A stretch of 64,000 bases of DNA from an uncultured virus (IMG/VR IMGVR_UViG_3300036940_000262) (Duplodnaviria > Heunggongvirae > Uroviricota > Caudoviricetes): IMG/VR virus record IMGVR_UViG_3300036940_000262. The stretch is one strand, 5' to 3'. The translations under genes and the position numbers were made by a program. Within the stretch, counting starts at the first letter, position 1; every line of letters begins with the position of its first letter. This document shows positions 1-64,000 of this stretch, piece by piece. The notes beneath the pieces were generated by a model, which saw only the letters and a list, made by a program, of their open reading frames with translations, ran no database searches and had not been told where the DNA came from.

Positions 1-1
1 A

Positions 2-607
2 CGTAACTACACCGTCGAAGAAGCGGCACAGACAGCTTTGGGTAGAGAGTACCATACAAATTCCTACTTAGGTAATGTGGTTAATTCAAGAACAGTAACC
101 AATGAGCGAGATTTATTGGGTTCAGCTAATATCTTGTTCCTCAATGACCTAAACAGAACCTATATCGGTTCAGAGGAAACCAACGGGGTAGACAGAAATC
201 CTGTCGGTGAAGACGGTGTTGAAGTCTTGTCAGAAGAACAGTACGCACAACAAGCTCAAAGATGGCATTTCACGCTAGGTTTACCGTCATCATCGGTCTT
301 TGTCGAAGCAGAACAAGATTGTACTGACGATAACATTCTTGATTTACAAGGCAGTAATCGGGTGATTATCTGTACTCTAGATATTAAAGCGAGAGGTTCT
401 GTATGGACTCTGCAATATCAAGGGGGTACAGGTAACTTCCAAGTCTTTGAAGGCGGACAGTGGTATGAACCACCTGCTTTCGACGATGCTGGAGAACCTG
501 TGGCTGTCGGTAGTGCGGACGATACAACTTCACAAAACATAGTTGTTACCGTATACCCATCAGACAAGACCTCAGCAGACGACTTAACAACTCAAGGAAC
601 ACATTAA
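2..607 (+). CDS. C-terminal part of an unknown, probably extracellular protein (truncated by window start)
   Basis: Frame is open from position 2 to TAA at 605-607; acidic/Thr-rich composition; followed by a terminator hairpin. Confidence 0.7.
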   Translation, partial: RNYTVEEAAQTALGREYHTNSYLGNVVNSRTVTNERDLLGSANILFLNDLNRTYIGSEETNGVDRNPVGEDGVEVLSEEQYAQQAQRWHFTLGLPSSSVFVEAEQDCTDDNILDLQGSNRVIICTLDIKARGSVWTLQYQGGTGNFQVFEGGQWYEPPAFDDAGEPVAVGSADDTTSQNIVVTVYPSDKTSADDLTTQGTH

Positions 608-623
608 TATTTAGCACCATATT

Positions 624-659
624 AACAGAGTCTATCTAGTATAGGCTCTGTTTTCTTTT
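624..659 (+). terminator. Intrinsic terminator
   Basis: AACAGAGTCTAT-ctagt-ATAGGCTCTGTT stem followed by T-rich tract. Confidence 0.7.
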
Positions 660-672
660 ATTTACAACAATA

Positions 673-706
673 TTGACTTTTAAGACAATGTACGCTATAA
701 TGTACA
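673..706 (+). promoter_or_regulatory. SigA-type promoter with YefM/Axe-type operator
   Basis: TTGACT(673-678)-17 nt-TATAAT(696-701); TGTACG (689) and TGTACA (701) cores 12 bp apart overlap the -10, as in yefM-yoeB operators. Confidence 0.7.
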
Positions 707-721
707 TATATAATAAATGAG

Positions 722-970
722 GTGATTAAAATGACAACGATCAATGCGACAAGTTTAAGAAAAAATTTGTTTGAATATCTTAATTCTGCTGTTGAGTACA
801 GCGATGTAATTAACGTAAACACAAAAAAAGGAAATGCAATAATCATCAGTGAAGAAGAGTACAATGGTCTTTTAGAAACTCTTTATTTGATGGCTGTGCC
901 GGGAATGAAAGAAGCCCTAGATGAAGGGGTATCCTTAACGGCTGAAGACTGTGAGGATTTTGAGTGGTAA
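722..970 (+). CDS. yefM: Phd/YefM family antitoxin
   Basis: INATSLRKNLFEYL...AIIISEEEYNGLLETLYL signature; overlaps the toxin gene. Confidence 0.88.
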   Translation: MIKMTTINATSLRKNLFEYLNSAVEYSDVINVNTKKGNAIIISEEEYNGLLETLYLMAVPGMKEALDEGVSLTAEDCEDFEW

Positions 971-1233
971 CTTATAAGTTAAAGGTTTCTAAAAGAGCGA
1001 AAAAGGACAAAGAAAAGATAAAACAGTACCCTGTTCTAGCAGAAAAGGTTAAAAGCCTAATCGATCTGATAGAGGTAAACCCTTATCAGAACCCTCCACA
1101 CTACGAGAAACTGGTAGGAGACTACAAAGATATGTATTCCAGACGGATCAACCGCCAGCATCGATTAATTTACAAAGTAGACGAGGAGCAGAAAACGGTA
1201 ATTATTCTCAGTATGTGGACTCATTATGAGTAA
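964..1233 (+). CDS. yoeB: Txe/YoeB family mRNA interferase toxin
   Basis: NPYQNPP.YEKL.GD...YSRRINRQHRLIY...WTHYE motifs. Confidence 0.92.
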   Translation: MVTYKLKVSKRAKKDKEKIKQYPVLAEKVKSLIDLIEVNPYQNPPHYEKLVGDYKDMYSRRINRQHRLIYKVDEEQKTVIILSMWTHYE

Positions 1234-1249
1234 CTAAGAGAGGTAAACT

Positions 1250-1621
1250 ATGCGAGATGCTTATCCAATTGTTATATCAAAAGGTGACAACGAGTATTAT
1301 GTGGTTTCAATACCGGACTTCAAATCCGGAACTCAGGGAACAGACATCGCAGATGCTATATACATGGCAAGAGATGCAATTGGTCTATTAGGGGTAGATA
1401 TGGAGGATGATGGTAAAGAATTACCTGAACCATATAGTGCAACTATTACTAAAGAGTACGATGAGGATATTATAACTCTGGTAGACATAGATTTTACAGA
1501 GTACAGAGAGCAACTGGAACTTGAAGATGAGTGTGATTTGAGGTTAATCAGAAAAACACTGGCAGAAAATGACGAAACAACGTATAGCATGGAGGAAGTG
1601 GAAAAAGAGTTAGGTCTGTGA
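1250..1621 (+). CDS. HicB family antitoxin (orphan) with atypical C-terminus
   Basis: AYPIVI...YVVSIPDF...TQG.DIADAIYMARDAIGL...LPEP HicB N-domain; no hicA adjacent. Confidence 0.8.
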   Translation: MRDAYPIVISKGDNEYYVVSIPDFKSGTQGTDIADAIYMARDAIGLLGVDMEDDGKELPEPYSATITKEYDEDIITLVDIDFTEYREQLELEDECDLRLIRKTLAENDETTYSMEEVEKELGL

Positions 1622-1677
1622 GGTATAAATTTTATAAAACAGGTAGATTATTTGTCCACCTGTTTTATTTTTAATGT

Positions 1678-1713
1678 AACAAGGTAAAATAAATTTTTAT
1701 TATAAAGTATAAT
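1678..1713 (+). promoter_or_regulatory. Element-specific promoter (AACWRGGTA box-N21-TATAAT)
   Basis: AACAAGGTA, 21 nt, TATAAT(1708-1713). Confidence 0.7.
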
Positions 1714-1744
1714 ATTATACATAGTAAAAATTACGAGAGAGGTA

Positions 1745-3196
1745 TTGAAAATGAAAAAGAAATTAATAACCGCTTTATTCGCAGGGGTAATGCTTTTTGC
1801 GACAATGGGAAGTGCCAATGCAGAGGAATTGCCTGTATTAGATGGCACAGAGTTTGAATCATATGCAACAAAGGGTACGGTTGAGACAATGGCATTGCCC
1901 ATCTATCCAACATCTTATCCAGAGGGTTTCAATATGTATGAAACAGTCGCATCAGTAGATGCAGACGGGTGTTTGGAAATGCTCAATCTTCTAAATGCTG
2001 AAAGAGAGCGTATTGGAATTACACCTTTACAACTAGATGCAACTATGACAAAAGCAGCTATGTATCGTGCTTCGGAGATTGGTTTAGTCTATCGTCATAA
2101 AAATCCTGCAGGTGGTTGGGGGCAATCAGAATACTCTTATTATGGAGGGGCGGAAAACATAGTAATCGGACGAGATTCAGGGGTAAGTGCTTACTCTGCA
2201 TTTGAAACCTCGGCACAACACTATATTCAAATGACTGCAAACAGAAATACCAGAGTAGGAGTTGGGAATTTTGGCAATGCTTGGGTATTGGTGTTTACTG
2301 ATGAAACAAACCCAAACATCAAAGACATGTCATCATCCGAACTCTTATCATACAACACCGAGAACCGAATCGCAAAAACAGTGGTAGACAGCAACACTTA
2401 TGATGTTAAATTATCACTCAACTATATGCATAAAACATCAGCAAGCATCACATTAGACAAAGGGACAACTTATCAAACAACACCACAGTCTTCACCTGAT
2501 CCACAGTCGCAGAATGATAGATATAATGGTGGCACGACACCAATCGTCCCCTCAACCGTAAACTGGTCATCATCAAACTCTGCAATCGCAAGTGTAGACA
2601 AAAATGGTATCATTACAGGTCTTAAAAACGGAACAGCCACAATCACAGGAGAATTGTACGGTGACATTATAACCTACACCGTAACGGTAATAGGTGATGG
2701 TGCTGACATCGTTGACATTGGAGAAGACTACTTAGTTAAGTACCGAACTCATGTTCAAAACGTAGGCTGGCAGAACTATGTAGCTGACGGCTCAATGTCG
2801 GGTACAGAAGGTAGAAGTTTAAGACTTGAAGGTATTAACATTGATTTAGGCGAAGCCATCGACGGCGGTATAACATACACCACCCATGTAGAAAACATCG
2901 GTTGGCAGTCTTATGTATCTGATAACGCCATGGCAGGTACATCAGGTAGAGGTTTAAGACTTGAAGGAATCCGCATTAAGTTAACTGGAAACGCCGCAAA
3001 TCAGTATGATGTATACTATCGAACACATGTTCAAAACATTGGTTGGATGGCATGGGCGAAGAACGGTGCTGATAGCGGTTCAGCGGGATATGGTTGGAGA
3101 CTGGAAGGCATTGAGATCCAGCTAATACCTAAAGGGGGTACAGCACCGAGTAATGCAGATGCACAACGAGATGTGCCTTTTCAAGAAGCAAACTAA
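1745..3196 (+). CDS. Secreted CAP/SCP-domain protein with Ig-like (Big_2) domain and C-terminal ChW repeats
   Basis: Signal peptide; LLNAER...AMYRASEI...AENI (CAP); WSSSNSAIASVDKNG.ITG (Big_2); three YRTHVQNVGWQ...GTEGRSLRLEGI repeats (ChW). Confidence 0.88.
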   Translation: MKMKKKLITALFAGVMLFATMGSANAEELPVLDGTEFESYATKGTVETMALPIYPTSYPEGFNMYETVASVDADGCLEMLNLLNAERERIGITPLQLDATMTKAAMYRASEIGLVYRHKNPAGGWGQSEYSYYGGAENIVIGRDSGVSAYSAFETSAQHYIQMTANRNTRVGVGNFGNAWVLVFTDETNPNIKDMSSSELLSYNTENRIAKTVVDSNTYDVKLSLNYMHKTSASITLDKGTTYQTTPQSSPDPQSQNDRYNGGTTPIVPSTVNWSSSNSAIASVDKNGIITGLKNGTATITGELYGDIITYTVTVIGDGADIVDIGEDYLVKYRTHVQNVGWQNYVADGSMSGTEGRSLRLEGINIDLGEAIDGGITYTTHVENIGWQSYVSDNAMAGTSGRGLRLEGIRIKLTGNAANQYDVYYRTHVQNIGWMAWAKNGADSGSAGYGWRLEGIEIQLIPKGGTAPSNADAQRDVPFQEAN

Positions 3197-3206
3197 ATAA
3201 GTAAAC

Positions 3207-3239
3207 AAATAAACCACCTAATCTGTAGGTGGTTTATTT
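3207..3239. terminator. Bidirectional terminator between convergent genes
   Basis: AAATAAACCACCTA-atctg-TAGGTGGTTTATTT perfect inverted repeat. Confidence 0.75.
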
Positions 3240-3608
3240 TGTATGATTTTTAATCCAATCAATTAGATTATCAAAACTTAGCTTATTATTTGCTATACTC
3301 AAACCAATATTTATAAGTTCTTTGTCACTGCATTTAATAGAGGTATTATTTATTTCAAGAAAATACTCCATTGCCAGAATACCTGTACGTTTATTGCCAT
3401 CAATAAACGGATGGTTTTTGATTAAAGATATACATAATCTCGATGCTTTAGATTCTATAGTTTTATACAAATCCACACCTTCAAAACTGTGATTTGGGGA
3501 CTGTACTGCAGAGTCTAGTAACTTAAAATCCCTAATACCCAGTATACCTCCAGTTTCTCTAATCAGAAGATCATGCAAAATAATAACTTGTTCGATCGTA
3601 ATCATCAT
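3234..3608 (-). CDS. doc: Death-on-curing (Doc, Fic superfamily) toxin
   Basis: GGILGIRD..LLDSAV and HPFIDGNKRTG motifs. Confidence 0.9.
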   Translation of the reverse strand: MMITIEQVIILHDLLIRETGGILGIRDFKLLDSAVQSPNHSFEGVDLYKTIESKASRLCISLIKNHPFIDGNKRTGILAMEYFLEINNTSIKCSDKELINIGLSIANNKLSFDNLIDWIKNHTK

Positions 3609-3841
3609 TTCGCTAATTCTTCGTAAGCCTTTCTGTGCCTGTTAATTATATCTAAAGCAACGAGTTCAATATCTTCTTTCTTGTAAGAATTTTCAACACT
3701 ACTATATTCAATTAAAACATATTTAGGTGTATTGTTTTTCAGTATAATCACAGAACCTTTCTCATCGACTTGTTTTGCAACTTTGGAGAAGTTTTGATTA
3801 GCTTCTGTAACAGAAACTAAGTTTTCGCTGTTAATTTTCAT
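3605..3841 (-). CDS. phd: Phd family antitoxin
   Basis: LVSVTEANQNFSKVAKQVDEKGSVIILKNN.PKY; overlaps doc. Confidence 0.88.
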   Translation of the reverse strand: MKINSENLVSVTEANQNFSKVAKQVDEKGSVIILKNNTPKYVLIEYSSVENSYKKEDIELVALDIINRHRKAYEELAK

Positions 3842-4067
3842 TAGATAGTACCTGCCTTTCTTTGTAGCAATTTTATCATATTTCTAGGTATAATTCAACC
3901 TAATTTTTAATGGCTTGTATTCGTTCAATCTTGTGATAAAAGGGAGGCAGTTATGCAAATTTGTAGCGAGATTCGATTCTGAAAGGTTTTTAATTATTTC
4001 TGGTATCCTTTTCTAAGTAAGATAAAAAAGTCTCTTAAAAAGGCTTTTAGAGCTAAATAAAGTAGGG

Positions 4068-4107
4068 TTGCAAAAATTTGTAGAATAGTATATACTATGT
4101 ATATACT
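4068..4107 (+). promoter_or_regulatory. SigA promoter and palindromic operator of mazEF-like operon
   Basis: TTGCAA(4068)-17-TATACT(4091); AGTATATAC-tat-GTATATACT palindrome 4087-4107. Confidence 0.65.
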
Positions 4108-4128
4108 TTACAGAAAGGCGGTGCGATT

Positions 4129-4374
4129 ATGCAAGCGGAAGTAAAAAAGTGGGGTAATTCTTTAGGTGTTCGACTTCCTAAACTCATTTTAGAACAAGTA
4201 AACGTAAAAGAAAATGACAAAATAGAGATAGAGGTTGTTTCAGGTGAGATTGTGATTAAGAAGAAGGATATCTTAAACTGTAATTCATTAGAGGAGTTGT
4301 TTGAAAATTTTGATGGAGAGTATGAGAGGGTGGAGATAGATTGGGGTAAGCCTGTTGGGAGAGAAGTATGGTAA
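4129..4374 (+). CDS. mazE: AbrB/MazE family antitoxin
   Basis: VKKWGNSLGVRLPK...EIDWGKPVGREVW. Confidence 0.9.
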   Translation: MQAEVKKWGNSLGVRLPKLILEQVNVKENDKIEIEVVSGEIVIKKKDILNCNSLEELFENFDGEYERVEIDWGKPVGREVW

Positions 4375-4700
4375 AACAAGGGGATATTATTAAGTTTGAC
4401 TTCGATCCTGTTATAGGACATGAGCAAGGCGGTTATCGACCTGCGATAGTTGTTAGCAACTCTTTTATGCATCAAACTACGGGTATTATAGTTGTTTGTC
4501 CAATAACAAATACTGTTAAAGACTATCCTGTAAGAGTAAGGTTAACTGATGAGGATTGTGTAACTGGTGTTGTAATGTGCGACCAAATCAAATCTGTAGA
4601 CTTGAGTGAAAGGAGTTACAGATTAGTTGGTAGAGCAACAACATGGTTAATGGACAGAGTTTTACATATACTTAGCTTGGAATTGAAAAGAGAGGGGTAG
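4368..4700 (+). CDS. mazF: PemK/MazF family endoribonuclease toxin
   Basis: QGDII..DFDP..GHEQ.G.RPAIVVSN...VCPIT...DQIKSVD. Confidence 0.9.
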   Translation: MVKQGDIIKFDFDPVIGHEQGGYRPAIVVSNSFMHQTTGIIVVCPITNTVKDYPVRVRLTDEDCVTGVVMCDQIKSVDLSERSYRLVGRATTWLMDRVLHILSLELKREG

Positions 4701-4755
4701 TTATGTGCAAAGATATGGATTATATTAAACAAATAATAGAGAAAGGAATACTGTA

Positions 4756-5232
4756 ATGAACAAAATGATACAAAGAATTGAACATATAGATAGAATCAGA
4801 AAATGTTATATCATGTATGGAAACGAAGCAGTTGGTGAGTTGATTGAGGAGACGAGTTCAATAAGTGGTGAGGAAGACTGGGTAATTAAACCTTATCATG
4901 ATGTGATTGAGCGATTAGGTTGGAGAGCGGAACTACCGGGAATAGATAAATCACTAAGAAAAGAGGAATACATCAGAAGAGGTAAACCTGTCATTGTGAG
5001 ACAACGTGTTATCCCTGCTGGTAGAGGAGATTTAGATGCAGAGTTGAAAAGACTGGGATTGAACGAGTATGATGTATTTGAGATGATGTGTCGAAATCAC
5101 GCTGTTTGTGGAAATAATAAACTATATATAGCAAGAACACCACAAGATGTTATAGATGCGGATTCTATAGAGGACAGGTTATCTGTAGCTCCTTCACCAG
5201 ATAACTACGAGGAGTTAGGTTGGTTGTACTAA
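4756..5232 (+). CDS. Hypothetical protein, resembles N-terminal/partner domain of Firmicutes HipA-like kinases
   Basis: RQRVIPAGR.DL...LKRLGLNEYD.FEM segment recalled from HipA-associated proteins; resemblance only. Confidence 0.45.
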   Translation: MNKMIQRIEHIDRIRKCYIMYGNEAVGELIEETSSISGEEDWVIKPYHDVIERLGWRAELPGIDKSLRKEEYIRRGKPVIVRQRVIPAGRGDLDAELKRLGLNEYDVFEMMCRNHAVCGNNKLYIARTPQDVIDADSIEDRLSVAPSPDNYEELGWLY

Positions 5233-5246
5233 ACTATTGATAGAGA

Positions 5247-5303
5247 AAAATTTTGTACCCTACAAATGCTTGTAAAAATGAGATTTGTAGGGTACAAAAT
5301 TTT
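5247..5303. repeat. Perfect 21-bp inverted repeat with 15-nt loop
   Basis: AAAATTTTGTACCCTACAAAT (5247-5267) / ATTTGTAGGGTACAAAATTTT (5283-5303). Confidence 0.85.
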
Positions 5304-5426
5304 ATAAATAAAGGGTAATTAGCAGTTACATTTAATTAAGAAATTTCTTAAAAATATTCTTATTTTTCTTAAAATGGTATTGATTAGTAAAGGTTTTTCT
5401 GTTATAATGTAAGAAAAATAGGAGTT

Positions 5427-6110
5427 TTGATTATGGTGTATGAGAGTGAACTAAAAAAAGAATGGTATAGACCGGGTGAGATAGCAAAAATGTTGGGTGT
5501 TTCATCGAGAACTATTTTAAACTACAGAGAAAACGGTTTATTTGAGATGCGTTTAGATGAGTCGAACAATAGAAGATACGCTTCAAAAGAGGAGTTAATT
5601 AAACTGTTAAAATATAAAGGTGTTTTTTATTCTGATGTTGTAAATGATGGTAGAAAGGTAGCGATATATGCAAGAGTTAGTTCTTATGACCAGAAAAAGA
5701 ACGGTGACTTAGATAGGCAGATTATTAAACTTGAAAAACACATTAAAAACAGCGGTATTCACAATTATGAGCTGTTTTCAGATGTAGGTTCAGGGTTAAA
5801 CACAAAAAGAAGAGGTTTGAACAAATTATTAGATGAGGTTGTTGCATCTAAGATTTCTGTTGTTTATGTTACTTATTTAGATAGGTTGACAAGGTTTGGG
5901 TTAGAGTATTTAGATAAAATTTTTAAATACTTTGATACTAAGGTTATTTCTTTGGATGAGAGAGAGGAGAAAACTGAACAAGAGGAGTTAGTAGATGATA
6001 TGATAACTTTATTAGCCTCTTTTAGTGGTAAACTATATGGCATGAGAAGTCATAGCAAAGTTAAAGTAAAGAAAGCTTTTAAAGGGATTGAAGAAGAAAT
6101 GGGGGAGTGA
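5427..6110 (+). CDS. tnpA: IS607 family transposase (N-terminal HTH + serine recombinase)
   Basis: GEIAKMLGVSSRTI HTH; AIYARVSS..QK..DLDRQ; SDVGSGLN.KR.GL; DRLTRFG; EELVDD...FSGKLYGMRS. Confidence 0.93.
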   Translation: MIMVYESELKKEWYRPGEIAKMLGVSSRTILNYRENGLFEMRLDESNNRRYASKEELIKLLKYKGVFYSDVVNDGRKVAIYARVSSYDQKKNGDLDRQIIKLEKHIKNSGIHNYELFSDVGSGLNTKRRGLNKLLDEVVASKISVVYVTYLDRLTRFGLEYLDKIFKYFDTKVISLDEREEKTEQEELVDDMITLLASFSGKLYGMRSHSKVKVKKAFKGIEEEMGE

Positions 6111-7290
6111 TTTGAGTTTAGATAGTGCAGGATTTAAGATTTGTTTACATCCTAATAAAACACAAGAAAAACTGTTATGGGTGTATTCAAGTCATTCAAG
6201 AGGGTTATATAATCTTTTACTAGCAGAAGCTCAGAGAGCTTACAAAGAGGATAGTATTTCTATTAATTTTAATTATCTTTACAGTTATTATAAACAGTTA
6301 AAAGTTTCTGAGGATTATTCTTGGCTTGCAGAGTTACCTGAAGCCGCAGGAAAGCAGATTTGTAAAGACTTAGTAGAGAACTATAAAAGAGTTTTTAAAT
6401 CTAACTTCGGATTTCCTAAGTTTAAAAAGAAAGGATTGGTTACTCCATCTTTTTATCAAAGAACTGATACACTCTATTTTAAAGGTAACAATAGAGTAGC
6501 CTTAACAGGTGTAGGAGTTGTTAAAGTTACTAAAGGAGATTATTTACCTAAGAAAGAGTTTCAGAGTTTAAAAATATGTAATCCTCGCATTAAGTTTGAT
6601 GGAAAGTACTGGTATTTAAGTTACTCTATTCAATCTCGAAACGAAGAAGGGTTTTCTAAACCTTATACATCCGAAACAAAAGGAATTGGTATTGATTTAG
6701 GTATTAAAGAGTTTATAACAGTCAGTAATGGAACTGTGTTTAGTAATTATAATAAAACAGATAAAGAGTTGATAAGGTTAGATAAGAAGCTTAAAGACTT
6801 ACAGAGAACAAAAGCTTGGAAATTAGAATGTCGTAAGAAGTTTAATCAAAAAGAGATAAGTAATAATATATTAAAACTTAATCAAAAGATTAAACTTGTT
6901 TATAGACGTATTGGAAATATTAAAGATAACTATACTCATTTATACACTTCTACTCTGGTAAAAACCAAGCCTGAGTTTATAGCGGTAGAGAGTTTAGGTA
7001 TTAAAGAAATGAAAGAAGCAACTAATGATGTATCTAAAGAGATTCAAAAAGTAAAATGGTATGAGACTCTAAGACAACTTAATTACAAAAGTAATTATCA
7101 TGAAATACCTTATATTGAGATAGACAGATATTACCCGTCTACTAAGTTATGCAGTGGTTGTGGTAGCATACAAGAAATGTTATTAGAAGAAAGAGTTTAT
7201 AACTGTCCTGTTTGTGGTTTAAGTATTGATAGGGACTTTAATGCTTCTATAAACATAGAAAATAGAGGTAGAGAGCTGTTAACAGCTTAA
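6088..7290 (+). CDS. tnpB: RNA-guided endonuclease TnpB
   Basis: RuvC motifs GIDLG / IAVESL / DRDFNASINI intact; Zn ribbon CSGC...CPVC; GFPKFKKK. Confidence 0.92.
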   Translation: MKKKWGSDLSLDSAGFKICLHPNKTQEKLLWVYSSHSRGLYNLLLAEAQRAYKEDSISINFNYLYSYYKQLKVSEDYSWLAELPEAAGKQICKDLVENYKRVFKSNFGFPKFKKKGLVTPSFYQRTDTLYFKGNNRVALTGVGVVKVTKGDYLPKKEFQSLKICNPRIKFDGKYWYLSYSIQSRNEEGFSKPYTSETKGIGIDLGIKEFITVSNGTVFSNYNKTDKELIRLDKKLKDLQRTKAWKLECRKKFNQKEISNNILKLNQKIKLVYRRIGNIKDNYTHLYTSTLVKTKPEFIAVESLGIKEMKEATNDVSKEIQKVKWYETLRQLNYKSNYHEIPYIEIDRYYPSTKLCSGCGSIQEMLLEERVYNCPVCGLSIDRDFNASINIENRGRELLTA

Positions 7291-7588
7291 GTAGTTTTAA
7301 AACTCAGTAACCGTAGGACTGAGTCTAATCAACCATTCATGAGGTGGGAAAATAATACTAAGAGTGATAATTTCTTATTTTTCTTATTGTTATTATACGG
7401 TTGCGGTAGTGGAATATTTAGATAAGTTCTATGAAGTTTTGACAATTGTAAACAATGTAAAACTATTAAACTCTGTTGTATTAAGAAGTAAACTTAACTT
7501 ATTAACAAAGAAAGAGGTTGATTTAGTAGAAGATTTTTGTTTAAATAACAACATAAATCTACAAAAAGAGTTTAGCATTTAGTTTGTT

Positions 7589-7625
7589 AAACTAGGTAAT
7601 CTTTTCATCTAGTTTTTGTTATAAT
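7589..7625 (+). promoter_or_regulatory. Element-specific promoter (box-N21-TATAAT)
   Basis: AAACTAGGTA(7589-7598), 21 nt, TATAAT(7620-7625); near-identical to the promoter at 8190. Confidence 0.75.
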
Positions 7626-7658
7626 ATAGGTAAAGTAAAGAGTATAGGTGGTATATTT

Positions 7659-8179
7659 ATGAGATTAGAAACAGCACTTTTACAGGATAAAATTGTAGAC
7701 CTATTCCAAAGAGGGGTACAAGTAGAGGTTTTAATGGGTAATCATTTAGGTGCGAAAGATACTGAGGATTATCGCATGATTGGCGGTATGAAGCCAAAAG
7801 AAAGTATCTTTAGTTTTACTTATAAACTATATACAGATGAAGGTCAAGTATTAAAAGGTGCAAATTACCCAACTTTAGAAGAAGCCATGTCAGCAGGAGT
7901 TATGTCTGCAGAGTTTTAGATGTAATCAACAGTAAGTTTTTACTGAAACTGGCAGGTTACCGTATTATATCTATAGTAGAGTATTTAAAAGAAGTTTCTG
8001 CAGTAGGTTGAGTATCTGCAAAGTTCTGGGGACGACTTGAAGCAATAAAAGAAAACGACATAGTTGGGTTTGATTTAGGAGACAACAACTTAGATAGAGA
8101 ATGGTCTAAGATATTAAGCAATGGTTTTGAAGCAATGGGATGTGATAAAACTGAAGATGAGTATATGGGTTGGTTTTAA
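7659..8179 (+). pseudogene. Hypothetical gene, probably degraded (86-aa ORF followed by a frameshifted, TGA-interrupted continuation)
   Basis: ORF 7659-7919; an overlapping frame reads VLDVINSKFLLK...EVSAVG*VSAKFWGRLEAIKE...YMGWF* to 8179 with no start of its own. Confidence 0.45.
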
Positions 8180-8189
8180 TTATTCCGGA

Positions 8190-8226
8190 AAACTAGGTAA
8201 AACATTTACCTAGTTTTTGTTATAAT
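8190..8226 (+). promoter_or_regulatory. Element-specific promoter (box-N21-TATAAT), box part of an inverted repeat
   Basis: AAACTAGGTA(8190-8199), 21 nt, TATAAT(8221-8226); AAAACTAGGTAAA/TTTACCTAGTTTT inverted repeat. Confidence 0.75.
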
Positions 8227-8259
8227 AGTGGTATATCAAGATAGAGGTCGGTATTTAAT

Positions 8260-8982
8260 ATGGATACACTAACAATCAAAGAGAAGTATGTTGAAGGAAT
8301 TGAAGAATGGGTTGGCTCTAACAAAAGTTTATTAATAGAGGGCGGTTTTTTGCATGGTGATGTACCTCTACCTCTAAACGATTTTAAACTAACTATAATC
8401 TACGAGAATGTAGATGTGGACTTATGGGTTTCTGTAAAAGGGACAACTTTTAAAGACATAGTAATTAAATTACTAGACGATAAAGGTTCGGCATTATCAA
8501 CTTACATAATATCAGATTTTATAACAAAAGAAGTAGAAGAAGGTATATTCAACTTCGGTTTTCAGTTAGACGACAGTGTACTTAGAACACCACACTATTT
8601 GTTGAGTACAGAGGAGAAAAAAGCTGAAATTGTGTCAGCAGGGCAACAATCCTGTTCTTTGATAATTGAAATTATGATTTACTTAATGTTCCATAAACAA
8701 GAACTTGTTCTTGAAAAGAAGGTTGTAAACAGTGGTGGTAAGAAGTCTAAGAAGAAGTCAAAAAGTAAGAGAAGCAATAAGAAGACCTATCTTGAACATC
8801 ATTATCGTCTAGAAGGGTATGAGGTTGGAAAGAGAGGCAGTTCAGGACGAGAATTTACAAGGCATACAGAGTCATGGACTGTAAGAGGTCATCTTAGAAA
8901 ATTACCAAACGGTAAGGTAGTCTATATCAAACCTTATGTCAAAGGAACAGGTAAGAAAAAAGATAAAGACTATGTTTTGTAG
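8260..8982 (+). CDS. Hypothetical protein with Lys-rich tract and phage-type C-terminal motif
   Basis: KKSKKKSKSKR tract; WTVRGHLRKLPNGKVVYIKPYVKG. Confidence 0.7.
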   Translation: MDTLTIKEKYVEGIEEWVGSNKSLLIEGGFLHGDVPLPLNDFKLTIIYENVDVDLWVSVKGTTFKDIVIKLLDDKGSALSTYIISDFITKEVEEGIFNFGFQLDDSVLRTPHYLLSTEEKKAEIVSAGQQSCSLIIEIMIYLMFHKQELVLEKKVVNSGGKKSKKKSKSKRSNKKTYLEHHYRLEGYEVGKRGSSGREFTRHTESWTVRGHLRKLPNGKVVYIKPYVKGTGKKKDKDYVL

Positions 8983-9169
8983 TATAAGTGGTATAAAAAG
9001 GAAGGGTAGACTCATTTAAAGAGCTGGTTGACAGGTTAGAGAACTACAACATCAACTTCTGATTAAAAGAGTTTTATTAGTCGAACACTGGTTTAATAAA
9101 TGTATTCACTAAAATGTTTTTGGTAAATTTCTCTATAGTAAGTAGAGTAAGAATAGTGGAGGTAGATTT

Positions 9170-9772
9170 TTGAAAAAAGTAACAGCACTAATACTAAGTG
9201 GGGTAATGATTACTGGCTTATTATTTACAGGTTGCAGTAGTTCTAGTGAGGACGATACAAGTAATCTTAGTTCAGAGTTCAGTGTTAACAATGAACAAAC
9301 AGACTCAAACGACGAAGAACAACCTAAAGATGGTTCTCAGGCTTCAACGAACATATCAGACATTACAGTTGTAGATGGCTCAACTGATGAAGCAGTAACA
9401 CAAACAGCACCACAAAGCAGTGGTGAGGCTTCTACAGAAACAGCAGAGGCTTCTGGAACAGTAGACGAATCAGAGTTGCCTGATTTAGAGGATGCACCTA
9501 ATCCTTTTTCTGCAATAGGTGACGAGGGTGCAAGTGTTGATATGGTTGGGGCATATATGGCAGTTAAACAAAGTGATGGCACAATTGCTCATTTTCTAGA
9601 TTATCAGACAGATGAAAATCCGTATGGTCATGTGCAGATCGTGTATGACGGTCATAATGAAGCATTGTTTTCAGAGGGTACAACAATTAAAGTTGTCGGT
9701 ACAAGTGGTTATGTGACAGTTGTAGACTTAAAGATCCCTGCAATTATCGCATCGAGTGTAACTCAGGTTTAG
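9170..9772 (+). CDS. Putative lipoprotein
   Basis: GGAGG RBS, TTG start, LFTGC lipobox, acidic S/T linker. Confidence 0.75.
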   Translation: MKKVTALILSGVMITGLLFTGCSSSSEDDTSNLSSEFSVNNEQTDSNDEEQPKDGSQASTNISDITVVDGSTDEAVTQTAPQSSGEASTETAEASGTVDESELPDLEDAPNPFSAIGDEGASVDMVGAYMAVKQSDGTIAHFLDYQTDENPYGHVQIVYDGHNEALFSEGTTIKVVGTSGYVTVVDLKIPAIIASSVTQV

Positions 9773-9783
9773 GGGGTAGAAGT

Positions 9784-10773
9784 TTGAAAAGATTAGTTGT
9801 TTTAGGTTTGGCATTTGTAATGTTGTGTGGTTTAGCTGTGCCGTTATTTACAGGGTGCAGTACAACTACAGAACAGGGTTCAGAGAATTTAAATATTGTA
9901 TGCACAACTTATCCTGTATACGATTGGGTGACTAATTTAGTAGAGGGCGTAGACGGCGTAAATGTATCATATCTACTAAATGATGGGGTAAGTTCTCACA
10001 GTTATGAACCGTCAGCAGATGATATCATTGAGATTGGCAAAGCGGATTTATTTATCTTTAACGGCGGTGAATCTGAGGAGTGGGTTGAGAGTGTCTTAGA
10101 GACAGCAAATATTGAGGGTCAGGAGGTGTTGTGCTTAATGGATTATCTTAAAGAAGCCAACATGGCTGTACCTGTTCCACATATTGAGGGGTCAACCTAT
10201 TTTACAGAGGAGGAGCATGAGGATGATGTGGAGTATGACGAGCACATCTGGTTGTCAATTAAAAACGCTGGAAGTCTTGTAGATGTGATAGCTGGTAAGC
10301 TATCTTTGATGGACTCTCAGAATAGTGGTAGATATACATCAAATTCAGTGAATTACATTGCGAAACTCACATCTTTAGACGATGAATATACATCAATGAC
10401 TTTAAGTTCACCATCTAACACATGGGTATTTGCAAGTATGTTCCCATTTGCTTATATGGCAAACGATTATGGAATAACAACTTATGCCGCTTTTAGTGGC
10501 TGTTCAGCTTCATCAGAGGTATCATTTGACACAATCACTTTCTTAAGTAAAAAGGTAGACGAATTAGGGGTAACTCATGTAATTGTACCGGTAGGTAACG
10601 ATACAGACATCGAAGAAACAATTGCTGAAAACACCAATGCAGGTAGTTTGGAAGTTGTAAGCATCGACACTTTACATGCAATAACTCAAGAAGAAGCGGA
10701 TAGTGGAGAGGTGAGTTACTTATCTACGATGAAAAATAACCTAGAGTTGTTGAAACCAGTATTTAATCAGTAG
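9784..10773 (+). CDS. Zn/Mn ABC transporter substrate-binding lipoprotein (ZnuA/AdcA/TroA family)
   Basis: FTGC lipobox; IVCTTYPVYDW; SHSYEPS..DI; DEHIWLS. Confidence 0.9.
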   Translation: MKRLVVLGLAFVMLCGLAVPLFTGCSTTTEQGSENLNIVCTTYPVYDWVTNLVEGVDGVNVSYLLNDGVSSHSYEPSADDIIEIGKADLFIFNGGESEEWVESVLETANIEGQEVLCLMDYLKEANMAVPVPHIEGSTYFTEEEHEDDVEYDEHIWLSIKNAGSLVDVIAGKLSLMDSQNSGRYTSNSVNYIAKLTSLDDEYTSMTLSSPSNTWVFASMFPFAYMANDYGITTYAAFSGCSASSEVSFDTITFLSKKVDELGVTHVIVPVGNDTDIEETIAENTNAGSLEVVSIDTLHAITQEEADSGEVSYLSTMKNNLELLKPVFNQ

Positions 10774-10780
10774 GTGGGAT

Positions 10781-11419
10781 ATGCAGATAAGTTGTGAGAA
10801 TCTTTCAGTAGGTTACGGAACTACAGAAATTCTAAGAGGTATTAATTTTGAGATATTTAAAGGTGATTTTGTCTGCATTATCGGAGAAAATGGGGTAGGA
10901 AAAACTACCCTTTTTAAAACTCTATTAGGCATACAAAAACCTTTAAGTGGTGAAGTGGTGTATGGTGATGGTGTAAAAGAGTCTGGTATAGGGTATGTTC
11001 CACAGCAGTTAAGTATCCAAATAGGTTTTCCTGCATCTGTTCAGGAAGTTGTACAATCAGGGGTGAAATCCAAAGGTATCTTTTATTCAAAACAGGAGAA
11101 AGAGTTAGTAAGCAGTTACTTGAAAAGACTGGGTCTATGGGGTATGAGGTATAAACCTTTCAATGATTTGTCAGGTGGTCAAAAGCAAAGAGTATTGATT
11201 GCAAGAGCATTATGCACAACGGATAAAATACTTCTTTTAGATGAACCAACAGCAGGTTTAGATTCTCCAGCAATTAACGGGGTATATGCTCTGCTTGAGG
11301 ATCTAAACAAAGAAGGTATTACAATCATCATGATTACGCACGACAGTGGCTTTTTAAATCATTTTGAGAGTAAGGTGTTTAAGTTATCAAAAGGTAGATT
11401 AGAGGAGAGACATCAATGA
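10781..11419 (+). CDS. Metal ABC transporter ATP-binding protein (ZnuC-like)
   Basis: GENGVGKTT; GYVPQ; LSGGQKQR; LLLDEP; ITHD. Confidence 0.93.
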   Translation: MQISCENLSVGYGTTEILRGINFEIFKGDFVCIIGENGVGKTTLFKTLLGIQKPLSGEVVYGDGVKESGIGYVPQQLSIQIGFPASVQEVVQSGVKSKGIFYSKQEKELVSSYLKRLGLWGMRYKPFNDLSGGQKQRVLIARALCTTDKILLLDEPTAGLDSPAINGVYALLEDLNKEGITIIMITHDSGFLNHFESKVFKLSKGRLEERHQ

Positions 11420-11649
11420 AAAAATATGTTTTAAAATATAACTTCAATATTTATAATGCTGAAACTTTGCAAGTAAGAGAAGTAGAGGCTAGAGAACGTA
11501 TATTTAGTGAATTTGAGGATTTATTAAAAGAGTTTAGACGGTTAAGAGAACAGAAGTTTATGGGTATATACGAGGTAAACCACAATTTTGAGTACTACGT
11601 ACTTGAGGGTGAAAAACGAAGTGTGAATGATTTAATAAGTTTATTATAG
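11416..11649 (+). CDS. Hypothetical protein inside the ABC operon
   Basis: GAGGAG RBS; ATGA overlap with the ATPase stop. Confidence 0.6.
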   Translation: MKKYVLKYNFNIYNAETLQVREVEARERIFSEFEDLLKEFRRLREQKFMGIYEVNHNFEYYVLEGEKRSVNDLISLL

Positions 11650-11657
11650 GAGGGTAA

Positions 11658-12500
11658 ATGGAGGTATTTGAGAAGTTAATTTATTATTTGCAGTATCCTT
11701 TTGTTCAATACGCTTTAATAACAGGGGTATTCATATCTCTAAGTACAGCTCTATTGGGAGTACCACTGGTGTTGAAACGAATGTCATTTCTAAGTACAGG
11801 GCTATCAAACTTTGCATTTGCCATGACTACTGTAGTGAGTGTCTCTAGCTTAAGCAAAAACTTATTTATAGTGTTAGGCTCAACAATTCTTTGTGCGGTC
11901 TATTTACTTTGTTTCAGTAAAAACGATAGTGTACAAGGTGGTGATGCAAGGTTAGCAGTACTATCAGTAGGTGCATTATCGGTAGGGTATATCGTGTTGA
12001 GTATGTTTTCCTCATCAGGGAACGTATCAACAGATGTTTGTACCATTCTGTTTGGTGCAACGACAATATTAACTCTATCATCAACTGATGTGATGTTGTG
12101 TATAGGGTTGTCAGTACTGGTAGTATTAGTATTTATAATTTTTTATAAACAAATATTCACAACAACATTTGATGCAGACTTTGGTAAAGCATCAGGGGTA
12201 GGTTCTGGGAAGATAGACATATTAATAGCAGTGATAACAGCGGTAGTTATTGTATTAGCCTTAAATCTGGTTGGTTCATTACTGATTTCAGCACTTATAG
12301 TATTGCCTGTGTTGTCGGCTATGACAGTCGTAAAAACATATAGAAATGTTGTTATATTTTCAGCGGTCTATTCTATAATCTGTTCAGTGATTGGTTTATG
12401 TCTTGCAATCTTATTGGGTTCACCTGTCGGGGCAACGATTGTGGTGTTTGATTTATCGGTATATAGTGTATTGTTTGTAATTTCAAAAATAAGAAAGTAG
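11658..12500 (+). CDS. Metal ABC transporter permease (ZnuB-like)
   Basis: Multi-TM; LLG..LVLKRMS; ILFG; TTFD..F.KASG; VGSLLISALIVLP. Confidence 0.92.
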   Translation: MEVFEKLIYYLQYPFVQYALITGVFISLSTALLGVPLVLKRMSFLSTGLSNFAFAMTTVVSVSSLSKNLFIVLGSTILCAVYLLCFSKNDSVQGGDARLAVLSVGALSVGYIVLSMFSSSGNVSTDVCTILFGATTILTLSSTDVMLCIGLSVLVVLVFIIFYKQIFTTTFDADFGKASGVGSGKIDILIAVITAVVIVLALNLVGSLLISALIVLPVLSAMTVVKTYRNVVIFSAVYSIICSVIGLCLAILLGSPVGATIVVFDLSVYSVLFVISKIRK

Positions 12501-12501
12501 G

Positions 12502-13110
12502 TTGAGAATGAGTAAACGGTTAAAATTGGCATTAAGTATTTTGTTGTTGGTAGGGTTTCTTTCCGGGTGTAGTGGGGAGAGTACGGGTTTGAACGGAACA
12601 ACTAGCAACACAGCAACTACAGATCAAGTTTTACAAGAGCAATCAGGTGGTGATACAAGTGCAGATAAAAGTCAAGAAGGGCGTATCACAGACCCTAGTA
12701 CACTTAATGTTCAAAATGGTTCTGCATCAGATTTAGTTCAGACTAATGAGGTAGAAACTTTAGCATTCGGGGATACAGGTCAGTCTATTGATATGGATAT
12801 GTCGGGCGACAATAATCTAATGGTATATTCGCAATGCATTGAGTTGTTCAATAATTATCAGGATTATGAAGGTAAAGTAGTTAGTATCCCAGGGACTTAT
12901 GCTTCATATTATTATGAGGGCACAGACACAACATACTATTATGTAATTGTATCAGATTCAACTGCTTGTTGTCAAACAGGTTTGGAGTTCACATTTGCAG
13001 ATGGTACAGACCCATCAACTGTATTAAATGAGTTTGATCCGGTAACCTTGACAGGGGTATTCTCTACTTATGAAGAGGACGGTGTAACTTACGCCACAAT
13101 AACGGTATAA
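12502..13110 (+). CDS. Lipoprotein with CC motif, metal-transport associated
   Basis: LSGC lipobox; DYEGK.V...G...DSTACCQTGLEF OB-fold-like region; last gene of the ABC operon. Confidence 0.7.
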   Translation: MRMSKRLKLALSILLLVGFLSGCSGESTGLNGTTSNTATTDQVLQEQSGGDTSADKSQEGRITDPSTLNVQNGSASDLVQTNEVETLAFGDTGQSIDMDMSGDNNLMVYSQCIELFNNYQDYEGKVVSIPGTYASYYYEGTDTTYYYVIVSDSTACCQTGLEFTFADGTDPSTVLNEFDPVTLTGVFSTYEEDGVTYATITV

Positions 13111-13132
13111 GTATTTGTCAGATTTTTAGCGT

Positions 13133-13167
13133 AACAAGTAAAAGATAAGTGGGGTATTTCATATAAT
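13133..13167 (+). promoter_or_regulatory. Element-specific promoter, variant box
   Basis: AACAAGTA(13133-13140), 21 nt, TATAAT(13162-13167). Confidence 0.55.
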
Positions 13168-13234
13168 AATTGAAGTGGGGATCTGCTTCAATTATTATTA
13201 TGTTCATAGACAAGAGAGAAGGAGTAAGTGATTA

Positions 13235-16200
13235 ATGAGTAAACTAAGAAAAGTGGGATTGGCACTGACCTTGGTTCTCGGATTATTCTCTGCGAGTGTA
13301 AATGCTCAAGGGAGTACTGTATCAAGTGGTGTTTACTATAAAACACACATTCAGAATGTAGGGTGGGAGACTGCCTTATCAAAAGATGGGGTAACATCAG
13401 GTACAGAGGGACGAAGCTTAAGGTTAGAGGGTATTGAGATTGATTTGGGTGATTCTTTATCAGGACATATTGAGTACAGAACTCATGTACAAAATGTGGG
13501 CTGGGAGTCCGAATGGTCACAAGACGGTGAAACAGCAGGAACACAAGGTAAGGGTTTAAGACTTGAAGGCATTCAGATTAGATTAGTCAACATGCCGGGG
13601 TACTCAATCGAATATCGAACTCATGTTCAAAATGAGGGTTGGGAGACTGAATGGTCAGCAGATGGAGAAACAGCAGGAACTCAAGGTAAAGGGTTAAGAC
13701 TTGAGGGGATTCAAATCAGGCTGGTTTCTAATAGGAGTGATTTGACAGACTATAACAGCCTTTTGTCAAAAATATCTAAGTTAGATGAGTCATTGTATAC
13801 AGACTATTCTATAACATACTTAGATGAGACTGTGTCGGCAAATACTGTTAAAGATACAAATACACAAGATGAAGTTGATTCAGCAGTTGAAGCAATTCAA
13901 GATGCCTACAGTAGTTTAGAAAAGCTTTCAAGCTATAAAAGCTACTCTACAGCAGGAACATTTGGTACTTCTACAGTAACAACCATATCTAGTGGTGTAA
14001 TTGTTGAGAAAGGCGAGACAACATTACAGAATCTTATCATTCGGGGTGATTTGATTTTAGATAGTAGTGCATCAGGCTCAATAACATTAGATAATGTTGA
14101 AGTAACAGGAGATATCTTAGTAAGAGGCAGTTTGACAACTCTAAACTACGATAGTTCAGAAGATGTAAACTTGATATTCCAGACATTTAGCAATGGTTCT
14201 CTAACAGTAAACAGTAGTGGAGATGGTTTACTAAACATCTACTACAGTGAGGAAATGTCAGGGGTAGTAACTCAGGCAACAAGCAAGAGTGTTGTTTTAT
14301 CAGGTAGTTTTGGAGAGGTTGGTTTTGACGGAACTTTATTCAAAATAAGTGTTTCAGACGATTCTTATGTTGATTGGTTGACATTGGGTGATGATTCAGA
14401 GGGAAGTACTATTTCTGTATCAGAAGGTGCAACTGTTGCAAGGATGACTTTGTACTCCAAAACAGCAATGACAGGAACAGGTGTAGTTACTTTGTTAGAA
14501 GCAAACGCCAATAACATTACGTACACAAAATCACCTAAAAAAGTAACAGTAGGTTCTTATGTTACAGTAGATCCAAAACTAGAAGCGATTTTAGTGAAGT
14601 CAATCACTTTAACATCAAGCTCAAGTAATTTGTATATGGGTTCTACAGTAACAATGACAGCATCTACTTCACCTACTGATGCTACAGACGACAGCATTAA
14701 TTGGTCAATTATTAATGGTACAGGTTCAGCAACAATCTCATCAGACGGGGTAATAACACCTACTGCTTTAGGTTCTATAACAGTTAGAGCAACAGCAGGA
14801 GACGGTTCTGGTATTAAAGCAATTAAGACTTTTATAGTTAAAGAGCCTGTAGGTGGTATATTAACATCAATGACAACTAAGTTGCCAATGGGTACAATTA
14901 GTCCTGTAATTAACATTACGTTGACAGGAGATACCTTTACAACAGAAGCATCAACTGTATCAAATTGGACAATTGACTCAGCGAGTGGGTTAAGCATTCG
15001 TTCTATTGTTAGAAACTCATCGACAAGCGTAACAGTATATACAACAGGTACAGCAGCATCAGGAACATTCACACTTCATGCAAATGAAGAAGCTATGACA
15101 AGCGGGGTAGAGAGTGAGGAGTTAAATATTGAGATATATCTACAGGAAGTATCACTTTTAACGATTCCTGGAATCGTAGCACCTGTAACTGGTGCAACTC
15201 CTAGTTTAGCAGGTATTTCAACTGACCAATATACAGGTACTATTATGTGGTATCCTACTGCATCAACATTCCAAGAGGGTGTTTCATACACTGCATCAGT
15301 CGTATTAACACCTAAGTCTGGGTATACTTTTGAGGGTGTTAATGCAAACTCATTTGTGGTAGCTGGTGCAAGTTCAGTAACAAACACAGCCAATTCAGGG
15401 GTAGTTACAGTGGTATTCCCTGCAACATCTTTAATAAGTACAGATGCTAATATACTGAGCGGTACTTTAGGCGGTGCGACAATTGGTGGGGAATCTTTTA
15501 CAGGTGCATCGACAATTGCAACAAGCACATCGTTAACAGTTGCAGTTCCTGCTGAAAGTAGAACAGATGCGATTTTAAGCTTAACGAAGTCAAATTCAGC
15601 TTCTACAATTACTTATGGTAAGAATACAGGTGTCGTTCCCGATAATACTATCTATTCTGTAAATTTATCAACAACAGGAACAATTGCATCATTAAATAGT
15701 GGTGATGTTATTTGGGTAAAAGTCGTAGCCGAAGACGGTATAACTACAAGATATTACAAAATAACAGTAGTAGATATCGTATATGACTTATTAACAGTAA
15801 CTCAACCATCAGGTGTTGCTATTGCGACAGAACAGACTACAGTAGAAGATGCTCTGACATACTTAAACGAGAATTATTCTACTGTTACGGTGACTTCCTC
15901 ACCTTCTGGGGTAACTACACTTCCTGTAATCTGGTCATTTACAACAGTAGATAATTGGGATAGTGAGTTTAGTAGTGATAAAGATGCCTATAATGTGTTC
16001 AGATGGACAGCGGTTTTAGGGTCTGTTACAAATACAAATTCTGTAAATACAACAGGTGTAACAACTGTAAAATCTACATGGGTTCACACTTATGATGTAG
16101 CTTTTGTTACAAACAATGATCAAACAATTGAAACAATCACAGTTGAAGAAGGTAACATCTTAGGTGAACCTGAAGGAATGGTTAAAGAAGGTTCCACTTT

Positions 16201-16294
16201 AGATGGATGGTATCTTGAAGAAACATTTGAAACAAAATGGGATTTCGCAGATGCTATATCAGGGGATATGACATTATATGCAAAATGGGGTTAA
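13235..16294 (+). CDS. Large surface protein: N-terminal ChW repeats, FIVAR-like, Ig-like domains, C-terminal InlB B-repeat
   Basis: Signal peptide; three ChW repeats; TQDEVDSAVEAIQDA; P.DATDDSINWS (Big_2); KEGSTLDGWY...WDF...ISGDMTLYAKW. Confidence 0.88.
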   Translation: MSKLRKVGLALTLVLGLFSASVNAQGSTVSSGVYYKTHIQNVGWETALSKDGVTSGTEGRSLRLEGIEIDLGDSLSGHIEYRTHVQNVGWESEWSQDGETAGTQGKGLRLEGIQIRLVNMPGYSIEYRTHVQNEGWETEWSADGETAGTQGKGLRLEGIQIRLVSNRSDLTDYNSLLSKISKLDESLYTDYSITYLDETVSANTVKDTNTQDEVDSAVEAIQDAYSSLEKLSSYKSYSTAGTFGTSTVTTISSGVIVEKGETTLQNLIIRGDLILDSSASGSITLDNVEVTGDILVRGSLTTLNYDSSEDVNLIFQTFSNGSLTVNSSGDGLLNIYYSEEMSGVVTQATSKSVVLSGSFGEVGFDGTLFKISVSDDSYVDWLTLGDDSEGSTISVSEGATVARMTLYSKTAMTGTGVVTLLEANANNITYTKSPKKVTVGSYVTVDPKLEAILVKSITLTSSSSNLYMGSTVTMTASTSPTDATDDSINWSIINGTGSATISSDGVITPTALGSITVRATAGDGSGIKAIKTFIVKEPVGGILTSMTTKLPMGTISPVINITLTGDTFTTEASTVSNWTIDSASGLSIRSIVRNSSTSVTVYTTGTAASGTFTLHANEEAMTSGVESEELNIEIYLQEVSLLTIPGIVAPVTGATPSLAGISTDQYTGTIMWYPTASTFQEGVSYTASVVLTPKSGYTFEGVNANSFVVAGASSVTNTANSGVVTVVFPATSLISTDANILSGTLGGATIGGESFTGASTIATSTSLTVAVPAESRTDAILSLTKSNSASTITYGKNTGVVPDNTIYSVNLSTTGTIASLNSGDVIWVKVVAEDGITTRYYKITVVDIVYDLLTVTQPSGVAIATEQTTVEDALTYLNENYSTVTVTSSPSGVTTLPVIWSFTTVDNWDSEFSSDKDAYNVFRWTAVLGSVTNTNSVNTTGVTTVKSTWVHTYDVAFVTNNDQTIETITVEEGNILGEPEGMVKEGSTLDGWYLEETFETKWDFADAISGDMTLYAKWG

Positions 16295-16387
16295 ACTAAG
16301 GGGGTAAAGCGGTGTAATAACCGCTTGCCTTTTTATAAGTTAAAGGGATAATTTTTATTGATTAAAAAAGAGAAAGGAGAGGGTGTT

Positions 16388-17356
16388 TTGAAAGTACGTA
16401 AAAGGGTAGTTTTGGCAGTATTAACAGCGACAATGTTGGTAAGTACGGTTTCAGTCAGTGCTGTGACAGAAGAAAGTTTGTATGAAAGATTTGGAAAAGT
16501 TTACGGCATAAACATTGTCGGAACAGATACATCAGCATTGAGCGACAGACTTGACTTGTTATATAATGCCTACACATCTGGTATTCAGTTAAATGCAGAA
16601 GCTTCATCAAAAGAAAATATTGAAAACGTAATTGATGAGATGAATGCAGAAATAAATGATAAAACTTCAAAAGAGTTAGAGGAACTGACAATTAAAAAAG
16701 AAAATATTTCTCAGAAAATAGAAGACAATCTTGTATTAGGGGAAATTGAGGATTTACAGTCATTATTAGCAGAGTATAAGGGGTACGAGGAACAGATAAA
16801 AGATGTTCTTGAGGAAAGAAACTCATTATATAAACTAGAAGGTTCAATGAAGATTGACAAGGTAGACTTAGATCCAATTGAACAAGAGATTATGAAGTAT
16901 GAGTCTGCAATAGATGTTGCTTCAAAAGCAAAAGTAGACTTGGGTGATTTATCTGAACTAAAACGTCCATTTAATTATGAATTAGACATAACTGATAGAG
17001 CTGGTTGGAGACTCCATCCAATTTGGGGGGATTATCGATTTCACTCAGGGGTAGATTATGCAATGCCGACTGGAACAGAACTGTATTCACTATTTAATGG
17101 AACAGTCTTATCCGCAGGGTGGTATGGTGGTTATGGTAATTGTGTAAGAATCGATTGTGGTGATGGGATTGTACTGTTATACGGTCACATGGACAGTATA
17201 AGTGACAATATCAGAGAAGGGTATCATGTTAGTCAGAATGAGTTAATCGGGTATTCAGGTAGTACAGGAGATTCAACTGGGCCACATTTACATCTCGGTA
17301 TGTACTATCAAGAGGAAATCTTAGATGTGGAGGACTTGTTTGAGTATGGGAAGTAG
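16388..17356 (+). CDS. M23 family metallopeptidase with N-terminal coiled coil
   Basis: FHSGVD (HxxxD), GGYGN, YGHM, STGPHLH; TTG start after AAAGGAGAGG. Confidence 0.9.
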   Translation: MKVRKRVVLAVLTATMLVSTVSVSAVTEESLYERFGKVYGINIVGTDTSALSDRLDLLYNAYTSGIQLNAEASSKENIENVIDEMNAEINDKTSKELEELTIKKENISQKIEDNLVLGEIEDLQSLLAEYKGYEEQIKDVLEERNSLYKLEGSMKIDKVDLDPIEQEIMKYESAIDVASKAKVDLGDLSELKRPFNYELDITDRAGWRLHPIWGDYRFHSGVDYAMPTGTELYSLFNGTVLSAGWYGGYGNCVRIDCGDGIVLLYGHMDSISDNIREGYHVSQNELIGYSGSTGDSTGPHLHLGMYYQEEILDVEDLFEYGK

Positions 17357-17897
17357 TTACTACAGATATAAAGGTATTCTTTATGAAGAACCCCCTTTTG
17401 AATCGTTTAAAGTAGTTAATGCGGACTACAAAGACGATGGAACAATCATCTATAACATTAAATCAAAAAGACCTTCGATTCTAAACTTGTTTTTACTACT
17501 ACCTGTTATTGGGTTGATTCTTTTTAATGTTGCTGTATACGATATGCGCACAGGTGATGGATTCACACATATTACTAGAATCCCTGAACAAATGTATTAC
17601 GACTCAGCATCAGGAACAATTGATGTTGATGTAGAAAACGATGTTCAAAATGTTGGGAGTATAAGTTTAAAGCTTATAGATGATGTAAATAGTCAGACTT
17701 TACTAGAGTTAGAAGGTATAGAACCAGGTGAGTCTGTAGGTGCAATACCAATTGAAAATGTTGAAACAGGTATGCCTGTAATGTGTACATTGTATTATAC
17801 AGTGACACCAGCTTATGTGTCATTAACACCTTTAGAAAAGAAGGTGATGTTAGTAGATAGAGTTAATTCAGATAGTGAGTTAAACTCATATTTTTAG
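17325..17897 (+). CDS. Hypothetical single-TM protein
   Basis: One hydrophobic helix; operon context. Confidence 0.65.
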   Translation: MWRTCLSMGSSYYRYKGILYEEPPFESFKVVNADYKDDGTIIYNIKSKRPSILNLFLLLPVIGLILFNVAVYDMRTGDGFTHITRIPEQMYYDSASGTIDVDVENDVQNVGSISLKLIDDVNSQTLLELEGIEPGESVGAIPIENVETGMPVMCTLYYTVTPAYVSLTPLEKKVMLVDRVNSDSELNSYF

Positions 17898-17906
17898 GAG
17901 GTAAAC

Positions 17907-18308
17907 GTGAGGAGATTAAAAGATATTCAATTAACAGTCTCAGGGGTAGTTTTTGACGGCAGACACGTCTTAGTGTTTGGGATAGGATTAATTCTATCAA
18001 TAGGTATATCTGCTAGTTTTATTGTAAGTGCTTTAAATAGCGATGCAAAACAGTACGAACCTTATCAGGATAATGTTAAACTATTAAGTAGTTTTAGTGG
18101 TTATTCACGATCAGAAAGGGGTAGCGAGAACACAATCTATTTAGAAGGTAAAGGACTGGTAGAGAAGTCAGAAAAGACAGAATCGATGGGGTATAGTAGT
18201 TCTGGTAGTAGTACAGGTGATATGTCTTCTATTAATTTAGTTAAAATGGGAAACGGCAGTAGTTTTGATTGGGGTGGTGGTTCAAACTACTCCAATGCAA
18301 CAGAGTGA
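17907..18308 (+). CDS. Hypothetical single-TM protein
   Basis: GGAGG RBS, TM helix, Ser/Gly-rich tail. Confidence 0.65.
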   Translation: MRRLKDIQLTVSGVVFDGRHVLVFGIGLILSIGISASFIVSALNSDAKQYEPYQDNVKLLSSFSGYSRSERGSENTIYLEGKGLVEKSEKTESMGYSSSGSSTGDMSSINLVKMGNGSSFDWGGGSNYSNATE

Positions 18309-18321
18309 GAGAGGTTTGTAA

Positions 18322-20091
18322 ATGAAGAAAATTAGTAGATTGTTGTTAAGCTTAACGTTTATTCTTTCTATTTTAGCATCATCTGTTTTTGCAATAGAGA
18401 ACAATGCAACAACAGATTCATCTGGAAATACAGAGCAGACACCTTATGCTTATTACAATTCAGACCAGTATATGTGGAAAGCATCGTTGTATGTTGCTAA
18501 AAGCGATACAGTAACAACAGAGTCATCAACAATGAATGACTTTTATAAAGTAGGTGAAAATCCGCTTTATCTATCTCCTGTAGACAGTTGGGGTGGTTGG
18601 ACTTGTGGAGCAAGACCTTCTGATTTATCAGAAGTTAAATTCTCAACATCAAGTAAAGTATCAGTATTACAAGAATTAGCAACTAACGGTGGTGATGCTA
18701 GCACATTGACTCCTGTCAATTTTGTTAATCAGGACACTATTCAGTATATGTATGTACCTGAGATTAATGGAAATAGACTCCCTCCCATCCCAGGGGTAAA
18801 TGATGGCTACTACTATGGTTCTGGTGAACAGCAACAAGGTTTAGTAGGGGACTTTAACGAGGTCAACACATTCTTTACAAGTAATACTTTAATCTATAAT
18901 GTGTTAAGTACATACACCTCTTTGCAAGGAACTACTCCTGAAGCCTATGTGTCAACATTAGAATTAACAATCGATGGCGAAACAAAGACAGGCTGGGATT
19001 CTAATTTAGTACTGCCAATTCAAGACGGCGCAGGGGTACAAGGTAATCATGTACAATGGTTATTAGTATATGAACCTGTATCAATCATCTATGTAGGAAC
19101 AGTAGGGTATGCGGTAACAGCAACAGACGTATCCTTAATGCAGATTAAGCAACAAATGGATTGGTGGTATGATGAAACTGTCTTTACAGATTGGGCTGGT
19201 CAGCAACAGTATTCATGGGCTGATAACAGTTCTAGACAGAATATTGCTAGATTAGCATTTCTTGTATTGGGTAACTCTATTCTAACAGATAAAACATGGT
19301 TTGGTTTAGAAGCTAGTCAAAATATCCCTAGTGGTTCATCAGCTATTCCACAATGTAGATGGAATCCATTAGATCAATTGAAATATGGCGGTTGGGGTAT
19401 GGTTAGATGGTCAAATAACACATCCTCTGTATCGCACACAACTGGTGAATATGCTGTGTCTTATGTATGCTCAAATGGTGCGACAATGGCTACCTCTTAT
19501 TACAATACAGGTGATAAGATAGAAGAACCAACAATGGTAGCAGATGAGGGGTATACATTTGTAGGTTACTACACAGATGATACTTATACTACAGTATTTG
19601 ATTTTGACACTTATGTGGTAGGTAGTGATGTGCAGATTTATGCTAAGTTTGTAAAGAATGACGATGTGAACATTACTATTAACTTTAACTCAAACGGCGG
19701 TTCTAGTGTTGATAGTGTTACTACAACATCGGGAAGTGAGATTGAAGCACCTGTAACCCCTACAAAAGATAACAGTGTATTTACAGGATGGTTCAAAGAT
19801 AGTGCATTAACAGAAGAATTTGATTTTAGAGAGTCTGTGACAGACAGCATTACTTTGTATGCTGGGTGGACTATTAATAAAGCAACTGTAGAGTATATTG
19901 TTGATGGAGCAGTTGTTGCAACTGTAACAGCAGATGGCGGCAGTAAACTGACTTCAAGAACAGCACCTACAAAAGCAGGTGAAATCTTTGTAGGGTGGTT
20001 TACATCAGATGATTACGATGAGATTTGGGATTTTAATAATGATATTGTTGAAAGTGATATGACTCTGTATGCGTATTATGTATCAGAGTAA
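18322..20091 (+). CDS. Secreted protein with three C-terminal InlB B-repeats (Flg_new)
   Basis: Signal peptide; three P.(K/A).GY.F.GW....FDF...V..DITLYA repeats. Confidence 0.85.
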   Translation: MKKISRLLLSLTFILSILASSVFAIENNATTDSSGNTEQTPYAYYNSDQYMWKASLYVAKSDTVTTESSTMNDFYKVGENPLYLSPVDSWGGWTCGARPSDLSEVKFSTSSKVSVLQELATNGGDASTLTPVNFVNQDTIQYMYVPEINGNRLPPIPGVNDGYYYGSGEQQQGLVGDFNEVNTFFTSNTLIYNVLSTYTSLQGTTPEAYVSTLELTIDGETKTGWDSNLVLPIQDGAGVQGNHVQWLLVYEPVSIIYVGTVGYAVTATDVSLMQIKQQMDWWYDETVFTDWAGQQQYSWADNSSRQNIARLAFLVLGNSILTDKTWFGLEASQNIPSGSSAIPQCRWNPLDQLKYGGWGMVRWSNNTSSVSHTTGEYAVSYVCSNGATMATSYYNTGDKIEEPTMVADEGYTFVGYYTDDTYTTVFDFDTYVVGSDVQIYAKFVKNDDVNITINFNSNGGSSVDSVTTTSGSEIEAPVTPTKDNSVFTGWFKDSALTEEFDFRESVTDSITLYAGWTINKATVEYIVDGAVVATVTADGGSKLTSRTAPTKAGEIFVGWFTSDDYDEIWDFNNDIVESDMTLYAYYVSE

Positions 20092-20107
20092 AAATAGGTA
20101 AATTAAT

Positions 20108-20138
20108 AAGGGGTTGCTTAGGCAATCCCTTTTATTTA
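20108..20138 (+). terminator. Intrinsic terminator
   Basis: AAGGGGTTGC-ttag-GCAATCCCTT + T tract. Confidence 0.65.
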
Positions 20139-20208
20139 AGTCGGTTTATTTATACAAGTATTATAGAATTGTAGTAATTATATAAGTAAATGGATAGGAG
20201 GAGGTGTC

Positions 20209-20904
20209 ATGAAGAAATTAGTGGCGGTTTTTAAAAAGATTTTATTAGTAGTAACGATAATGGCAGTAGCTGTGGAGGGGTATAATGTTGTCAATTCAGT
20301 AAAAGCTGATGAGTCAACAGAGGATGTTGATATTGTAACAGTAGAGGATATGTCATTAACTGGCACTGAATTGATAGATTCTTTAGATATTCTAGAAAGA
20401 GGTAATGTTACAATTAATTCTTCTTTACTAGAAGGGGGTAGTGGGCTTGTTTCTACAATCGATGATGTTAGACAGGATGGGTACGAGTACTTATACTTAA
20501 ACAGCAGTAGACAAAATGTAAAGTATATTTATCTTTTAGAAGAAGATAAAACGTATACATTTGATGCAGATACTAGAGAAGGTTTAATACAGGAAGGGAA
20601 TCATGCAAAGCTAGGCTACGATGCAATAGGTCTATCTCTATATGAGTATTTAGAGGAGTACAAAAACGACATCACTTCCGCTTCTATTGTAGATTACATA
20701 GAGGGTGAAAAGGTTTTATACATTGAGGCAACAAGGGTAATGCGAACAGACCATATATGGTATTCATTAGAGCATGGTGAAATACTGCGATTTGAAAATT
20801 ATCGTAACAATGATTTAGTTATAACTATGATAACAAATACTATAACAACAGATGAGGTAGGAGAGAGTTTGTTCTCAATACCAGAGGATGTTGTCTTTAA
20901 TTAA
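20209..20904 (+). CDS. Hypothetical secreted protein
   Basis: GGAGG RBS; signal peptide; C-terminal LFSIPEDV. Confidence 0.7.
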   Translation: MKKLVAVFKKILLVVTIMAVAVEGYNVVNSVKADESTEDVDIVTVEDMSLTGTELIDSLDILERGNVTINSSLLEGGSGLVSTIDDVRQDGYEYLYLNSSRQNVKYIYLLEEDKTYTFDADTREGLIQEGNHAKLGYDAIGLSLYEYLEEYKNDITSASIVDYIEGEKVLYIEATRVMRTDHIWYSLEHGEILRFENYRNNDLVITMITNTITTDEVGESLFSIPEDVVFN

Positions 20905-20922
20905 GAAAAAGAAGGGGTAAGC

Positions 20923-21483
20923 ATGGAAAGGTTGGTAATAAATTTATATGGAGCACCGGGTACTGGGAAGTCAACAACGGCTTCTTACTTATTTTACAGG
21001 CTTAAAAAAGACGGGTATAAGTGTGAGTTAGTAGCTGAGTATGCAAAAGATAAAGTTTACGAGAGAAATGATATGGCATTATCCAATCAAGTATACTTGT
21101 TCGCAAAGCAGTACTATGCAATGGATAAGGCATTTTCAAGTGGTGATGTAGACATAATTATAGCAGATAGTCCACTACTATTGTCTAATGTATACAATAA
21201 TGATTTTGGTATACACGAATCGTTATGTAGGTTAGTTGGGGATGTTAATAAAAAGTACACTAATTTAAATATACTACTAACACCTGTAGGTATCTACAAA
21301 GAGGAAGGTAGAACTCAAAATGAGGAGGAAGCTTGGGCTATCCATGACAAAATACTAAAGATGTCAAATTTAGAGTTCCACTATGAAACTAATAAGTTTG
21401 AAGTGACAACTACAGATTTAATTTATAAGGGAATTAGGCTATGGTTAGGTGGTTTTAATTTTATAAAAACTCAAACTGGGTAA
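20923..21483 (+). CDS. P-loop NTPase/kinase (NadR/AAA_28-like, phage type)
   Basis: INLYGAPGTGKST; ELVAEYAKD; IIADSPLLLS; GR.Q..EEA. Confidence 0.82.
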   Translation: MERLVINLYGAPGTGKSTTASYLFYRLKKDGYKCELVAEYAKDKVYERNDMALSNQVYLFAKQYYAMDKAFSSGDVDIIIADSPLLLSNVYNNDFGIHESLCRLVGDVNKKYTNLNILLTPVGIYKEEGRTQNEEEAWAIHDKILKMSNLEFHYETNKFEVTTTDLIYKGIRLWLGGFNFIKTQTG

Positions 21484-21509
21484 TAATCATTAATTGATTA
21501 TGATATAAT
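21473..21509 (+). promoter_or_regulatory. Element-specific promoter (box-N21-TATAAT)
   Basis: AAACTGGGTA(21473-21482), 21 nt, TATAAT(21504-21509). Confidence 0.75.
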
Positions 21510-21530
21510 ACTAATATTAAGAGGTGCGAA

Positions 21531-21806
21531 ATGTTATTAGAATTAAATGCTGTAGCAACTTGTTGTGGTGGTGTGACTGGCATGAATTTTCATAGTACCT
21601 GCATTAAAGTACTGGAACAGGTATTGATAAAATTCAAAAATAAGGTTGAGGTTGGAGAGGATATTTTCGAATCCTTAACAGACTATCAAGGAGCGTCTTT
21701 TGTTATAAACGGACAAGCTTTGTGTGTTTTGATATGGACAAACGATGGTTATGTATCAGTCAATCATTTAAAAGATTCGATAGAGAGTGTGAGATTGAGA
21801 GCATAG
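21531..21806 (+). CDS. Hypothetical protein
   Basis: GAGGTG RBS directly after promoter. Confidence 0.6.
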   Translation: MLLELNAVATCCGGVTGMNFHSTCIKVLEQVLIKFKNKVEVGEDIFESLTDYQGASFVINGQALCVLIWTNDGYVSVNHLKDSIESVRLRA

Positions 21807-21822
21807 AAGGGTAGAGTAGAGT

Positions 21823-22539
21823 ATGATATATGTTGGTAGTAAAAGTAAATTAACTAAAGAACTATTACCTATAATCCTAAAAGATAGAAAAGAAGGGCAG
21901 TGGTATGTAGAACCTTTCGCAGGTGGCATGAATATGATCTCAGAGGTAAGTGGTAATCGTATAGCAAACGATTTACATACACCTTTAATTGAGATGTGGA
22001 AAGCTTTAATTGAGGGGTGGAGACCTGGAGGTGTTTACACAAGAGAGGAATATAATTACATAAAAGACAACAGAGAAGAGTTTCCTGAGCATGAGTTAGG
22101 CTGGGTAGGTTTTACTTGTTCTTTTAAAGGTATTTATATGGGAGGATTTGCGGACGAGTCTGTAACAAGAGATAAGGTAATAAGAAACTATCAGATAGAG
22201 TTGGCAAATAACATCCTAAACCATATACCAAAAATGAAGGATGTTGTTTTCTGCAACAAGTCTTATAATGAGTTGGAAATCCCGGAAGGTAGCATTATTT
22301 ATTGTGATCCACCTTATATAGGCACGAAGGAGTACGATGGAAGTTCCTTCAATCACGAGAAATTTTGGGACTGGGTTAGGTTTAAAGACAATGAAGGGCA
22401 TAACATTTTTGTAAGTGAGTACACAGCTCCAAAGGATTTTAGGATTGTTTGGGAAAAGGATTTAATCACCACCTTAAGTAATAGTTCGCAAAATAGAACA
22501 GAAAAACTATTTAAGTATGGTGAGTTTAGTTGGATGTAG
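21823..22539 (+). CDS. Orphan DNA adenine methyltransferase (D12/Dam-like), copy 1
   Basis: YVGSK; YVEPFAGG (motif I); IANDL; IIYCDPPY (motif IV); FVSEY. Confidence 0.88.
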   Translation: MIYVGSKSKLTKELLPIILKDRKEGQWYVEPFAGGMNMISEVSGNRIANDLHTPLIEMWKALIEGWRPGGVYTREEYNYIKDNREEFPEHELGWVGFTCSFKGIYMGGFADESVTRDKVIRNYQIELANNILNHIPKMKDVVFCNKSYNELEIPEGSIIYCDPPYIGTKEYDGSSFNHEKFWDWVRFKDNEGHNIFVSEYTAPKDFRIVWEKDLITTLSNSSQNRTEKLFKYGEFSWM

Positions 22540-22560
22540 TAGAGAAAGGGTAGATTTAGA

Positions 22561-23274
22561 ATGATATACATGGGTAGTAAGAGCAGGATAGTTGATGGTT
22601 TTCTTCCAACTGTTCTTAAAGACAGAAAAGAAGGACAGTTATATATTGAGCCATTCGGAGGTGGCATGAATGTTATCTGTAATGTTGATGGCAGAAGAAT
22701 TGCAAACGATATTCACACACCATTAATCGAAATGTGGAAGAAATTGGTAGATGGTTGGATTCCTAATCTATACAGTAAAGAGGAGTACGAGTATATCAAG
22801 CACCATAGACATGAGTACGAGGATTATGAACTGGGTTGGGTTGGTTTTGTCTGTGCTTACAGGGGTATGTACTTTTGTGGTTTTGCTGACGAAGTTAGGG
22901 TTAGTGAGAGCAGGCATGCAAATGGTCAACTTGCTATGAGAAAAAACATCTTAGCTCAAGTTGAGAAAATGAAGGGTGTTGAGTTCTTAAATAAACCATA
23001 TTATGAGTTAGAAATACCTGATAACAGTATAATTTACTGCGATCCACCTTATAAAGATACAGAGGAGTATGCTGTAAAAGGTTTTGACCACGACAGATTT
23101 TGGGAGTGGGTTAGGGTTAAAGATAACGAAGGTCATAGTGTATTTGTCAGCGAGTATCAAGCACCTGATGATTTTAGAAGTGTTTGGAACAAAGAGATAT
23201 TGATGTTAGCTGGCTCAAAAAAAGTAGTTAGACTAGAGCATCTATTCAAATACGGAAGATTTGAATGGGCTTAA
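22561..23274 (+). CDS. Orphan DNA adenine methyltransferase (D12/Dam-like), copy 2
   Basis: YMGSK; YIEPFGGG; IIYCDPPY; paralogue of the preceding gene. Confidence 0.88.
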   Translation: MIYMGSKSRIVDGFLPTVLKDRKEGQLYIEPFGGGMNVICNVDGRRIANDIHTPLIEMWKKLVDGWIPNLYSKEEYEYIKHHRHEYEDYELGWVGFVCAYRGMYFCGFADEVRVSESRHANGQLAMRKNILAQVEKMKGVEFLNKPYYELEIPDNSIIYCDPPYKDTEEYAVKGFDHDRFWEWVRVKDNEGHSVFVSEYQAPDDFRSVWNKEILMLAGSKKVVRLEHLFKYGRFEWA

Positions 23275-23291
23275 CAGAGAGAGGGTGCAAC

Positions 23292-23972
23292 ATGTTAGTA
23301 GTTATTGAAGGAGTGGATGGTTCAGGTAAAGAGACTCAATCTTTAGAATTACATAAAAGATTGAACCAAGAAGGGATACAATCTTTTAGTATCGGGTTTC
23401 CTAGATACAGCAGGGAATCTTCTACAATGGTAAAGAAGTATTTAAACGGGGATTTTGGTAAAGATGCTAAACAGGTAGATCCTTATATAGCATCGACATT
23501 TTATGCATCAGACAGGTATGCTTCTTATGTAGAGGAGTTTGGATTTGCTCTGGATAATGGCATGGTTGTGATAGCGGACAGATACACAACATCCAATATG
23601 GTGCATCAAGCCGGGAAGTTTGATTCAAAACAAGAAAAAGATAGATTTTTGGATTGGTTATGTGCTTACGAGTACGAGTTGTTAAAACTGCCTAAACCTG
23701 ATTTAGTTATCTTTTTAAATATGCCACTTAAAGACAGTTTAAAGTTGACAAGTAAAAGAAAATCAAAAGATGGTGTTAAAAACGACATCCATGAAAAAGA
23801 TAAACAACACTTAGAGGATGCTTATAGTAACTCATTATATGTCGCTGAAAAGTATGGCTGGGTTTCAGTAGACTGCATAAGAGACGGTTCTCTTAGAACA
23901 ATCGAGGATATAAACAATGAGATATTTAAGATTGTTAGTGATTTACTTAGAAAGAACAAATTAATTCAATAA
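23292..23972 (+). CDS. tmk: Thymidylate kinase
   Basis: VIEGVDGSGKETQ; FPRY; DRY.S; IADRYTTSN.VHQ; PKPDLVIFL; DIHE. Confidence 0.88.
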   Translation: MLVVIEGVDGSGKETQSLELHKRLNQEGIQSFSIGFPRYSRESSTMVKKYLNGDFGKDAKQVDPYIASTFYASDRYASYVEEFGFALDNGMVVIADRYTTSNMVHQAGKFDSKQEKDRFLDWLCAYEYELLKLPKPDLVIFLNMPLKDSLKLTSKRKSKDGVKNDIHEKDKQHLEDAYSNSLYVAEKYGWVSVDCIRDGSLRTIEDINNEIFKIVSDLLRKNKLIQ

Positions 23973-23973
23973 T

Positions 23974-24010
23974 AAACTGGGTAAAATCTCTTTCAAAAGT
24001 CTGATATACT
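23974..24010 (+). promoter_or_regulatory. Element-specific promoter (box-N21-TATACT)
   Basis: AAACTGGGTA(23974-23983), 21 nt, TATACT(24005-24010). Confidence 0.72.
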
Positions 24011-24046
24011 ATTTGTAAAGTAAAATTATAAAGGCGGTAAATTTAG

Positions 24047-24496
24047 ATGAGTACCTTGATTAAATTGGCTTTTGAGCAGTCGAAGGCAGAGAGTTTAGTT
24101 GCTGAAGGAAAGTCCTTCAAATCGGCAGATACGGGCAAATATGAGGTAATGATTAATTTAGCTTCTATTTATAGCAAGCTGATTCAAGAGGTTGGGCGAT
24201 TTGTTGAGCAGTATGCAAGTGACGCTCTTTACACAATTGATTCGATTAACAAACTCATCAACGACAGTAAGGGAACGTCAACAGAGATGTACTATGTGTT
24301 TGCTCTACGTCAATGCGGTGTTGATGGGGAGTTGTCTCTATTAAACAACTTTACAGAGCGAGGTTCATCGTATACGTCAGTTTATTACAGAAAAGTGTAT
24401 GTGGTTAAAGTATTTAAACAAGAGGATAACATTACTTGTAGTTTAAAAGAGATAGGAGACAGCCTTGAATACTGGTATAATAAATCAAATAACTGA
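24047..24496 (+). CDS. Hypothetical protein
   Basis: ORF with RBS after promoter. Confidence 0.65.
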   Translation: MSTLIKLAFEQSKAESLVAEGKSFKSADTGKYEVMINLASIYSKLIQEVGRFVEQYASDALYTIDSINKLINDSKGTSTEMYYVFALRQCGVDGELSLLNNFTERGSSYTSVYYRKVYVVKVFKQEDNITCSLKEIGDSLEYWYNKSNN

Positions 24497-25157
24497 TGCT
24501 GTATCGGACAGTCTTGAATTGTCCACAGATTTCAATGATTCATATACACCTATATTTACATACTGTTTAAGTGGTGGAAGTGTGTTGGAGGACAAACCGT
24601 TGCAAGTAAAACGAGTAATTGTTCCAACAGTATTAGCGTCCTTAAGGGGTGCTGATTTAGATTTTGAACATCACTGTGATGGGTTTATCTGTGAGGAGCA
24701 GAGCATAGATGAAGTATACAACTGGCTGTATAGGACAGATATCTTAGGGGTAGAGGCGCTGTTAACAGAGTATTTCAAAGTATCTCCCAATTATTCACTT
24801 CTCATAAACAAACTTAGAGAAAATGTAGACTTGATTGCGTACATGAATCCTTACTTCTTTGTTCGGTCTGTAGGACGAGAAATAGATAAAGCCTACAAAG
24901 ATGGTAGAGCTGTAGACATCTTTGCATTGAGAAATATTCTTGAAAAATATGAGAAAAGACAATCTATTAAAGACTGCTTCAAACTCCCGATTTTGAGAAC
25001 TGATATAGGTTACGACTTAACTCAAGAGTACGAAAAAGGACTAGATGAGGTTAGAAGAGCCTTAACAGTAGAAGCACGAAAACGTAAATCGATAGATACG
25101 TCATTGTTAGATTCTATATTTAATCAAATAGTTAGATTGGCTATAACAGAGAGGTAA
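24465..25157 (+). CDS. Hypothetical protein, possibly a degenerate phage nucleotidyltransferase-like protein
   Basis: ORF in operon; weak resemblance only, catalytic acidic motif not evident. Confidence 0.5.
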   Translation: MNTGIINQITDAVSDSLELSTDFNDSYTPIFTYCLSGGSVLEDKPLQVKRVIVPTVLASLRGADLDFEHHCDGFICEEQSIDEVYNWLYRTDILGVEALLTEYFKVSPNYSLLINKLRENVDLIAYMNPYFFVRSVGREIDKAYKDGRAVDIFALRNILEKYEKRQSIKDCFKLPILRTDIGYDLTQEYEKGLDEVRRALTVEARKRKSIDTSLLDSIFNQIVRLAITER

Positions 25158-25160
25158 GTT

Positions 25161-25433
25161 ATGCTACAAATATTTGCAAATAATAACGGAGTCACTTATC
25201 AGATTCTCGGTGAAGGGTTAGATGAAAGTGGTCGTACCATACTCTTATTAAGAGGTACACATCAAGGGTTTATCGTTGCTTGAGGTGTAAATTATGATAT
25301 TGGTGATTGGGATCAAGGACGATACTTTAAAGAGGACTTGGAAAGTGCTAAAGTATTCTTTCATCGGAGTATTGAGAAGTGCATTTTCATTGAAGAAGGT
25401 TATGGGGTACTGGCGAGCTTTAGAAAAAGTTAG
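25161..25433 (+). pseudogene. Small gene interrupted by in-frame TGA (probable Trp codon nonsense mutation)
   Basis: GAGGT RBS; MLQIFANNNG...GFIVA*GVNYDIGDWDQGRYF...; TGA at 25281-25283, frame stays open to TAG at 25433. Confidence 0.65.
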
Positions 25434-25538
25434 AGCGAGTAAGAGCTTAGCATTTAAATAGTGTCTATTAAATGTATTTAATAAAGTGTTTTCGGTAATT
25501 TGTCTACAGTAACTAGAGAAAATATTGGAGGTGGTTTT

Positions 25539-26102
25539 TTGAAAAAAGTTAAAGCATTGATTCTGAGTGGGGTACTGATAATAAACTTAGTTTTTACAGG
25601 TTGTGGTGGTACAGGGGTTGAGAGTACGAGTAATTTAAGTTCAGAGTACAGTACTAATAATGAACAAACAGTTTCAACAGATCAGGATAAGAGTAATTTA
25701 AGTTCAGAGTATAGTAATAACAATGAACAAACAGCTTCAACGGATGAGGAACATCCTAAAGATGGTTCTCAGTCTACTATAAGCCTGTCAGACAGTATAG
25801 TTGTAGATGAATCTAATGATGAACCAGAAATTGAGGGTCAGTCAGAATTTTCATTGGCACAATTGGAGGTAGACTCCGAAGTAACACAAGAAGCTGAACA
25901 AGATATAGTAGTAGAACCAGTTGTTGATGAACAGTCAGGGTTTTCAGAAACTACTACAGTCATAGTGTACACTACAGATACGGGGAGCAAGTATCATGTT
26001 GTGGGTTGTCGATATCTGGATAAAAGTCAAGTTCAAATCTCACTTGAGGATGCTAAAAAAGCTGGATTAACACCTTGTAGTGTTTGCAAACCTACTAAAT
26101 AA
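25539..26102 (+). CDS. Lipoprotein with C-terminal Cys/His metal-binding (Ada-like) domain
   Basis: GGAGG RBS + TTG; FTGC lipobox; YTTDTGSKYH..GC.YL...AKKAGLTPCSVCKP; N-terminus paralogous to 9170-9772. Confidence 0.8.
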   Translation: MKKVKALILSGVLIINLVFTGCGGTGVESTSNLSSEYSTNNEQTVSTDQDKSNLSSEYSNNNEQTASTDEEHPKDGSQSTISLSDSIVVDESNDEPEIEGQSEFSLAQLEVDSEVTQEAEQDIVVEPVVDEQSGFSETTTVIVYTTDTGSKYHVVGCRYLDKSQVQISLEDAKKAGLTPCSVCKPTK

Positions 26103-26191
26103 GAGGATGTATGGAATCAGTATTATCAGATTTGATTAAAGTCAATAACTGAATTATTCAGTTAAATATATTAAAATAATGGAGGTAGTGC

Positions 26192-27547
26192 ATGGTAATT
26201 AAGAAGTTGATGGTGGGGTGCTTAGTGGCATCGGTGTTGATGAGTGGTAGCAGTGCGGTAATGGCAAGTCCTGCAGAGGTTGAAGTAGACGGTACTGTAG
26301 ATGTACAATTTGACTACTCGCAAGTTCCTTCATCAGTTGGTGGGGATGTACACCTAGAAGTTCCAAGCTCAGGAGTGACCGTAAAAGGTCTTGAAAATGT
26401 ACTTAGTAGCTTAAAGGTACTCAATTATGAAGGAGTAGAACTGTCAGGCTATACTTTATCTTTCTGCAAAGAAGGTGGTAAGGTGACTCACTATACAGTA
26501 GAAGAAGCTGTAGAGTATATTAATAACAAATTAAATTCTGGTTTAGAAACTGCTGTTATTAACTTCTATGCCGGTGGTGGTGACTATGATTCAATCATTT
26601 CTACAGGCACTTTAATAGTCAGCATTAACGATACAGGGGTAATTGATGTACCTGACGAGGGTGCAGACGATTCTCTAGGCGATATATCTGGTGATGTATT
26701 TTATTCTACCCATGTACAAAACGTAGGTTGGCAGGGATTTGTCTCAGACGGCGATATGTCAGGTACAGAGGGTAAGTCTTTAAGACTTGAAGGTATTGTA
26801 CTAGGTACTAATATCGAAGGTTTAGACCTTGAATATGCTACTCATGTTGAGAATATTGGCTGGCAAGAACCTGTAACTTCTGGAATCATGTCAGGAACAG
26901 AAGGAATGGGGTATCGCTTAGAGGCTATCCGTATTAGCTTAACAGGAGAACAAGCAGAAAACTACGATGTTTATTACCGAGTCCACGCTCAGAATGTAGG
27001 CTGGATGGGTTGGGCATCAAACGGTGCTGATTCAGGAACAGCTGGGTACGGTTATCGCTTAGAGGGTATCGAGATTAAAATTGTAGAAAAAGGTGCAACA
27101 GCACCGGGGACAACTGAAAATGCTTTTCAAGATGCTAATTCTGTAGTTGAAACACCTGTAGTTGAAGATGGAAATTATAAAGTAGCAGAAGCAGACTTCT
27201 CCAATGCTACAATTATCTGTGACCGAGACGGTGTTAAAATTGGATTGGTGACTGAAAGAGGCTCTGGAAATGCAGTACAAAGAACAAGAATTGTGTATGA
27301 GAATAATAGTGGTGCAGACTGTAAATTCTTTATCGGCACAAAAGAGGTGTACTGTACTTATTCAATGCCTACAACAGCTTTGATGAAAGCAGGAGAGTCA
27401 GGAATGACTGATACACTGTACAATATCTGTGATTGTACAACTGATGAAACAAGTTCACCAGCTATCGGCGGTATGAATTATGTCTTAGAAGTCAAAGGCG
27501 ACTCTGTAGGATGGGGTCAAGAACGAGGTTTCTACACTGTATATTAA
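26192..27547 (+). CDS. Secreted ChW-repeat protein
   Basis: Signal peptide; three central ChW repeats (YSTHVQNVGWQ...GTEGKSLRLEGI). Confidence 0.88.
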   Translation: MVIKKLMVGCLVASVLMSGSSAVMASPAEVEVDGTVDVQFDYSQVPSSVGGDVHLEVPSSGVTVKGLENVLSSLKVLNYEGVELSGYTLSFCKEGGKVTHYTVEEAVEYINNKLNSGLETAVINFYAGGGDYDSIISTGTLIVSINDTGVIDVPDEGADDSLGDISGDVFYSTHVQNVGWQGFVSDGDMSGTEGKSLRLEGIVLGTNIEGLDLEYATHVENIGWQEPVTSGIMSGTEGMGYRLEAIRISLTGEQAENYDVYYRVHAQNVGWMGWASNGADSGTAGYGYRLEGIEIKIVEKGATAPGTTENAFQDANSVVETPVVEDGNYKVAEADFSNATIICDRDGVKIGLVTERGSGNAVQRTRIVYENNSGADCKFFIGTKEVYCTYSMPTTALMKAGESGMTDTLYNICDCTTDETSSPAIGGMNYVLEVKGDSVGWGQERGFYTVY

Positions 27548-27561
27548 GTGTTTATAAGCTG

Positions 27562-27588
27562 ACAGGGGTAAACTACCCCTGTTTCTTA
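27562..27588 (+). terminator. Intrinsic terminator
   Basis: ACAGGGGTA-aac-TACCCCTGT + TTCTT. Confidence 0.65.
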
Positions 27589-27723
27589 TAAATACTTAAT
27601 AAATAGAGAGAGACTGATTTGTAAAGCAAGTTTGAATAAAAAGTAAACAGTCTCTTTATAGGTATGTTTTAAATAAGAGTCTCTGAAATAATTTATTATA
27701 AGCAAAAGGGAGGTAGATTTTGA

Positions 27724-28512
27724 ATGATACTATACAGTAAAGAGCAGAAAGCGATTTCAGCACAAGGGGTACTAGGTGTAAACTTAAATGACGATAAAGG
27801 TTTCTTGTACATAACAACAAGCTTATTCGCTCAGTTAATAAGTTTAGAAACAACGTATGGAACAGTAGCGAATTTAATAGAGAAAGTACATTTTGAAAGC
27901 AATCAAGGTGCTGTAGTAAAAGATATGCAAGAATTACTACCTGCCCCATTCAATTTCTTAGCACCTTTCATTAATCTGATTGACCAATCTGAAGTTCCTT
28001 TATCTAAACTTGATTTAGAGACAGCTTTTGGCTTATTGGGAATAGTCGCAAAGGATGTTGATTTTGTAGACTATACGAGAGGAGAGCACAGCACTCATTT
28101 AAAGTATTCAACACCAATATTGGTTGACTATGAGTTAAGTTGTAAAGATGTTGAATGTACTTTTGGATTAATTGATGTAGAGGTAGAGGATGAGACAAGA
28201 ATATCAACTTTATCAGATACAGATGGGACAGTTTGGGGTGGGGATATGGATGATCCAATTGTAGTGGAGTCCCCTGAGTATCTTGATAAAATTGATGGGT
28301 TGGTAAAACATTATAGTAAGTATCTTAAGAAAGACCATAATGTAAAGGTTGGGAGTTGGAAAGAGGATACTGAGTACACTAAAATAGACGAGAACACAGA
28401 ATCGTTAGAAGGTCTTAACGAATCTGAAATCTCTTTTATTGATAAAGAAATGGAAAGACTAAAAGAAGAGTTTAGTAAAGACTTAGAAGGTGAGGAAACA
28501 GAGTTATTATGA
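27724..28512 (+). CDS. Hypothetical acidic protein
   Basis: GGGAGG RBS; long ORF. Confidence 0.7.
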   Translation: MILYSKEQKAISAQGVLGVNLNDDKGFLYITTSLFAQLISLETTYGTVANLIEKVHFESNQGAVVKDMQELLPAPFNFLAPFINLIDQSEVPLSKLDLETAFGLLGIVAKDVDFVDYTRGEHSTHLKYSTPILVDYELSCKDVECTFGLIDVEVEDETRISTLSDTDGTVWGGDMDDPIVVESPEYLDKIDGLVKHYSKYLKKDHNVKVGSWKEDTEYTKIDENTESLEGLNESEISFIDKEMERLKEEFSKDLEGEETELL

Positions 28513-29237
28513 CAGGATTTAAAAAAATAGTTTTACTCGTAACACTGTCAATGTTATGGGTAGTAGCATTGACAGGGTGTTCAGGTTCAGATGTTTTGGA
28601 AGTATCGTCAGATGGTACTAACATATATCTAAACGGTGAGGTAGCAAATCACTTATCAGAATACGATGGGTATACAGGGAAGTACGAATCAGATACAGAC
28701 CCTTACCATATCACTTATCAAATCTGTTCTGCAGAGGAGATGAAGGATTGCCCAGATAACAGACAAGGGGTACATGAAGATGATCTAAGTGAGTATAAAG
28801 ACAGCACTTATTTTGATGCTTATTTAAGTACATTGAGTGTTATGTATGTCCCATTAAAGGGTGATGTAACTGGAAATAAAGAAGCAATAATTGAAACATC
28901 TGACAAAGCAGTTGCAACTTTAGAAGCTGTAAGACCTGACGCTTATGAAAATCTAAACAAGTTAGATTTTGCTGGTTTAACAACAGCAACTTTTGCTGAT
29001 AAAGCAGTTGTAAACTCTAACGGTGGCACGTTAATTGTTAGACAGAATGGTATTGTAATTCCAGGAACTCTAGTAGTTTCAAAAGGGGTTAAAGAAGGTG
29101 CCAACACACAAGAAGAAGTTGGCGGTATTACTGTTATGAAATACGAATCAAACAACTACAACTTCTATCAATACGGTGATTGTGTTGTTAAAATTGTGAA
29201 GTCTGCTAATATTTCAGATTATGTGCAGTTCAAGTAA
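28509..29237 (+). CDS. Putative lipoprotein
   Basis: ALTGC lipobox. Confidence 0.75.
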   Translation: MTGFKKIVLLVTLSMLWVVALTGCSGSDVLEVSSDGTNIYLNGEVANHLSEYDGYTGKYESDTDPYHITYQICSAEEMKDCPDNRQGVHEDDLSEYKDSTYFDAYLSTLSVMYVPLKGDVTGNKEAIIETSDKAVATLEAVRPDAYENLNKLDFAGLTTATFADKAVVNSNGGTLIVRQNGIVIPGTLVVSKGVKEGANTQEEVGGITVMKYESNNYNFYQYGDCVVKIVKSANISDYVQFK

Positions 29238-29248
29238 GTGGTGTACTT

Positions 29249-29614
29249 ATGTTTTTAACTAAAGAACAAGTAAGAGCTTCATTAGATGATACTGTAAAGG
29301 ATTTTGAAACAGTAAAAACAGCTTTTGAATCAACTCCAAAAAATTCTGCATTTATGTTAGATATGAATCATAAAAATGTATATGCAGTGTATTATGGTGA
29401 GGATAAAGTAACACTTGTTTTTAAATTAAAGTATGATTCTTTAACGCAGGATGAGGATGCCTCTTTGGAAAGAGAGTTAGACACGCTCAAAGCAAAAGAT
29501 AAGAAACATAAAAAGATGTTCTTAAAGAACAGTTACGGTTTCTTTCGTAGTCTTGCTCTTGCAGGTATTTTTGGTATATTTGTAGTTTTAATGGGTTTAA
29601 TATATTTTATATAA
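29249..29614 (+). CDS. Hypothetical protein with C-terminal TM anchor
   Basis: C-terminal hydrophobic helix. Confidence 0.65.
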   Translation: MFLTKEQVRASLDDTVKDFETVKTAFESTPKNSAFMLDMNHKNVYAVYYGEDKVTLVFKLKYDSLTQDEDASLERELDTLKAKDKKHKKMFLKNSYGFFRSLALAGIFGIFVVLMGLIYFI

Positions 29615-29630
29615 CAACGTGGAGGATTAA

Positions 29631-31340
29631 ATGATAGTAGGTACAAAGAAGGTATCGGTTTATTTGAAAGGTCTTGTCGGTAAGGATGATTTCTTATCAA
29701 CAACTATTGAGTCTATAATGGCTTCTATTCCGGAGAATCCAGAGGAGACAAAAAAGAACATTTTTGTAATCTCAAGTGATGATGTGAAGTCACCTAGAGT
29801 CAGACAACCTTTTGCAGATAGCCTTGAGCAGAAACATGAAGGGGTAAGAATCTTGTACATCGATAAAACACGTGCAGGATTACCTGGGCTAGACCCAGAG
29901 GATTTTGATATTGTCATTCCAAATCCACCAAAAGGCGATAAGCAGAAGATAAACGACGCTTTGCAGGATTTGATGAGAGATATCGATCAATACGAAAAAG
30001 GCGATAAGAACTTTTTGAGTAGAGAAAGTGTTGATGAGGATTATGAACCACCTACAACTGACTTATCTGAAGAGGATGAGACAACTTTATTAGAGGAAGA
30101 AGTTCAGCCTATTCCTCAAGTTGTTGAGCAAATTGAGTTGCCGATTGAACTTGTGAGTGAACCAATTGAGGAGTTACCTGCATTAGTTCCACCTAGTCAT
30201 GACGGTTATATGTACCATCTTAAGAAGATGGAGGGTGAGAGTTTAGGGGCAGCACTAATTCTTAGTGAATTTGCTAAAGCAGAGTTCTCAAGTAAAGAGA
30301 TTGAAGCGGAACTGCTTAAGGTTGATGTAAAGATTGAGGATGTCCTAAACAACAAAGAACTGTATGCTGAAGAAAAGTTAAACAAACTTAGTGAGCTGAC
30401 AGAGGAAAAGAATAAGCTAAAATCGGACAAAGACGAAGCAGGTGTATTATCCGTAGATAATATTATTGACCGATTAGTAGAGAGTGCCACAAATGATGAC
30501 GGTGCTTTAGACTCAGATAATAAACCGCCAATTGTAGCATTGATTGATGAAATGGCTAAAAGACTTGCTAAGGTGACAACTGAATTAACTGCTCTTGAGA
30601 GAAAACATCTTGAGGAAATGGCTGAAATGGAAGTTAAGATGGGTGAAATCAAAGCAGGGGTAGCAGGTGGATTTCAAAAGATTCGTGAGGAGAAGCCTAT
30701 ATTCAGCTACCATATTGTAACATCAGATATGGATAGCGTGTCCTTATCTTATATGTTGGCAAGACAAAGTAATGATTGGGGTAACAATGTTGCCTATATC
30801 GACTTGACAAATAGTGGTATGCTAGAGTGCTTTGTAAATGGAATTATTTCCGTAGAAGACTTGTTAACAGGGAACTTTGAATCAGGCGGTTTACTGGTGG
30901 CATCCTCTTATGACAACGACAACCCTTTCTCTCAGGTAGAGTTAGACATCGAATCGTTTAAAGAGATGCTAGAAGGGTTGCATAGTAAATTCAATGAAGT
31001 GGTTGTATCTGTAGGTTTAGATCAGCTTGAAAATATTGAAAAATTAAAAGAGTTAACAACAGTGTTTACTCATTTAATTGACTGTACTCCTGCAAACATC
31101 AGAGCTGAAAGGACTGCTTTTGGGGGTAATGAGGACTCACTTGACAGAGCAATCCTATTAAACTGTTTAGGTAATGCTGAGGTTATTAAAGATTCTTTAG
31201 GTATGTCAAAACATACTCTGGACAACTTGGTTGTGCTTGAGCCAATTAAGGAGATTCGAGAAAAAGTTTTAAACAATGAAGATCCTTTTGAAGTAGAGTC
31301 TGTACAACAGGTAGTAAAAGACATCTTTAACAGAGTTTAG
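29631..31340 (+). CDS. Hypothetical coiled-coil protein with possible degenerate ParA/MinD-like C-terminal fold
   Basis: Acidic linker and coiled coil; NVAYIDL strand but no intact Walker A. Confidence 0.6.
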   Translation: MIVGTKKVSVYLKGLVGKDDFLSTTIESIMASIPENPEETKKNIFVISSDDVKSPRVRQPFADSLEQKHEGVRILYIDKTRAGLPGLDPEDFDIVIPNPPKGDKQKINDALQDLMRDIDQYEKGDKNFLSRESVDEDYEPPTTDLSEEDETTLLEEEVQPIPQVVEQIELPIELVSEPIEELPALVPPSHDGYMYHLKKMEGESLGAALILSEFAKAEFSSKEIEAELLKVDVKIEDVLNNKELYAEEKLNKLSELTEEKNKLKSDKDEAGVLSVDNIIDRLVESATNDDGALDSDNKPPIVALIDEMAKRLAKVTTELTALERKHLEEMAEMEVKMGEIKAGVAGGFQKIREEKPIFSYHIVTSDMDSVSLSYMLARQSNDWGNNVAYIDLTNSGMLECFVNGIISVEDLLTGNFESGGLLVASSYDNDNPFSQVELDIESFKEMLEGLHSKFNEVVVSVGLDQLENIEKLKELTTVFTHLIDCTPANIRAERTAFGGNEDSLDRAILLNCLGNAEVIKDSLGMSKHTLDNLVVLEPIKEIREKVLNNEDPFEVESVQQVVKDIFNRV

Positions 31341-31359
31341 AAGTTTTAAACAAAAAAGT

Positions 31360-31383
31360 AAGAGGGCGAAAGCCCTCTTTTTG
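31360..31383 (+). terminator. Intrinsic terminator
   Basis: AAGAGGGC-gaaa-GCCCTCTT + T tract. Confidence 0.85.
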
Positions 31384-31542
31384 CTACAATAAACAAAAGA
31401 ACATATAAGCAAAAATAGTTATTTAATACAGGTATAGATTAAGTATAGAAACTTAAACAACTTGAGGGTGAGTTGGTACAGTACCTTTAAAATCAATATT
31501 AATATTTAGAGGGAAATTTTTAATCAAAAGAGGTGTAAGGGT

Positions 31543-32046
31543 ATGTGTATAAAAACGGATGTAGAGAGGTTATTTAGCCATTTTAATGGTAAAATAATGC
31601 AAAACGGTAAAGTGTATGGTGGGAGAAATGATTTAAGCGGAACACTAGCGGGGTACAAGGGTAGTATCTTTCGTCAAGGTGTTTATTTGTTAAGTGACAA
31701 AGTATTAAAAGAGGGTTATAAGTATCGAATGAGATGTTGTTCAGGTACTTTAGTATCAGAGAACGGATATGTAAGCCTCTATCTCAACGGTAATAAACTA
31801 GACAATTTTCAGAATAGCGTGCTTTTAAAGAGCAGGTTAAAATATAACTTAAGTGATAGACCTCAAAACTATAAGATTATGTTTTTATATAAAGAGTATA
31901 AAAATAAAAACAGAGGTAGTATTATACTTGGTTTTAAACTTATGCATTTGACAAAGAGAGAGATTGTAAAAGGTGACTATATGACTATGATAAATACGCC
32001 TGTCGTAGCAGTGAATTTAGGCAAGAAGGTAATGGAAGCTTGTTAA
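31543..32046 (+). CDS. Hypothetical basic protein
   Basis: ORF with GAGGTG RBS. Confidence 0.6.
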   Translation: MCIKTDVERLFSHFNGKIMQNGKVYGGRNDLSGTLAGYKGSIFRQGVYLLSDKVLKEGYKYRMRCCSGTLVSENGYVSLYLNGNKLDNFQNSVLLKSRLKYNLSDRPQNYKIMFLYKEYKNKNRGSIILGFKLMHLTKREIVKGDYMTMINTPVVAVNLGKKVMEAC

Positions 32047-32066
32047 CTAAATGAGAGAAGGTAAAT

Positions 32067-32753
32067 ATGGAATTTAATATTCATACAACAAAAGGTAAAC
32101 GAGAAGAAAATCAGGATACGTACTGGTGTGTAAAGCTAAACGTAGAGGGGTATGAGTTGTGTGTAGTTTGCGTATGTGATGGTATGGGTGGTTTAAACGA
32201 AGGTCGTTTAGCAAGTTCATTAGTTGCTAAAGCAGTCAGAGACTACTATACTGGTGGTAATTATGATTTTGAGGGGTTGCAAAGTGTCTTAGAGGATGTC
32301 AATAGAGAGATTTATATTAAGGGACTTAGTGTAGGTGCTATTGGAACTACTTGTACATTATTATCAACTTACAAAGGTCAGTACAAGATATTCCATACAG
32401 GTGACAGCAGATGTTATAAGGTGTCAAATCAAAATGTTGAGATACTGACTGAAGACCACTCAGCTCTTGCAAAATGTAGGCGAGAAGGCAAAGTATTAAC
32501 TCCTGAGAAAGAGAAGAAGTATAGAAATACTTTAACAAGAGCTTTAGGGGTATCTGGTGAGTTTAAAATAGACTACATTGATGGTGAATACAATCAAGAT
32601 GATCTGTTTTTAGTTTGTTCTGACGGTTTTTGGCATTATTTGCAGGATGATGATTTTAAGAGTGGTGAAATAAATAATCTCAAAAATTTAACTGGCAGAT
32701 TTATCGAATTGGGTGAGACAGATAACATAACAAGTATTGTATTGACAGTATAG
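32067..32753 (+). CDS. PP2C/PPM family Ser/Thr phosphatase
   Basis: GKREENQD; VCDGMGG; GTT; GDSRCY; LTEDHS; LTRALG; CSDG; DNIT. Confidence 0.93.
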   Translation: MEFNIHTTKGKREENQDTYWCVKLNVEGYELCVVCVCDGMGGLNEGRLASSLVAKAVRDYYTGGNYDFEGLQSVLEDVNREIYIKGLSVGAIGTTCTLLSTYKGQYKIFHTGDSRCYKVSNQNVEILTEDHSALAKCRREGKVLTPEKEKKYRNTLTRALGVSGEFKIDYIDGEYNQDDLFLVCSDGFWHYLQDDDFKSGEINNLKNLTGRFIELGETDNITSIVLTV

Positions 32754-32765
32754 AGAGGAAATAAG

Positions 32766-33011
32766 ATGAATACAAGAGGGTTTAAAAACGGTGATTTTGT
32801 AAAAGCGAGTGTTGCGTATGGTGGTAGTAAGAATTCAAGAACAGGGGTAGAGAAAAGTGGTATTGTTGAGAAATGTTTTCCATACTTTGCACTTGTTCAG
32901 TTTAACAAGTTTAAACAATGCTTTTTCTATAATGAATTATCAAGAGTAACACAATCGGAGTATAAAAAAAGTCATAATCAAAAGGTAGATTTTGTCTACT
33001 GTACAGATTGA
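32766..33011 (+). CDS. Small beta-barrel protein, weakly Veg-like
   Basis: EKSGIVEKCFPYFALVQF...FFYNEL pattern; resemblance only. Confidence 0.5.
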   Translation: MNTRGFKNGDFVKASVAYGGSKNSRTGVEKSGIVEKCFPYFALVQFNKFKQCFFYNELSRVTQSEYKKSHNQKVDFVYCTD

Positions 33012-33020
33012 GAGGTAGTT

Positions 33021-34148
33021 GTGCGTAGAGTTTTAGTAAAAGGTACAATTGTTTTAGAGAAGTACAAAATTATAGAAGTAGTAAACTCTGGAGGTATGTC
33101 AAACATCTATAAAGTTATTGACAATAAACTTGGTAAAGAGTGGTGCTTAAAGGAAATTATTAAGTCTAGAACTGCTGAAAGTGAATTAGAGTATCGCAGT
33201 TTAATTCAAGAAGCAAACATTATGAGATACTTAGATCATCCTAGCATACCAAGGATTGTCACAATAGAGGATACAGGTTCTTCTATATTTATTATAATGG
33301 ACTTCGTAAAAGGGTTGGATATAAGGAAAACAGTTGAAAAAGATGGTAAATTTTCTTTTGAAAGAACTGTTGATGTTTCTAAGCAAATATGTGATGTTTT
33401 AATTTATTTACATAGTTTAGAAAATCCTATCTTTTACAGAGATATGAAACCTTCTAATGTGGTATTGCAGGAGGATGGTAAGGTAAGGGTATTGGATTTT
33501 GGAATTAGCTTAGTTCTGAGAGGTGGGGATAAAATTGAAGAACCCCTAGGGACAAGAGGGTATGCTCCACCAGAACAAGCTAAAAAAGGCAGTAATTGCG
33601 ACTTAAGGAGTGATATCTATTCATTTGGTATGACAATGTACTATATGTTGACTGGCATAAATCCAAAAACAACAAAAGAAAAACTAAAACCAATAAGTTT
33701 AGCTTCAAACGAGTTTAATAATGACTTAGACAGTATTGTGTATAAGTGTATAGATGTAGATCCAGATAATCGGTATCAAACTGCACATGAACTTAAAGAG
33801 GCTTTATTAAAGTGCAAAAAAGAAGAACCTGAGGCAAGCAAAAAAAGTACTCCTAAAATAGTAGCAACGGTAGTATGTGCTGTAGCAGGGGTTTTAGGGG
33901 TAATACTTTCTTTAAAAACATTATTTGCTTTAATCTTGGCAGTTGGGGGGTTTGTGGCAATACCTTTAATTTGGTTAAAAGGCAAGAAACAAGTAAAATC
34001 TATAAAGAGAGAGAAGTTTGTAAAAAGCAGACCTACCAAAGAAATAGATTTACTTGACTTAATACCAGACAACGTTGTCAAAGAGGTGGAGGACAAGCCA
34101 TTAAAAAATATCTATATTGTTGAAGAATACACTAATCTATTTGATTAA
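33021..34148 (+). CDS. Membrane-anchored Hanks-type Ser/Thr protein kinase
   Basis: GGMS.IY; CLKE; YRDMKPSN; DFG; GTRGYAPPE; SDIYSFG; two C-terminal TM helices. Confidence 0.93.
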   Translation: MRRVLVKGTIVLEKYKIIEVVNSGGMSNIYKVIDNKLGKEWCLKEIIKSRTAESELEYRSLIQEANIMRYLDHPSIPRIVTIEDTGSSIFIIMDFVKGLDIRKTVEKDGKFSFERTVDVSKQICDVLIYLHSLENPIFYRDMKPSNVVLQEDGKVRVLDFGISLVLRGGDKIEEPLGTRGYAPPEQAKKGSNCDLRSDIYSFGMTMYYMLTGINPKTTKEKLKPISLASNEFNNDLDSIVYKCIDVDPDNRYQTAHELKEALLKCKKEEPEASKKSTPKIVATVVCAVAGVLGVILSLKTLFALILAVGGFVAIPLIWLKGKKQVKSIKREKFVKSRPTKEIDLLDLIPDNVVKEVEDKPLKNIYIVEEYTNLFD

Positions 34149-34170
34149 GATAACAGCATTTCAGTAATTC

Positions 34171-34207
34171 AAACTGGGGTGCTGTTTTTTATTATATGTG
34201 GTATAAT
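34171..34207 (+). promoter_or_regulatory. Element-specific promoter, variant box
   Basis: AAACTGGGGT(34171-34180), 21 nt, TATAAT(34202-34207). Confidence 0.65.
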
Positions 34208-34243
34208 AATCATCAGTCAAAAAAGGGAGGAGTGGGTTAAATT

Positions 34244-35227
34244 ATGAGTGAAAAGAAAACACCTGCAGATATTATTATTGAGAGATTTTTAAAGGATGTA
34301 GAAGCAACAGGAACATTGCCTTGGCAGAACCCAGACAAGATGTTTCAAGCTTTTAACTATTTTACTTTACGTCCTTATAGTGGGTTTAATAAGATAATCC
34401 TACCCTCTGGCGAGTATATGACAAAGAAGCAGATAGATGAGTACAACAAAAAGAACGAAACACACTATCTCTTTCAAAAAGGAATCAAGTGGTATACAAT
34501 CAGTTACAAGTCTGAAAAGAAGTATAAAATTTCTTTAAGCGATGTACAAAAACTCTTTCCTAATGTTTCTCAGACAACTTCTGCAGGACGTATTGGGTAT
34601 GAGTATCCATATTCCTATCATAAGTTGCTAGACGGAACATTTGAAAAGCGTAGAAGTATTTTATTGTATTCACAAGTAGCTGAAAGACAGCACTTTAAAA
34701 ATGAGCATGGTGAGATGTTGCCATCTCGGTATGATACAGGAGATATTAGATTTATAACGAGTGATGCGAATACTTTTATTAAAGACTACACCACTAGGGA
34801 AAAGATAAAAGTAAAGAAAAGTGAAGATGGGATTTATGAGTACGATGTTACAATGGATAAGATTGAGACAGCTACTCTTAATCCTAAAAACATTGACGAA
34901 TTTTGTAATATCTTTAGAGAGTTATCTCGTTCGACAGGTCATAGTAAAAGATTAGATAGAGAAGGGGTAACAAACTTAAATTTAGGTTTTGGTTCAGATG
35001 AGTATGCGATAGAGGAGTGTATTGAGGAGATAGCAACATCATTAATGTGTAATGAGTGTGGTTTAACTTCTTTCTCAGAAAGGTATACAGAGCAGTATAA
35101 GAACAGTGTCGAGTACATTAGAATATGGAAAAGCCGGATGCAGAACTGGGGTTCATCATTTATTTACATCGCTTCAAAAGCAGATGAATCTTTTAACAGA
35201 GTGTTAAGTGGTGGTTCAGATGAGTAA
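34244..35227 (+). CDS. ArdC-like ssDNA-binding antirestriction protein with degenerate zincin domain
   Basis: GTLPWQ.P...N..T.RPYSG.N...YMT.KQ (ArdC N); RELSRSTGHSKRLDR...FGSDEYA.EE...E (MPTase-like, HExxH lost). Confidence 0.8.
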   Translation: MSEKKTPADIIIERFLKDVEATGTLPWQNPDKMFQAFNYFTLRPYSGFNKIILPSGEYMTKKQIDEYNKKNETHYLFQKGIKWYTISYKSEKKYKISLSDVQKLFPNVSQTTSAGRIGYEYPYSYHKLLDGTFEKRRSILLYSQVAERQHFKNEHGEMLPSRYDTGDIRFITSDANTFIKDYTTREKIKVKKSEDGIYEYDVTMDKIETATLNPKNIDEFCNIFRELSRSTGHSKRLDREGVTNLNLGFGSDEYAIEECIEEIATSLMCNECGLTSFSERYTEQYKNSVEYIRIWKSRMQNWGSSFIYIASKADESFNRVLSGGSDE

Positions 35228-36875
35228 TGAATACACAATGATGGATAAAGCAACATTAGAAATCTTTGTAAAAGCAATTAATCCTTTAAGAGAGGCTATA
35301 GGCATATATTATAAAGATAACACAACTCAATTAAATAATGCTGTATTTAATTTTTATGAGAATCAGGGGTATATGGTGCTTGAAAACGCTACATCAGGCA
35401 ATTTTTTATTAAAAGTAAATCATCAGGACGAGTCAATGTTAGATTATCTAGGTTTTCAAGGGAGCTTTAAACCTGAGTATCTAAGGGGTAAAGTATTTAC
35501 AACGTTAAAAAAGCTTGTAGATACTTCACCTGTACCTATCAAACAGATTTCTTTTGAGGTCGGGGAGTTAATTAAGAGTGGGGGTATGAGACCTTCTCTT
35601 ATTGAGGCAGGGAGTTTTGAGATAGGGTTATTCAAAAATCCTCAAAAAAGTCGCAAGAGTAGTCCTAAAATTAAAGAAAAAGAGAAAGCGGTATCTGAGG
35701 GCACTTTAGATAAAAAACCTGTTAAAAAGGCTGTGAGAGCCAAAAAAGCGGAGGTTGAAAAAATTGACCGTTATCTGACAATGGTTGATGCAGGGGAGAA
35801 TAATTACAAGTATTACAGTATTAAAGTAAATGGTGATACGTTTGAAGCCACTTGGGGTAGAATGGGTGTAACTGGTAGAGTTATGGCAGGAAACAAAGTC
35901 TATCCAATAAAAGATTATTCAAAGAAGTATAATGAAAAGATAGCGAAGGGGTATAAAGACAGAACTGAAATTCTAACAAGTAGTGGTTCAGACGAGTCTA
36001 CAAGTGCATCAAAAGAAGCAACAATGCTGTATAATTTTCTTCTTAAATACTCAAAAGAGAGAGTTCACAGTACTTTAGTATCAGATAATCTTACTAAAGG
36101 CATGGTAGAACACTCAAGAAAGTTGTTAAATGATTTGTACAACTCCAACGATATACGGTCTTTCAACAATGTATTGTTAGAGTTGATGGCAATCTGTCCT
36201 CGTAAAGTAGATAAGGTAGAATCCCAACTAGCAAAGAGTAGACGAGATATTCCTTTTATTTTTGACAGAGAAGAAGACCTGCAAAAAGCTATGGAAGGGG
36301 TAGTCGGCAACGGTGGAGGAACATTAGATGCAGATGTATTAATGGCAACTGATGAACAAAGAGAGCAGGTACTTGATAAACTTTCTGATAAATTGAAGCC
36401 TAAAGTTGTAGATGTTTACAGGGTTAAACCAAACAGACAGCAAGTCAAGTTTGATAACTATATTAAACAAAGAAATATTACTAAAATCAAGCAGTTGTGG
36501 CATGGTAGTAGAAATGAGAACTGGATTTCTATAATTAGAAACAGTTTAAGTTTAAGTCCCAATGCTCAAATAACAGGTAAGATGTTTGGTAATGGTATTT
36601 ATTTTGCCCCATCAAGTATGAAATCATGGGGGTACACCTCTGGTGATGGTGCTTATTGGACAGGTGGGGGTAGTAAAGATGCTGTAATGGGTTTATATGC
36701 AACAGCTTATGGTGAACCTCACATCACTGAAAGAGCAGGTAAATTTACAGAGGACACTATTTATGGTAAAGATTGTGTTCATGCAAAAGCAGGTTCACAA
36801 CTCAGAAATGATGAGATAATCTATTATAATGAAGCGGCAATGGTGTTGAATTATATTGTAACGTTTAAGTGTTAG
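35220..36875 (+). CDS. WGR-domain poly(ADP-ribose) polymerase (PARP-like ADP-ribosyltransferase)
   Basis: NNYKYY...ATWGRMG...KYNEKIAKGYKD (WGR); helical region; LWHGS, GKMFGNGIYFA, KSWGY, LRNDEIIYY give the H-Y-E triad. Confidence 0.9.
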   Translation: MSNEYTMMDKATLEIFVKAINPLREAIGIYYKDNTTQLNNAVFNFYENQGYMVLENATSGNFLLKVNHQDESMLDYLGFQGSFKPEYLRGKVFTTLKKLVDTSPVPIKQISFEVGELIKSGGMRPSLIEAGSFEIGLFKNPQKSRKSSPKIKEKEKAVSEGTLDKKPVKKAVRAKKAEVEKIDRYLTMVDAGENNYKYYSIKVNGDTFEATWGRMGVTGRVMAGNKVYPIKDYSKKYNEKIAKGYKDRTEILTSSGSDESTSASKEATMLYNFLLKYSKERVHSTLVSDNLTKGMVEHSRKLLNDLYNSNDIRSFNNVLLELMAICPRKVDKVESQLAKSRRDIPFIFDREEDLQKAMEGVVGNGGGTLDADVLMATDEQREQVLDKLSDKLKPKVVDVYRVKPNRQQVKFDNYIKQRNITKIKQLWHGSRNENWISIIRNSLSLSPNAQITGKMFGNGIYFAPSSMKSWGYTSGDGAYWTGGGSKDAVMGLYATAYGEPHITERAGKFTEDTIYGKDCVHAKAGSQLRNDEIIYYNEAAMVLNYIVTFKC

Positions 36876-36907
36876 GTATACAATAAGGTGTGAAGGAGTA
36901 AACCGTT

Positions 36908-37036
36908 ATGGAAGTTCCGAATGTAGAGTGCGTGGGTTTTGGTTGTGAGTGCGATATTCAAACAGAAATGAAGTATTTCATCGACTGCGAAGAAGAACAG
37001 GAACAAACGGAAAAAGAAACAATCTTAACTACATAG
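36908..37036 (+). CDS. Small Cys-containing acidic peptide (42 aa; not in the ORF track)
   Basis: AAGGAG RBS; MEVPNVECVGFGCECDIQTEMKYFIDCEEEQEQTEKETILTT*; hairpin 37018-37047 follows. Confidence 0.5.
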   Translation: MEVPNVECVGFGCECDIQTEMKYFIDCEEEQEQTEKETILTT

Positions 37037-37065
37037 TTAAGATTGTTTTTATTTTAAAAAGTCTT

Positions 37066-37102
37066 GAACTAGGTAAAAAAGGCAGTCTAATTGTAGTATA
37101 AT
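37066..37102 (+). promoter_or_regulatory. Element-specific promoter (box-N21-TATAAT)
   Basis: GAACTAGGTA(37066-37075), 21 nt, TATAAT(37097-37102). Confidence 0.75.
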
Positions 37103-37133
37103 ATTGATAATAAATAAATTAATGGGGGACAGT

Positions 37134-37556
37134 ATGGAACTGTTATATACGGAAAAGCAAGTCAAAGGGGTAGGCGATGTAGTTATTAATGCGATTGGTG
37201 AAAACATCTCTGGAAAACCTTTATCTAATGAAGTTGAGAGTGCTTTAGATAAAAATTGGGAGTTGTCCAGCAATGGCATTAGTCGTCTACTAACAAATGA
37301 GAACATCGTTATGTTGGTAGAGTATGATGAGGAGATGGCTGACAGATACAACACTTCACTAGATTCATTGTACGATAAAATGTGGAAGGGTTTAAAAGAA
37401 CTTGAAGACCATGAGGAGTTTGACGATTTAAAGGTTGTTATCTGTAAAGATGTGGAATTTATGCATCAACATGAGTTGTATGTATTACTTCCTCTAGACT
37501 CAGACAATCAATTTGTAGGTATAGTTGAGGATATTGTATTTGACGCATTTTGTTAA
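37134..37556 (+). CDS. Hypothetical acidic protein
   Basis: GGGGG RBS before ATG at 37134, downstream of promoter. Confidence 0.65.
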   Translation: MELLYTEKQVKGVGDVVINAIGENISGKPLSNEVESALDKNWELSSNGISRLLTNENIVMLVEYDEEMADRYNTSLDSLYDKMWKGLKELEDHEEFDDLKVVICKDVEFMHQHELYVLLPLDSDNQFVGIVEDIVFDAFC

Positions 37557-37565
37557 AATATTTTT

Positions 37566-37602
37566 AAACTTGGTAGAATAAAAATAGAACTTAATGTATA
37601 AT
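37566..37602 (+). promoter_or_regulatory. Element-specific promoter (box-N21-TATAAT) upstream of candidate ncRNA-1
   Basis: AAACTTGGTA(37566-37575), 21 nt, TATAAT(37597-37602). Confidence 0.72.
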
Positions 37603-37609
37603 AGTATCA

Positions 37610-37795
37610 TAAAGTGGTTGAGGCGGCACAGAAATCTGTTTCCACTTTTATACAGCACATTATTAATGTCTTGTAATTACAGATTGGGATATCAGTTGTT
37701 CCTGTAATCACAACTGATACTTCTTCTTTTCTTATTTCATTTACCACCATCAATATTAAGCTTGTGATTGGGTCATATTGATGGTGGGCTTGCAA
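37610..37795 (+). ncRNA. Candidate structured ncRNA-1 (short paralogue)
   Basis: No RBS or ORF after promoter; stems AAAGTGG/CCACTTT, TATCAGTTG/CAACTGATA, CCACCATCAATAT/ATATTGATGGTGG; motifs shared with ncRNA-2. Confidence 0.55.
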
Positions 37796-37835
37796 TCAAC
37801 GATAATGTTTATATAAAATATTTTTAAAGATATCT

Positions 37836-37872
37836 AAACTAGGTATTACAAAAATAAAACATATCGTATAAT
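37836..37872 (+). promoter_or_regulatory. Element-specific promoter (box-N21-TATAAT) upstream of candidate ncRNA-2
   Basis: AAACTAGGTA(37836-37845), 21 nt, TATAAT(37867-37872). Confidence 0.75.
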
Positions 37873-37879
37873 ATTAAAT

Positions 37880-38314
37880 ATAGGGTGGTTGAGCCAATGT
37901 AGATTAGTTTCTGTTCCCACTCTTTAGTAAATAGCGTAATCTTTATTGGGTTATAAAGATTACGCTGAACAAATCCCTACAGAAATATGTAGTGGCTATC
38001 AATTCTAGACAAGGTAGTCAACTGTTTTTGAAAAAAAGGGTTCTCGTAATTACAGAAACATTTTTTGTAAAGGGATGGTTGCGCGAAGGCAATAAACCCT
38101 AGACAGGTTACCGTTAGTATCTGCGGTTGAACTCTGCTGAAGCATTAGAAGTTAGAGATGTAAGAAGATGTTCCGGTACATCAGTAGTGAACTGAGTACT
38201 CCATCGTTAAAGAGAGACACTTGCGAGGTACTGGATTGGTAGCTATCTCTGTAATCATCAACTACCAACTTTATAAGAGACCGCACAGTTAGTATATCCT
38301 GTGCGGTCATTTTT
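37880..38314 (+). ncRNA. Candidate large structured ncRNA-2 (~430 nt)
   Basis: Promoter-to-terminator unit without a credible ORF; many stems, including 14-bp AGCGTAATCTTTAT/ATAAAGATTACGCT, AGGGTT/AACCCT and TTGGTAG/CTACCAA. Confidence 0.65.
38279..38314 (+). terminator. Intrinsic terminator closing ncRNA-2
   Basis: GACCGCACAG-10 nt-CTGTGCGGTC + ATTTTT. Confidence 0.75.
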
Positions 38315-38333
38315 CATCAATAAGAGGTAATAT

Positions 38334-38618
38334 ATGGTAGAGTTAAAAGGAACAACTAAACAAATAGCTTGGGCGGAAACTGTTAGAGAAGAAATTATAG
38401 ACAGGGTTGAAAGACATTTAGAGGTGATGGTAACAGGTGAAAATTTGCTTGAAAGAAATAAACAAGTTTCTTATTTAAGGGATAAAGAACTTCAATCAAT
38501 GAAAATACCTGTAAAGTACTATAAAGAGCTTTTAGATTTTTGCGATGACTTTAACTTCGCTATTAAAGAATCTGTAACTATATTACTTGAAAATAAACTG
38601 GGTTTAATACCTGAATAA
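38334..38618 (+). CDS. Hypothetical protein (phage/plasmid-type N-terminal motif)
   Basis: ELKGTTKQIAWAE.VR motif; GAGGT RBS. Confidence 0.65.
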   Translation: MVELKGTTKQIAWAETVREEIIDRVERHLEVMVTGENLLERNKQVSYLRDKELQSMKIPVKYYKELLDFCDDFNFAIKESVTILLENKLGLIPE

Positions 38619-38631
38619 ATTTTGCTATAAT
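38595..38631 (+). promoter_or_regulatory. Element-specific promoter (box-N21-TATAAT)
   Basis: AAACTGGGTT(38595-38604), 21 nt, TATAAT(38626-38631). Confidence 0.7.
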
Positions 38632-38661
38632 AAAGTAAATAGATGGGGAGGTTGATAGAGT

Positions 38662-38928
38662 ATGGCAACTAAAATTTATGTATTGTTGGAGTGCGATAAG
38701 TTTGAGACAGGTGATAGCATTAGATATATTGATGCATCATTAAATCCAGACAAAATTGCAGATAGAGTGATAAGTTTATTAAGACAAGGGATTATGGAGT
38801 ATAAAAACTCAGGAGGTAAAAAAGCTGTAGAAAAGTTTGAAACTGATAAAAATAGTGGGACATCTATTGAAGACTTGTTTAACGATATTAAGTACGGTTG
38901 CTTAGATGTTATTGAGGAACAACAGTAG
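38662..38928 (+). CDS. Hypothetical protein
   Basis: GGGGAGG RBS. Confidence 0.65.
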   Translation: MATKIYVLLECDKFETGDSIRYIDASLNPDKIADRVISLLRQGIMEYKNSGGKKAVEKFETDKNSGTSIEDLFNDIKYGCLDVIEEQQ

Positions 38929-38994
38929 TGAATGTAGTGAATGAGGTTATTTTAGAATTGTAAAACAAGCTAAAAGAAAGGCGTAGTAGATTAT

Positions 38995-39348
38995 ATGCTA
39001 ACTAAAGATAAAATATATTATTTTGCCCATCCCTGCACAACAGGAAATTTAACTATTGTTGAGAATCGGGTTATTGAGGAAAGTTTGTATAATCAGGTAT
39101 TAGCTGTTCATGGAATCAAGGTTCTCAGACCTCTGCAATTAATACCAGAAACAATGGGGCATCGAGAAGCAATGGAAAAGTGCTTTAAACTATTAGATGT
39201 GGCTGATTGTGCTATCTTCCCACAAAACTGGGAAACAAGTAAAGGTTGTAGAATGGAGTATGATTGGTGTTTAGCAAATGGTAAAACAATACTATTTATA
39301 AACAGGTACTACGAAGTAGTGAGAGAGTTGGAGGGAAAGATATGGTAA
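38995..39348 (+). CDS. DUF4406 / nucleoside 2-deoxyribosyltransferase-like protein
   Basis: YYFAHP.T; CFKLLDVAD; NWETSKGCRMEY..C...GK. Confidence 0.75.
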   Translation: MLTKDKIYYFAHPCTTGNLTIVENRVIEESLYNQVLAVHGIKVLRPLQLIPETMGHREAMEKCFKLLDVADCAIFPQNWETSKGCRMEYDWCLANGKTILFINRYYEVVRELEGKIW

Positions 39349-39704
39349 ACATGAGTACTTTAAATTTAATCTCAATGTTAAATATGTTTGCAAGAAAACA
39401 AGGACTTGGTGGTGTACCTTTCTCAGACTGTCAAGAAGGGGTAGATTACTCTAAGTTTATTGTATATGACGATAGAGATGGTGTTGCTTATGATGGGGAA
39501 CAAGTGAAGTCACATCCAATAGTGGATAGTTATATTGTAGATAGTGGTAGAAAAGAAGTTCTGTCTAATTATTCAGACAACAATCCAGGGTACATCTTTA
39601 ATTACGATATAGACAAAGTGACTGGCAAACATAGAATAGTTATAGAGTTAATCGAGGAGTGCGGAATCATAATGATTGAAGATGGACAATGGTATGTAGC
39701 ATAA
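39342..39704 (+). CDS. Hypothetical protein
   Basis: ORF overlapping the previous gene. Confidence 0.6.
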   Translation: MVNMSTLNLISMLNMFARKQGLGGVPFSDCQEGVDYSKFIVYDDRDGVAYDGEQVKSHPIVDSYIVDSGRKEVLSNYSDNNPGYIFNYDIDKVTGKHRIVIELIEECGIIMIEDGQWYVA

Positions 39705-39750
39705 TGTAGTAATCAAATGCACTTAGTAAAATCTAGGTGCTTTTTTAGTA

Positions 39751-39787
39751 CAACAAGGTTATATTAAAATGCGACTATTGGTATAAT
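39751..39787 (+). promoter_or_regulatory. Element-specific promoter (box-N21-TATAAT)
   Basis: CAACAAGGTT(39751-39760), 21 nt, TATAAT(39782-39787). Confidence 0.7.
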
Positions 39788-39821
39788 ATATGTATTATCA
39801 GTAAAAAGAGAGGTGGTTTTT

Positions 39822-41144
39822 ATGTACCCTGTAATTAATGTTTGGGTGGATGAAAATAATAAACAAGTTGGTGCAAGATTATTTGTAGATGGCGAACCCA
39901 AGGATTTTACACTAAAGGAGTTACATAAAAACTTTAAAGGAAGTCTGTCTAATGCACTTATTACAGATAAAGGATTAAGGGGTAAGAAAGGTGTTCATTT
40001 AAAAAGACGATTATCTGAGCGAAATACGGATAAAGGTAAACCTTTACTTTACACATTAATGCACAAAGATACGGTTGTATTTGAAGTATATCAAGAGTGC
40101 GTAACTATTAAAGATAGTAGTAAAATACCTTTTGAATTGAGAAATATCTTATTAAAGAAAACAGATACAATGGGTGAAATATACAAGGTAGTCTCATTTT
40201 ATAGGTGGTTAGAAGATAGAGTAAACCACCTATCAAGAGAGTATATGAATAAAGTTTATATTAAAAGAAAAGTCGGTAGAGACAGGGAGAGAATATTAAA
40301 AGATAGTTGTGCAGTATCGGTAACAGACAATTTTTGGGTACTTCGGTCAGATTTAAAAACTTCTTGGAGTGAGTTGAGAGAGGTTTTAGATACAAGTTTA
40401 TCTTTAGTAAACACAGCATTAACAGGAGACATAGAGTATAAAGGTTTTGATAAAACTGAAAAGGATACAACTTCAATTTTCTCTATAAAAGGATTTTTTC
40501 CAAAGGCTATCCATAAAGGGGTATTACTAAAACAAGGATATACCGCTGAGTACGAGGTTTTAGGTATGGAGGTGGCCAGCTACCTAAACATACCGGTTGC
40601 GCAGTCATATTACAAAGAGAACGGTGTTGTGGCTAGTAAATTGTTCACATCATCTGAAAAGTCATTAGTCCATGCAAAAGAATTATTAACATACTTGGGG
40701 TACACAAGACCTGATGAAAGTATTTCTAACGATGATGAGGTACATGAAATAGTTTATAATTATTTCAAATCTATTAGAAGGACAGATATAACTAGAGATT
40801 TAGAAAGACTGTATTTACTGACCTATATAATTGGAAATGAGGATTTGCACGAGGAAAATTTTGGGTTTTTATACAGTAACACGAGATTTGAAAATGGTAC
40901 TTTTAAGATATTAGAGGTATCCCCAGCCTATGATTTTAATAATGCTTTTTCTATTTCAACAACTTATAGCCCTTATAAGTGGATAGCAGAAAATGCAAAT
41001 TATTTTTTGTCAAATAACAAAGATATAGAGGAGAGATTAAGTTCAAGTAAATTTAAAAAACTTGTAGAGAACTTAAAACATCTTAATGACAAAGAAAAGA
41101 AAGCGATTTTAATTAGAGTAAGTAAACTCTTGAAGGAGGTTTAA
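39822..41144 (+). CDS. HipA-like kinase
   Basis: SVTDNFW; KG.FPK; EYEV; IIGNEDLHEENFG (catalytic loop); SPAYDFN. Confidence 0.82.
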   Translation: MYPVINVWVDENNKQVGARLFVDGEPKDFTLKELHKNFKGSLSNALITDKGLRGKKGVHLKRRLSERNTDKGKPLLYTLMHKDTVVFEVYQECVTIKDSSKIPFELRNILLKKTDTMGEIYKVVSFYRWLEDRVNHLSREYMNKVYIKRKVGRDRERILKDSCAVSVTDNFWVLRSDLKTSWSELREVLDTSLSLVNTALTGDIEYKGFDKTEKDTTSIFSIKGFFPKAIHKGVLLKQGYTAEYEVLGMEVASYLNIPVAQSYYKENGVVASKLFTSSEKSLVHAKELLTYLGYTRPDESISNDDEVHEIVYNYFKSIRRTDITRDLERLYLLTYIIGNEDLHEENFGFLYSNTRFENGTFKILEVSPAYDFNNAFSISTTYSPYKWIAENANYFLSNNKDIEERLSSSKFKKLVENLKHLNDKEKKAILIRVSKLLKEV

Positions 41145-41146
41145 AA

Positions 41147-41746
41147 ATGAGATATTTTATAAGTGATTTGCACTTCAATCATGAAGTGGCCTTAATAAAC
41201 TATAAAAGACCATTCAGCTCAGTAGAGGAGATGAATGAGTCAATAATAGATAACTGGAATAATGCAGTAGGAAACAAAGATACAGTATATCTTTTGGGTG
41301 ATGTAGCCTTTGGTAGTGGAAAAACTATTTCTGATTTAGTGTCAAGACTAAACGGCAGAAAACACCTAATAGCAGGTAATTGGGACAGTAAATTTTTATT
41401 TAGCAGAGGGTTTGACAATCGAGTATTCAAATCAATAACCTCTTACAACACGAGAAGTCATACAATAGAGGGGTACGAAGGAAGATTGATTTTAAGTCAC
41501 TACCCTTTTGCCGATTGGGATTCTTCACATAAAGGTACAATCCATCTTCATGGACATATTCATAACAGAGTCCCTAGTTTTCAGTTATTGGGAGATGCTT
41601 CTAAACGATTTATGTTCAATGTATCTTTAGAGGTAATGGATTATAGACCACAAACCTTAGAAGAGATTATGAATGGACGACTTGAGGAGTGGGTAGACTT
41701 TATAAAGTCTGGTAAGAGATTAAACGGTTTAGAGGGTTTAATATAA
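41147..41746 (+). CDS. Calcineurin-like metallophosphoesterase
   Basis: SDLHFNH; LLGD; AGNWD; LSHYP; HLHGHIH; FNVS. Confidence 0.9.
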   Translation: MRYFISDLHFNHEVALINYKRPFSSVEEMNESIIDNWNNAVGNKDTVYLLGDVAFGSGKTISDLVSRLNGRKHLIAGNWDSKFLFSRGFDNRVFKSITSYNTRSHTIEGYEGRLILSHYPFADWDSSHKGTIHLHGHIHNRVPSFQLLGDASKRFMFNVSLEVMDYRPQTLEEIMNGRLEEWVDFIKSGKRLNGLEGLI

Positions 41747-41756
41747 GGAGGTTAAA

Positions 41757-42557
41757 ATTAAAGTAGAAAGAGAACTTGTACGTGGAGATGTGATTGTCTG
41801 TAAAGGAACTCGTGCTGTCATTGCAGAAGTATTGGCTCAAGATGCATATGAGGGGTACGAGGGACGAGAGGGATATTATGATATTGAGATTAAAGACACA
41901 AGGGGCAAATATCGTCATTGGAAGTCCGACTCAGATGGCGGTCATGTAGAATTGCTTGGTGGGATGAAAGAGTTTGGCATTTTAGTAGATTGTTTTAGCG
42001 GTAAAACAATGAACTACATGAGAGAGTGTGTAAAGGTACTTAAAAGTCATAACTACAATCCTGATAAAGTTTTAACTTCTCTACACATGAAAGTGATTGA
42101 CTATAAACCTGGGTGGCATTTAGAGTACTCATTTAAGGATTTGGGTGTCATGTCAAACAAAAATGATGGAACAGATACTTCTTATAAAAATCTAGTATCT
42201 TCTATTAGAGAGGACTTCGGTGAGTTCGAGCGGTTGGTATTCCCTTGCAGTATAGGAGAGGGGTATGTGTTTGATAACAAGTTGGTAGCATATAAGCACA
42301 ACTCTTATTTACAAGATTATTATGAATTATTAGAGAGTACAGTAGAGATGTACTATAACGGTTCACCTTTGGACGAATCTCAATTATCAAACATGATGTT
42401 AAGGGATGAGGTGTATTTGAGTAAAGGTAGTCATGAAAAGATTATTGCTTCACTCAATAAGTTTAAAGGCGGAACTTGGAAATATGATGGTGATGGAACA
42501 CCTGACGATATTGTATACACAGACGGAACTAACTTCTTTGTAGTATACATAAGATAA
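41757..42557 (+). CDS. Hypothetical protein (possible ATT start; ORF track uses GTG at 41790)
   Basis: AAGGAGG RBS at 41745-41751 precedes in-frame ATT at 41757. Confidence 0.6.
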   Translation: MKVERELVRGDVIVCKGTRAVIAEVLAQDAYEGYEGREGYYDIEIKDTRGKYRHWKSDSDGGHVELLGGMKEFGILVDCFSGKTMNYMRECVKVLKSHNYNPDKVLTSLHMKVIDYKPGWHLEYSFKDLGVMSNKNDGTDTSYKNLVSSIREDFGEFERLVFPCSIGEGYVFDNKLVAYKHNSYLQDYYELLESTVEMYYNGSPLDESQLSNMMLRDEVYLSKGSHEKIIASLNKFKGGTWKYDGDGTPDDIVYTDGTNFFVVYIR

Positions 42558-42575
42558 GTTTAGAGGGGTAGTTTT

Positions 42576-43088
42576 ATGACATTAGCTGACAGAATCCAAT
42601 TAGCAATGAAAAAAAGAAAGCTTAAACAGGTAGATTTAGTAAACTTGACAGGTATACCACAGAGTACATTAAGTCTCTACATAAGAGAAGGTCACATACC
42701 TAAGAAAGAGGTACTTCAAACGATTGCGGATGCACTAGACGTATCAGTATTCTGGCTAAAGGGGTATGATGAGTATGAGAAAATTCCAGAGACAACTGAA
42801 AAAATAAGTGCTGTATTGATAGGTAAATTAATAGAATCTCATTATGAGAAAAATGAACAGAAGTTTAAAGACTATGCGGAGTTCATTCATAGCAAGTATA
42901 CTGAAACTAGAGACGATAGGTCAGCTAAGATAATCAGAAACAAGATAGACGGGGTAATTGGGACGCAAGTTGTTCTTGATGAGGTTTCTGAGTTGGAGGA
43001 GTTGGTCGTAATAGATAAACGAGGGCAGTCAGACTTAGTTGAGATTAAAAACATTCTCAGGGAAATCGCAAAGAAACTGGAAGTTTAA
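42576..43088 (+). CDS. XRE-family HTH transcriptional regulator
   Basis: RI...MKKRKLKQVDL..LTGIPQSTLSLY..G..PK...IADALDVS..WL.G. Confidence 0.85.
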   Translation: MTLADRIQLAMKKRKLKQVDLVNLTGIPQSTLSLYIREGHIPKKEVLQTIADALDVSVFWLKGYDEYEKIPETTEKISAVLIGKLIESHYEKNEQKFKDYAEFIHSKYTETRDDRSAKIIRNKIDGVIGTQVVLDEVSELEELVVIDKRGQSDLVEIKNILREIAKKLEV

Positions 43089-43191
43089 AAGTGCTATTGT
43101 GAAATAAAAATATTTTTATTTCAGGGGAGGGGTTAACTACAAAAAGAAAGTTATACCGCAAGAAAACGCATCCTAGCATTGGTGAATGGGA

Positions 43192-43219
43192 ACTATACTA
43201 TATTTACTATACTATATTT
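43192..43219. repeat. Tandem 14-bp direct repeat
   Basis: ACTATACTATATTT x2 in a 427-bp intergenic region. Confidence 0.8.
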
Positions 43220-43432
43220 AAGGAAGAGGGGCAGGTCTTATCTTTAAAATAAGACCGCCTTTTCCTGTTTTTGGTTTTCAGAGTCTTTTTAAAAGCCTTA
43301 AAAAGATTTACGCTTGGAAAGTTACTGCAGTTTGGTTTTGTCGGCTTATTTTGGCGATATTAAGCAAATAAAGGGTTAGGTGGCTTTCAAAAAGGGATAA
43401 AAAGTTTTTAAAAAATATTTTAAAAGCATAGT

Positions 43433-43469
43433 GAACAAGGTAAAAGTGCAAGACAATTTATGTTATACT
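43433..43469 (+). promoter_or_regulatory. Element-specific promoter (box-N21-TATACT)
   Basis: GAACAAGGTA(43433-43442), 21 nt, TATACT(43464-43469). Confidence 0.72.
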
Positions 43470-43515
43470 ATACAGGTAAGTTAAGATAGGGTTTTAACGT
43501 TTATAGAAAGGTAGT

Positions 43516-44157
43516 GTGTATGTTATGTTATTAGAGAAGGAAATACCTGAATTTAAGAAGTTTCTTGAAAAACATGGTTATGTTACGCTAGAGAACTCAA
43601 AAAATGAGTATGAAATCTTAAGATGCGAAAGACGACCAAACAAGCCAATGGGTATTACGAAAGACTTGATTGTTCTGTACCGTAAAAAGTCTGGTATGAT
43701 AACAGTTGTAAGCAAAAGTAATGTTATGCTGGATGAGTTTGAAAAAATAAAAACAAAAGACTACACTGTTAAGTATGTAGAATCTGGGGGAGATTACGGG
43801 TACTCACTTCTAGATCCACAAGCCAGAAATGGCAACTTTAGTAAGTTGGCTCAATTCTTAACAAAGTTGGGGTACAAACCTTCTTTTGTTAAATATCCTG
43901 TACTGTTTAAATTTAGCAAAGGAAACGATTCTTTTGAAGTAAAAACAGGTTATAAAGTTTCCGATAATGACCTTAAGATGGTAGAGGTTTGTGATAGAGT
44001 ATCAGGAACAAACTTAAAAAGATTATTTCTACTTGGCGAAAACTATGTTATGAGTGAAGTAGATACTACTATTGTCAGTGAGTACTCAAATCAAGAGGAT
44101 TATCCTAATTACGGTAGTGTACCTTTTCCAGACGACTATTTTGAAGGGCAGTTATGA
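43516..44157 (+). CDS. Hypothetical protein
   Basis: First ORF of a long operon. Confidence 0.65.
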   Translation: MYVMLLEKEIPEFKKFLEKHGYVTLENSKNEYEILRCERRPNKPMGITKDLIVLYRKKSGMITVVSKSNVMLDEFEKIKTKDYTVKYVESGGDYGYSLLDPQARNGNFSKLAQFLTKLGYKPSFVKYPVLFKFSKGNDSFEVKTGYKVSDNDLKMVEVCDRVSGTNLKRLFLLGENYVMSEVDTTIVSEYSNQEDYPNYGSVPFPDDYFEGQL

Positions 44158-44378
44158 CTACTGAGTTAGAGAGGAATTTAGTCGAGGAGTTTTGTGACTT
44201 CTTAGCAAGTCAAGGTTTTGAGTGCAGGGTAGACGGCATTTATGAAAACACTCAAACAGATGTAAGTATCCAAATTTCAGATTTAGGTGAGCTTTGCACA
44301 GTAAAGTGCAACCATAACGAAACAAGTTACTTATCTGAATATTATGTAGATAAGTTTAAAAGAGAAAGGGCTAGTTAA
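44154..44378 (+). CDS. Hypothetical protein
   Basis: ATGA overlap. Confidence 0.6.
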   Translation: MTTELERNLVEEFCDFLASQGFECRVDGIYENTQTDVSIQISDLGELCTVKCNHNETSYLSEYYVDKFKRERAS

Positions 44379-44406
44379 GAAAACTAGCAGAGGAGGTAGT
44401 TTAGTA

Positions 44407-45564
44407 GTGGGACAAAGAGTAGTAATTGTAGATTTTAATCACATGGTGCATACCTATGCAAACAGTAGTCATCGTTTATCAGAGGTAATTGACGGTGAAA
44501 GAGTTGACACAACAATTCAGAGTGGGACAATTAAAGCAATTCATAAATGGTCAAGAGGTGGGTGTAATCCAACGGCTGTGTGTTTTGACAGCCCTGTAGC
44601 TATTAAGAAATCATATTTTGCAGAAGCATTGGGGATGGATACACAAACAGAAAAAGAGTACAAAGGTGGCAGAAAAGGCCTTGGAGGAGACATTTACGAA
44701 ACGATGGACGCTATTAAGAAGATGTTGATGCGTTCAGGGGTATCATGCTATAAAGCAGAAAACTACGAGGCTGACGACTTAATTTCAGCTTGTGTAGACA
44801 GAGCAAAAGAGCAGTACCCAGGTATGCCAATCGACATCATTACTAATGATGCGGATATTCTTCCTTTAGTGGATGAACAAGTATCAGTTTTTCTGAGAAG
44901 TAAAAAGATGACTTGGGCAGAAAGCAAGGAATTAATAAAACCTAAGTATGTCCAGGTAAAACCTGAGAACTTACAAGAGGTTGTTGAGGGTATGTCGGCA
45001 TTTAAGGGGTTTAAGATTCCTTACAACACAGTTTTACTTCATAAACTACTAAGAGGAGACAGTTCTGATAACATTAATACTGATAGTGTTAAAGAAGTCA
45101 GTAAACTTTTTCCACCTAAGAAGTTTAATGAAATGATTGACAGAATGGAAGAGGCTAACGTAGACTTTTCTAAACTTTTTAGATACGGTAAAAACGAGCA
45201 GATTTTCATTGACAAAGATAACAAGCCAATTGCACCTCATAAGTTAGGTAGATATGAACAAGGTGAGTTGCAGAAAATCTACTTAGATCCAAAAGAGTTA
45301 ACAAATATGGCAGGTATCTTATCTTGGTACTACGACTTTGGAAATAAAGTAACTGATGAAGAAAAAGAGGAGCTTATTCAAAAGGTAACTAAACACATCG
45401 AGGTTATGTACAGGGGCATGAACTTAAATGGTCGTCTGGTTGTAAACGGTGGTGAGTTCATCAGAAATCCTGCACAGGTAAAACAAATTAATACCTTTGA
45501 GGAGTACGATTTACAAAAGAGCATCAAGAAATGGGGTATAACTCTATCATTAGGAAGGTTCTAA
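44407..45564 (+). CDS. Stand-alone 5'-3' exonuclease / flap endonuclease (PolA N-domain, T4 RNase H/T5 exo-like)
   Basis: VIVDFN; AVCFDS; YKGGR; YEADDLI; ITND.D; LRGDSSDNI. Confidence 0.88.
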   Translation: MGQRVVIVDFNHMVHTYANSSHRLSEVIDGERVDTTIQSGTIKAIHKWSRGGCNPTAVCFDSPVAIKKSYFAEALGMDTQTEKEYKGGRKGLGGDIYETMDAIKKMLMRSGVSCYKAENYEADDLISACVDRAKEQYPGMPIDIITNDADILPLVDEQVSVFLRSKKMTWAESKELIKPKYVQVKPENLQEVVEGMSAFKGFKIPYNTVLLHKLLRGDSSDNINTDSVKEVSKLFPPKKFNEMIDRMEEANVDFSKLFRYGKNEQIFIDKDNKPIAPHKLGRYEQGELQKIYLDPKELTNMAGILSWYYDFGNKVTDEEKEELIQKVTKHIEVMYRGMNLNGRLVVNGGEFIRNPAQVKQINTFEEYDLQKSIKKWGITLSLGRF

Positions 45565-45565
45565 T

Positions 45566-46696
45566 ATGGGATTAAGGACAAGTTTTAGGGATTCTTTAAA
45601 CAATCAGGAAAAGGTTGAAACAGAAGAACCTGTTGTAGTTAAGGAGTATCAAACAAAGCAAAATAAAAAGAAATCTAAAAGAGGCTGGAAGGCTCCACCA
45701 CCTGTAGTAGAGGATGAGACAGGGGAACTTCCACCAGAGGATAGACCCGAACCATCAGAGGATGCTTTAGAGGTTAAGCCTAAAAAGAAAAAGAGGAAGT
45801 GGCTCAGGAGGTTGGTAACAAGTATTTTGCTTTTACTTGTTGTTGGTTTTGGCATCACTTTTGCAATGAGTTCAGGGGTACTGGAGTCCACATCTGACAA
45901 GGTTTCAGGTTTATATACTGACTCTAGTAAGAGTGATATTATAAGCACTGTAACTGTAGATGATCTAGATATCTACTATGCAAAAGCAGGTGATGACGAA
46001 TCGTTAGTTTCTGAGTTAGATACGATTGCGCTATATCTTAGTGATAAAGAGTTGATCAGTAGTGCTAGTAGTAGTAATGTAGAGTTAAATGAAGGTCTAG
46101 TATCTATAACTACTGTAAGCGATAATTTAGAAAACTATACTGTAACAGGTTTAGCATTGACTATGTCAGAGTATGTAAACGAATTTATGACAGAATATGG
46201 TGAGTATACTTCTTTAAGAAACGAACTAACATCTATATCTGATTATGCTACATTTGATGAAAACTTGTATATAGATAGACTAGATAAGATAACTCATACA
46301 GAAAACAGAGAAGAACTTGATAATCTGGTATCGATTTTAAATGATTCTAAAGCAATGTCAGAGTCAATAGCGGGTTTACAAGGTGCTGAGTTAGATGCTA
46401 AAAATGCAGAGATTGCACAACAAGCTTCTGAAATAGAGGAGTATAAGTCTGAAATAGACAGTTATCAGAAAAAGGCGGATAAGTTTACAGAAGACATCCA
46501 AGAGGTACTAGAAAAGTACCTGCCTATTGAAAAAATAGAGGATGGTGATTCGGAATCATCAACAGTGAATCTAGACAATATCCAGGACAAAGTTTCTGAG
46601 ACATCTGACAATATAAATAATACAATAGAAACTGTTCAAGAAAAGAAGAATATTGTTGAGAATATAATTACAACAGTTAAGAGTTTATTTGAATGA
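45566..46696 (+). CDS. Single-TM coiled-coil protein
   Basis: Basic stretch, TM helix, then coiled coil. Confidence 0.7.
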   Translation: MGLRTSFRDSLNNQEKVETEEPVVVKEYQTKQNKKKSKRGWKAPPPVVEDETGELPPEDRPEPSEDALEVKPKKKKRKWLRRLVTSILLLLVVGFGITFAMSSGVLESTSDKVSGLYTDSSKSDIISTVTVDDLDIYYAKAGDDESLVSELDTIALYLSDKELISSASSSNVELNEGLVSITTVSDNLENYTVTGLALTMSEYVNEFMTEYGEYTSLRNELTSISDYATFDENLYIDRLDKITHTENREELDNLVSILNDSKAMSESIAGLQGAELDAKNAEIAQQASEIEEYKSEIDSYQKKADKFTEDIQEVLEKYLPIEKIEDGDSESSTVNLDNIQDKVSETSDNINNTIETVQEKKNIVENIITTVKSLFE

Positions 46697-46760
46697 TGGT
46701 GTATATTGGGGTATGTTGGTGACAATATACCCTTTTATAATAATTTTGTTTTGAAAGGGT

Positions 46761-47582
46761 GTGGTTTCTTTGGCAGTTAGTGTTGAACAGAATTTTATAA
46801 GGGAGTTTAAAAAATCTTGTAATAAAACAAATTATCGGTTTTCCACAAACTTCGTAAAGTCCATATCTCCACCAGAATCCGCAGGTTGGGAAGTGTCTGG
46901 ACTTCATAAAGGGTTTGTTGTAATTCCTAAAGAAGCGTCTGTAGGCTTATTTAAGCAATTAAACAATACGGTAGTAGACTTGTATCCACCTTCAAAAAGG
47001 TTGGCTAAGAGGAGGGTCAATTTAGTAACAAGAGATTTTGAGAGAGATTCAAAAGGTAAACCTGTATTGCAGGATGTTACAAGACACTCTGGTTCTATCG
47101 CCGTAATCTCTGAAATAGATTTAAAACTACCTTTCAAGAGAGTGCCTATAGAAGGCTTCGACTATGTGGATTTTTTCATCAACAAGCAAGGGGTGAAGAA
47201 GTTTATCTACATCATACCTAAAAAGATGATTCACCTGGTAAATCAAGTAGCATTGGTAATCTCGACAAAGAATATGAGGAACTACCATGGAAAGGCTTAT
47301 CAAACATGGAGACATGGGACTTTCTATCTTCACCTAGTACCTTATAAACCAAAAGCAAACTATGTTGGTAGTAAAGTGATCTGCACGAAAACATCTTTAG
47401 ATTTTAGTAAAGAGATTTCTACTATTGTAAACTACTGGATGCAGATAGGGTTTATTCCTGAAATAAGATTATGTAACACTTCTTTAGGTAACATGGTTGT
47501 AAGAGATGTAGAACAGGCATTTGAGTCATTTACAAAGATTGAAAGGTTATCTTTAGCAGACAAGGAGATTTATGGAGAGTAA
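46761..47582 (+). CDS. Hypothetical basic protein
   Basis: Long ORF in operon. Confidence 0.65.
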   Translation: MVSLAVSVEQNFIREFKKSCNKTNYRFSTNFVKSISPPESAGWEVSGLHKGFVVIPKEASVGLFKQLNNTVVDLYPPSKRLAKRRVNLVTRDFERDSKGKPVLQDVTRHSGSIAVISEIDLKLPFKRVPIEGFDYVDFFINKQGVKKFIYIIPKKMIHLVNQVALVISTKNMRNYHGKAYQTWRHGTFYLHLVPYKPKANYVGSKVICTKTSLDFSKEISTIVNYWMQIGFIPEIRLCNTSLGNMVVRDVEQAFESFTKIERLSLADKEIYGE

Positions 47583-47943
47583 TATCGTATACTGCAGAAA
47601 AAGCAACGAGTATTATGTGCTAGACTTAACTGATGAAAGTTTCAGAAGGTATAATAACTTTGGAAAGGCTGTTAGTCGAAAGGGGTACATAGGACTAAGC
47701 ACAGACTGGTTACATGTGGAAGTTTTATCTGTAATTACAAAAGGGTTGGGTTGCGAGTTATATTACAGCGGTAATAAAAAGCTTGTAAACAACTCATTGC
47801 AAGACTGCTTAAGTTTTATTAGACATTTCGGTGGGTATTATGCAGGAAACTTATTTGACAACTTTGGTGAGTACACACAAGTTATTTTCTGTTATCCACA
47901 ACATTCAAAAATACCGTTTAAAATATTGAATAAAGTCCGTTAA
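47572..47943 (+). CDS. Hypothetical protein
   Basis: AAGGAG RBS. Confidence 0.6.
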   Translation: MESNIVYCRKSNEYYVLDLTDESFRRYNNFGKAVSRKGYIGLSTDWLHVEVLSVITKGLGCELYYSGNKKLVNNSLQDCLSFIRHFGGYYAGNLFDNFGEYTQVIFCYPQHSKIPFKILNKVR

Positions 47944-47977
47944 CAAGGTAACATTGGTAGATTTTTTATAGTATAAT
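47941..47977 (+). promoter_or_regulatory. Element-specific promoter (box-N21-TATAAT)
   Basis: TAACAAGGTA(47941-47950), 21 nt, TATAAT(47972-47977). Confidence 0.75.
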
Positions 47978-48008
47978 AGTGTTATAAAATTAAGGAGAGT
48001 GGGGTAGT

Positions 48009-49292
48009 TTGGACGTAAATTTATTTAATAAAACAACTGTAAGAACGACTGGTATAATGTCGGCAAAAAGGCACTACGCATCATTGATGAGTGCCTACAG
48101 AGTAAAGTTATACGATGGGTGTTGGATTTCTAATGCATCGTATGTTTGGGAAAATGAAGTAAGGGATACTATTACAGGTACACCAGAACTTGTAGACTAC
48201 TTAACAACTAATTCAGGTGAAATTCTTCTAGACAACATCGGGATGCTAAAGTTTGCTAGTTGGAAACTGCCACCTGATGATGAGATTCAATATTTCTTAA
48301 AAGACTACATTAAGTATTTAGAGTACAGAGATTGCTGTAAAAGCATTGACATTGTCTACAACAAGTTAAGGGTGAAGAGAAAAGGTGTGACAATGATGAT
48401 GCATAGAGATTCTATACAGATTTTCTATTCAAAACATTTCACAAACATTAACAAGGGTTTCGTATCTGCTTTCTATCCGGATAAATCAATTGAAGTTTAC
48501 GATGTAAGAGACAAGCTATACTCATTAGCTTTAGAGAAACTGGGGTTACCTGACTCAAACAAAGAAGGGGTTTTCATCAAAGGTCTTAGTCGTGAGCAAG
48601 AGGTTGAGTTATTAGATCTCATACTAGACGGGATAATCAAGTACGAGTATCTGAACGGTGTCTATGCACCTATTTTAATAGAGTGGTTAAAAACACAAAA
48701 AGAGCAACAAGGGGTATACGCCTACAGCTATTTAGGTTTCTATACATTCTTAACTAAAAAAAGTATAGATGAAGTAAAAGCCTGTCAAGATAGTGTAATA
48801 GAGGAACTACAATCAAAAGGTAAAAACATTGTGTGTATGAGTACAGATAGAATCTTTTGTGCTGAGGATTTAGATGAAACACAGTTTGCATTAAGTGCTT
48901 TCTTATTAGATTATTACAGTCAAGAGGATATATCAGAACAAAACAGATTAAACGGCTACACAGGAGAAGTACTTGAGTTATCGCAGACAGACATAGTGGA
49001 GATGCAAGTAACTGGTTGTCCAATCATGATAAATAACAATAAAAAGCAACTTAAAAAATACTACATTAGAGAGGATATAGGTGTTCTAAACAGTGGTATT
49101 GGTGAGGATACATTGTTTGAGAAGCATGGTGCTGACTTAAGTTTCGATTCTGACTTTGTAGAGATGGACTCAAGTGATGTAGAAGTATACATCCAAAATG
49201 CAGTAAATCAGTTAGATTCAGGTGAGTTGATTCACACTGTAAACTGTTGTATAGAGAAATTTAAGGAGATAAAAGAAAAGTTAGAGAGGTAA
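48009..49292 (+). CDS. Hypothetical protein
   Basis: 427-aa ORF after promoter. Confidence 0.7.
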   Translation: MDVNLFNKTTVRTTGIMSAKRHYASLMSAYRVKLYDGCWISNASYVWENEVRDTITGTPELVDYLTTNSGEILLDNIGMLKFASWKLPPDDEIQYFLKDYIKYLEYRDCCKSIDIVYNKLRVKRKGVTMMMHRDSIQIFYSKHFTNINKGFVSAFYPDKSIEVYDVRDKLYSLALEKLGLPDSNKEGVFIKGLSREQEVELLDLILDGIIKYEYLNGVYAPILIEWLKTQKEQQGVYAYSYLGFYTFLTKKSIDEVKACQDSVIEELQSKGKNIVCMSTDRIFCAEDLDETQFALSAFLLDYYSQEDISEQNRLNGYTGEVLELSQTDIVEMQVTGCPIMINNNKKQLKKYYIREDIGVLNSGIGEDTLFEKHGADLSFDSDFVEMDSSDVEVYIQNAVNQLDSGELIHTVNCCIEKFKEIKEKLER

Positions 49293-49293
49293 A

Positions 49294-49791
49294 ATGATGT
49301 CACTGATATTGAGCGTAAAAAACGATGGTAAAAGATTTGCATTTGTAGAAAGATACTCTGTTTACTGCTATAGAGGTAAAGGTCATATCACCTCTTTGTG
49401 TGCAGTAACAAAGAAGGGTATAATTGCACCATCGTATGCGTTTAAGAGAGAATCTTTTATCAATCTAAAAGAAATAGATAAAACAGTAGGTATTGATAGT
49501 TACTTGAAAGCTAAGAAAGCTTTATACTCTATAATAGGACAAGGTTTCATTGTAGAAATGAGAATTGGGGTAGACTTTACAACAGGTAAATACCTAGAAA
49601 AGAATACTTATGTAAAAGGGTTTACTGTTAAGCCGGGGAGTAGATTAGAAGATGAACAGCTTGAAATGGTTGCTGAGAAAGCTAGTCCCCAGCTTCTTAA
49701 ACTAGTTGAGAGACCGATGAAAATACTTTTAAACTCTAGTGGTGATAGGGTAAAGTATTTGAGGTTGAGGGGTGAGTTGAATGATTTCTAG
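49294..49791 (+). CDS. Hypothetical protein
   Basis: GAGGT RBS. Confidence 0.65.
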   Translation: MMSLILSVKNDGKRFAFVERYSVYCYRGKGHITSLCAVTKKGIIAPSYAFKRESFINLKEIDKTVGIDSYLKAKKALYSIIGQGFIVEMRIGVDFTTGKYLEKNTYVKGFTVKPGSRLEDEQLEMVAEKASPQLLKLVERPMKILLNSSGDRVKYLRLRGELNDF

Positions 49792-50197
49792 GATAGAGTT
49801 TTTTGATAAGAAAGGGTTATCAAAGCAAGTCAAGGGGTACACAGCAAGGGATCTACTTGATGTAATAACTTACGCTGAAGTTGCTTATTGGCTGTGGTAC
49901 ACAGGACAACTTCGTGAAAACTTATCTTATTTTGAAACAGAAAGTATTGTTGAGAAAAGCGGAACTCCTATAAGACGAGCATCTATAATAAAAGGCAGTA
50001 TTGTTGAGAAAGATATTACCGTATATAAACAAGGTTTAAGTATGGAGAATTATATAAAGTCAATCTTAAAGGGGTATCGATTGACTCCAATTGTTTTCTC
50101 ACACGCATTCTTAAACTTTATAAATGTGTATAACTTAGAAAATAAGTTAGATATAAGTATGTTATACAAACGTGTAGAATTGGGAGATTTTAACTAA
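49781..50197 (+). CDS. Hypothetical protein
   Basis: Overlapping ORF in operon. Confidence 0.6.
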   Translation: MISRIEFFDKKGLSKQVKGYTARDLLDVITYAEVAYWLWYTGQLRENLSYFETESIVEKSGTPIRRASIIKGSIVEKDITVYKQGLSMENYIKSILKGYRLTPIVFSHAFLNFINVYNLENKLDISMLYKRVELGDFN

Positions 50198-50213
50198 GGT
50201 TGGAGGTATATAA

Positions 50214-51380
50214 ATGTTTTTGGGTAGTGGTAGATTTGATGAGTTGGGGACTTTGAATGGGTTTAGGGAGTTAATGGAACTGTACATAAAACAAGAAGTA
50301 CAAAATGGTAATTGGTTTACTGTGTGCCATCAGGTAGATGACAGCCAGATAGACTTAATGAAATTACAGGGTGATGATGGAGTAAAACTTGGTTCTGTCC
50401 TAGCGGATACGTATAAAGAATCCATGTATCGTGTAGCAATTTACAAGTATTTACTTAGAAACTTCTTATGTTATGTAGAAGTACCTAAGATAAGACAAAA
50501 AGAAGGGATTGCAATTAACTCATTTGATAAGGTCTTGGCAACGTCGAACATTGACGTAGTACGAGGCTGGCTACAAGAAGGTGAGGTTAGTCAAAGACAT
50601 ATAACTAGGCTATCCAGAGTAGATTTGGATTTAGTAGACAGTGAGTTCCCGTATCTCAAATGCAACGAATCAAAAGGGGTAAGAAGTGTCTCTGTCCCTA
50701 AAAAAGACATTGACTTATGTGTAAAAGGGATTAGAGTAATCCCTGTGTTTATGCTAAAAGCAGGGGTAGACACTCTTTATAGTAAGTTATCAGAGGGTTG
50801 CACAAAGGTTACATACTTGAAAGATAACGGTCAAAAAAGACAGTTTACTACAACAACTTCTAGACAGTTGATAAAAGACATTTATGGTGATTCAGATTAC
50901 TATAGAAGTGCTGTGGATGAATCGTATACTGGTGATTTTTTAAACAATCCTACTTTGTCAAGAGGGTATATTCGGGCAGTAGAGATTGGTGGAAGTAAGT
51001 ATGCACAAGCTGTAAAAGCAATTAATTATGCTAGGATTGTTTCAATAGAGTACGGGGTAGAACCTGATTTGTCTTTTGTAAACATTGATTTAAAGTCAGT
51101 AACATATAATTTTGAAAGAATGTTAATGGATAAAACAAGACATCTCCCAAGCATAAAGAGTGAGTTAGTATTGTTTGGGTTGGCTTCAGAAAAGGAAATC
51201 GACGGGTACGGCATTTCAGACTTAGTTAATTTTGTAGAAACCAAAGAGATTGTATTAACAACTCTGTTTCAGCAAGATTTAGCAATGTTTATGTTGATGC
51301 ATCCACAGTGGTTTCCAAACTATACAGGTGAGAAAGCGATTGCAGACGAAAGCATGACAGGTGATGTAGGAATACTTTAG
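50214..51380 (+). CDS. Hypothetical protein with WYL_2/Sm-like SH3 beta-barrel-like segment(s)
   Basis: LSEGCTKVTYLKDNGQKRQFTTT...VKAINYARIVSI pattern. Confidence 0.6.
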   Translation: MFLGSGRFDELGTLNGFRELMELYIKQEVQNGNWFTVCHQVDDSQIDLMKLQGDDGVKLGSVLADTYKESMYRVAIYKYLLRNFLCYVEVPKIRQKEGIAINSFDKVLATSNIDVVRGWLQEGEVSQRHITRLSRVDLDLVDSEFPYLKCNESKGVRSVSVPKKDIDLCVKGIRVIPVFMLKAGVDTLYSKLSEGCTKVTYLKDNGQKRQFTTTTSRQLIKDIYGDSDYYRSAVDESYTGDFLNNPTLSRGYIRAVEIGGSKYAQAVKAINYARIVSIEYGVEPDLSFVNIDLKSVTYNFERMLMDKTRHLPSIKSELVLFGLASEKEIDGYGISDLVNFVETKEIVLTTLFQQDLAMFMLMHPQWFPNYTGEKAIADESMTGDVGIL

Positions 51381-51389
51381 GAGGATGTA

Positions 51390-53270
51390 ATGAGATTAAA
51401 TCAAGTAATGGTAGACGATTTTGAGAGGGTTTTTAAAAATAAGGGGTATTACAGTGAGGTATCGGGTTTAGAAGCGTGTGGTTGTCAAGAATTTATTAAA
51501 AACTGGATATCGAACAGTATTAATAAAGACAACTTTGCACTTCCAGAAATAAACTTATTTATGTCCAGCAATCCCGATGCTGAGAAAGCCCTTGTTGCTT
51601 TCTATGATGACTATTTTAAATCAATCTTAACGAAGCCATCAGAACATAAGATGATTGCTGAGGTTGAGAATAGAGTAAAGGCAGTACAGGCATACGGTAT
51701 GTTCGGTCTTTTGTATGGCTTAAACTTAAATAAAGACAGTGGTGAAATGGAGATTTATTATGCACCTAAAACAATAGATCCCAAAAGTAAGTACGGGTTT
51801 AAAGTAGACTTAGGTGCAAAAGAGAATACAGCGGTAAAAAAGAACAAAGAAGGGGTATTGTGCCTATATCGTTGGGATATTCCTGATGAACTAGAGTCAA
51901 TGGCAACAGAGGGTGAAATTAAGAAACCATCGGGCGCTAATGCCTTAGAGTTATTAGGGGTAGGAGACGGTAAAGTAGCTTTCGCACCTTTTACAATGAT
52001 ACAGTATTTAAAGGAGTTCTTCTACAGTGTACTTCCTGAAAGAACAGTAAAAATTACAACAAAATCCATGAAAGGAGCGTATGGTTCACATTATGTTTCA
52101 GCTAACAAAGAAGCTCTTTTAGAGTATGGAGAAGAGGGGTACTCAGACTCTTTACAAATGGTTAAAAACAATATTCGTCCATTCATCTATTCCCCTGTTC
52201 TTGGTGCTGATTCAACCTCATTAGGTTTAACAAGAATTGATTTCATTGAGTTGACAAGTGTGAATGTGCTTGAAAAAGGTGAAAAACCTGGACTAGATTT
52301 AGTTAAATCTAAAGGTGTCGATATTTCAAACTACTTAAAACATCAAATCACTATCTCAACACTAGGGGTAATGAGAAGTACAGATATAACTAAGTACAGT
52401 AAAGTTGTAAAATCATTCCCTCATTCTGGTGCGTACTTTGATGGTGACGAGCCTTTAATCTCAGATATGAGTAGTTATTTGAGGTCTTTATCTGAAGGCG
52501 ACATTGATAGAATCTATAACAGTGTCCCTAATATAGAAAGACGGTTCAACTCTGCAAGTAAGTATATCAAAGGGTTTAAACTTGTACCATCTGAAGGAAT
52601 GACAGATGTTGAGTTAGACTCGCTCTTAAAAGAAGGGGTATGCAGAGTCGTGACAGAGACTAAAGGTTCTCGATTCTTAAATATGTTAGTAACAAAAAAC
52701 AGAACTATTCTCCAAGAACTTTATGGGCCAAATTATATCGACAAGTTTGAATCTGAAACATATAAACTTGGGCTACTACACAAAGCTTTAAAAGAAAAAG
52801 CTCAGGACTTCAAAACTGTAACGGAGTTAGACCGATTTGTAAACTCTTTCGACAACATTGCTAGTATCGTAGAAGCATACAATGTCATATCAAGTATTTC
52901 AAGAGCCTACTTCAAGGATGATATTGAAATGGTAACAATAAGCGGTAGTAAGAGTACTTTAAATGAAGAACAAACAATCACAGGTATATCCGAAGTAATA
53001 GAAAAGAATTTGGGGTATAAAAGCTTATACTGTAAAAAGATTGCCGAGATAATCTTTGATGCGGGTGGTTTCTATCAAGCTATCCTTAGTGCATTAACAG
53101 ATTTTGATGCGTTATATCTTCTTTTCTACGGTAAGCCATCATCGTATAAATCAACAAGTGGAACAAGTGATGGTATTGTTTACGCTAGAGATTGTTTCGG
53201 TATCTCAGATGATATTATAAGACCGATAAAAATGTCTTTAGTAAAACAAGTGTTCAAGGCTGTAGTGTAG
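51390..53270 (+). CDS. Hypothetical protein with repeated segments similar to the preceding gene
   Basis: LKEGVCRVVTETKG.RFLNMLVTKNRTILQELYG; ERTVKITTKSMKG...ALLEYG. Confidence 0.65.
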   Translation: MRLNQVMVDDFERVFKNKGYYSEVSGLEACGCQEFIKNWISNSINKDNFALPEINLFMSSNPDAEKALVAFYDDYFKSILTKPSEHKMIAEVENRVKAVQAYGMFGLLYGLNLNKDSGEMEIYYAPKTIDPKSKYGFKVDLGAKENTAVKKNKEGVLCLYRWDIPDELESMATEGEIKKPSGANALELLGVGDGKVAFAPFTMIQYLKEFFYSVLPERTVKITTKSMKGAYGSHYVSANKEALLEYGEEGYSDSLQMVKNNIRPFIYSPVLGADSTSLGLTRIDFIELTSVNVLEKGEKPGLDLVKSKGVDISNYLKHQITISTLGVMRSTDITKYSKVVKSFPHSGAYFDGDEPLISDMSSYLRSLSEGDIDRIYNSVPNIERRFNSASKYIKGFKLVPSEGMTDVELDSLLKEGVCRVVTETKGSRFLNMLVTKNRTILQELYGPNYIDKFESETYKLGLLHKALKEKAQDFKTVTELDRFVNSFDNIASIVEAYNVISSISRAYFKDDIEMVTISGSKSTLNEEQTITGISEVIEKNLGYKSLYCKKIAEIIFDAGGFYQAILSALTDFDALYLLFYGKPSSYKSTSGTSDGIVYARDCFGISDDIIRPIKMSLVKQVFKAVV

Positions 53271-53287
53271 TAATAACGAAGCGTTTA

Positions 53288-53320
53288 AAGGCTGTGATGT
53301 AAAAGTCACAGCCTTATTTT
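53288..53320 (+). terminator. Intrinsic terminator
   Basis: AAGGCTGTGA-tgtaaaag-TCACAGCCTT + ATTTT. Confidence 0.7.
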
Positions 53321-53349
53321 TGTATTATCTTAGAGAGGTGGTGAGATTT

Positions 53350-54390
53350 GTGAGCAGTTATACAGATTATTTACAAAAGAGATTAGAGTATTATAATAAA
53401 ACAAATTTATTTGAAATAGAGACAGAAGGTCTAGTCTTAGAAGACGTTTTAACATCTCTTGGGATTATAAAAGATTTTTTACAAACAAAAGATACTTTTG
53501 AGTCTGGTGAAGAGTTGCTGACGTCATACAGGTATCCTCAATCTAACAATAATAAATTTAAGGCTAAGTCAGAAGAAACTAATGCTGGAGAACTTACTAA
53601 TAACAGTGGTATATTACTAGACGATGACGAAGATGAAAGTACTGGTATACTTCTAGATGAAGACGAGGAGGACTTTGATGATTGGGGTTCTGACGAGGAC
53701 GGTGAAGAAGGTGGTATTTTATTCGACGATGAGGATGAGTCTGAGGATGAGGAGGATTTTGACGATTGGGGCAGTTCAGAGGACGGTGAAGAAGAGGGTA
53801 TTTTATTAGACGATGAGGACGAAGACGACTTCGAAGACGATTGGGGTTCAGGAGATGAAGAGGAGTCTGAGGACGACTTCGAAGATGACTGGGGTTCTGA
53901 TGAGGAGGACGACTTCGAAGACGAATGGGGTTCAGAAGATGAAGAGGAGTCTGAGGACGAAGAAGATGACTTCGAAGACGAGTGGGGTAGTTCTGACGAG
54001 GACGAATCAGAAGATGAGTTTGAGGACGAATTTGAAGACGATTGGGGTTCTGACGAGGACGAATCAGAGGATGAAGAAGACGACTTCGAGGATGACTGGG
54101 GTTCCAGTGAAGATGAGGATGATGAAGTAGAGCTAGATGAGGATAGCGATTGGGGTAGTTCTGAGGAAGATGAGGATGATTTCGAGGATGGTCTACATGA
54201 TTACGAAGAAGATTACAACAATTGGGCAAATCATGAAGGTGCTTATTCAAACACAAGTAACGGTAAAAACAAATTAGATTTAGAAAAAGAGAAAAATGAA
54301 GCAATGAGTAAATTTTTACAAAACATTGTTATAGACGGTGGTGGTGCTGTTAAAAAGAAAGTAGACAAGGTGTTTTTATCAGAACTGTAA
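53350..54390 (+). CDS. Extremely acidic repeat protein (FEDDWGS and GILLDD repeats)
   Basis: About 200 aa D/E tract with nine xDxWGS-type repeats; start uncertain (53320-53350). Confidence 0.8.
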   Translation: MSSYTDYLQKRLEYYNKTNLFEIETEGLVLEDVLTSLGIIKDFLQTKDTFESGEELLTSYRYPQSNNNKFKAKSEETNAGELTNNSGILLDDDEDESTGILLDEDEEDFDDWGSDEDGEEGGILFDDEDESEDEEDFDDWGSSEDGEEEGILLDDEDEDDFEDDWGSGDEEESEDDFEDDWGSDEEDDFEDEWGSEDEEESEDEEDDFEDEWGSSDEDESEDEFEDEFEDDWGSDEDESEDEEDDFEDDWGSSEDEDDEVELDEDSDWGSSEEDEDDFEDGLHDYEEDYNNWANHEGAYSNTSNGKNKLDLEKEKNEAMSKFLQNIVIDGGGAVKKKVDKVFLSEL

Positions 54391-54459
54391 AATCTTTTAA
54401 AGAAAAAGAGTATTATATGCGTAAAGGTAAATAAAATAAAACAAACAAAGGAGTTTTTA

Positions 54460-55356
54460 ATGGAGATTATTAGTGCAAGTCAGAAAAATGCTGTTTTAGA
54501 GAATTTTCGAGAGATTTTAGCGTTGAATGTTGCAGAGGATGATGGTTATCTTCTAGAAGTTTGCAAACTGAAAGATTCAGAGGATCGTGTTAGAAACAGA
54601 TTAAAACAGTTTAAAAAAGTGTTTGAAAATGTTTTAAAAGAAATTCTAAAAGAGGACGACTCAGCAAAAGAGGTTTCTACAGCAACTTATTTTAAATTCT
54701 CGTACTCAGGAGACGAGATGCGGTTTATTGACGTAGTGATCCGCTACAGTCTCGGTGGTGAGTATGTCGATAAATTCAGAGTTGGGGTATCTGTAGATGA
54801 GAATATGTACGGTTCTTTAGTGTACAACTTGACTGAAATTTTTGAGACAATTTTAGTAGATGTACTTAAAAACATCAATCTTTCTAAAATCAACGAAGCT
54901 TATAAAAAAGCTACAGACGAAGCAGGTGTTGATTATACTGTGTCTTTCGTAACTGAGCTAGCAGGTGGTAAAAAGAATGTATTTAAAATCACTGATACTG
55001 AATTGGTAATGGTTGCTCATAAAGACTTGTTTGAAGAAATCTTGACTCTTGAGGATCTGGCTGAATATAAGTTAAGCAAAGAGGTTGAAGCTTTAAAAGC
55101 ATCTCAAACACCACAGTTATATATGGACAAAAAGACAGAACTGTATCTGCTGTTAACTGGTCTTAGTAAACGTTCTAAAGTGTCTGTTCTTATCAAAAAA
55201 GCTTACACAAAGAAAATTGAGAACGTTGGAACATCTACTGACCTGTATGCTAACAAGTTAGATGGTGATGTATTCTCTGTAGTTTATGTAGATAAAGACG
55301 GTTTACAGAAAGAAGTACTCAGCCCATTCAACTTAGAAACATTGCTGAGAGTATAA
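54460..55356 (+). CDS. Hypothetical protein
   Basis: AAGGAG RBS; 298 aa. Confidence 0.7.
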   Translation: MEIISASQKNAVLENFREILALNVAEDDGYLLEVCKLKDSEDRVRNRLKQFKKVFENVLKEILKEDDSAKEVSTATYFKFSYSGDEMRFIDVVIRYSLGGEYVDKFRVGVSVDENMYGSLVYNLTEIFETILVDVLKNINLSKINEAYKKATDEAGVDYTVSFVTELAGGKKNVFKITDTELVMVAHKDLFEEILTLEDLAEYKLSKEVEALKASQTPQLYMDKKTELYLLLTGLSKRSKVSVLIKKAYTKKIENVGTSTDLYANKLDGDVFSVVYVDKDGLQKEVLSPFNLETLLRV

Positions 55357-55359
55357 TCT

Positions 55360-55944
55360 ATGGAAGAGCCGGAAAAACAACCTAAGAAATACAGTTTTAA
55401 AACAATTGGTATAGTTTTAACTGCAATAGTGTTTGTCATTCTGGTAGTACTTGTAACTGTTAATAGTTGTAGTATAGAAAAAGAAAATTCAAATACAACT
55501 GAGGTACAACAAAGCCAAGTAGAGGTTGAAGTTCAAGACAGCACTGAAACCTCTACTTCAAAAGAAGGGGCAGTTAAAACAGAAGAAGAACCTTCAACTG
55601 ATGGGACAAAAGAGGATGAAGAAGTTGAATTTGTCTTAGAAGGAAAAGGGAGGGATACCGAGGAAGTGCCGATACAGAGTTCATTACAAGAGGTTACGGG
55701 TGAAGTTTCTGGAAAGGTCTTTGAGGTAAATTGTGCTGTATCAAGTAAGAAAGTATATGAGTACGAAGGAAATTATGTGTTCTCAGTTAATTTGATGATT
55801 CCTGTAGAATCGAGCGGGTATGTGTCTACAGATTATTTTTGCAATAAGAATACCTATGATGCGGTAAATTTTGGTGATTTACTGTTAGTAGAGTACTTGG
55901 TGTCAGATACAGGGAAAATCGGAATAATTTCAGTATCGAATTAG
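55360..55944 (+). CDS. Single-TM protein with acidic linker
   Basis: N-terminal TM helix. Confidence 0.7.
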   Translation: MEEPEKQPKKYSFKTIGIVLTAIVFVILVVLVTVNSCSIEKENSNTTEVQQSQVEVEVQDSTETSTSKEGAVKTEEEPSTDGTKEDEEVEFVLEGKGRDTEEVPIQSSLQEVTGEVSGKVFEVNCAVSSKKVYEYEGNYVFSVNLMIPVESSGYVSTDYFCNKNTYDAVNFGDLLLVEYLVSDTGKIGIISVSN

Positions 55945-56001
55945 TATATCATACTTACAGAACAAAGTACAGTAATTTTTTTAGTAAATGGTTATAATGG
56001 G

Positions 56002-56030
56002 TTGTAAATGTGTAGAGTATTTGGTATAAT
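56002..56030 (+). promoter_or_regulatory. SigA-type promoter with extended -10
   Basis: TTGTAA(56002)-17-TATAAT(56025), TG at the extended position. Confidence 0.55.
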
Positions 56031-56106
56031 ACATATATCAAGTAAGTAAGGCAGTTAAGTTAAACTGCTGAAGAAAATAAAAAAATATATATCAATCAGG
56101 AGGAAA

Positions 56107-56922
56107 ATGATTATGGCATTTGCGTATGATGGAAAAGAAGAAGCTAAAAAAGAAGTTAAAGGTGCAGAAGCAACTAAAGCTACTCCAGTAGAATCTGTTG
56201 CAAAAGAAACAGTTGTTGAAGCAGGTGTTGAGTATGGTTCAAAACAGGGTGCATTAGAATTCATGGCATCACTTGTTGATCCTTCAAACCCAATTACACG
56301 AGTTTCTAAAAATAAAGCTCCAGACCACAAAGCGGTTACTTCACCACAGGTTGTCGGCTACCAGTTTAAATTACTGGAGGATATGCTTATTCCTGAATGT
56401 GGTTTAACAAACAAGTTCAAAGGAAAAGGCGGACGTATGGACTTCATTGAAGCTCAGTTCGATAACATGGTTCCACATAAAAAAGGCGATATCGTAAACT
56501 TAACTCCTTTCGAAGCAGCTAAACTGTTATCTCAGGATCAGTTCAATGGTAAAGCTTCTGGTGGGGAGTTTCCAGTCAAATGTTCTTATACTTCAAACAC
56601 TGTAACAAACAAAAAAGGCGAAAAAGCTATTGTTGAAAACGGCTCTATCCCTAATGTTGTACTGAAAGGCGTTGGCGGTGCTTCTATCCTTGACTTCCGT
56701 TCAATTGAAGTATTAACAGTAACTACTTCAAAAGGAGAAGGCGGACGAAGCGTTAAAGAACGTAAAATCGTGCCAGGTTTTGAAAAATGGGAATGTTTGA
56801 CTGTAGTTGGTGGTACTGGTACAGGACGTACTTCTTCTCGAAAAGCTGACGGGCCAGACGAAAAAGCTATCTCTTTCAACAAACTTATGGCTAACCGAGC
56901 TAAGAAACTGCAAGCTAAATAA
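56107..56922 (+). CDS. Hypothetical protein, likely highly expressed
   Basis: AGGAGG RBS, own promoter and terminator; codon use (GCT, CGT, TTC, AAC, AAA) unlike neighbours. Confidence 0.75.
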   Translation: MIMAFAYDGKEEAKKEVKGAEATKATPVESVAKETVVEAGVEYGSKQGALEFMASLVDPSNPITRVSKNKAPDHKAVTSPQVVGYQFKLLEDMLIPECGLTNKFKGKGGRMDFIEAQFDNMVPHKKGDIVNLTPFEAAKLLSQDQFNGKASGGEFPVKCSYTSNTVTNKKGEKAIVENGSIPNVVLKGVGGASILDFRSIEVLTVTTSKGEGGRSVKERKIVPGFEKWECLTVVGGTGTGRTSSRKADGPDEKAISFNKLMANRAKKLQAK

Positions 56923-56952
56923 GAGCCAACAAAACATTACTTATATACCGAG

Positions 56953-56986
56953 AAATCGAGATTGTGTAAACAGTCTCGATTTTTTT
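56953..56986 (+). terminator. Intrinsic terminator
   Basis: AAATCGAGATTGT-gtaa-ACAGTCTCGATTT + T tract. Confidence 0.75.
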
Positions 56987-57144
56987 AGATTGAGGTTCTT
57001 TTTGAGTACGGTTGGTAGAAATTATTCTTAGAAATAAAGGGGGTAAGTCTCTCTTAATTGAATTGTTTCTAAAAGGGGTAAACGAATGAGTATAGATATA
57101 AGTAGTAAGTTAAGATGTGAGAGTGTGAAAAGAGGTATTGCAGA

Positions 57145-58515
57145 GTGAGTGAGAACTTTGAAAAAGACGATATCAGTTATGCCAGACAATACCGACCTTC
57201 CACGCTAGACGGATATATTGGTAATGATAGAGTAAAAGAGACAGTGGTAAACTTACTTTCAAAAGGAAACTACCCTCAGAGTATATTATTAGAGGGTAAT
57301 ACTGGTTGTGGTAAAACTACATTATCAAGAATTGTCACCTCTTGGTATACTTGTGAGGATAAGAAAGAGGATGGTTCTCCTTGTGGTGAATGTGTGACTT
57401 GTGGGTATATGAAAGAGTATATACGGACAGGTAAGAATGAAATGTTGTCGGATATTCAAGAGATAGATACTTCTGACAAGTCTGGTAAACATGATATGGA
57501 TTCATTATTAGAGGAGATTGAATACCCTGCATACGGTGGCGGTTGGAAGGTGTATATACTTGATGAGTGCCACGCTATGAGTCAGGGAGCTGCAACAAGG
57601 CTGTTAAAGGTACTTGAGGAACCACCTGAGAAGGTTTTAATAATATTCTGCACTACAGAACCTCAAAAAATGTTAGATACGTTAAAAAACAGATGTCAAC
57701 TAAAGTTGAAAATTGTAAAACCGACTCTAAAAGAGTTAGGTAGTCTTTTAATTGGGGTGTGTAATCGGGAAGGTGTTGAGTATGACTCTGAGGGGGTAAG
57801 AATGATTTGTAGTCGTTCAGACTTTGTTATCAGGGATGCCTTAAATAACATCGAAAGAGTTATAAAAACAAGGGGTAATGCTCTAGGTACAAGTGTTTCC
57901 GATGAGTTTCTGGAGATTTCAGATAACATAATATTTGATTTCTATGATGCTTACTTAGACGGAAATGACTTTATGTACATAAATGTACTGTACAGGATTA
58001 AAACAACGTATAACTTCAAAGATTTTATGCAAGCGTTGCTCAACTTTACAATCAGAGGTGTATATGTAGTAAACTCAATACCTGTCGAGGGTTTATCTGA
58101 ACTTGAAATGAAGACATATAAAGAGGTGTTTTCTAAATTCACTCTACCTGAGCTTTCGGGGGTACTTGAAAGACTTTTAAATATAAACTCAAAAAGCACA
58201 AATATTGAAGCATCTTTAATCGCTTTTATGTATAGTGTAAACGAAAAAGAAGCTGATTTAAACATCGAGGATTCAAAAAATGAGCAGGGTACTTTTAAAA
58301 GAACACCAAAATCAAAGACAGTTGAAAATTCTATAGTAGAAGATAGAGGTGTGGTAGGTTTAGGTAAGGAGCGTGAGTTCAGGGATCAGAATATTAAGAA
58401 TCTTGAACAGCGTTCTCTAAACAGAGGTATTGAGTCTGTCAAGAAGTCTAGTAGTGATGTGGTGGATTTTGGGGATGTTTTAAATCTGTTTGAGGTAGAG
58501 AAAGTTAGGGGATAG
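57145..58515 (+). CDS. dnaX: DNA polymerase III gamma/tau (clamp loader) subunit
   Basis: ARQYRP..L...IG; GNTGCGKTT; C...PCGECVTC; VYILDECH; LLK.LEEPP; TTEPQK...T..NRC. Confidence 0.9.
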   Translation: MSENFEKDDISYARQYRPSTLDGYIGNDRVKETVVNLLSKGNYPQSILLEGNTGCGKTTLSRIVTSWYTCEDKKEDGSPCGECVTCGYMKEYIRTGKNEMLSDIQEIDTSDKSGKHDMDSLLEEIEYPAYGGGWKVYILDECHAMSQGAATRLLKVLEEPPEKVLIIFCTTEPQKMLDTLKNRCQLKLKIVKPTLKELGSLLIGVCNREGVEYDSEGVRMICSRSDFVIRDALNNIERVIKTRGNALGTSVSDEFLEISDNIIFDFYDAYLDGNDFMYINVLYRIKTTYNFKDFMQALLNFTIRGVYVVNSIPVEGLSELEMKTYKEVFSKFTLPELSGVLERLLNINSKSTNIEASLIAFMYSVNEKEADLNIEDSKNEQGTFKRTPKSKTVENSIVEDRGVVGLGKEREFRDQNIKNLEQRSLNRGIESVKKSSSDVVDFGDVLNLFEVEKVRG

Positions 58516-58531
58516 AAAGAGAGGTAAACAT

Positions 58532-59290
58532 TTGAAATCGAGGAGAATTTTTAGTTTGATGCTGTTGGTGTTAGTACTTCTAAACTGTGGGACAGTCTTA
58601 GCTGTTTCCTTAGATGATAACGTAACACCATCAGGAGGTAGTGGTGGTATAGCAGGGTACATTGAGGATTATGAACCGATAACTGATGAACAGATGACAT
58701 CAGCGGCAAATATAGCATCACCTGCTGTAAGCATTATTGGTAAGGTAGTCGGGGTAATACTTGTTCTTGTGATAGCTGGTGTTAGTGCGATAACTGCCCT
58801 AGATTTAGTCTATATTGGTATCCCACCTGTACGAGGTCTACTATACTCAGGAGGGACTACATCTGGTAACAGTGCTATGGGTAATCAAGGCATGGGCATG
58901 GGTGGTATGGGCTATGGAAGTAATCATTATGGTAGAGGTGGCATGGGCATGAACGGTATGCAACAGCCTAATAATGGTCAGGTATCCTCTTTCGGCGGTA
59001 TGCAATGGGTGTCCGATGAGGCTGTAGACTGTGTTGCCCAGGCAGGGGGTTCTGCTAATATGCAACAGCAAAATCCTTCTCAAATGATGCCAGGGATGGA
59101 TGGTGGACAGCAACCTAAAGGTACTAAGTCTGTAATCATTATGTACTTAAAAAGAAGAACTGTATTTATTGTAATCTTCATTGTGTGTTCAGTAGTTTTA
59201 TTCAGTTCAGCAGTCATGGGAACAGGGGTAAATATTGGAAACTGGATTATTAGGATTCTAGAAATGTTTAACGGGTATTCACCGTCATGA
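58532..59290 (+). CDS. Membrane protein, paralogue 1 of a three-member family (G/M/Q/N-rich loop)
   Basis: Signal peptide + TMs; DLVYIGIPPVR...WVSDEA...YLKRR. Confidence 0.75.
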   Translation: MKSRRIFSLMLLVLVLLNCGTVLAVSLDDNVTPSGGSGGIAGYIEDYEPITDEQMTSAANIASPAVSIIGKVVGVILVLVIAGVSAITALDLVYIGIPPVRGLLYSGGTTSGNSAMGNQGMGMGGMGYGSNHYGRGGMGMNGMQQPNNGQVSSFGGMQWVSDEAVDCVAQAGGSANMQQQNPSQMMPGMDGGQQPKGTKSVIIMYLKRRTVFIVIFIVCSVVLFSSAVMGTGVNIGNWIIRILEMFNGYSPS

Positions 59291-59565
59291 GTGAGTTAAC
59301 AAATCATTTTAAGAGGAAATGGTTTGGAAAAACATCATCTACAAACGATATAAAGTCTAAGATGGAATTGAAGTCACAGATAATGTCCATGTGCAACAGA
59401 GAGCTTGTAGAGAACAAAAACAAATCATTTATTTTTGAAGTTTCAGAGGATAAACTTCATTTAGCAGTTATTGTTATAACAGACGAGCCTTTAAAATCAT
59501 TATATAATATAATTCAACAAAGTGAAAGCTTATTTAAGGCAAGTCTAGTGGAGGTGGACTTATGA
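59287..59565 (+). CDS. Hypothetical protein
   Basis: ATGA overlaps at both ends. Confidence 0.65.
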   Translation: MSELTNHFKRKWFGKTSSTNDIKSKMELKSQIMSMCNRELVENKNKSFIFEVSEDKLHLAVIVITDEPLKSLYNIIQQSESLFKASLVEVDL

Positions 59566-60008
59566 TTGAGACAGTTTATAAACTTGATCAAGTATATAGA
59601 ATAAGTAAGGATTTAAAAGTTACTCAGAGGGATGTTAAAGCTATACTAGACACATACTTCAACTTATTACGCTATCAATTAGAGAACGGTAAATCAGTAA
59701 AGGTGTTAAGCATCTGTCACTTAATATCGGAGTTTGATAATGATGAGTCATTCAACACATTAGCTTTTATATCGACAGAAATCGCATCAGTATTAAAGTT
59801 AGGAAAGCATACAGTATTTGGGGTACTGAACTACTTAAATGAGCTTATCATTGACGATTTAAGAAAATCAAAAGCTTATGTGCTGTACGGTCTAATAAGA
59901 GTAGAGTTGACTTATGAATCTGTAACAGTTTTAAAGTCTAAAGTATATCAAAATATGGGTATACGGGTATACACAAGCAATAGTTTCAAAAGAAAGGTTT
60001 TAGCATGA
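59562..60008 (+). CDS. Tandem HU/IHF-like histone-like protein (putative)
   Basis: Two repeats of the HU helix-helix-strand pattern: ISKDLKVTQRDVKAILD...QLENGKSVKV and IASVLKLGKHTVFGVLN...DLRKSKAYVLYG. Confidence 0.55.
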   Translation: MIETVYKLDQVYRISKDLKVTQRDVKAILDTYFNLLRYQLENGKSVKVLSICHLISEFDNDESFNTLAFISTEIASVLKLGKHTVFGVLNYLNELIIDDLRKSKAYVLYGLIRVELTYESVTVLKSKVYQNMGIRVYTSNSFKRKVLA

Positions 60009-60697
60009 CAGGCAAAACTCACCGAATCGGTGGGGTTTTCTGTGTTTTAGGGGGGTATACATTACTATCTGCAAATGGCATGTTGTTGAGTGGTGTAAAT
60101 CCACTTTTACAACTTGGTGTTATGTATCCTTTCGCTATGTATGGTGCTATTGTATCTGACTTAGATCATCATTGGGAGTCTTGCCCATCAAAAGATTTGG
60201 TAAGCTACGGTATTAATAAGACCCTACATCTTTTTAATAAAGTAGAGGATATAACAGAGGTAGTAGCAGATGGTTCATTATTAGATGAAACTTTTTCATT
60301 TTTTAGTGTAAAGCATAGAAGTTGGCAAACACATTCTGATCTGTTTCTGTTAGTGATGATAGGGTTAATGTTTTATCTATTGACAGGCGAGGTAACGACT
60401 GCTGATCAAGTTATTATAAAGTTGATGTTTACTGGTCTTATTTTAGGCATAATTAGTCATTTAGCCTTAGATATGCTGACACCTGAAGGTGTGTGGTGTT
60501 TTGCTTTTATGGCTTTAAAAAAGCTGTCAAAGCGGTTTAAAGGGTTGCGGGATAAAATAAATCTTGTACCTAAAACAGAGTTCTTCAGTACAGGTGGGCG
60601 GTGGGAAAAGATAGTAAGAGGGGTATTATGGCTCTCTAGTTTTATCTTAGCTGTGCCTATAATACTTGCTATGTTTGGGTACAAACTAAAATTTTAA
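60005..60697 (+). CDS. Membrane metal-dependent hydrolase (YdjM-like)
   Basis: MTGKTH..GG; DLDH; HRS.QTHS; SHL.LDMLT. Confidence 0.85.
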   Translation: MTGKTHRIGGVFCVLGGYTLLSANGMLLSGVNPLLQLGVMYPFAMYGAIVSDLDHHWESCPSKDLVSYGINKTLHLFNKVEDITEVVADGSLLDETFSFFSVKHRSWQTHSDLFLLVMIGLMFYLLTGEVTTADQVIIKLMFTGLILGIISHLALDMLTPEGVWCFAFMALKKLSKRFKGLRDKINLVPKTEFFSTGGRWEKIVRGVLWLSSFILAVPIILAMFGYKLKF

Positions 60698-60707
60698 GGA
60701 GGTTCTT

Positions 60708-61571
60708 ATGTTAAAAACTAGAACAACAAATTCATTAAAAGGTTCACTATTATTTTTATTAGCATTACTTTGTACAATGCTTCCCGTATATGCAAACGTT
60801 AGTGAGGATGTAGCGATGACTAATCTTCAATCGTATGTATACAAAGCTATTTCAGGTAACAGCTATGGTTTAGAAGCAGGTGGTTCAGTTTCAGGGAGTG
60901 ATATTCTTGTATTAGATCAAACAGGTGGGACTACAAGGTACACTATGAACGAAACACAATTTACAAAGCTTTCAAAATCTGCACAGGAGGATTTTGTAAA
61001 TGATATTGCAGAATACTCTGAAGAAGCTGTGTATGTGGCCGAGAATGGTACAGGTACAGGAACATCAGTAGAAGGTGTAACAAACAGTACAGTACAAAAT
61101 TGGTGGCAACAGTTACAAACTGTAGATGGTGTAGGTACTAAGTTCTTAAACGTAATATTAGAGGACACTAAACCAGACTTTGTAACGGCAAAGAAAATAT
61201 ATTCACCTTTTGATAATGTAGTAGCTGTAATCCTAGCCCTAATCGCAATCCTAATCATGGCGCTGCTAGGGGTAGTAATGGGTGCGGATATTGCGTATAT
61301 TGTACTGCCACCCTTCAGGTTATTTGTAACTGAGAAAGACGAATCTGAAGGGGGTAAAATCCCCGTATCAAAACTAATTTCTCATGCGGCGCTATCTGCT
61401 GTAAAAGAGGGAGAAGGCGAAGAGTCAAAACAAGTTTTAGGTATCTACTTAAAAAGAAGAGTAGTAATGATTTGTTTACTTGCTATCTGTTTAATGTACT
61501 TAGTACAGGGCCAGATTTACACATTTGTTGGTTGGGTATTAGACTTAATGAACGGATTTTTAAATTTCTAA
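60708..61571 (+). CDS. Membrane protein, paralogue 2
   Basis: Signal peptide; DIAYIVLPPFR...ISHAA..AVKE...YLKRR...GQI..FVGW. Confidence 0.75.
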   Translation: MLKTRTTNSLKGSLLFLLALLCTMLPVYANVSEDVAMTNLQSYVYKAISGNSYGLEAGGSVSGSDILVLDQTGGTTRYTMNETQFTKLSKSAQEDFVNDIAEYSEEAVYVAENGTGTGTSVEGVTNSTVQNWWQQLQTVDGVGTKFLNVILEDTKPDFVTAKKIYSPFDNVVAVILALIAILIMALLGVVMGADIAYIVLPPFRLFVTEKDESEGGKIPVSKLISHAALSAVKEGEGEESKQVLGIYLKRRVVMICLLAICLMYLVQGQIYTFVGWVLDLMNGFLNF

Positions 61572-61582
61572 TATAACTGTAT

Positions 61583-61610
61583 AAGAGTGCTTTAACAGGC
61601 ACTCTTTTTT
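61583..61610 (+). terminator. Intrinsic terminator
   Basis: AAGAGTGC-tttaacag-GCACTCTT + T tract. Confidence 0.7.
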
Positions 61611-61630
61611 AATAAGGTGGTGAAATACTG

Positions 61631-62380
61631 TTGAAAAGAAAAACAGGGTTTATGTTACTAATATGGTTAACTTTATTTACATCCTGCGTTTTAGCTGATA
61701 GATTAGAGGTTGATTCAGTTACTTATATTGTAAAAAACTCAAGTGAATTAGGTTTGATATGTAGCGTTGGAAATACACAGGCAGGTGTGGAGGTGTTGGT
61801 TTATGATGGTTCTGATGGAACATTATCTTTTAGCTCAAAAAACTACTCAACACTAACTGTATTAGAAAAAAGAGAGTTTATGGAAGTGACTTTATTAAGT
61901 GTAAACTCTAGTGGTTTGAGTCCACAAGCAAAGAACAAAACATATAACTTCATAGAGGAGAAAGACTCAACTGCATCAGCGGGCGTAAAATATCTTAAAT
62001 CGGATGCTGGGGTAGATTTTGCAACAGCTGCATATCTACTAAGACCTTTTTCAGGTTTTGTTGGCATTGTACTAGGAGTAATGTCAGTCTTTATCTTTAT
62101 TATGCTAGGTGTTGTTATGGCTTCGGATTTAGCTTATATGGTATTGCCATCAGTTCGAATCATAGGTGACAGGTCTGATGGGGAGAGACCAAGATGGGTT
62201 TCAAGAGAAGCTTTCCATGCTGTGAAAGAGGCAGAGGGTTCTACAACGTATAAAGGTGTATTAGGTATGTATTTGAAATTAAAGATACCTTTGATACTTG
62301 GGATGTCTGTTTGCATGACTTATTTAATCAGTGGTAAAGTATTTGACATAATCGGGTTCTTAGTAGATGCGTTTGGGTGA
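61631..62380 (+). CDS. Membrane protein, paralogue 3
   Basis: Signal peptide; DLAYMVLPSVR...WVSREA..AVKE...YLKLK...GKV..IIGF. Confidence 0.75.
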   Translation: MKRKTGFMLLIWLTLFTSCVLADRLEVDSVTYIVKNSSELGLICSVGNTQAGVEVLVYDGSDGTLSFSSKNYSTLTVLEKREFMEVTLLSVNSSGLSPQAKNKTYNFIEEKDSTASAGVKYLKSDAGVDFATAAYLLRPFSGFVGIVLGVMSVFIFIMLGVVMASDLAYMVLPSVRIIGDRSDGERPRWVSREAFHAVKEAEGSTTYKGVLGMYLKLKIPLILGMSVCMTYLISGKVFDIIGFLVDAFG

Positions 62381-62388
62381 GGTAGATA

Positions 62389-64000
62389 ATGAATATGTTT
62401 AAAAGAATAACGAGTTTATTAGCAGTTTTTATGGTCGTACTAAACATAGTGATTCCACTGGTAGAAGTAAACGCTGCAACAGACTCTAACGGTAGAATAA
62501 GTGCATTTATTAGTTGGAGTGCGGGTAAAGAGGTAAATGTCTCAGACTTTGAAAACACTAAGTTTACTCAAAGAGATCTTCAATTCTTAGGTGTATATTT
62601 GTCAAACTTCTATGTACCATTCGGAACAGAGTTAGGTGAGAGTGACGAATTAACAGAGATGAATAAGACAGACATGGTGTCTGCGCTACAAACAAGTTTA
62701 AACTTCGATGATGCTGTAGCAACAAGTTTTGTGGAAACTATACTTGGTATGTCTCGTTCTTCATCTCAAGAGTTGAGTTTATATGTCTCTAACACTTATC
62801 AAGGGGATATGGTGTCTGTACCAGATGTACCTCTCAATTACTATACTGTACTGTCTTGCATGTTAGGTGGTCTACCAGAAATTATGGAGAGTTACGACTC
62901 TACAAATTCTGTATATGCAGGGATGAAGACAGGGTACTATCAGTATGGGTATTTTTGCACAAGTGATGGCAAGCCTGTATTTGATTTTGATCTAGATATG
63001 AGTACAATGACAGCTTCAAACACTGCTTTTATTAAGTGTTTAGAGGCTGTAGATATGGAGAACGGGTATGGTACAAGCTTCTTTGATTTTAAAGAGGGTG
63101 AGATTACAGTAGATAACGATAGTTTTAATATTATTAATGGGGAGGTAACTGACGAGCAATCGTACCAAATGTCAGCATACGGTATGCGACTATCTGTAGA
63201 CTGTTTTGGTAACTTGATCATAAACGGTGCAAATCATCAATTGATAGCTGTACCTGGGTGTATGAATCCGTATACTTGGAAAGAGGTTGATTCGGATGGT
63301 AAAGAAATTTCAGGAATAAATCATGGGGGTACTGCTTATAATTTAATTTCTGTCCCTTCTTTATCGTTGCAGACAGGTCAGGGTAGTAACAGCCTATTCA
63401 GCACTATATCAGCACCAATTGAAAGTACAACAGCAGAAGTTGTAGAGTCTGGGGATGATACAATTGTAATTGCTTTTGACGGCAAACTTGGTGAAAAGAA
63501 CCTTATTTCAGGACGATCAACATATTTGACAATGTTTAAAACGCTTTTAAATTACGGGTTTGGTGGGGAAGATGGCGTAGAGGATCTTTACACAATTGGC
63601 TGGAACGGAAATTCTTTGACAATAAGCGGTAAAGCTTCAGATTTGGTAAAAATGAATCCAAACAGGCTTGATTATGATGTACTTGATTCAGATCCAGATA
63701 AGTACGGAGTGATAAGAGGTGTAAAGAACAATTTCGCCCAGTATTTAGATCCCGGTGTGTCTGGCAATTGGCAGACAATAGACAGTAACTTAACCAAAAT
63801 TTACACTGAAGCACAAAACAAGTTATCTGGTTCTTCTGATGATTCTTCTGCAGTATCAAACACAAAAACAGGTGAAGTTACAATTGATGCTTTGAAAAAA
63901 CACTTAAATAATATGGTTGGTAAAACATATCCTATATTGATGCCCTCTGTAGATGCTGAATATAGTTTTAGAGTTCTTCGAGGAGATAGTGAAACAGCAA
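62389..64000 (+). CDS. Large secreted/membrane protein, N-terminal part (runs off window; absent from ORF track)
   Basis: GAGGT RBS; MNMFKRITSLLAVFMVVLNIVIPLVEVNAA signal peptide; frame appears open to the window end. Confidence 0.75.
   Translation, partial: MNMFKRITSLLAVFMVVLNIVIPLVEVNAATDSNGRISAFISWSAGKEVNVSDFENTKFTQRDLQFLGVYLSNFYVPFGTELGESDELTEMNKTDMVSALQTSLNFDDAVATSFVETILGMSRSSSQELSLYVSNTYQGDMVSVPDVPLNYYTVLSCMLGGLPEIMESYDSTNSVYAGMKTGYYQYGYFCTSDGKPVFDFDLDMSTMTASNTAFIKCLEAVDMENGYGTSFFDFKEGEITVDNDSFNIINGEVTDEQSYQMSAYGMRLSVDCFGNLIINGANHQLIAVPGCMNPYTWKEVDSDGKEISGINHGGTAYNLISVPSLSLQTGQGSNSLFSTISAPIESTTAEVVESGDDTIVIAFDGKLGEKNLISGRSTYLTMFKTLLNYGFGGEDGVEDLYTIGWNGNSLTISGKASDLVKMNPNRLDYDVLDSDPDKYGVIRGVKNNFAQYLDPGVSGNWQTIDSNLTKIYTEAQNKLSGSSDDSSAVSNTKTGEVTIDALKKHLNNMVGKTYPILMPSVDAEYSFRVLRGDSETA

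Follow-up and report, generated by a model that had tools for sequence, protein, structure and literature searches.

A probable orphan noncoding RNA gene and its partial paralogue on a putative pXO16-like giant element

All the long open reading frames (ORFs) of the 64-kb stretch of DNA analysed here (the window) lie on the + strand. On this strand, a gap of 777 nt separates the ORF that ends at 37556 from the one that starts at 38334; it is the longest gap in the window without + strand ORFs, excepting one region with minus-strand ORFs. A preliminary description had placed in this gap a highly structured noncoding RNA, and had proposed that it was either a member of a class of large ornate RNAs, such as ROOL and GOLLD, or the first member of a new class. 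Does this interval contain a gene for such an RNA and, if so, to what kind of RNA does it correspond? The anatomy of the locus in that description, with its promoter, terminator, lack of ORFs, G+C content and stems, stood up to analysis, whereas membership of the ROOL/GOLLD class and the status of new class did not. The unit, which we call RNA2, is probably a real, sharply delimited and transcribed orphan noncoding RNA gene; that it has a functional ornate structure and represents a new class is unproven. The broader reading of 37837-38314 as a self-contained noncoding gene, carried in a low-G+C Firmicute on a giant plasmid or phage-like element resembling pXO16, has, in our estimation, an even chance of being correct.

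Promoter, coding content and terminator of the RNA2 unit

The promoter-like sequence preceding RNA2 (37837-37872, + strand; AACTAGGTA-N21-TATAAT) is the third of three clustered copies. The first (37067-37102, + strand; AACTAGGTA-N21-TATAAT) is located ahead of an orphan ORF of 140-150 aa (37104/37134-37556, + strand), and the second (37567-37602, + strand; AACTTGGTA-N21-TATAAT) would drive a shorter unit, RNA1, considered below. The pattern AACTNGGTAN{18,24}TATAAT was counted on both strands and compared with 100 shuffles. Six copies of AACTnGGTA-N21-TATAAT were found in the 64-kb window, all six on the + strand, against a mean of 0.01 in the shuffled sequences, none of which reached six. Four copies (at 7590, 8191, 21474 and 37067) each lie 30-60 nt ahead of an ORF with a ribosome-binding site, and the motif was read as a promoter on this basis; the copies at 37567 and 37837 lead into ORF-free DNA, and these second and third copies of the cluster display 76% identity over 54 nt. 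The box is found on the coding strand, at a fixed spacing from the -10 hexamer, and we infer that AACTnGGTA-N21-TATAAT is a working promoter specific to this element.

Transcription from the third copy would start near 37880, about 7-8 nt after the -10 box, giving an RNA2 body at 37880-38278 (+ strand) and a unit of about 435 nt from start to terminator. The longest + strand ORFs in this region encode 36-37 aa and lack a Shine-Dalgarno sequence. A Pfam search with five ORF fragments of the region yielded nothing above noise (best E value 0.049, below the curated cut-off), and an interpretation of the region as a pseudogene remnant was rejected on these grounds. The G+C content of 37880-38316 is 0.389, the highest among 17 intergenic gaps; the window as a whole has a value of 0.356, and the ORFs on either side have values of 0.351 (upstream) and 0.302 (downstream).

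The unit ends at an intrinsic (Rho-independent) terminator (38279-38314, + strand), which consists of a 10-bp G+C-rich stem, a 10-nt loop and the sequence AUUUUU. Its arms, GACCGCACAG and CTGTGCGGTC (38279-38308), form seven G-C pairs out of 10 bp, with a predicted free energy of -16.7 kcal/mol and a pairing probability of 1.00. A consensus terminator scan missed this hairpin because the scan permits only loops of 3-8 nt. The preliminary description was therefore accurate in placing a promoter at 37836-37872 (a one-nucleotide difference) and a terminator at 38279-38314, and in calling the intervening DNA free of ORFs and locally richer in G+C. A transcript starting near 37880 would contain no ORF and would end at the strong terminator at 38314; the resulting RNA, of about 435 nt, would be stable and folded, and may have a regulatory or scaffold function in the element. 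A duplex scan for targets of such an RNA among 72 translation-initiation regions was uninformative.

An orphan ORF of 94 aa (38334-38618, + strand; ribosome-binding site AAGAGG) begins 20 nt 3' of the terminator. No promoter-like site was found between the terminator and this ORF, which could therefore be expressed only by read-through. The position of the gene, 20 nt behind the terminator and without a promoter of its own, also makes RNA2 physically the leader of ORF 38334, a feature absent from the preliminary description. The five-U tract would fit partial read-through, and the fraction of polymerases passing it would supply the promoter-less ORF.

This arrangement raises the possibility that the region is a long cis-regulatory leader, an attenuator of the operon beginning at 38334, in which a sensed protein, small molecule or RNA1 would determine the proportion of polymerases that read through the terminator at 38279-38314. 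We consider this reading unlikely, but of appreciable probability. It accounts for the 94-aa ORF with a good ribosome-binding site just past the terminator with no promoter-like site in between. It could also draw on two features of the predicted folds: a 3' hairpin and a closing helix of RNA2 compete for the strand 38258-38268, and the homologous hairpin of RNA1 (37690-37719, -9.5 kcal/mol) could, with the pyrimidine-rich tract after it, be a weak terminator. However, when the RNA was folded up to 38298, the 5' arm of the terminator (38282-38287) had a pairing probability of only 0.06-0.11 and no upstream partner. No antiterminator is therefore predicted, this arm being essentially unpaired before the 3' arm is made, and the competing pairings lie at least 11 nt upstream of the terminator, without contact to it. 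Moreover, no riboswitch aptamer, T-box or leader family of Rfam matched the region; the 5' sequence AGGGUGG resembles the start of the T-box motif, but the T-box model itself does not match. As no switch of the usual kind is visible at the terminator, we prefer a stand-alone RNA with a leaky terminator, a reading about as probable as all others taken together, to a regulated attenuator.

Predicted fold and natural variation of RNA2

All the stems named in the preliminary description were found in the sequence as written. At the 5' end, hairpin P1 (37882-37923, + strand), with arms AGGGUGG and CCACUCU, is the homologue of an RNA1 hairpin at 37611-37648. It is followed by a 15-bp hairpin (37932-37967, + strand) comprising a perfect 14-bp stem plus a U-G pair, with a UGGGUU loop and a probability of 0.97. 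The sequence GGUGGUUGA (37884-37892, + strand), which overlaps the motif GTGGTTGAG common to RNA1 and RNA2, is predicted to pair with UCAACUACC (38258-38266) over 9 bp, with a mean probability of 0.99, and these 5' and 3' strands would close RNA2 around several hairpins. A 3' hairpin with arms UUGGUAG and CUACCAA (38236-38268, + strand) is mutually exclusive with this closing helix, because its 3' arm overlaps UCAACUACC. Its loop, UCUGUAAUCA, is complementary to 38049-38056: the 8-mers ATTACAGA at 38049 and TCTGTAAT at 38248 are both present. The pairing of 38248-38255 with 38049-38056 that had been proposed as a candidate pseudoknot is thus available in RNA2, and the complementarity recurs in its paralogue RNA1.

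The 442-nt RNA2 stretch had a minimum free energy (MFE) of -129.1 kcal/mol (z -4.57; none of 100 shuffles as good), and a second run gave a z-score of -4.10. Its fold energy per nucleotide (-0.295 kcal/mol/nt) was the lowest of the 17 gaps, and, among 578 overlapping 440-nt windows corrected for base composition by regression, the locus ranked third, the two loci outranking it both containing gene-end terminators. The minus strand gave a z-score of -4.62, equal to that of the + strand, and short gaps holding just a terminator likewise reached z-scores below -4. The signal comes mostly from the 15-bp hairpin, the terminator and the closing helix (probabilities 0.97-1.00); most of the other helices have probabilities of just 0.4-0.6.

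The preliminary description had called for the collection of homologues and a test of covariation. In all collections searched, no relatives of RNA2 beyond near-identical copies were found, and there is consequently no covariation to score. A blastn search in distant mode with 37560-38340 against phage and plasmid collections found nothing, and blastn with 37880-38278 at E≤5 retrieved a single 26-nt chance match in each; megablast of 30000-50000 against phages and plasmids was also negative. The large contig sets were queried by exact pattern. In viral contigs, three motif patterns gave more than 117 chance matches without further motifs, no match, and eight chance matches, respectively; searches with neighbouring proteins gave two weak, irrelevant loci and otherwise none, including one run with a two-sequence alignment. 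Two loci in metagenome contigs matched a three-motif pattern and were 99.96% identical to each other; they were rejected as homologues, with no blastn similarity to the window and with sequence surrounding the match that is unlike the RNA. In genome contigs, a clamp-loader protein query found none, and a hairpin pattern gave 13 chance matches, mostly in Proteobacteria and none in Firmicutes, each with at most one other shared motif.

Near-identical copies of part of the stretch were present in 13 public runs from 10 studies, two of these runs being possible sources of the window itself. The contigs of four of these runs were placed on the locus. In the three labelled "DNA?", from subsurface, wastewater and bioreactor studies, the copies are short contigs with at least 99% identity. 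The fourth, a metatranscriptomic run, contained two contigs, at 37903-38057 and 38048-38274, with about 98% identity; presence in an RNA library does not by itself prove transcription, and Logan contigs show neither RNA ends nor strand. The flanks (37000-37560 and 38340-38700) were without contigs in runs X7, X8 and X9, as was RNA1 in run X9, an absence that carries no evidential weight.

The RNA-library variant differs from the window by six substitutions and two 1-nt deletions in homopolymer runs. Four of five substitutions at predicted paired positions retain a standard pair (three GC to GU, one GU to AU): three C-to-U changes give G-U pairs and one G-to-A change turns U-G into U-A. The fifth, G to U at 37958, breaks a pair in the 15-bp hairpin, the most confident helix. 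One change falls in a loop, both deletions are within hairpin loops, and no change is compensated. The three G-U outcomes, tolerated only in + strand RNA, are a weak hint as to strand. The variant folds at -116.2 kcal/mol, versus -129.1 kcal/mol for the reference, whereas 250 random variants with the same kinds of change folded at -124.1 ± 3.9 kcal/mol, 98% of them at least as well as the natural variant, a result that speaks against strong selection to keep the predicted fold stable.

These observations bear on the simplest alternative, that the region is functionless: a spacer generated by local duplication of the promoter and its first 50 nt, the stems being partly due to chance and partly a plain 5' stabiliser hairpin and a terminator. 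The breakage of the best helix in a variant less stable than almost all random ones is what a spacer would lead us to expect, as are the equally good fold of the minus strand relative to shuffles, the existence of several other gaps with similar z-scores and the lack of homologues in any collection searched. As the ORFs on either side are likewise orphans, this entire part of the element may be of recent origin and evolving rapidly. Nevertheless, the region is the most extreme of the 17 gaps in both G+C content and fold energy per nucleotide, and three promoter copies and a strong terminator have been kept intact. Copies with at least 99% identity occur in runs of three further studies, with a copy of about 98% identity in a fourth, and the motifs common to the region and RNA1 include a complementary pair. 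On balance, a functionless spacer is a minority reading, with a probability similar to that of the attenuator, and an RNA gene remains the interpretation that we favour.

The partial paralogue RNA1 and shared motifs

Upstream from RNA2, and not mentioned in the preliminary description, is a related, shorter unit with the same type of promoter (37567-37800). RNA1 (37609-37800, + strand) is a noncoding unit of about 190 nt with an MFE of -53.9 kcal/mol (z -4.44), which would be made from the neighbouring promoter copy as a shorter partial paralogue. Its predicted features are a 5' hairpin (37611-37617/37642-37648, + strand), a 10-bp hairpin (37690-37719, + strand; loop UCCUGUAAUC) with a pyrimidine-rich tract on its 3' side, and a 13-bp hairpin (37744-37787, + strand). 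A closing helix of 37615-37624 with 37788-37798 follows the same scheme as that of RNA2. RNA1 has no strong terminator, and its transcripts therefore probably continue into RNA2.

The two units can be aligned from the promoter through the 5' hairpin, with 71 of 108 columns identical, and in both the hairpin begins 9-10 nt past the -10 box. All 14 paired cells of this hairpin in the two copies are paired, with one two-sided change (AU to GC) and one one-sided change (AU to GU), a two-sequence comparison that carries no statistical weight, as 261 of 500 shuffles do as well. Beyond this hairpin, both RNAs carry three motifs of 9 to 11 nt: GTGGTTGAG, TCT(T/C)GTAATTACAGA and CTGTAATCA(T)CAACT. The second includes GTAATTACAGA (38046-38056 in RNA2 and 37673-37683 in RNA1, + strand), which contains the palindrome GTAATTAC. 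The sequences GTAATTACAG and CTGTAATCA occur three times each in 64 kb, two of the three occurrences being within RNA1 and RNA2. Three separate 9-mer blocks are common to the RNA bodies, a number matched by just seven of 980 control window segments; the count of shared words was unremarkable for k=8 and k=10, being reached by 111 and 125 of the 980 controls, respectively. The score of the chained alignment of RNA1 and RNA2 was reached by four of 300 shuffles. As judged from these alignments, homology of the promoter and 5' hairpin is solid, whereas paralogy of the bodies is rated only as probable, because it depends on word length and on a chained alignment that shuffled sequences occasionally equal.

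The shared motifs are mutually complementary: ATTACAG, in a strand, is the complement of CTGTAAT, in a hairpin loop. GGTTGA, close to the 5' end, likewise matches TCAAC, which comes immediately after that loop. The 5' shared motif is used in the predicted whole-molecule closing helix of both RNAs, and in both this helix (or, in RNA1, an alternative partner) rivals the local 3' hairpin for one strand. Recurrence in RNA1 is, at the sequence level, the best internal argument for long-range pairing; it constitutes conservation rather than covariation, because both copies have the same letters. The AUUACAG strand, the CUGUAAU loop and the palindrome GUAAUUAC would most likely serve RNA-RNA contacts, either within a molecule or between RNA1 and RNA2.

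A more ambitious interpretation is that RNA2 and RNA1 are the founding members of a class of large structured RNAs confined to giant conjugative elements resembling pXO16. They would be read from tandem copies of the promoter specific to the element and would associate via the conserved palindrome GUAAUUAC and the AUUACAG/CUGUAAU strand-loop pair. Such association could be homo- or hetero-oligomeric, as has now been established for ROOL and GOLLD; alternatively, RNA1 could be a same-strand countertranscript refolding nascent RNA2. We regard this interpretation as doubtful, and less probable than either a spacer or an attenuator. A new class, as proposed in the preliminary description, cannot be claimed: the collection of homologues produced near-identical copies only, with neither diverged members nor covariation to provide comparative support, and the sole natural variant weakens the fold and argues against its being tightly constrained.

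It is also conceivable, but very improbable, that the element works as DNA, as a single-strand origin or promoter used after conjugative transfer, or as a cluster of protein sites on the palindrome TGTAATTACA. The relative of the window is a conjugative giant plasmid, both strands fold equally well, the palindromic 14-mer of RNA1 recurs, inverted, at 47727-47740, and the hexamer TAGCGT is present at 37932-37937. This hexamer is the CS-6 motif of ssoA-type origins. In such single-strand origins, the conserved TAGCGT/A lies in the terminal loop of a long hairpin and is accompanied by an RSB site. In RNA2, however, the hexamer makes up the foot of the 15-bp stem and is not exposed in a loop. The window is only weakly enriched in sequences close to the 14-bp palindrome (15 versus 7.0 ± 2.9, with two of 100 shuffles reaching 15), and iterons and tandem repeats are absent. 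The promoter copies directed into the region are of the ordinary double-strand type, RNA-library contigs map to it, and the three changes yielding G-U pairs in the variant, tolerated in + strand RNA, would be mismatches in DNA or on the minus strand.

Known RNA families and the pXO16-like context

ROOL and GOLLD, which belong to the large ornate RNAs of bacteria (Weinberg et al. 2017, PMC5737381; cryo-EM preprint 10.1101/2024.12.08.627333), are described as often adjoining tRNA genes and occurring in prophages (PMC5737381). The comparison with Rfam advocated in the preliminary description provided no match: no family of Rfam 15 reached its gathering score anywhere in the 64-kb window, and a permissive search of 37400-38450 (1051 bases, E≤10) returned only four noise matches (E 1.7-6.3), to the trpB motif, DUF3800-I, a snoRNA and a miRNA, with 17-21 bits against cut-offs of 44-70. 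RNA2 is therefore not a member of ROOL, GOLLD or another described family. ROOL is absent from the four weak matches and the GOLLD covariance model did not match either. Similarly, the context differs: ARAGORN found no tRNA genes in 64 kb, and the surroundings are those of a pXO16-like giant plasmid. The predicted architecture of RNA2 is also unlike that of ROOL, with about 435 nt, one large closing junction, few internal junctions and one candidate pseudoknot. That RNA2 is a diverged member of a known large RNA family (ROOL, GOLLD, OLE, raiA or HEARO) is thus extremely improbable. It is comparable to ROOL and GOLLD in size class and in being carried by a mobile element of a Firmicute (PMC5737381), but no match in 64 kb reached a gathering score, the weak matches attained at most 20.5 bits against cut-offs of 44-70, and the window lacks tRNA genes.

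There are nonetheless broader likenesses. Like ROOL and GOLLD, RNA2 is several hundred nucleotides long, noncoding and rich in stems with possible long-range pairings, on Firmicutes mobile DNA, and its self-complementary and loop-complementary motifs could in principle support RNA-RNA assembly; unlike them, it has no model match, nearby tRNA genes, homologues or conserved consensus. The prgQ Qs RNA and Anti-Q of the Enterococcus plasmid pCF10 are reportedly terminated leader RNAs of a Gram-positive conjugative plasmid. RNA2 resembles this system in being a promoter-proximal RNA of a few hundred nucleotides that ends at an intrinsic terminator just before genes, with a second small RNA of the same locus carrying complementary loops. 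It differs in that RNA1 is on the same strand and complementary via short palindromic or loop motifs, and in that no alternative fold touching the terminator is predicted. The put RNAs of the coliphage HK022, of about 70 nt with two stem-loops, are similarly two related RNAs placed directly after two related promoters, with a stem-loop first and terminators downstream, but RNA1 and RNA2 have no sequence or model match to them. The phi29 pRNA, a phage packaging RNA according to Rfam, functions through intermolecular pairing of complementary loops. RNA2 may likewise be a mobile-element RNA that works through complementary loops; unlike pRNA, it has no Rfam match, is found in another type of genome and has no recognisable packaging genes nearby.

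Two further candidates were rejected. In ToxI-like RNAs of type III toxin-antitoxin systems, direct repeats of about 34-36 nt are arrayed in tandem from promoter to terminator, and the gene that comes next encodes an endoribonuclease toxin. In 37000-39000 there is no tandem array and no repeat family with more than two copies save the promoters, and searches of Pfam, PHROG and PADLOC returned no match for the 94-aa ORF past the terminator. Retron msr-msd RNAs are adjacent to a reverse transcriptase gene, and Pfam detected no reverse-transcriptase domain in the 72 ORFs of the window.

The window is part of a contig reported to be about 181 kb long. The 94-aa ORF has no relative but itself among 5.8 billion protein clusters, neither it nor the 150-aa ORF matched a family, a protein atlas search on neighbouring proteins gave no match, and the predicted structure of the 94-aa protein (pLDDT 47) was unusable. 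Pfam and PHROG names assigned elsewhere in the window include toxin-antitoxin pairs, ChW-repeat surface proteins (typical of Clostridia), an IS607-type TnpA/TnpB pair, two Dam-type methyltransferases, a Ser/Thr kinase and PP2C phosphatase, an ArdC-like anti-restriction protein, a WGR-PARP protein, a HipA-like kinase and a clamp loader. The best public relative of the clamp loader is an AAA ATPase (42.6% identity) of 350-kb B. thuringiensis plasmids, which we take to be of the pXO16 type. By tblastn, 12 of the 72 ORFs matched a B. thuringiensis plasmid in the same order, window and plasmid agree in gene order around the clamp loader, and the plasmid-collection matches of one family-specific protein were confined to the ten Bacillus records of such plasmids. 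On the basis of these protein and gene-order similarities, the window was assigned to a distant, low-G+C, Clostridia-like relative of pXO16.

To our knowledge, almost all the genes of the giant pXO16-type plasmids are of unknown function and nothing is known of their regulation. If the locus is real, the pXO16 lineage would gain its first noncoding RNA and its first recurrent promoter motif, and with them an entry point to its transcription programme. Should the fold prove functional, the short list of large bacterial RNAs, which has recently yielded unexpected RNA-only assemblies, would gain an orphan member exceeding 400 nt. At present, its value is that of a well-delimited, testable candidate, with promoter, start, end and motifs defined, rather than that of a demonstrated new class.

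We searched the pXO16-type plasmid NZ_CP045024.1 for a counterpart of RNA2. It contains no cluster of the shared motifs, and none of its 28 long gaps reaches the G+C content or fold energy of RNA2. A 1.7-kb gap (219298-220986) was rejected as a counterpart, as it consists of 21-22-bp tandem repeats, with no Rfam match and no similarity between flanking proteins. The best local matches of this plasmid to the RNA query were promoter-like only: the arrangement TAGGTA...TATAAT was the best local match in two gaps, and in these promoter-like stretches TAGGTA is followed by a -35 sequence and TGnTATAAT. This similarity suggests that a promoter architecture is common to the window and the Bacillus plasmid.

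Kinship with a pXO16-type plasmid and gene content

Twelve of the 72 ORFs of the window matched, in tblastn searches, the 350-kb pXO16-type plasmid of Bacillus thuringiensis (NZ_CP045024.1), with 24–43% identity and in conserved order. This collinearity was noted for positions 32000–64000 and, in general, for the window as a whole, and the two elements share the arrangement of genes surrounding the clamp loader (57145–63999). For one family-specific protein of the window, the matches in PLSDB were limited to ten Bacillus records. The element carries ChW-repeat proteins and has a G+C content of 35%; with these features, it appears to be a first Clostridia-type relative of pXO16.

The RNA locus lies directly downstream of a cluster (32067–36875) encoding a PP2C phosphatase, a Ser/Thr kinase, an ArdC-like zincin (PHROG “anti-restriction protein”) and a WGR-PARP protein, which is closed by a bidirectional terminator-like hairpin at 37011–37054. 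The toxin-antitoxin genes, located at 722–1621 and 4368–4700, include a Phd/YefM antitoxin paired with a YoeB/ParE toxin, together with a HicB-like antitoxin and a MazF/PemK toxin.

The six-copy promoter motif and the RNA1 palindrome

The putative promoter motif, AACTnGGTA-N21-TATAAT, occurs six times in the window, always on the + strand (7590–7625, 8191–8226, 21474–21509, 37067–37102, 37567–37602 and 37837–37872). The 21-nt gap between the box and TATAAT exceeds standard -35 spacing. In the copies at 7590 and 8191, the box constitutes the left half of a dyad, which reads AACTAGGTA...(T)ACCTAGTT at 8191 and, in both copies, resembles an operator overlapping the -35 region. Similar TAGGTA-(-35)-TGnTATAAT stretches are present in the Bacillus plasmid.

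The motif TTGTAATTACAGAT of RNA1, the shorter noncoding unit upstream of RNA2, has a perfect 14-nt inverted copy at 47727–47741, within the ORF at 47572–47943. This site, the sole other good copy of the palindrome TGTAATTACA in the window, may have arisen by chance or may act as a target or as a binding site for a protein.

The 94-aa ORF downstream of the RNA locus

Residues 4–33 of the orphan 94-aa ORF (window positions 38343–38432) displayed 57% identity to positions 3001–3090 of L001, a locus in a viral contig with a G+C content of 73%, and the matching stretch of the ORF contains the motif TKQIAWAE. This sequence similarity is the sole sign that the ORF may be a real gene with distant relatives. 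A 262-nt contig from the public sequencing run X4 matched the window over 89 nt inside this ORF (38393–38481), its remaining 173 nt being unrelated to the window, which points to either another arrangement 3' of the RNA in that sample or a chimeric contig.

Other structured or repeat-bearing gaps

The second long ORF-free gap of the window (43089–43515, 427 nt), positioned downstream of an HTH regulator gene, had a fold z-score of -3.8 and no match in Rfam. The IS607-type region (5233–7658) comprises a serine recombinase (5427–6110) that carries a MerR-type HTH, TnpB (6088–7290) and their flanking gaps. The upstream gap (194 nt, G+C content of 0.22) is strongly structured (z-score of -4.6), and the 368-nt gap after TnpB occupies the position expected for a guide RNA. 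In the Bacillus plasmid, the largest unannotated gap contains about 17 tandem TCTGAAAGTTA-like repeats of 21–22 bp (about 219880–220240 of NZ_CP045024.1, corresponding to 2380–2740 of the extracted stretch L165), which look like iterons or a centromere; after these repeats come a promoter of the TAGGTA type and a noncoding stretch of 520 nt.
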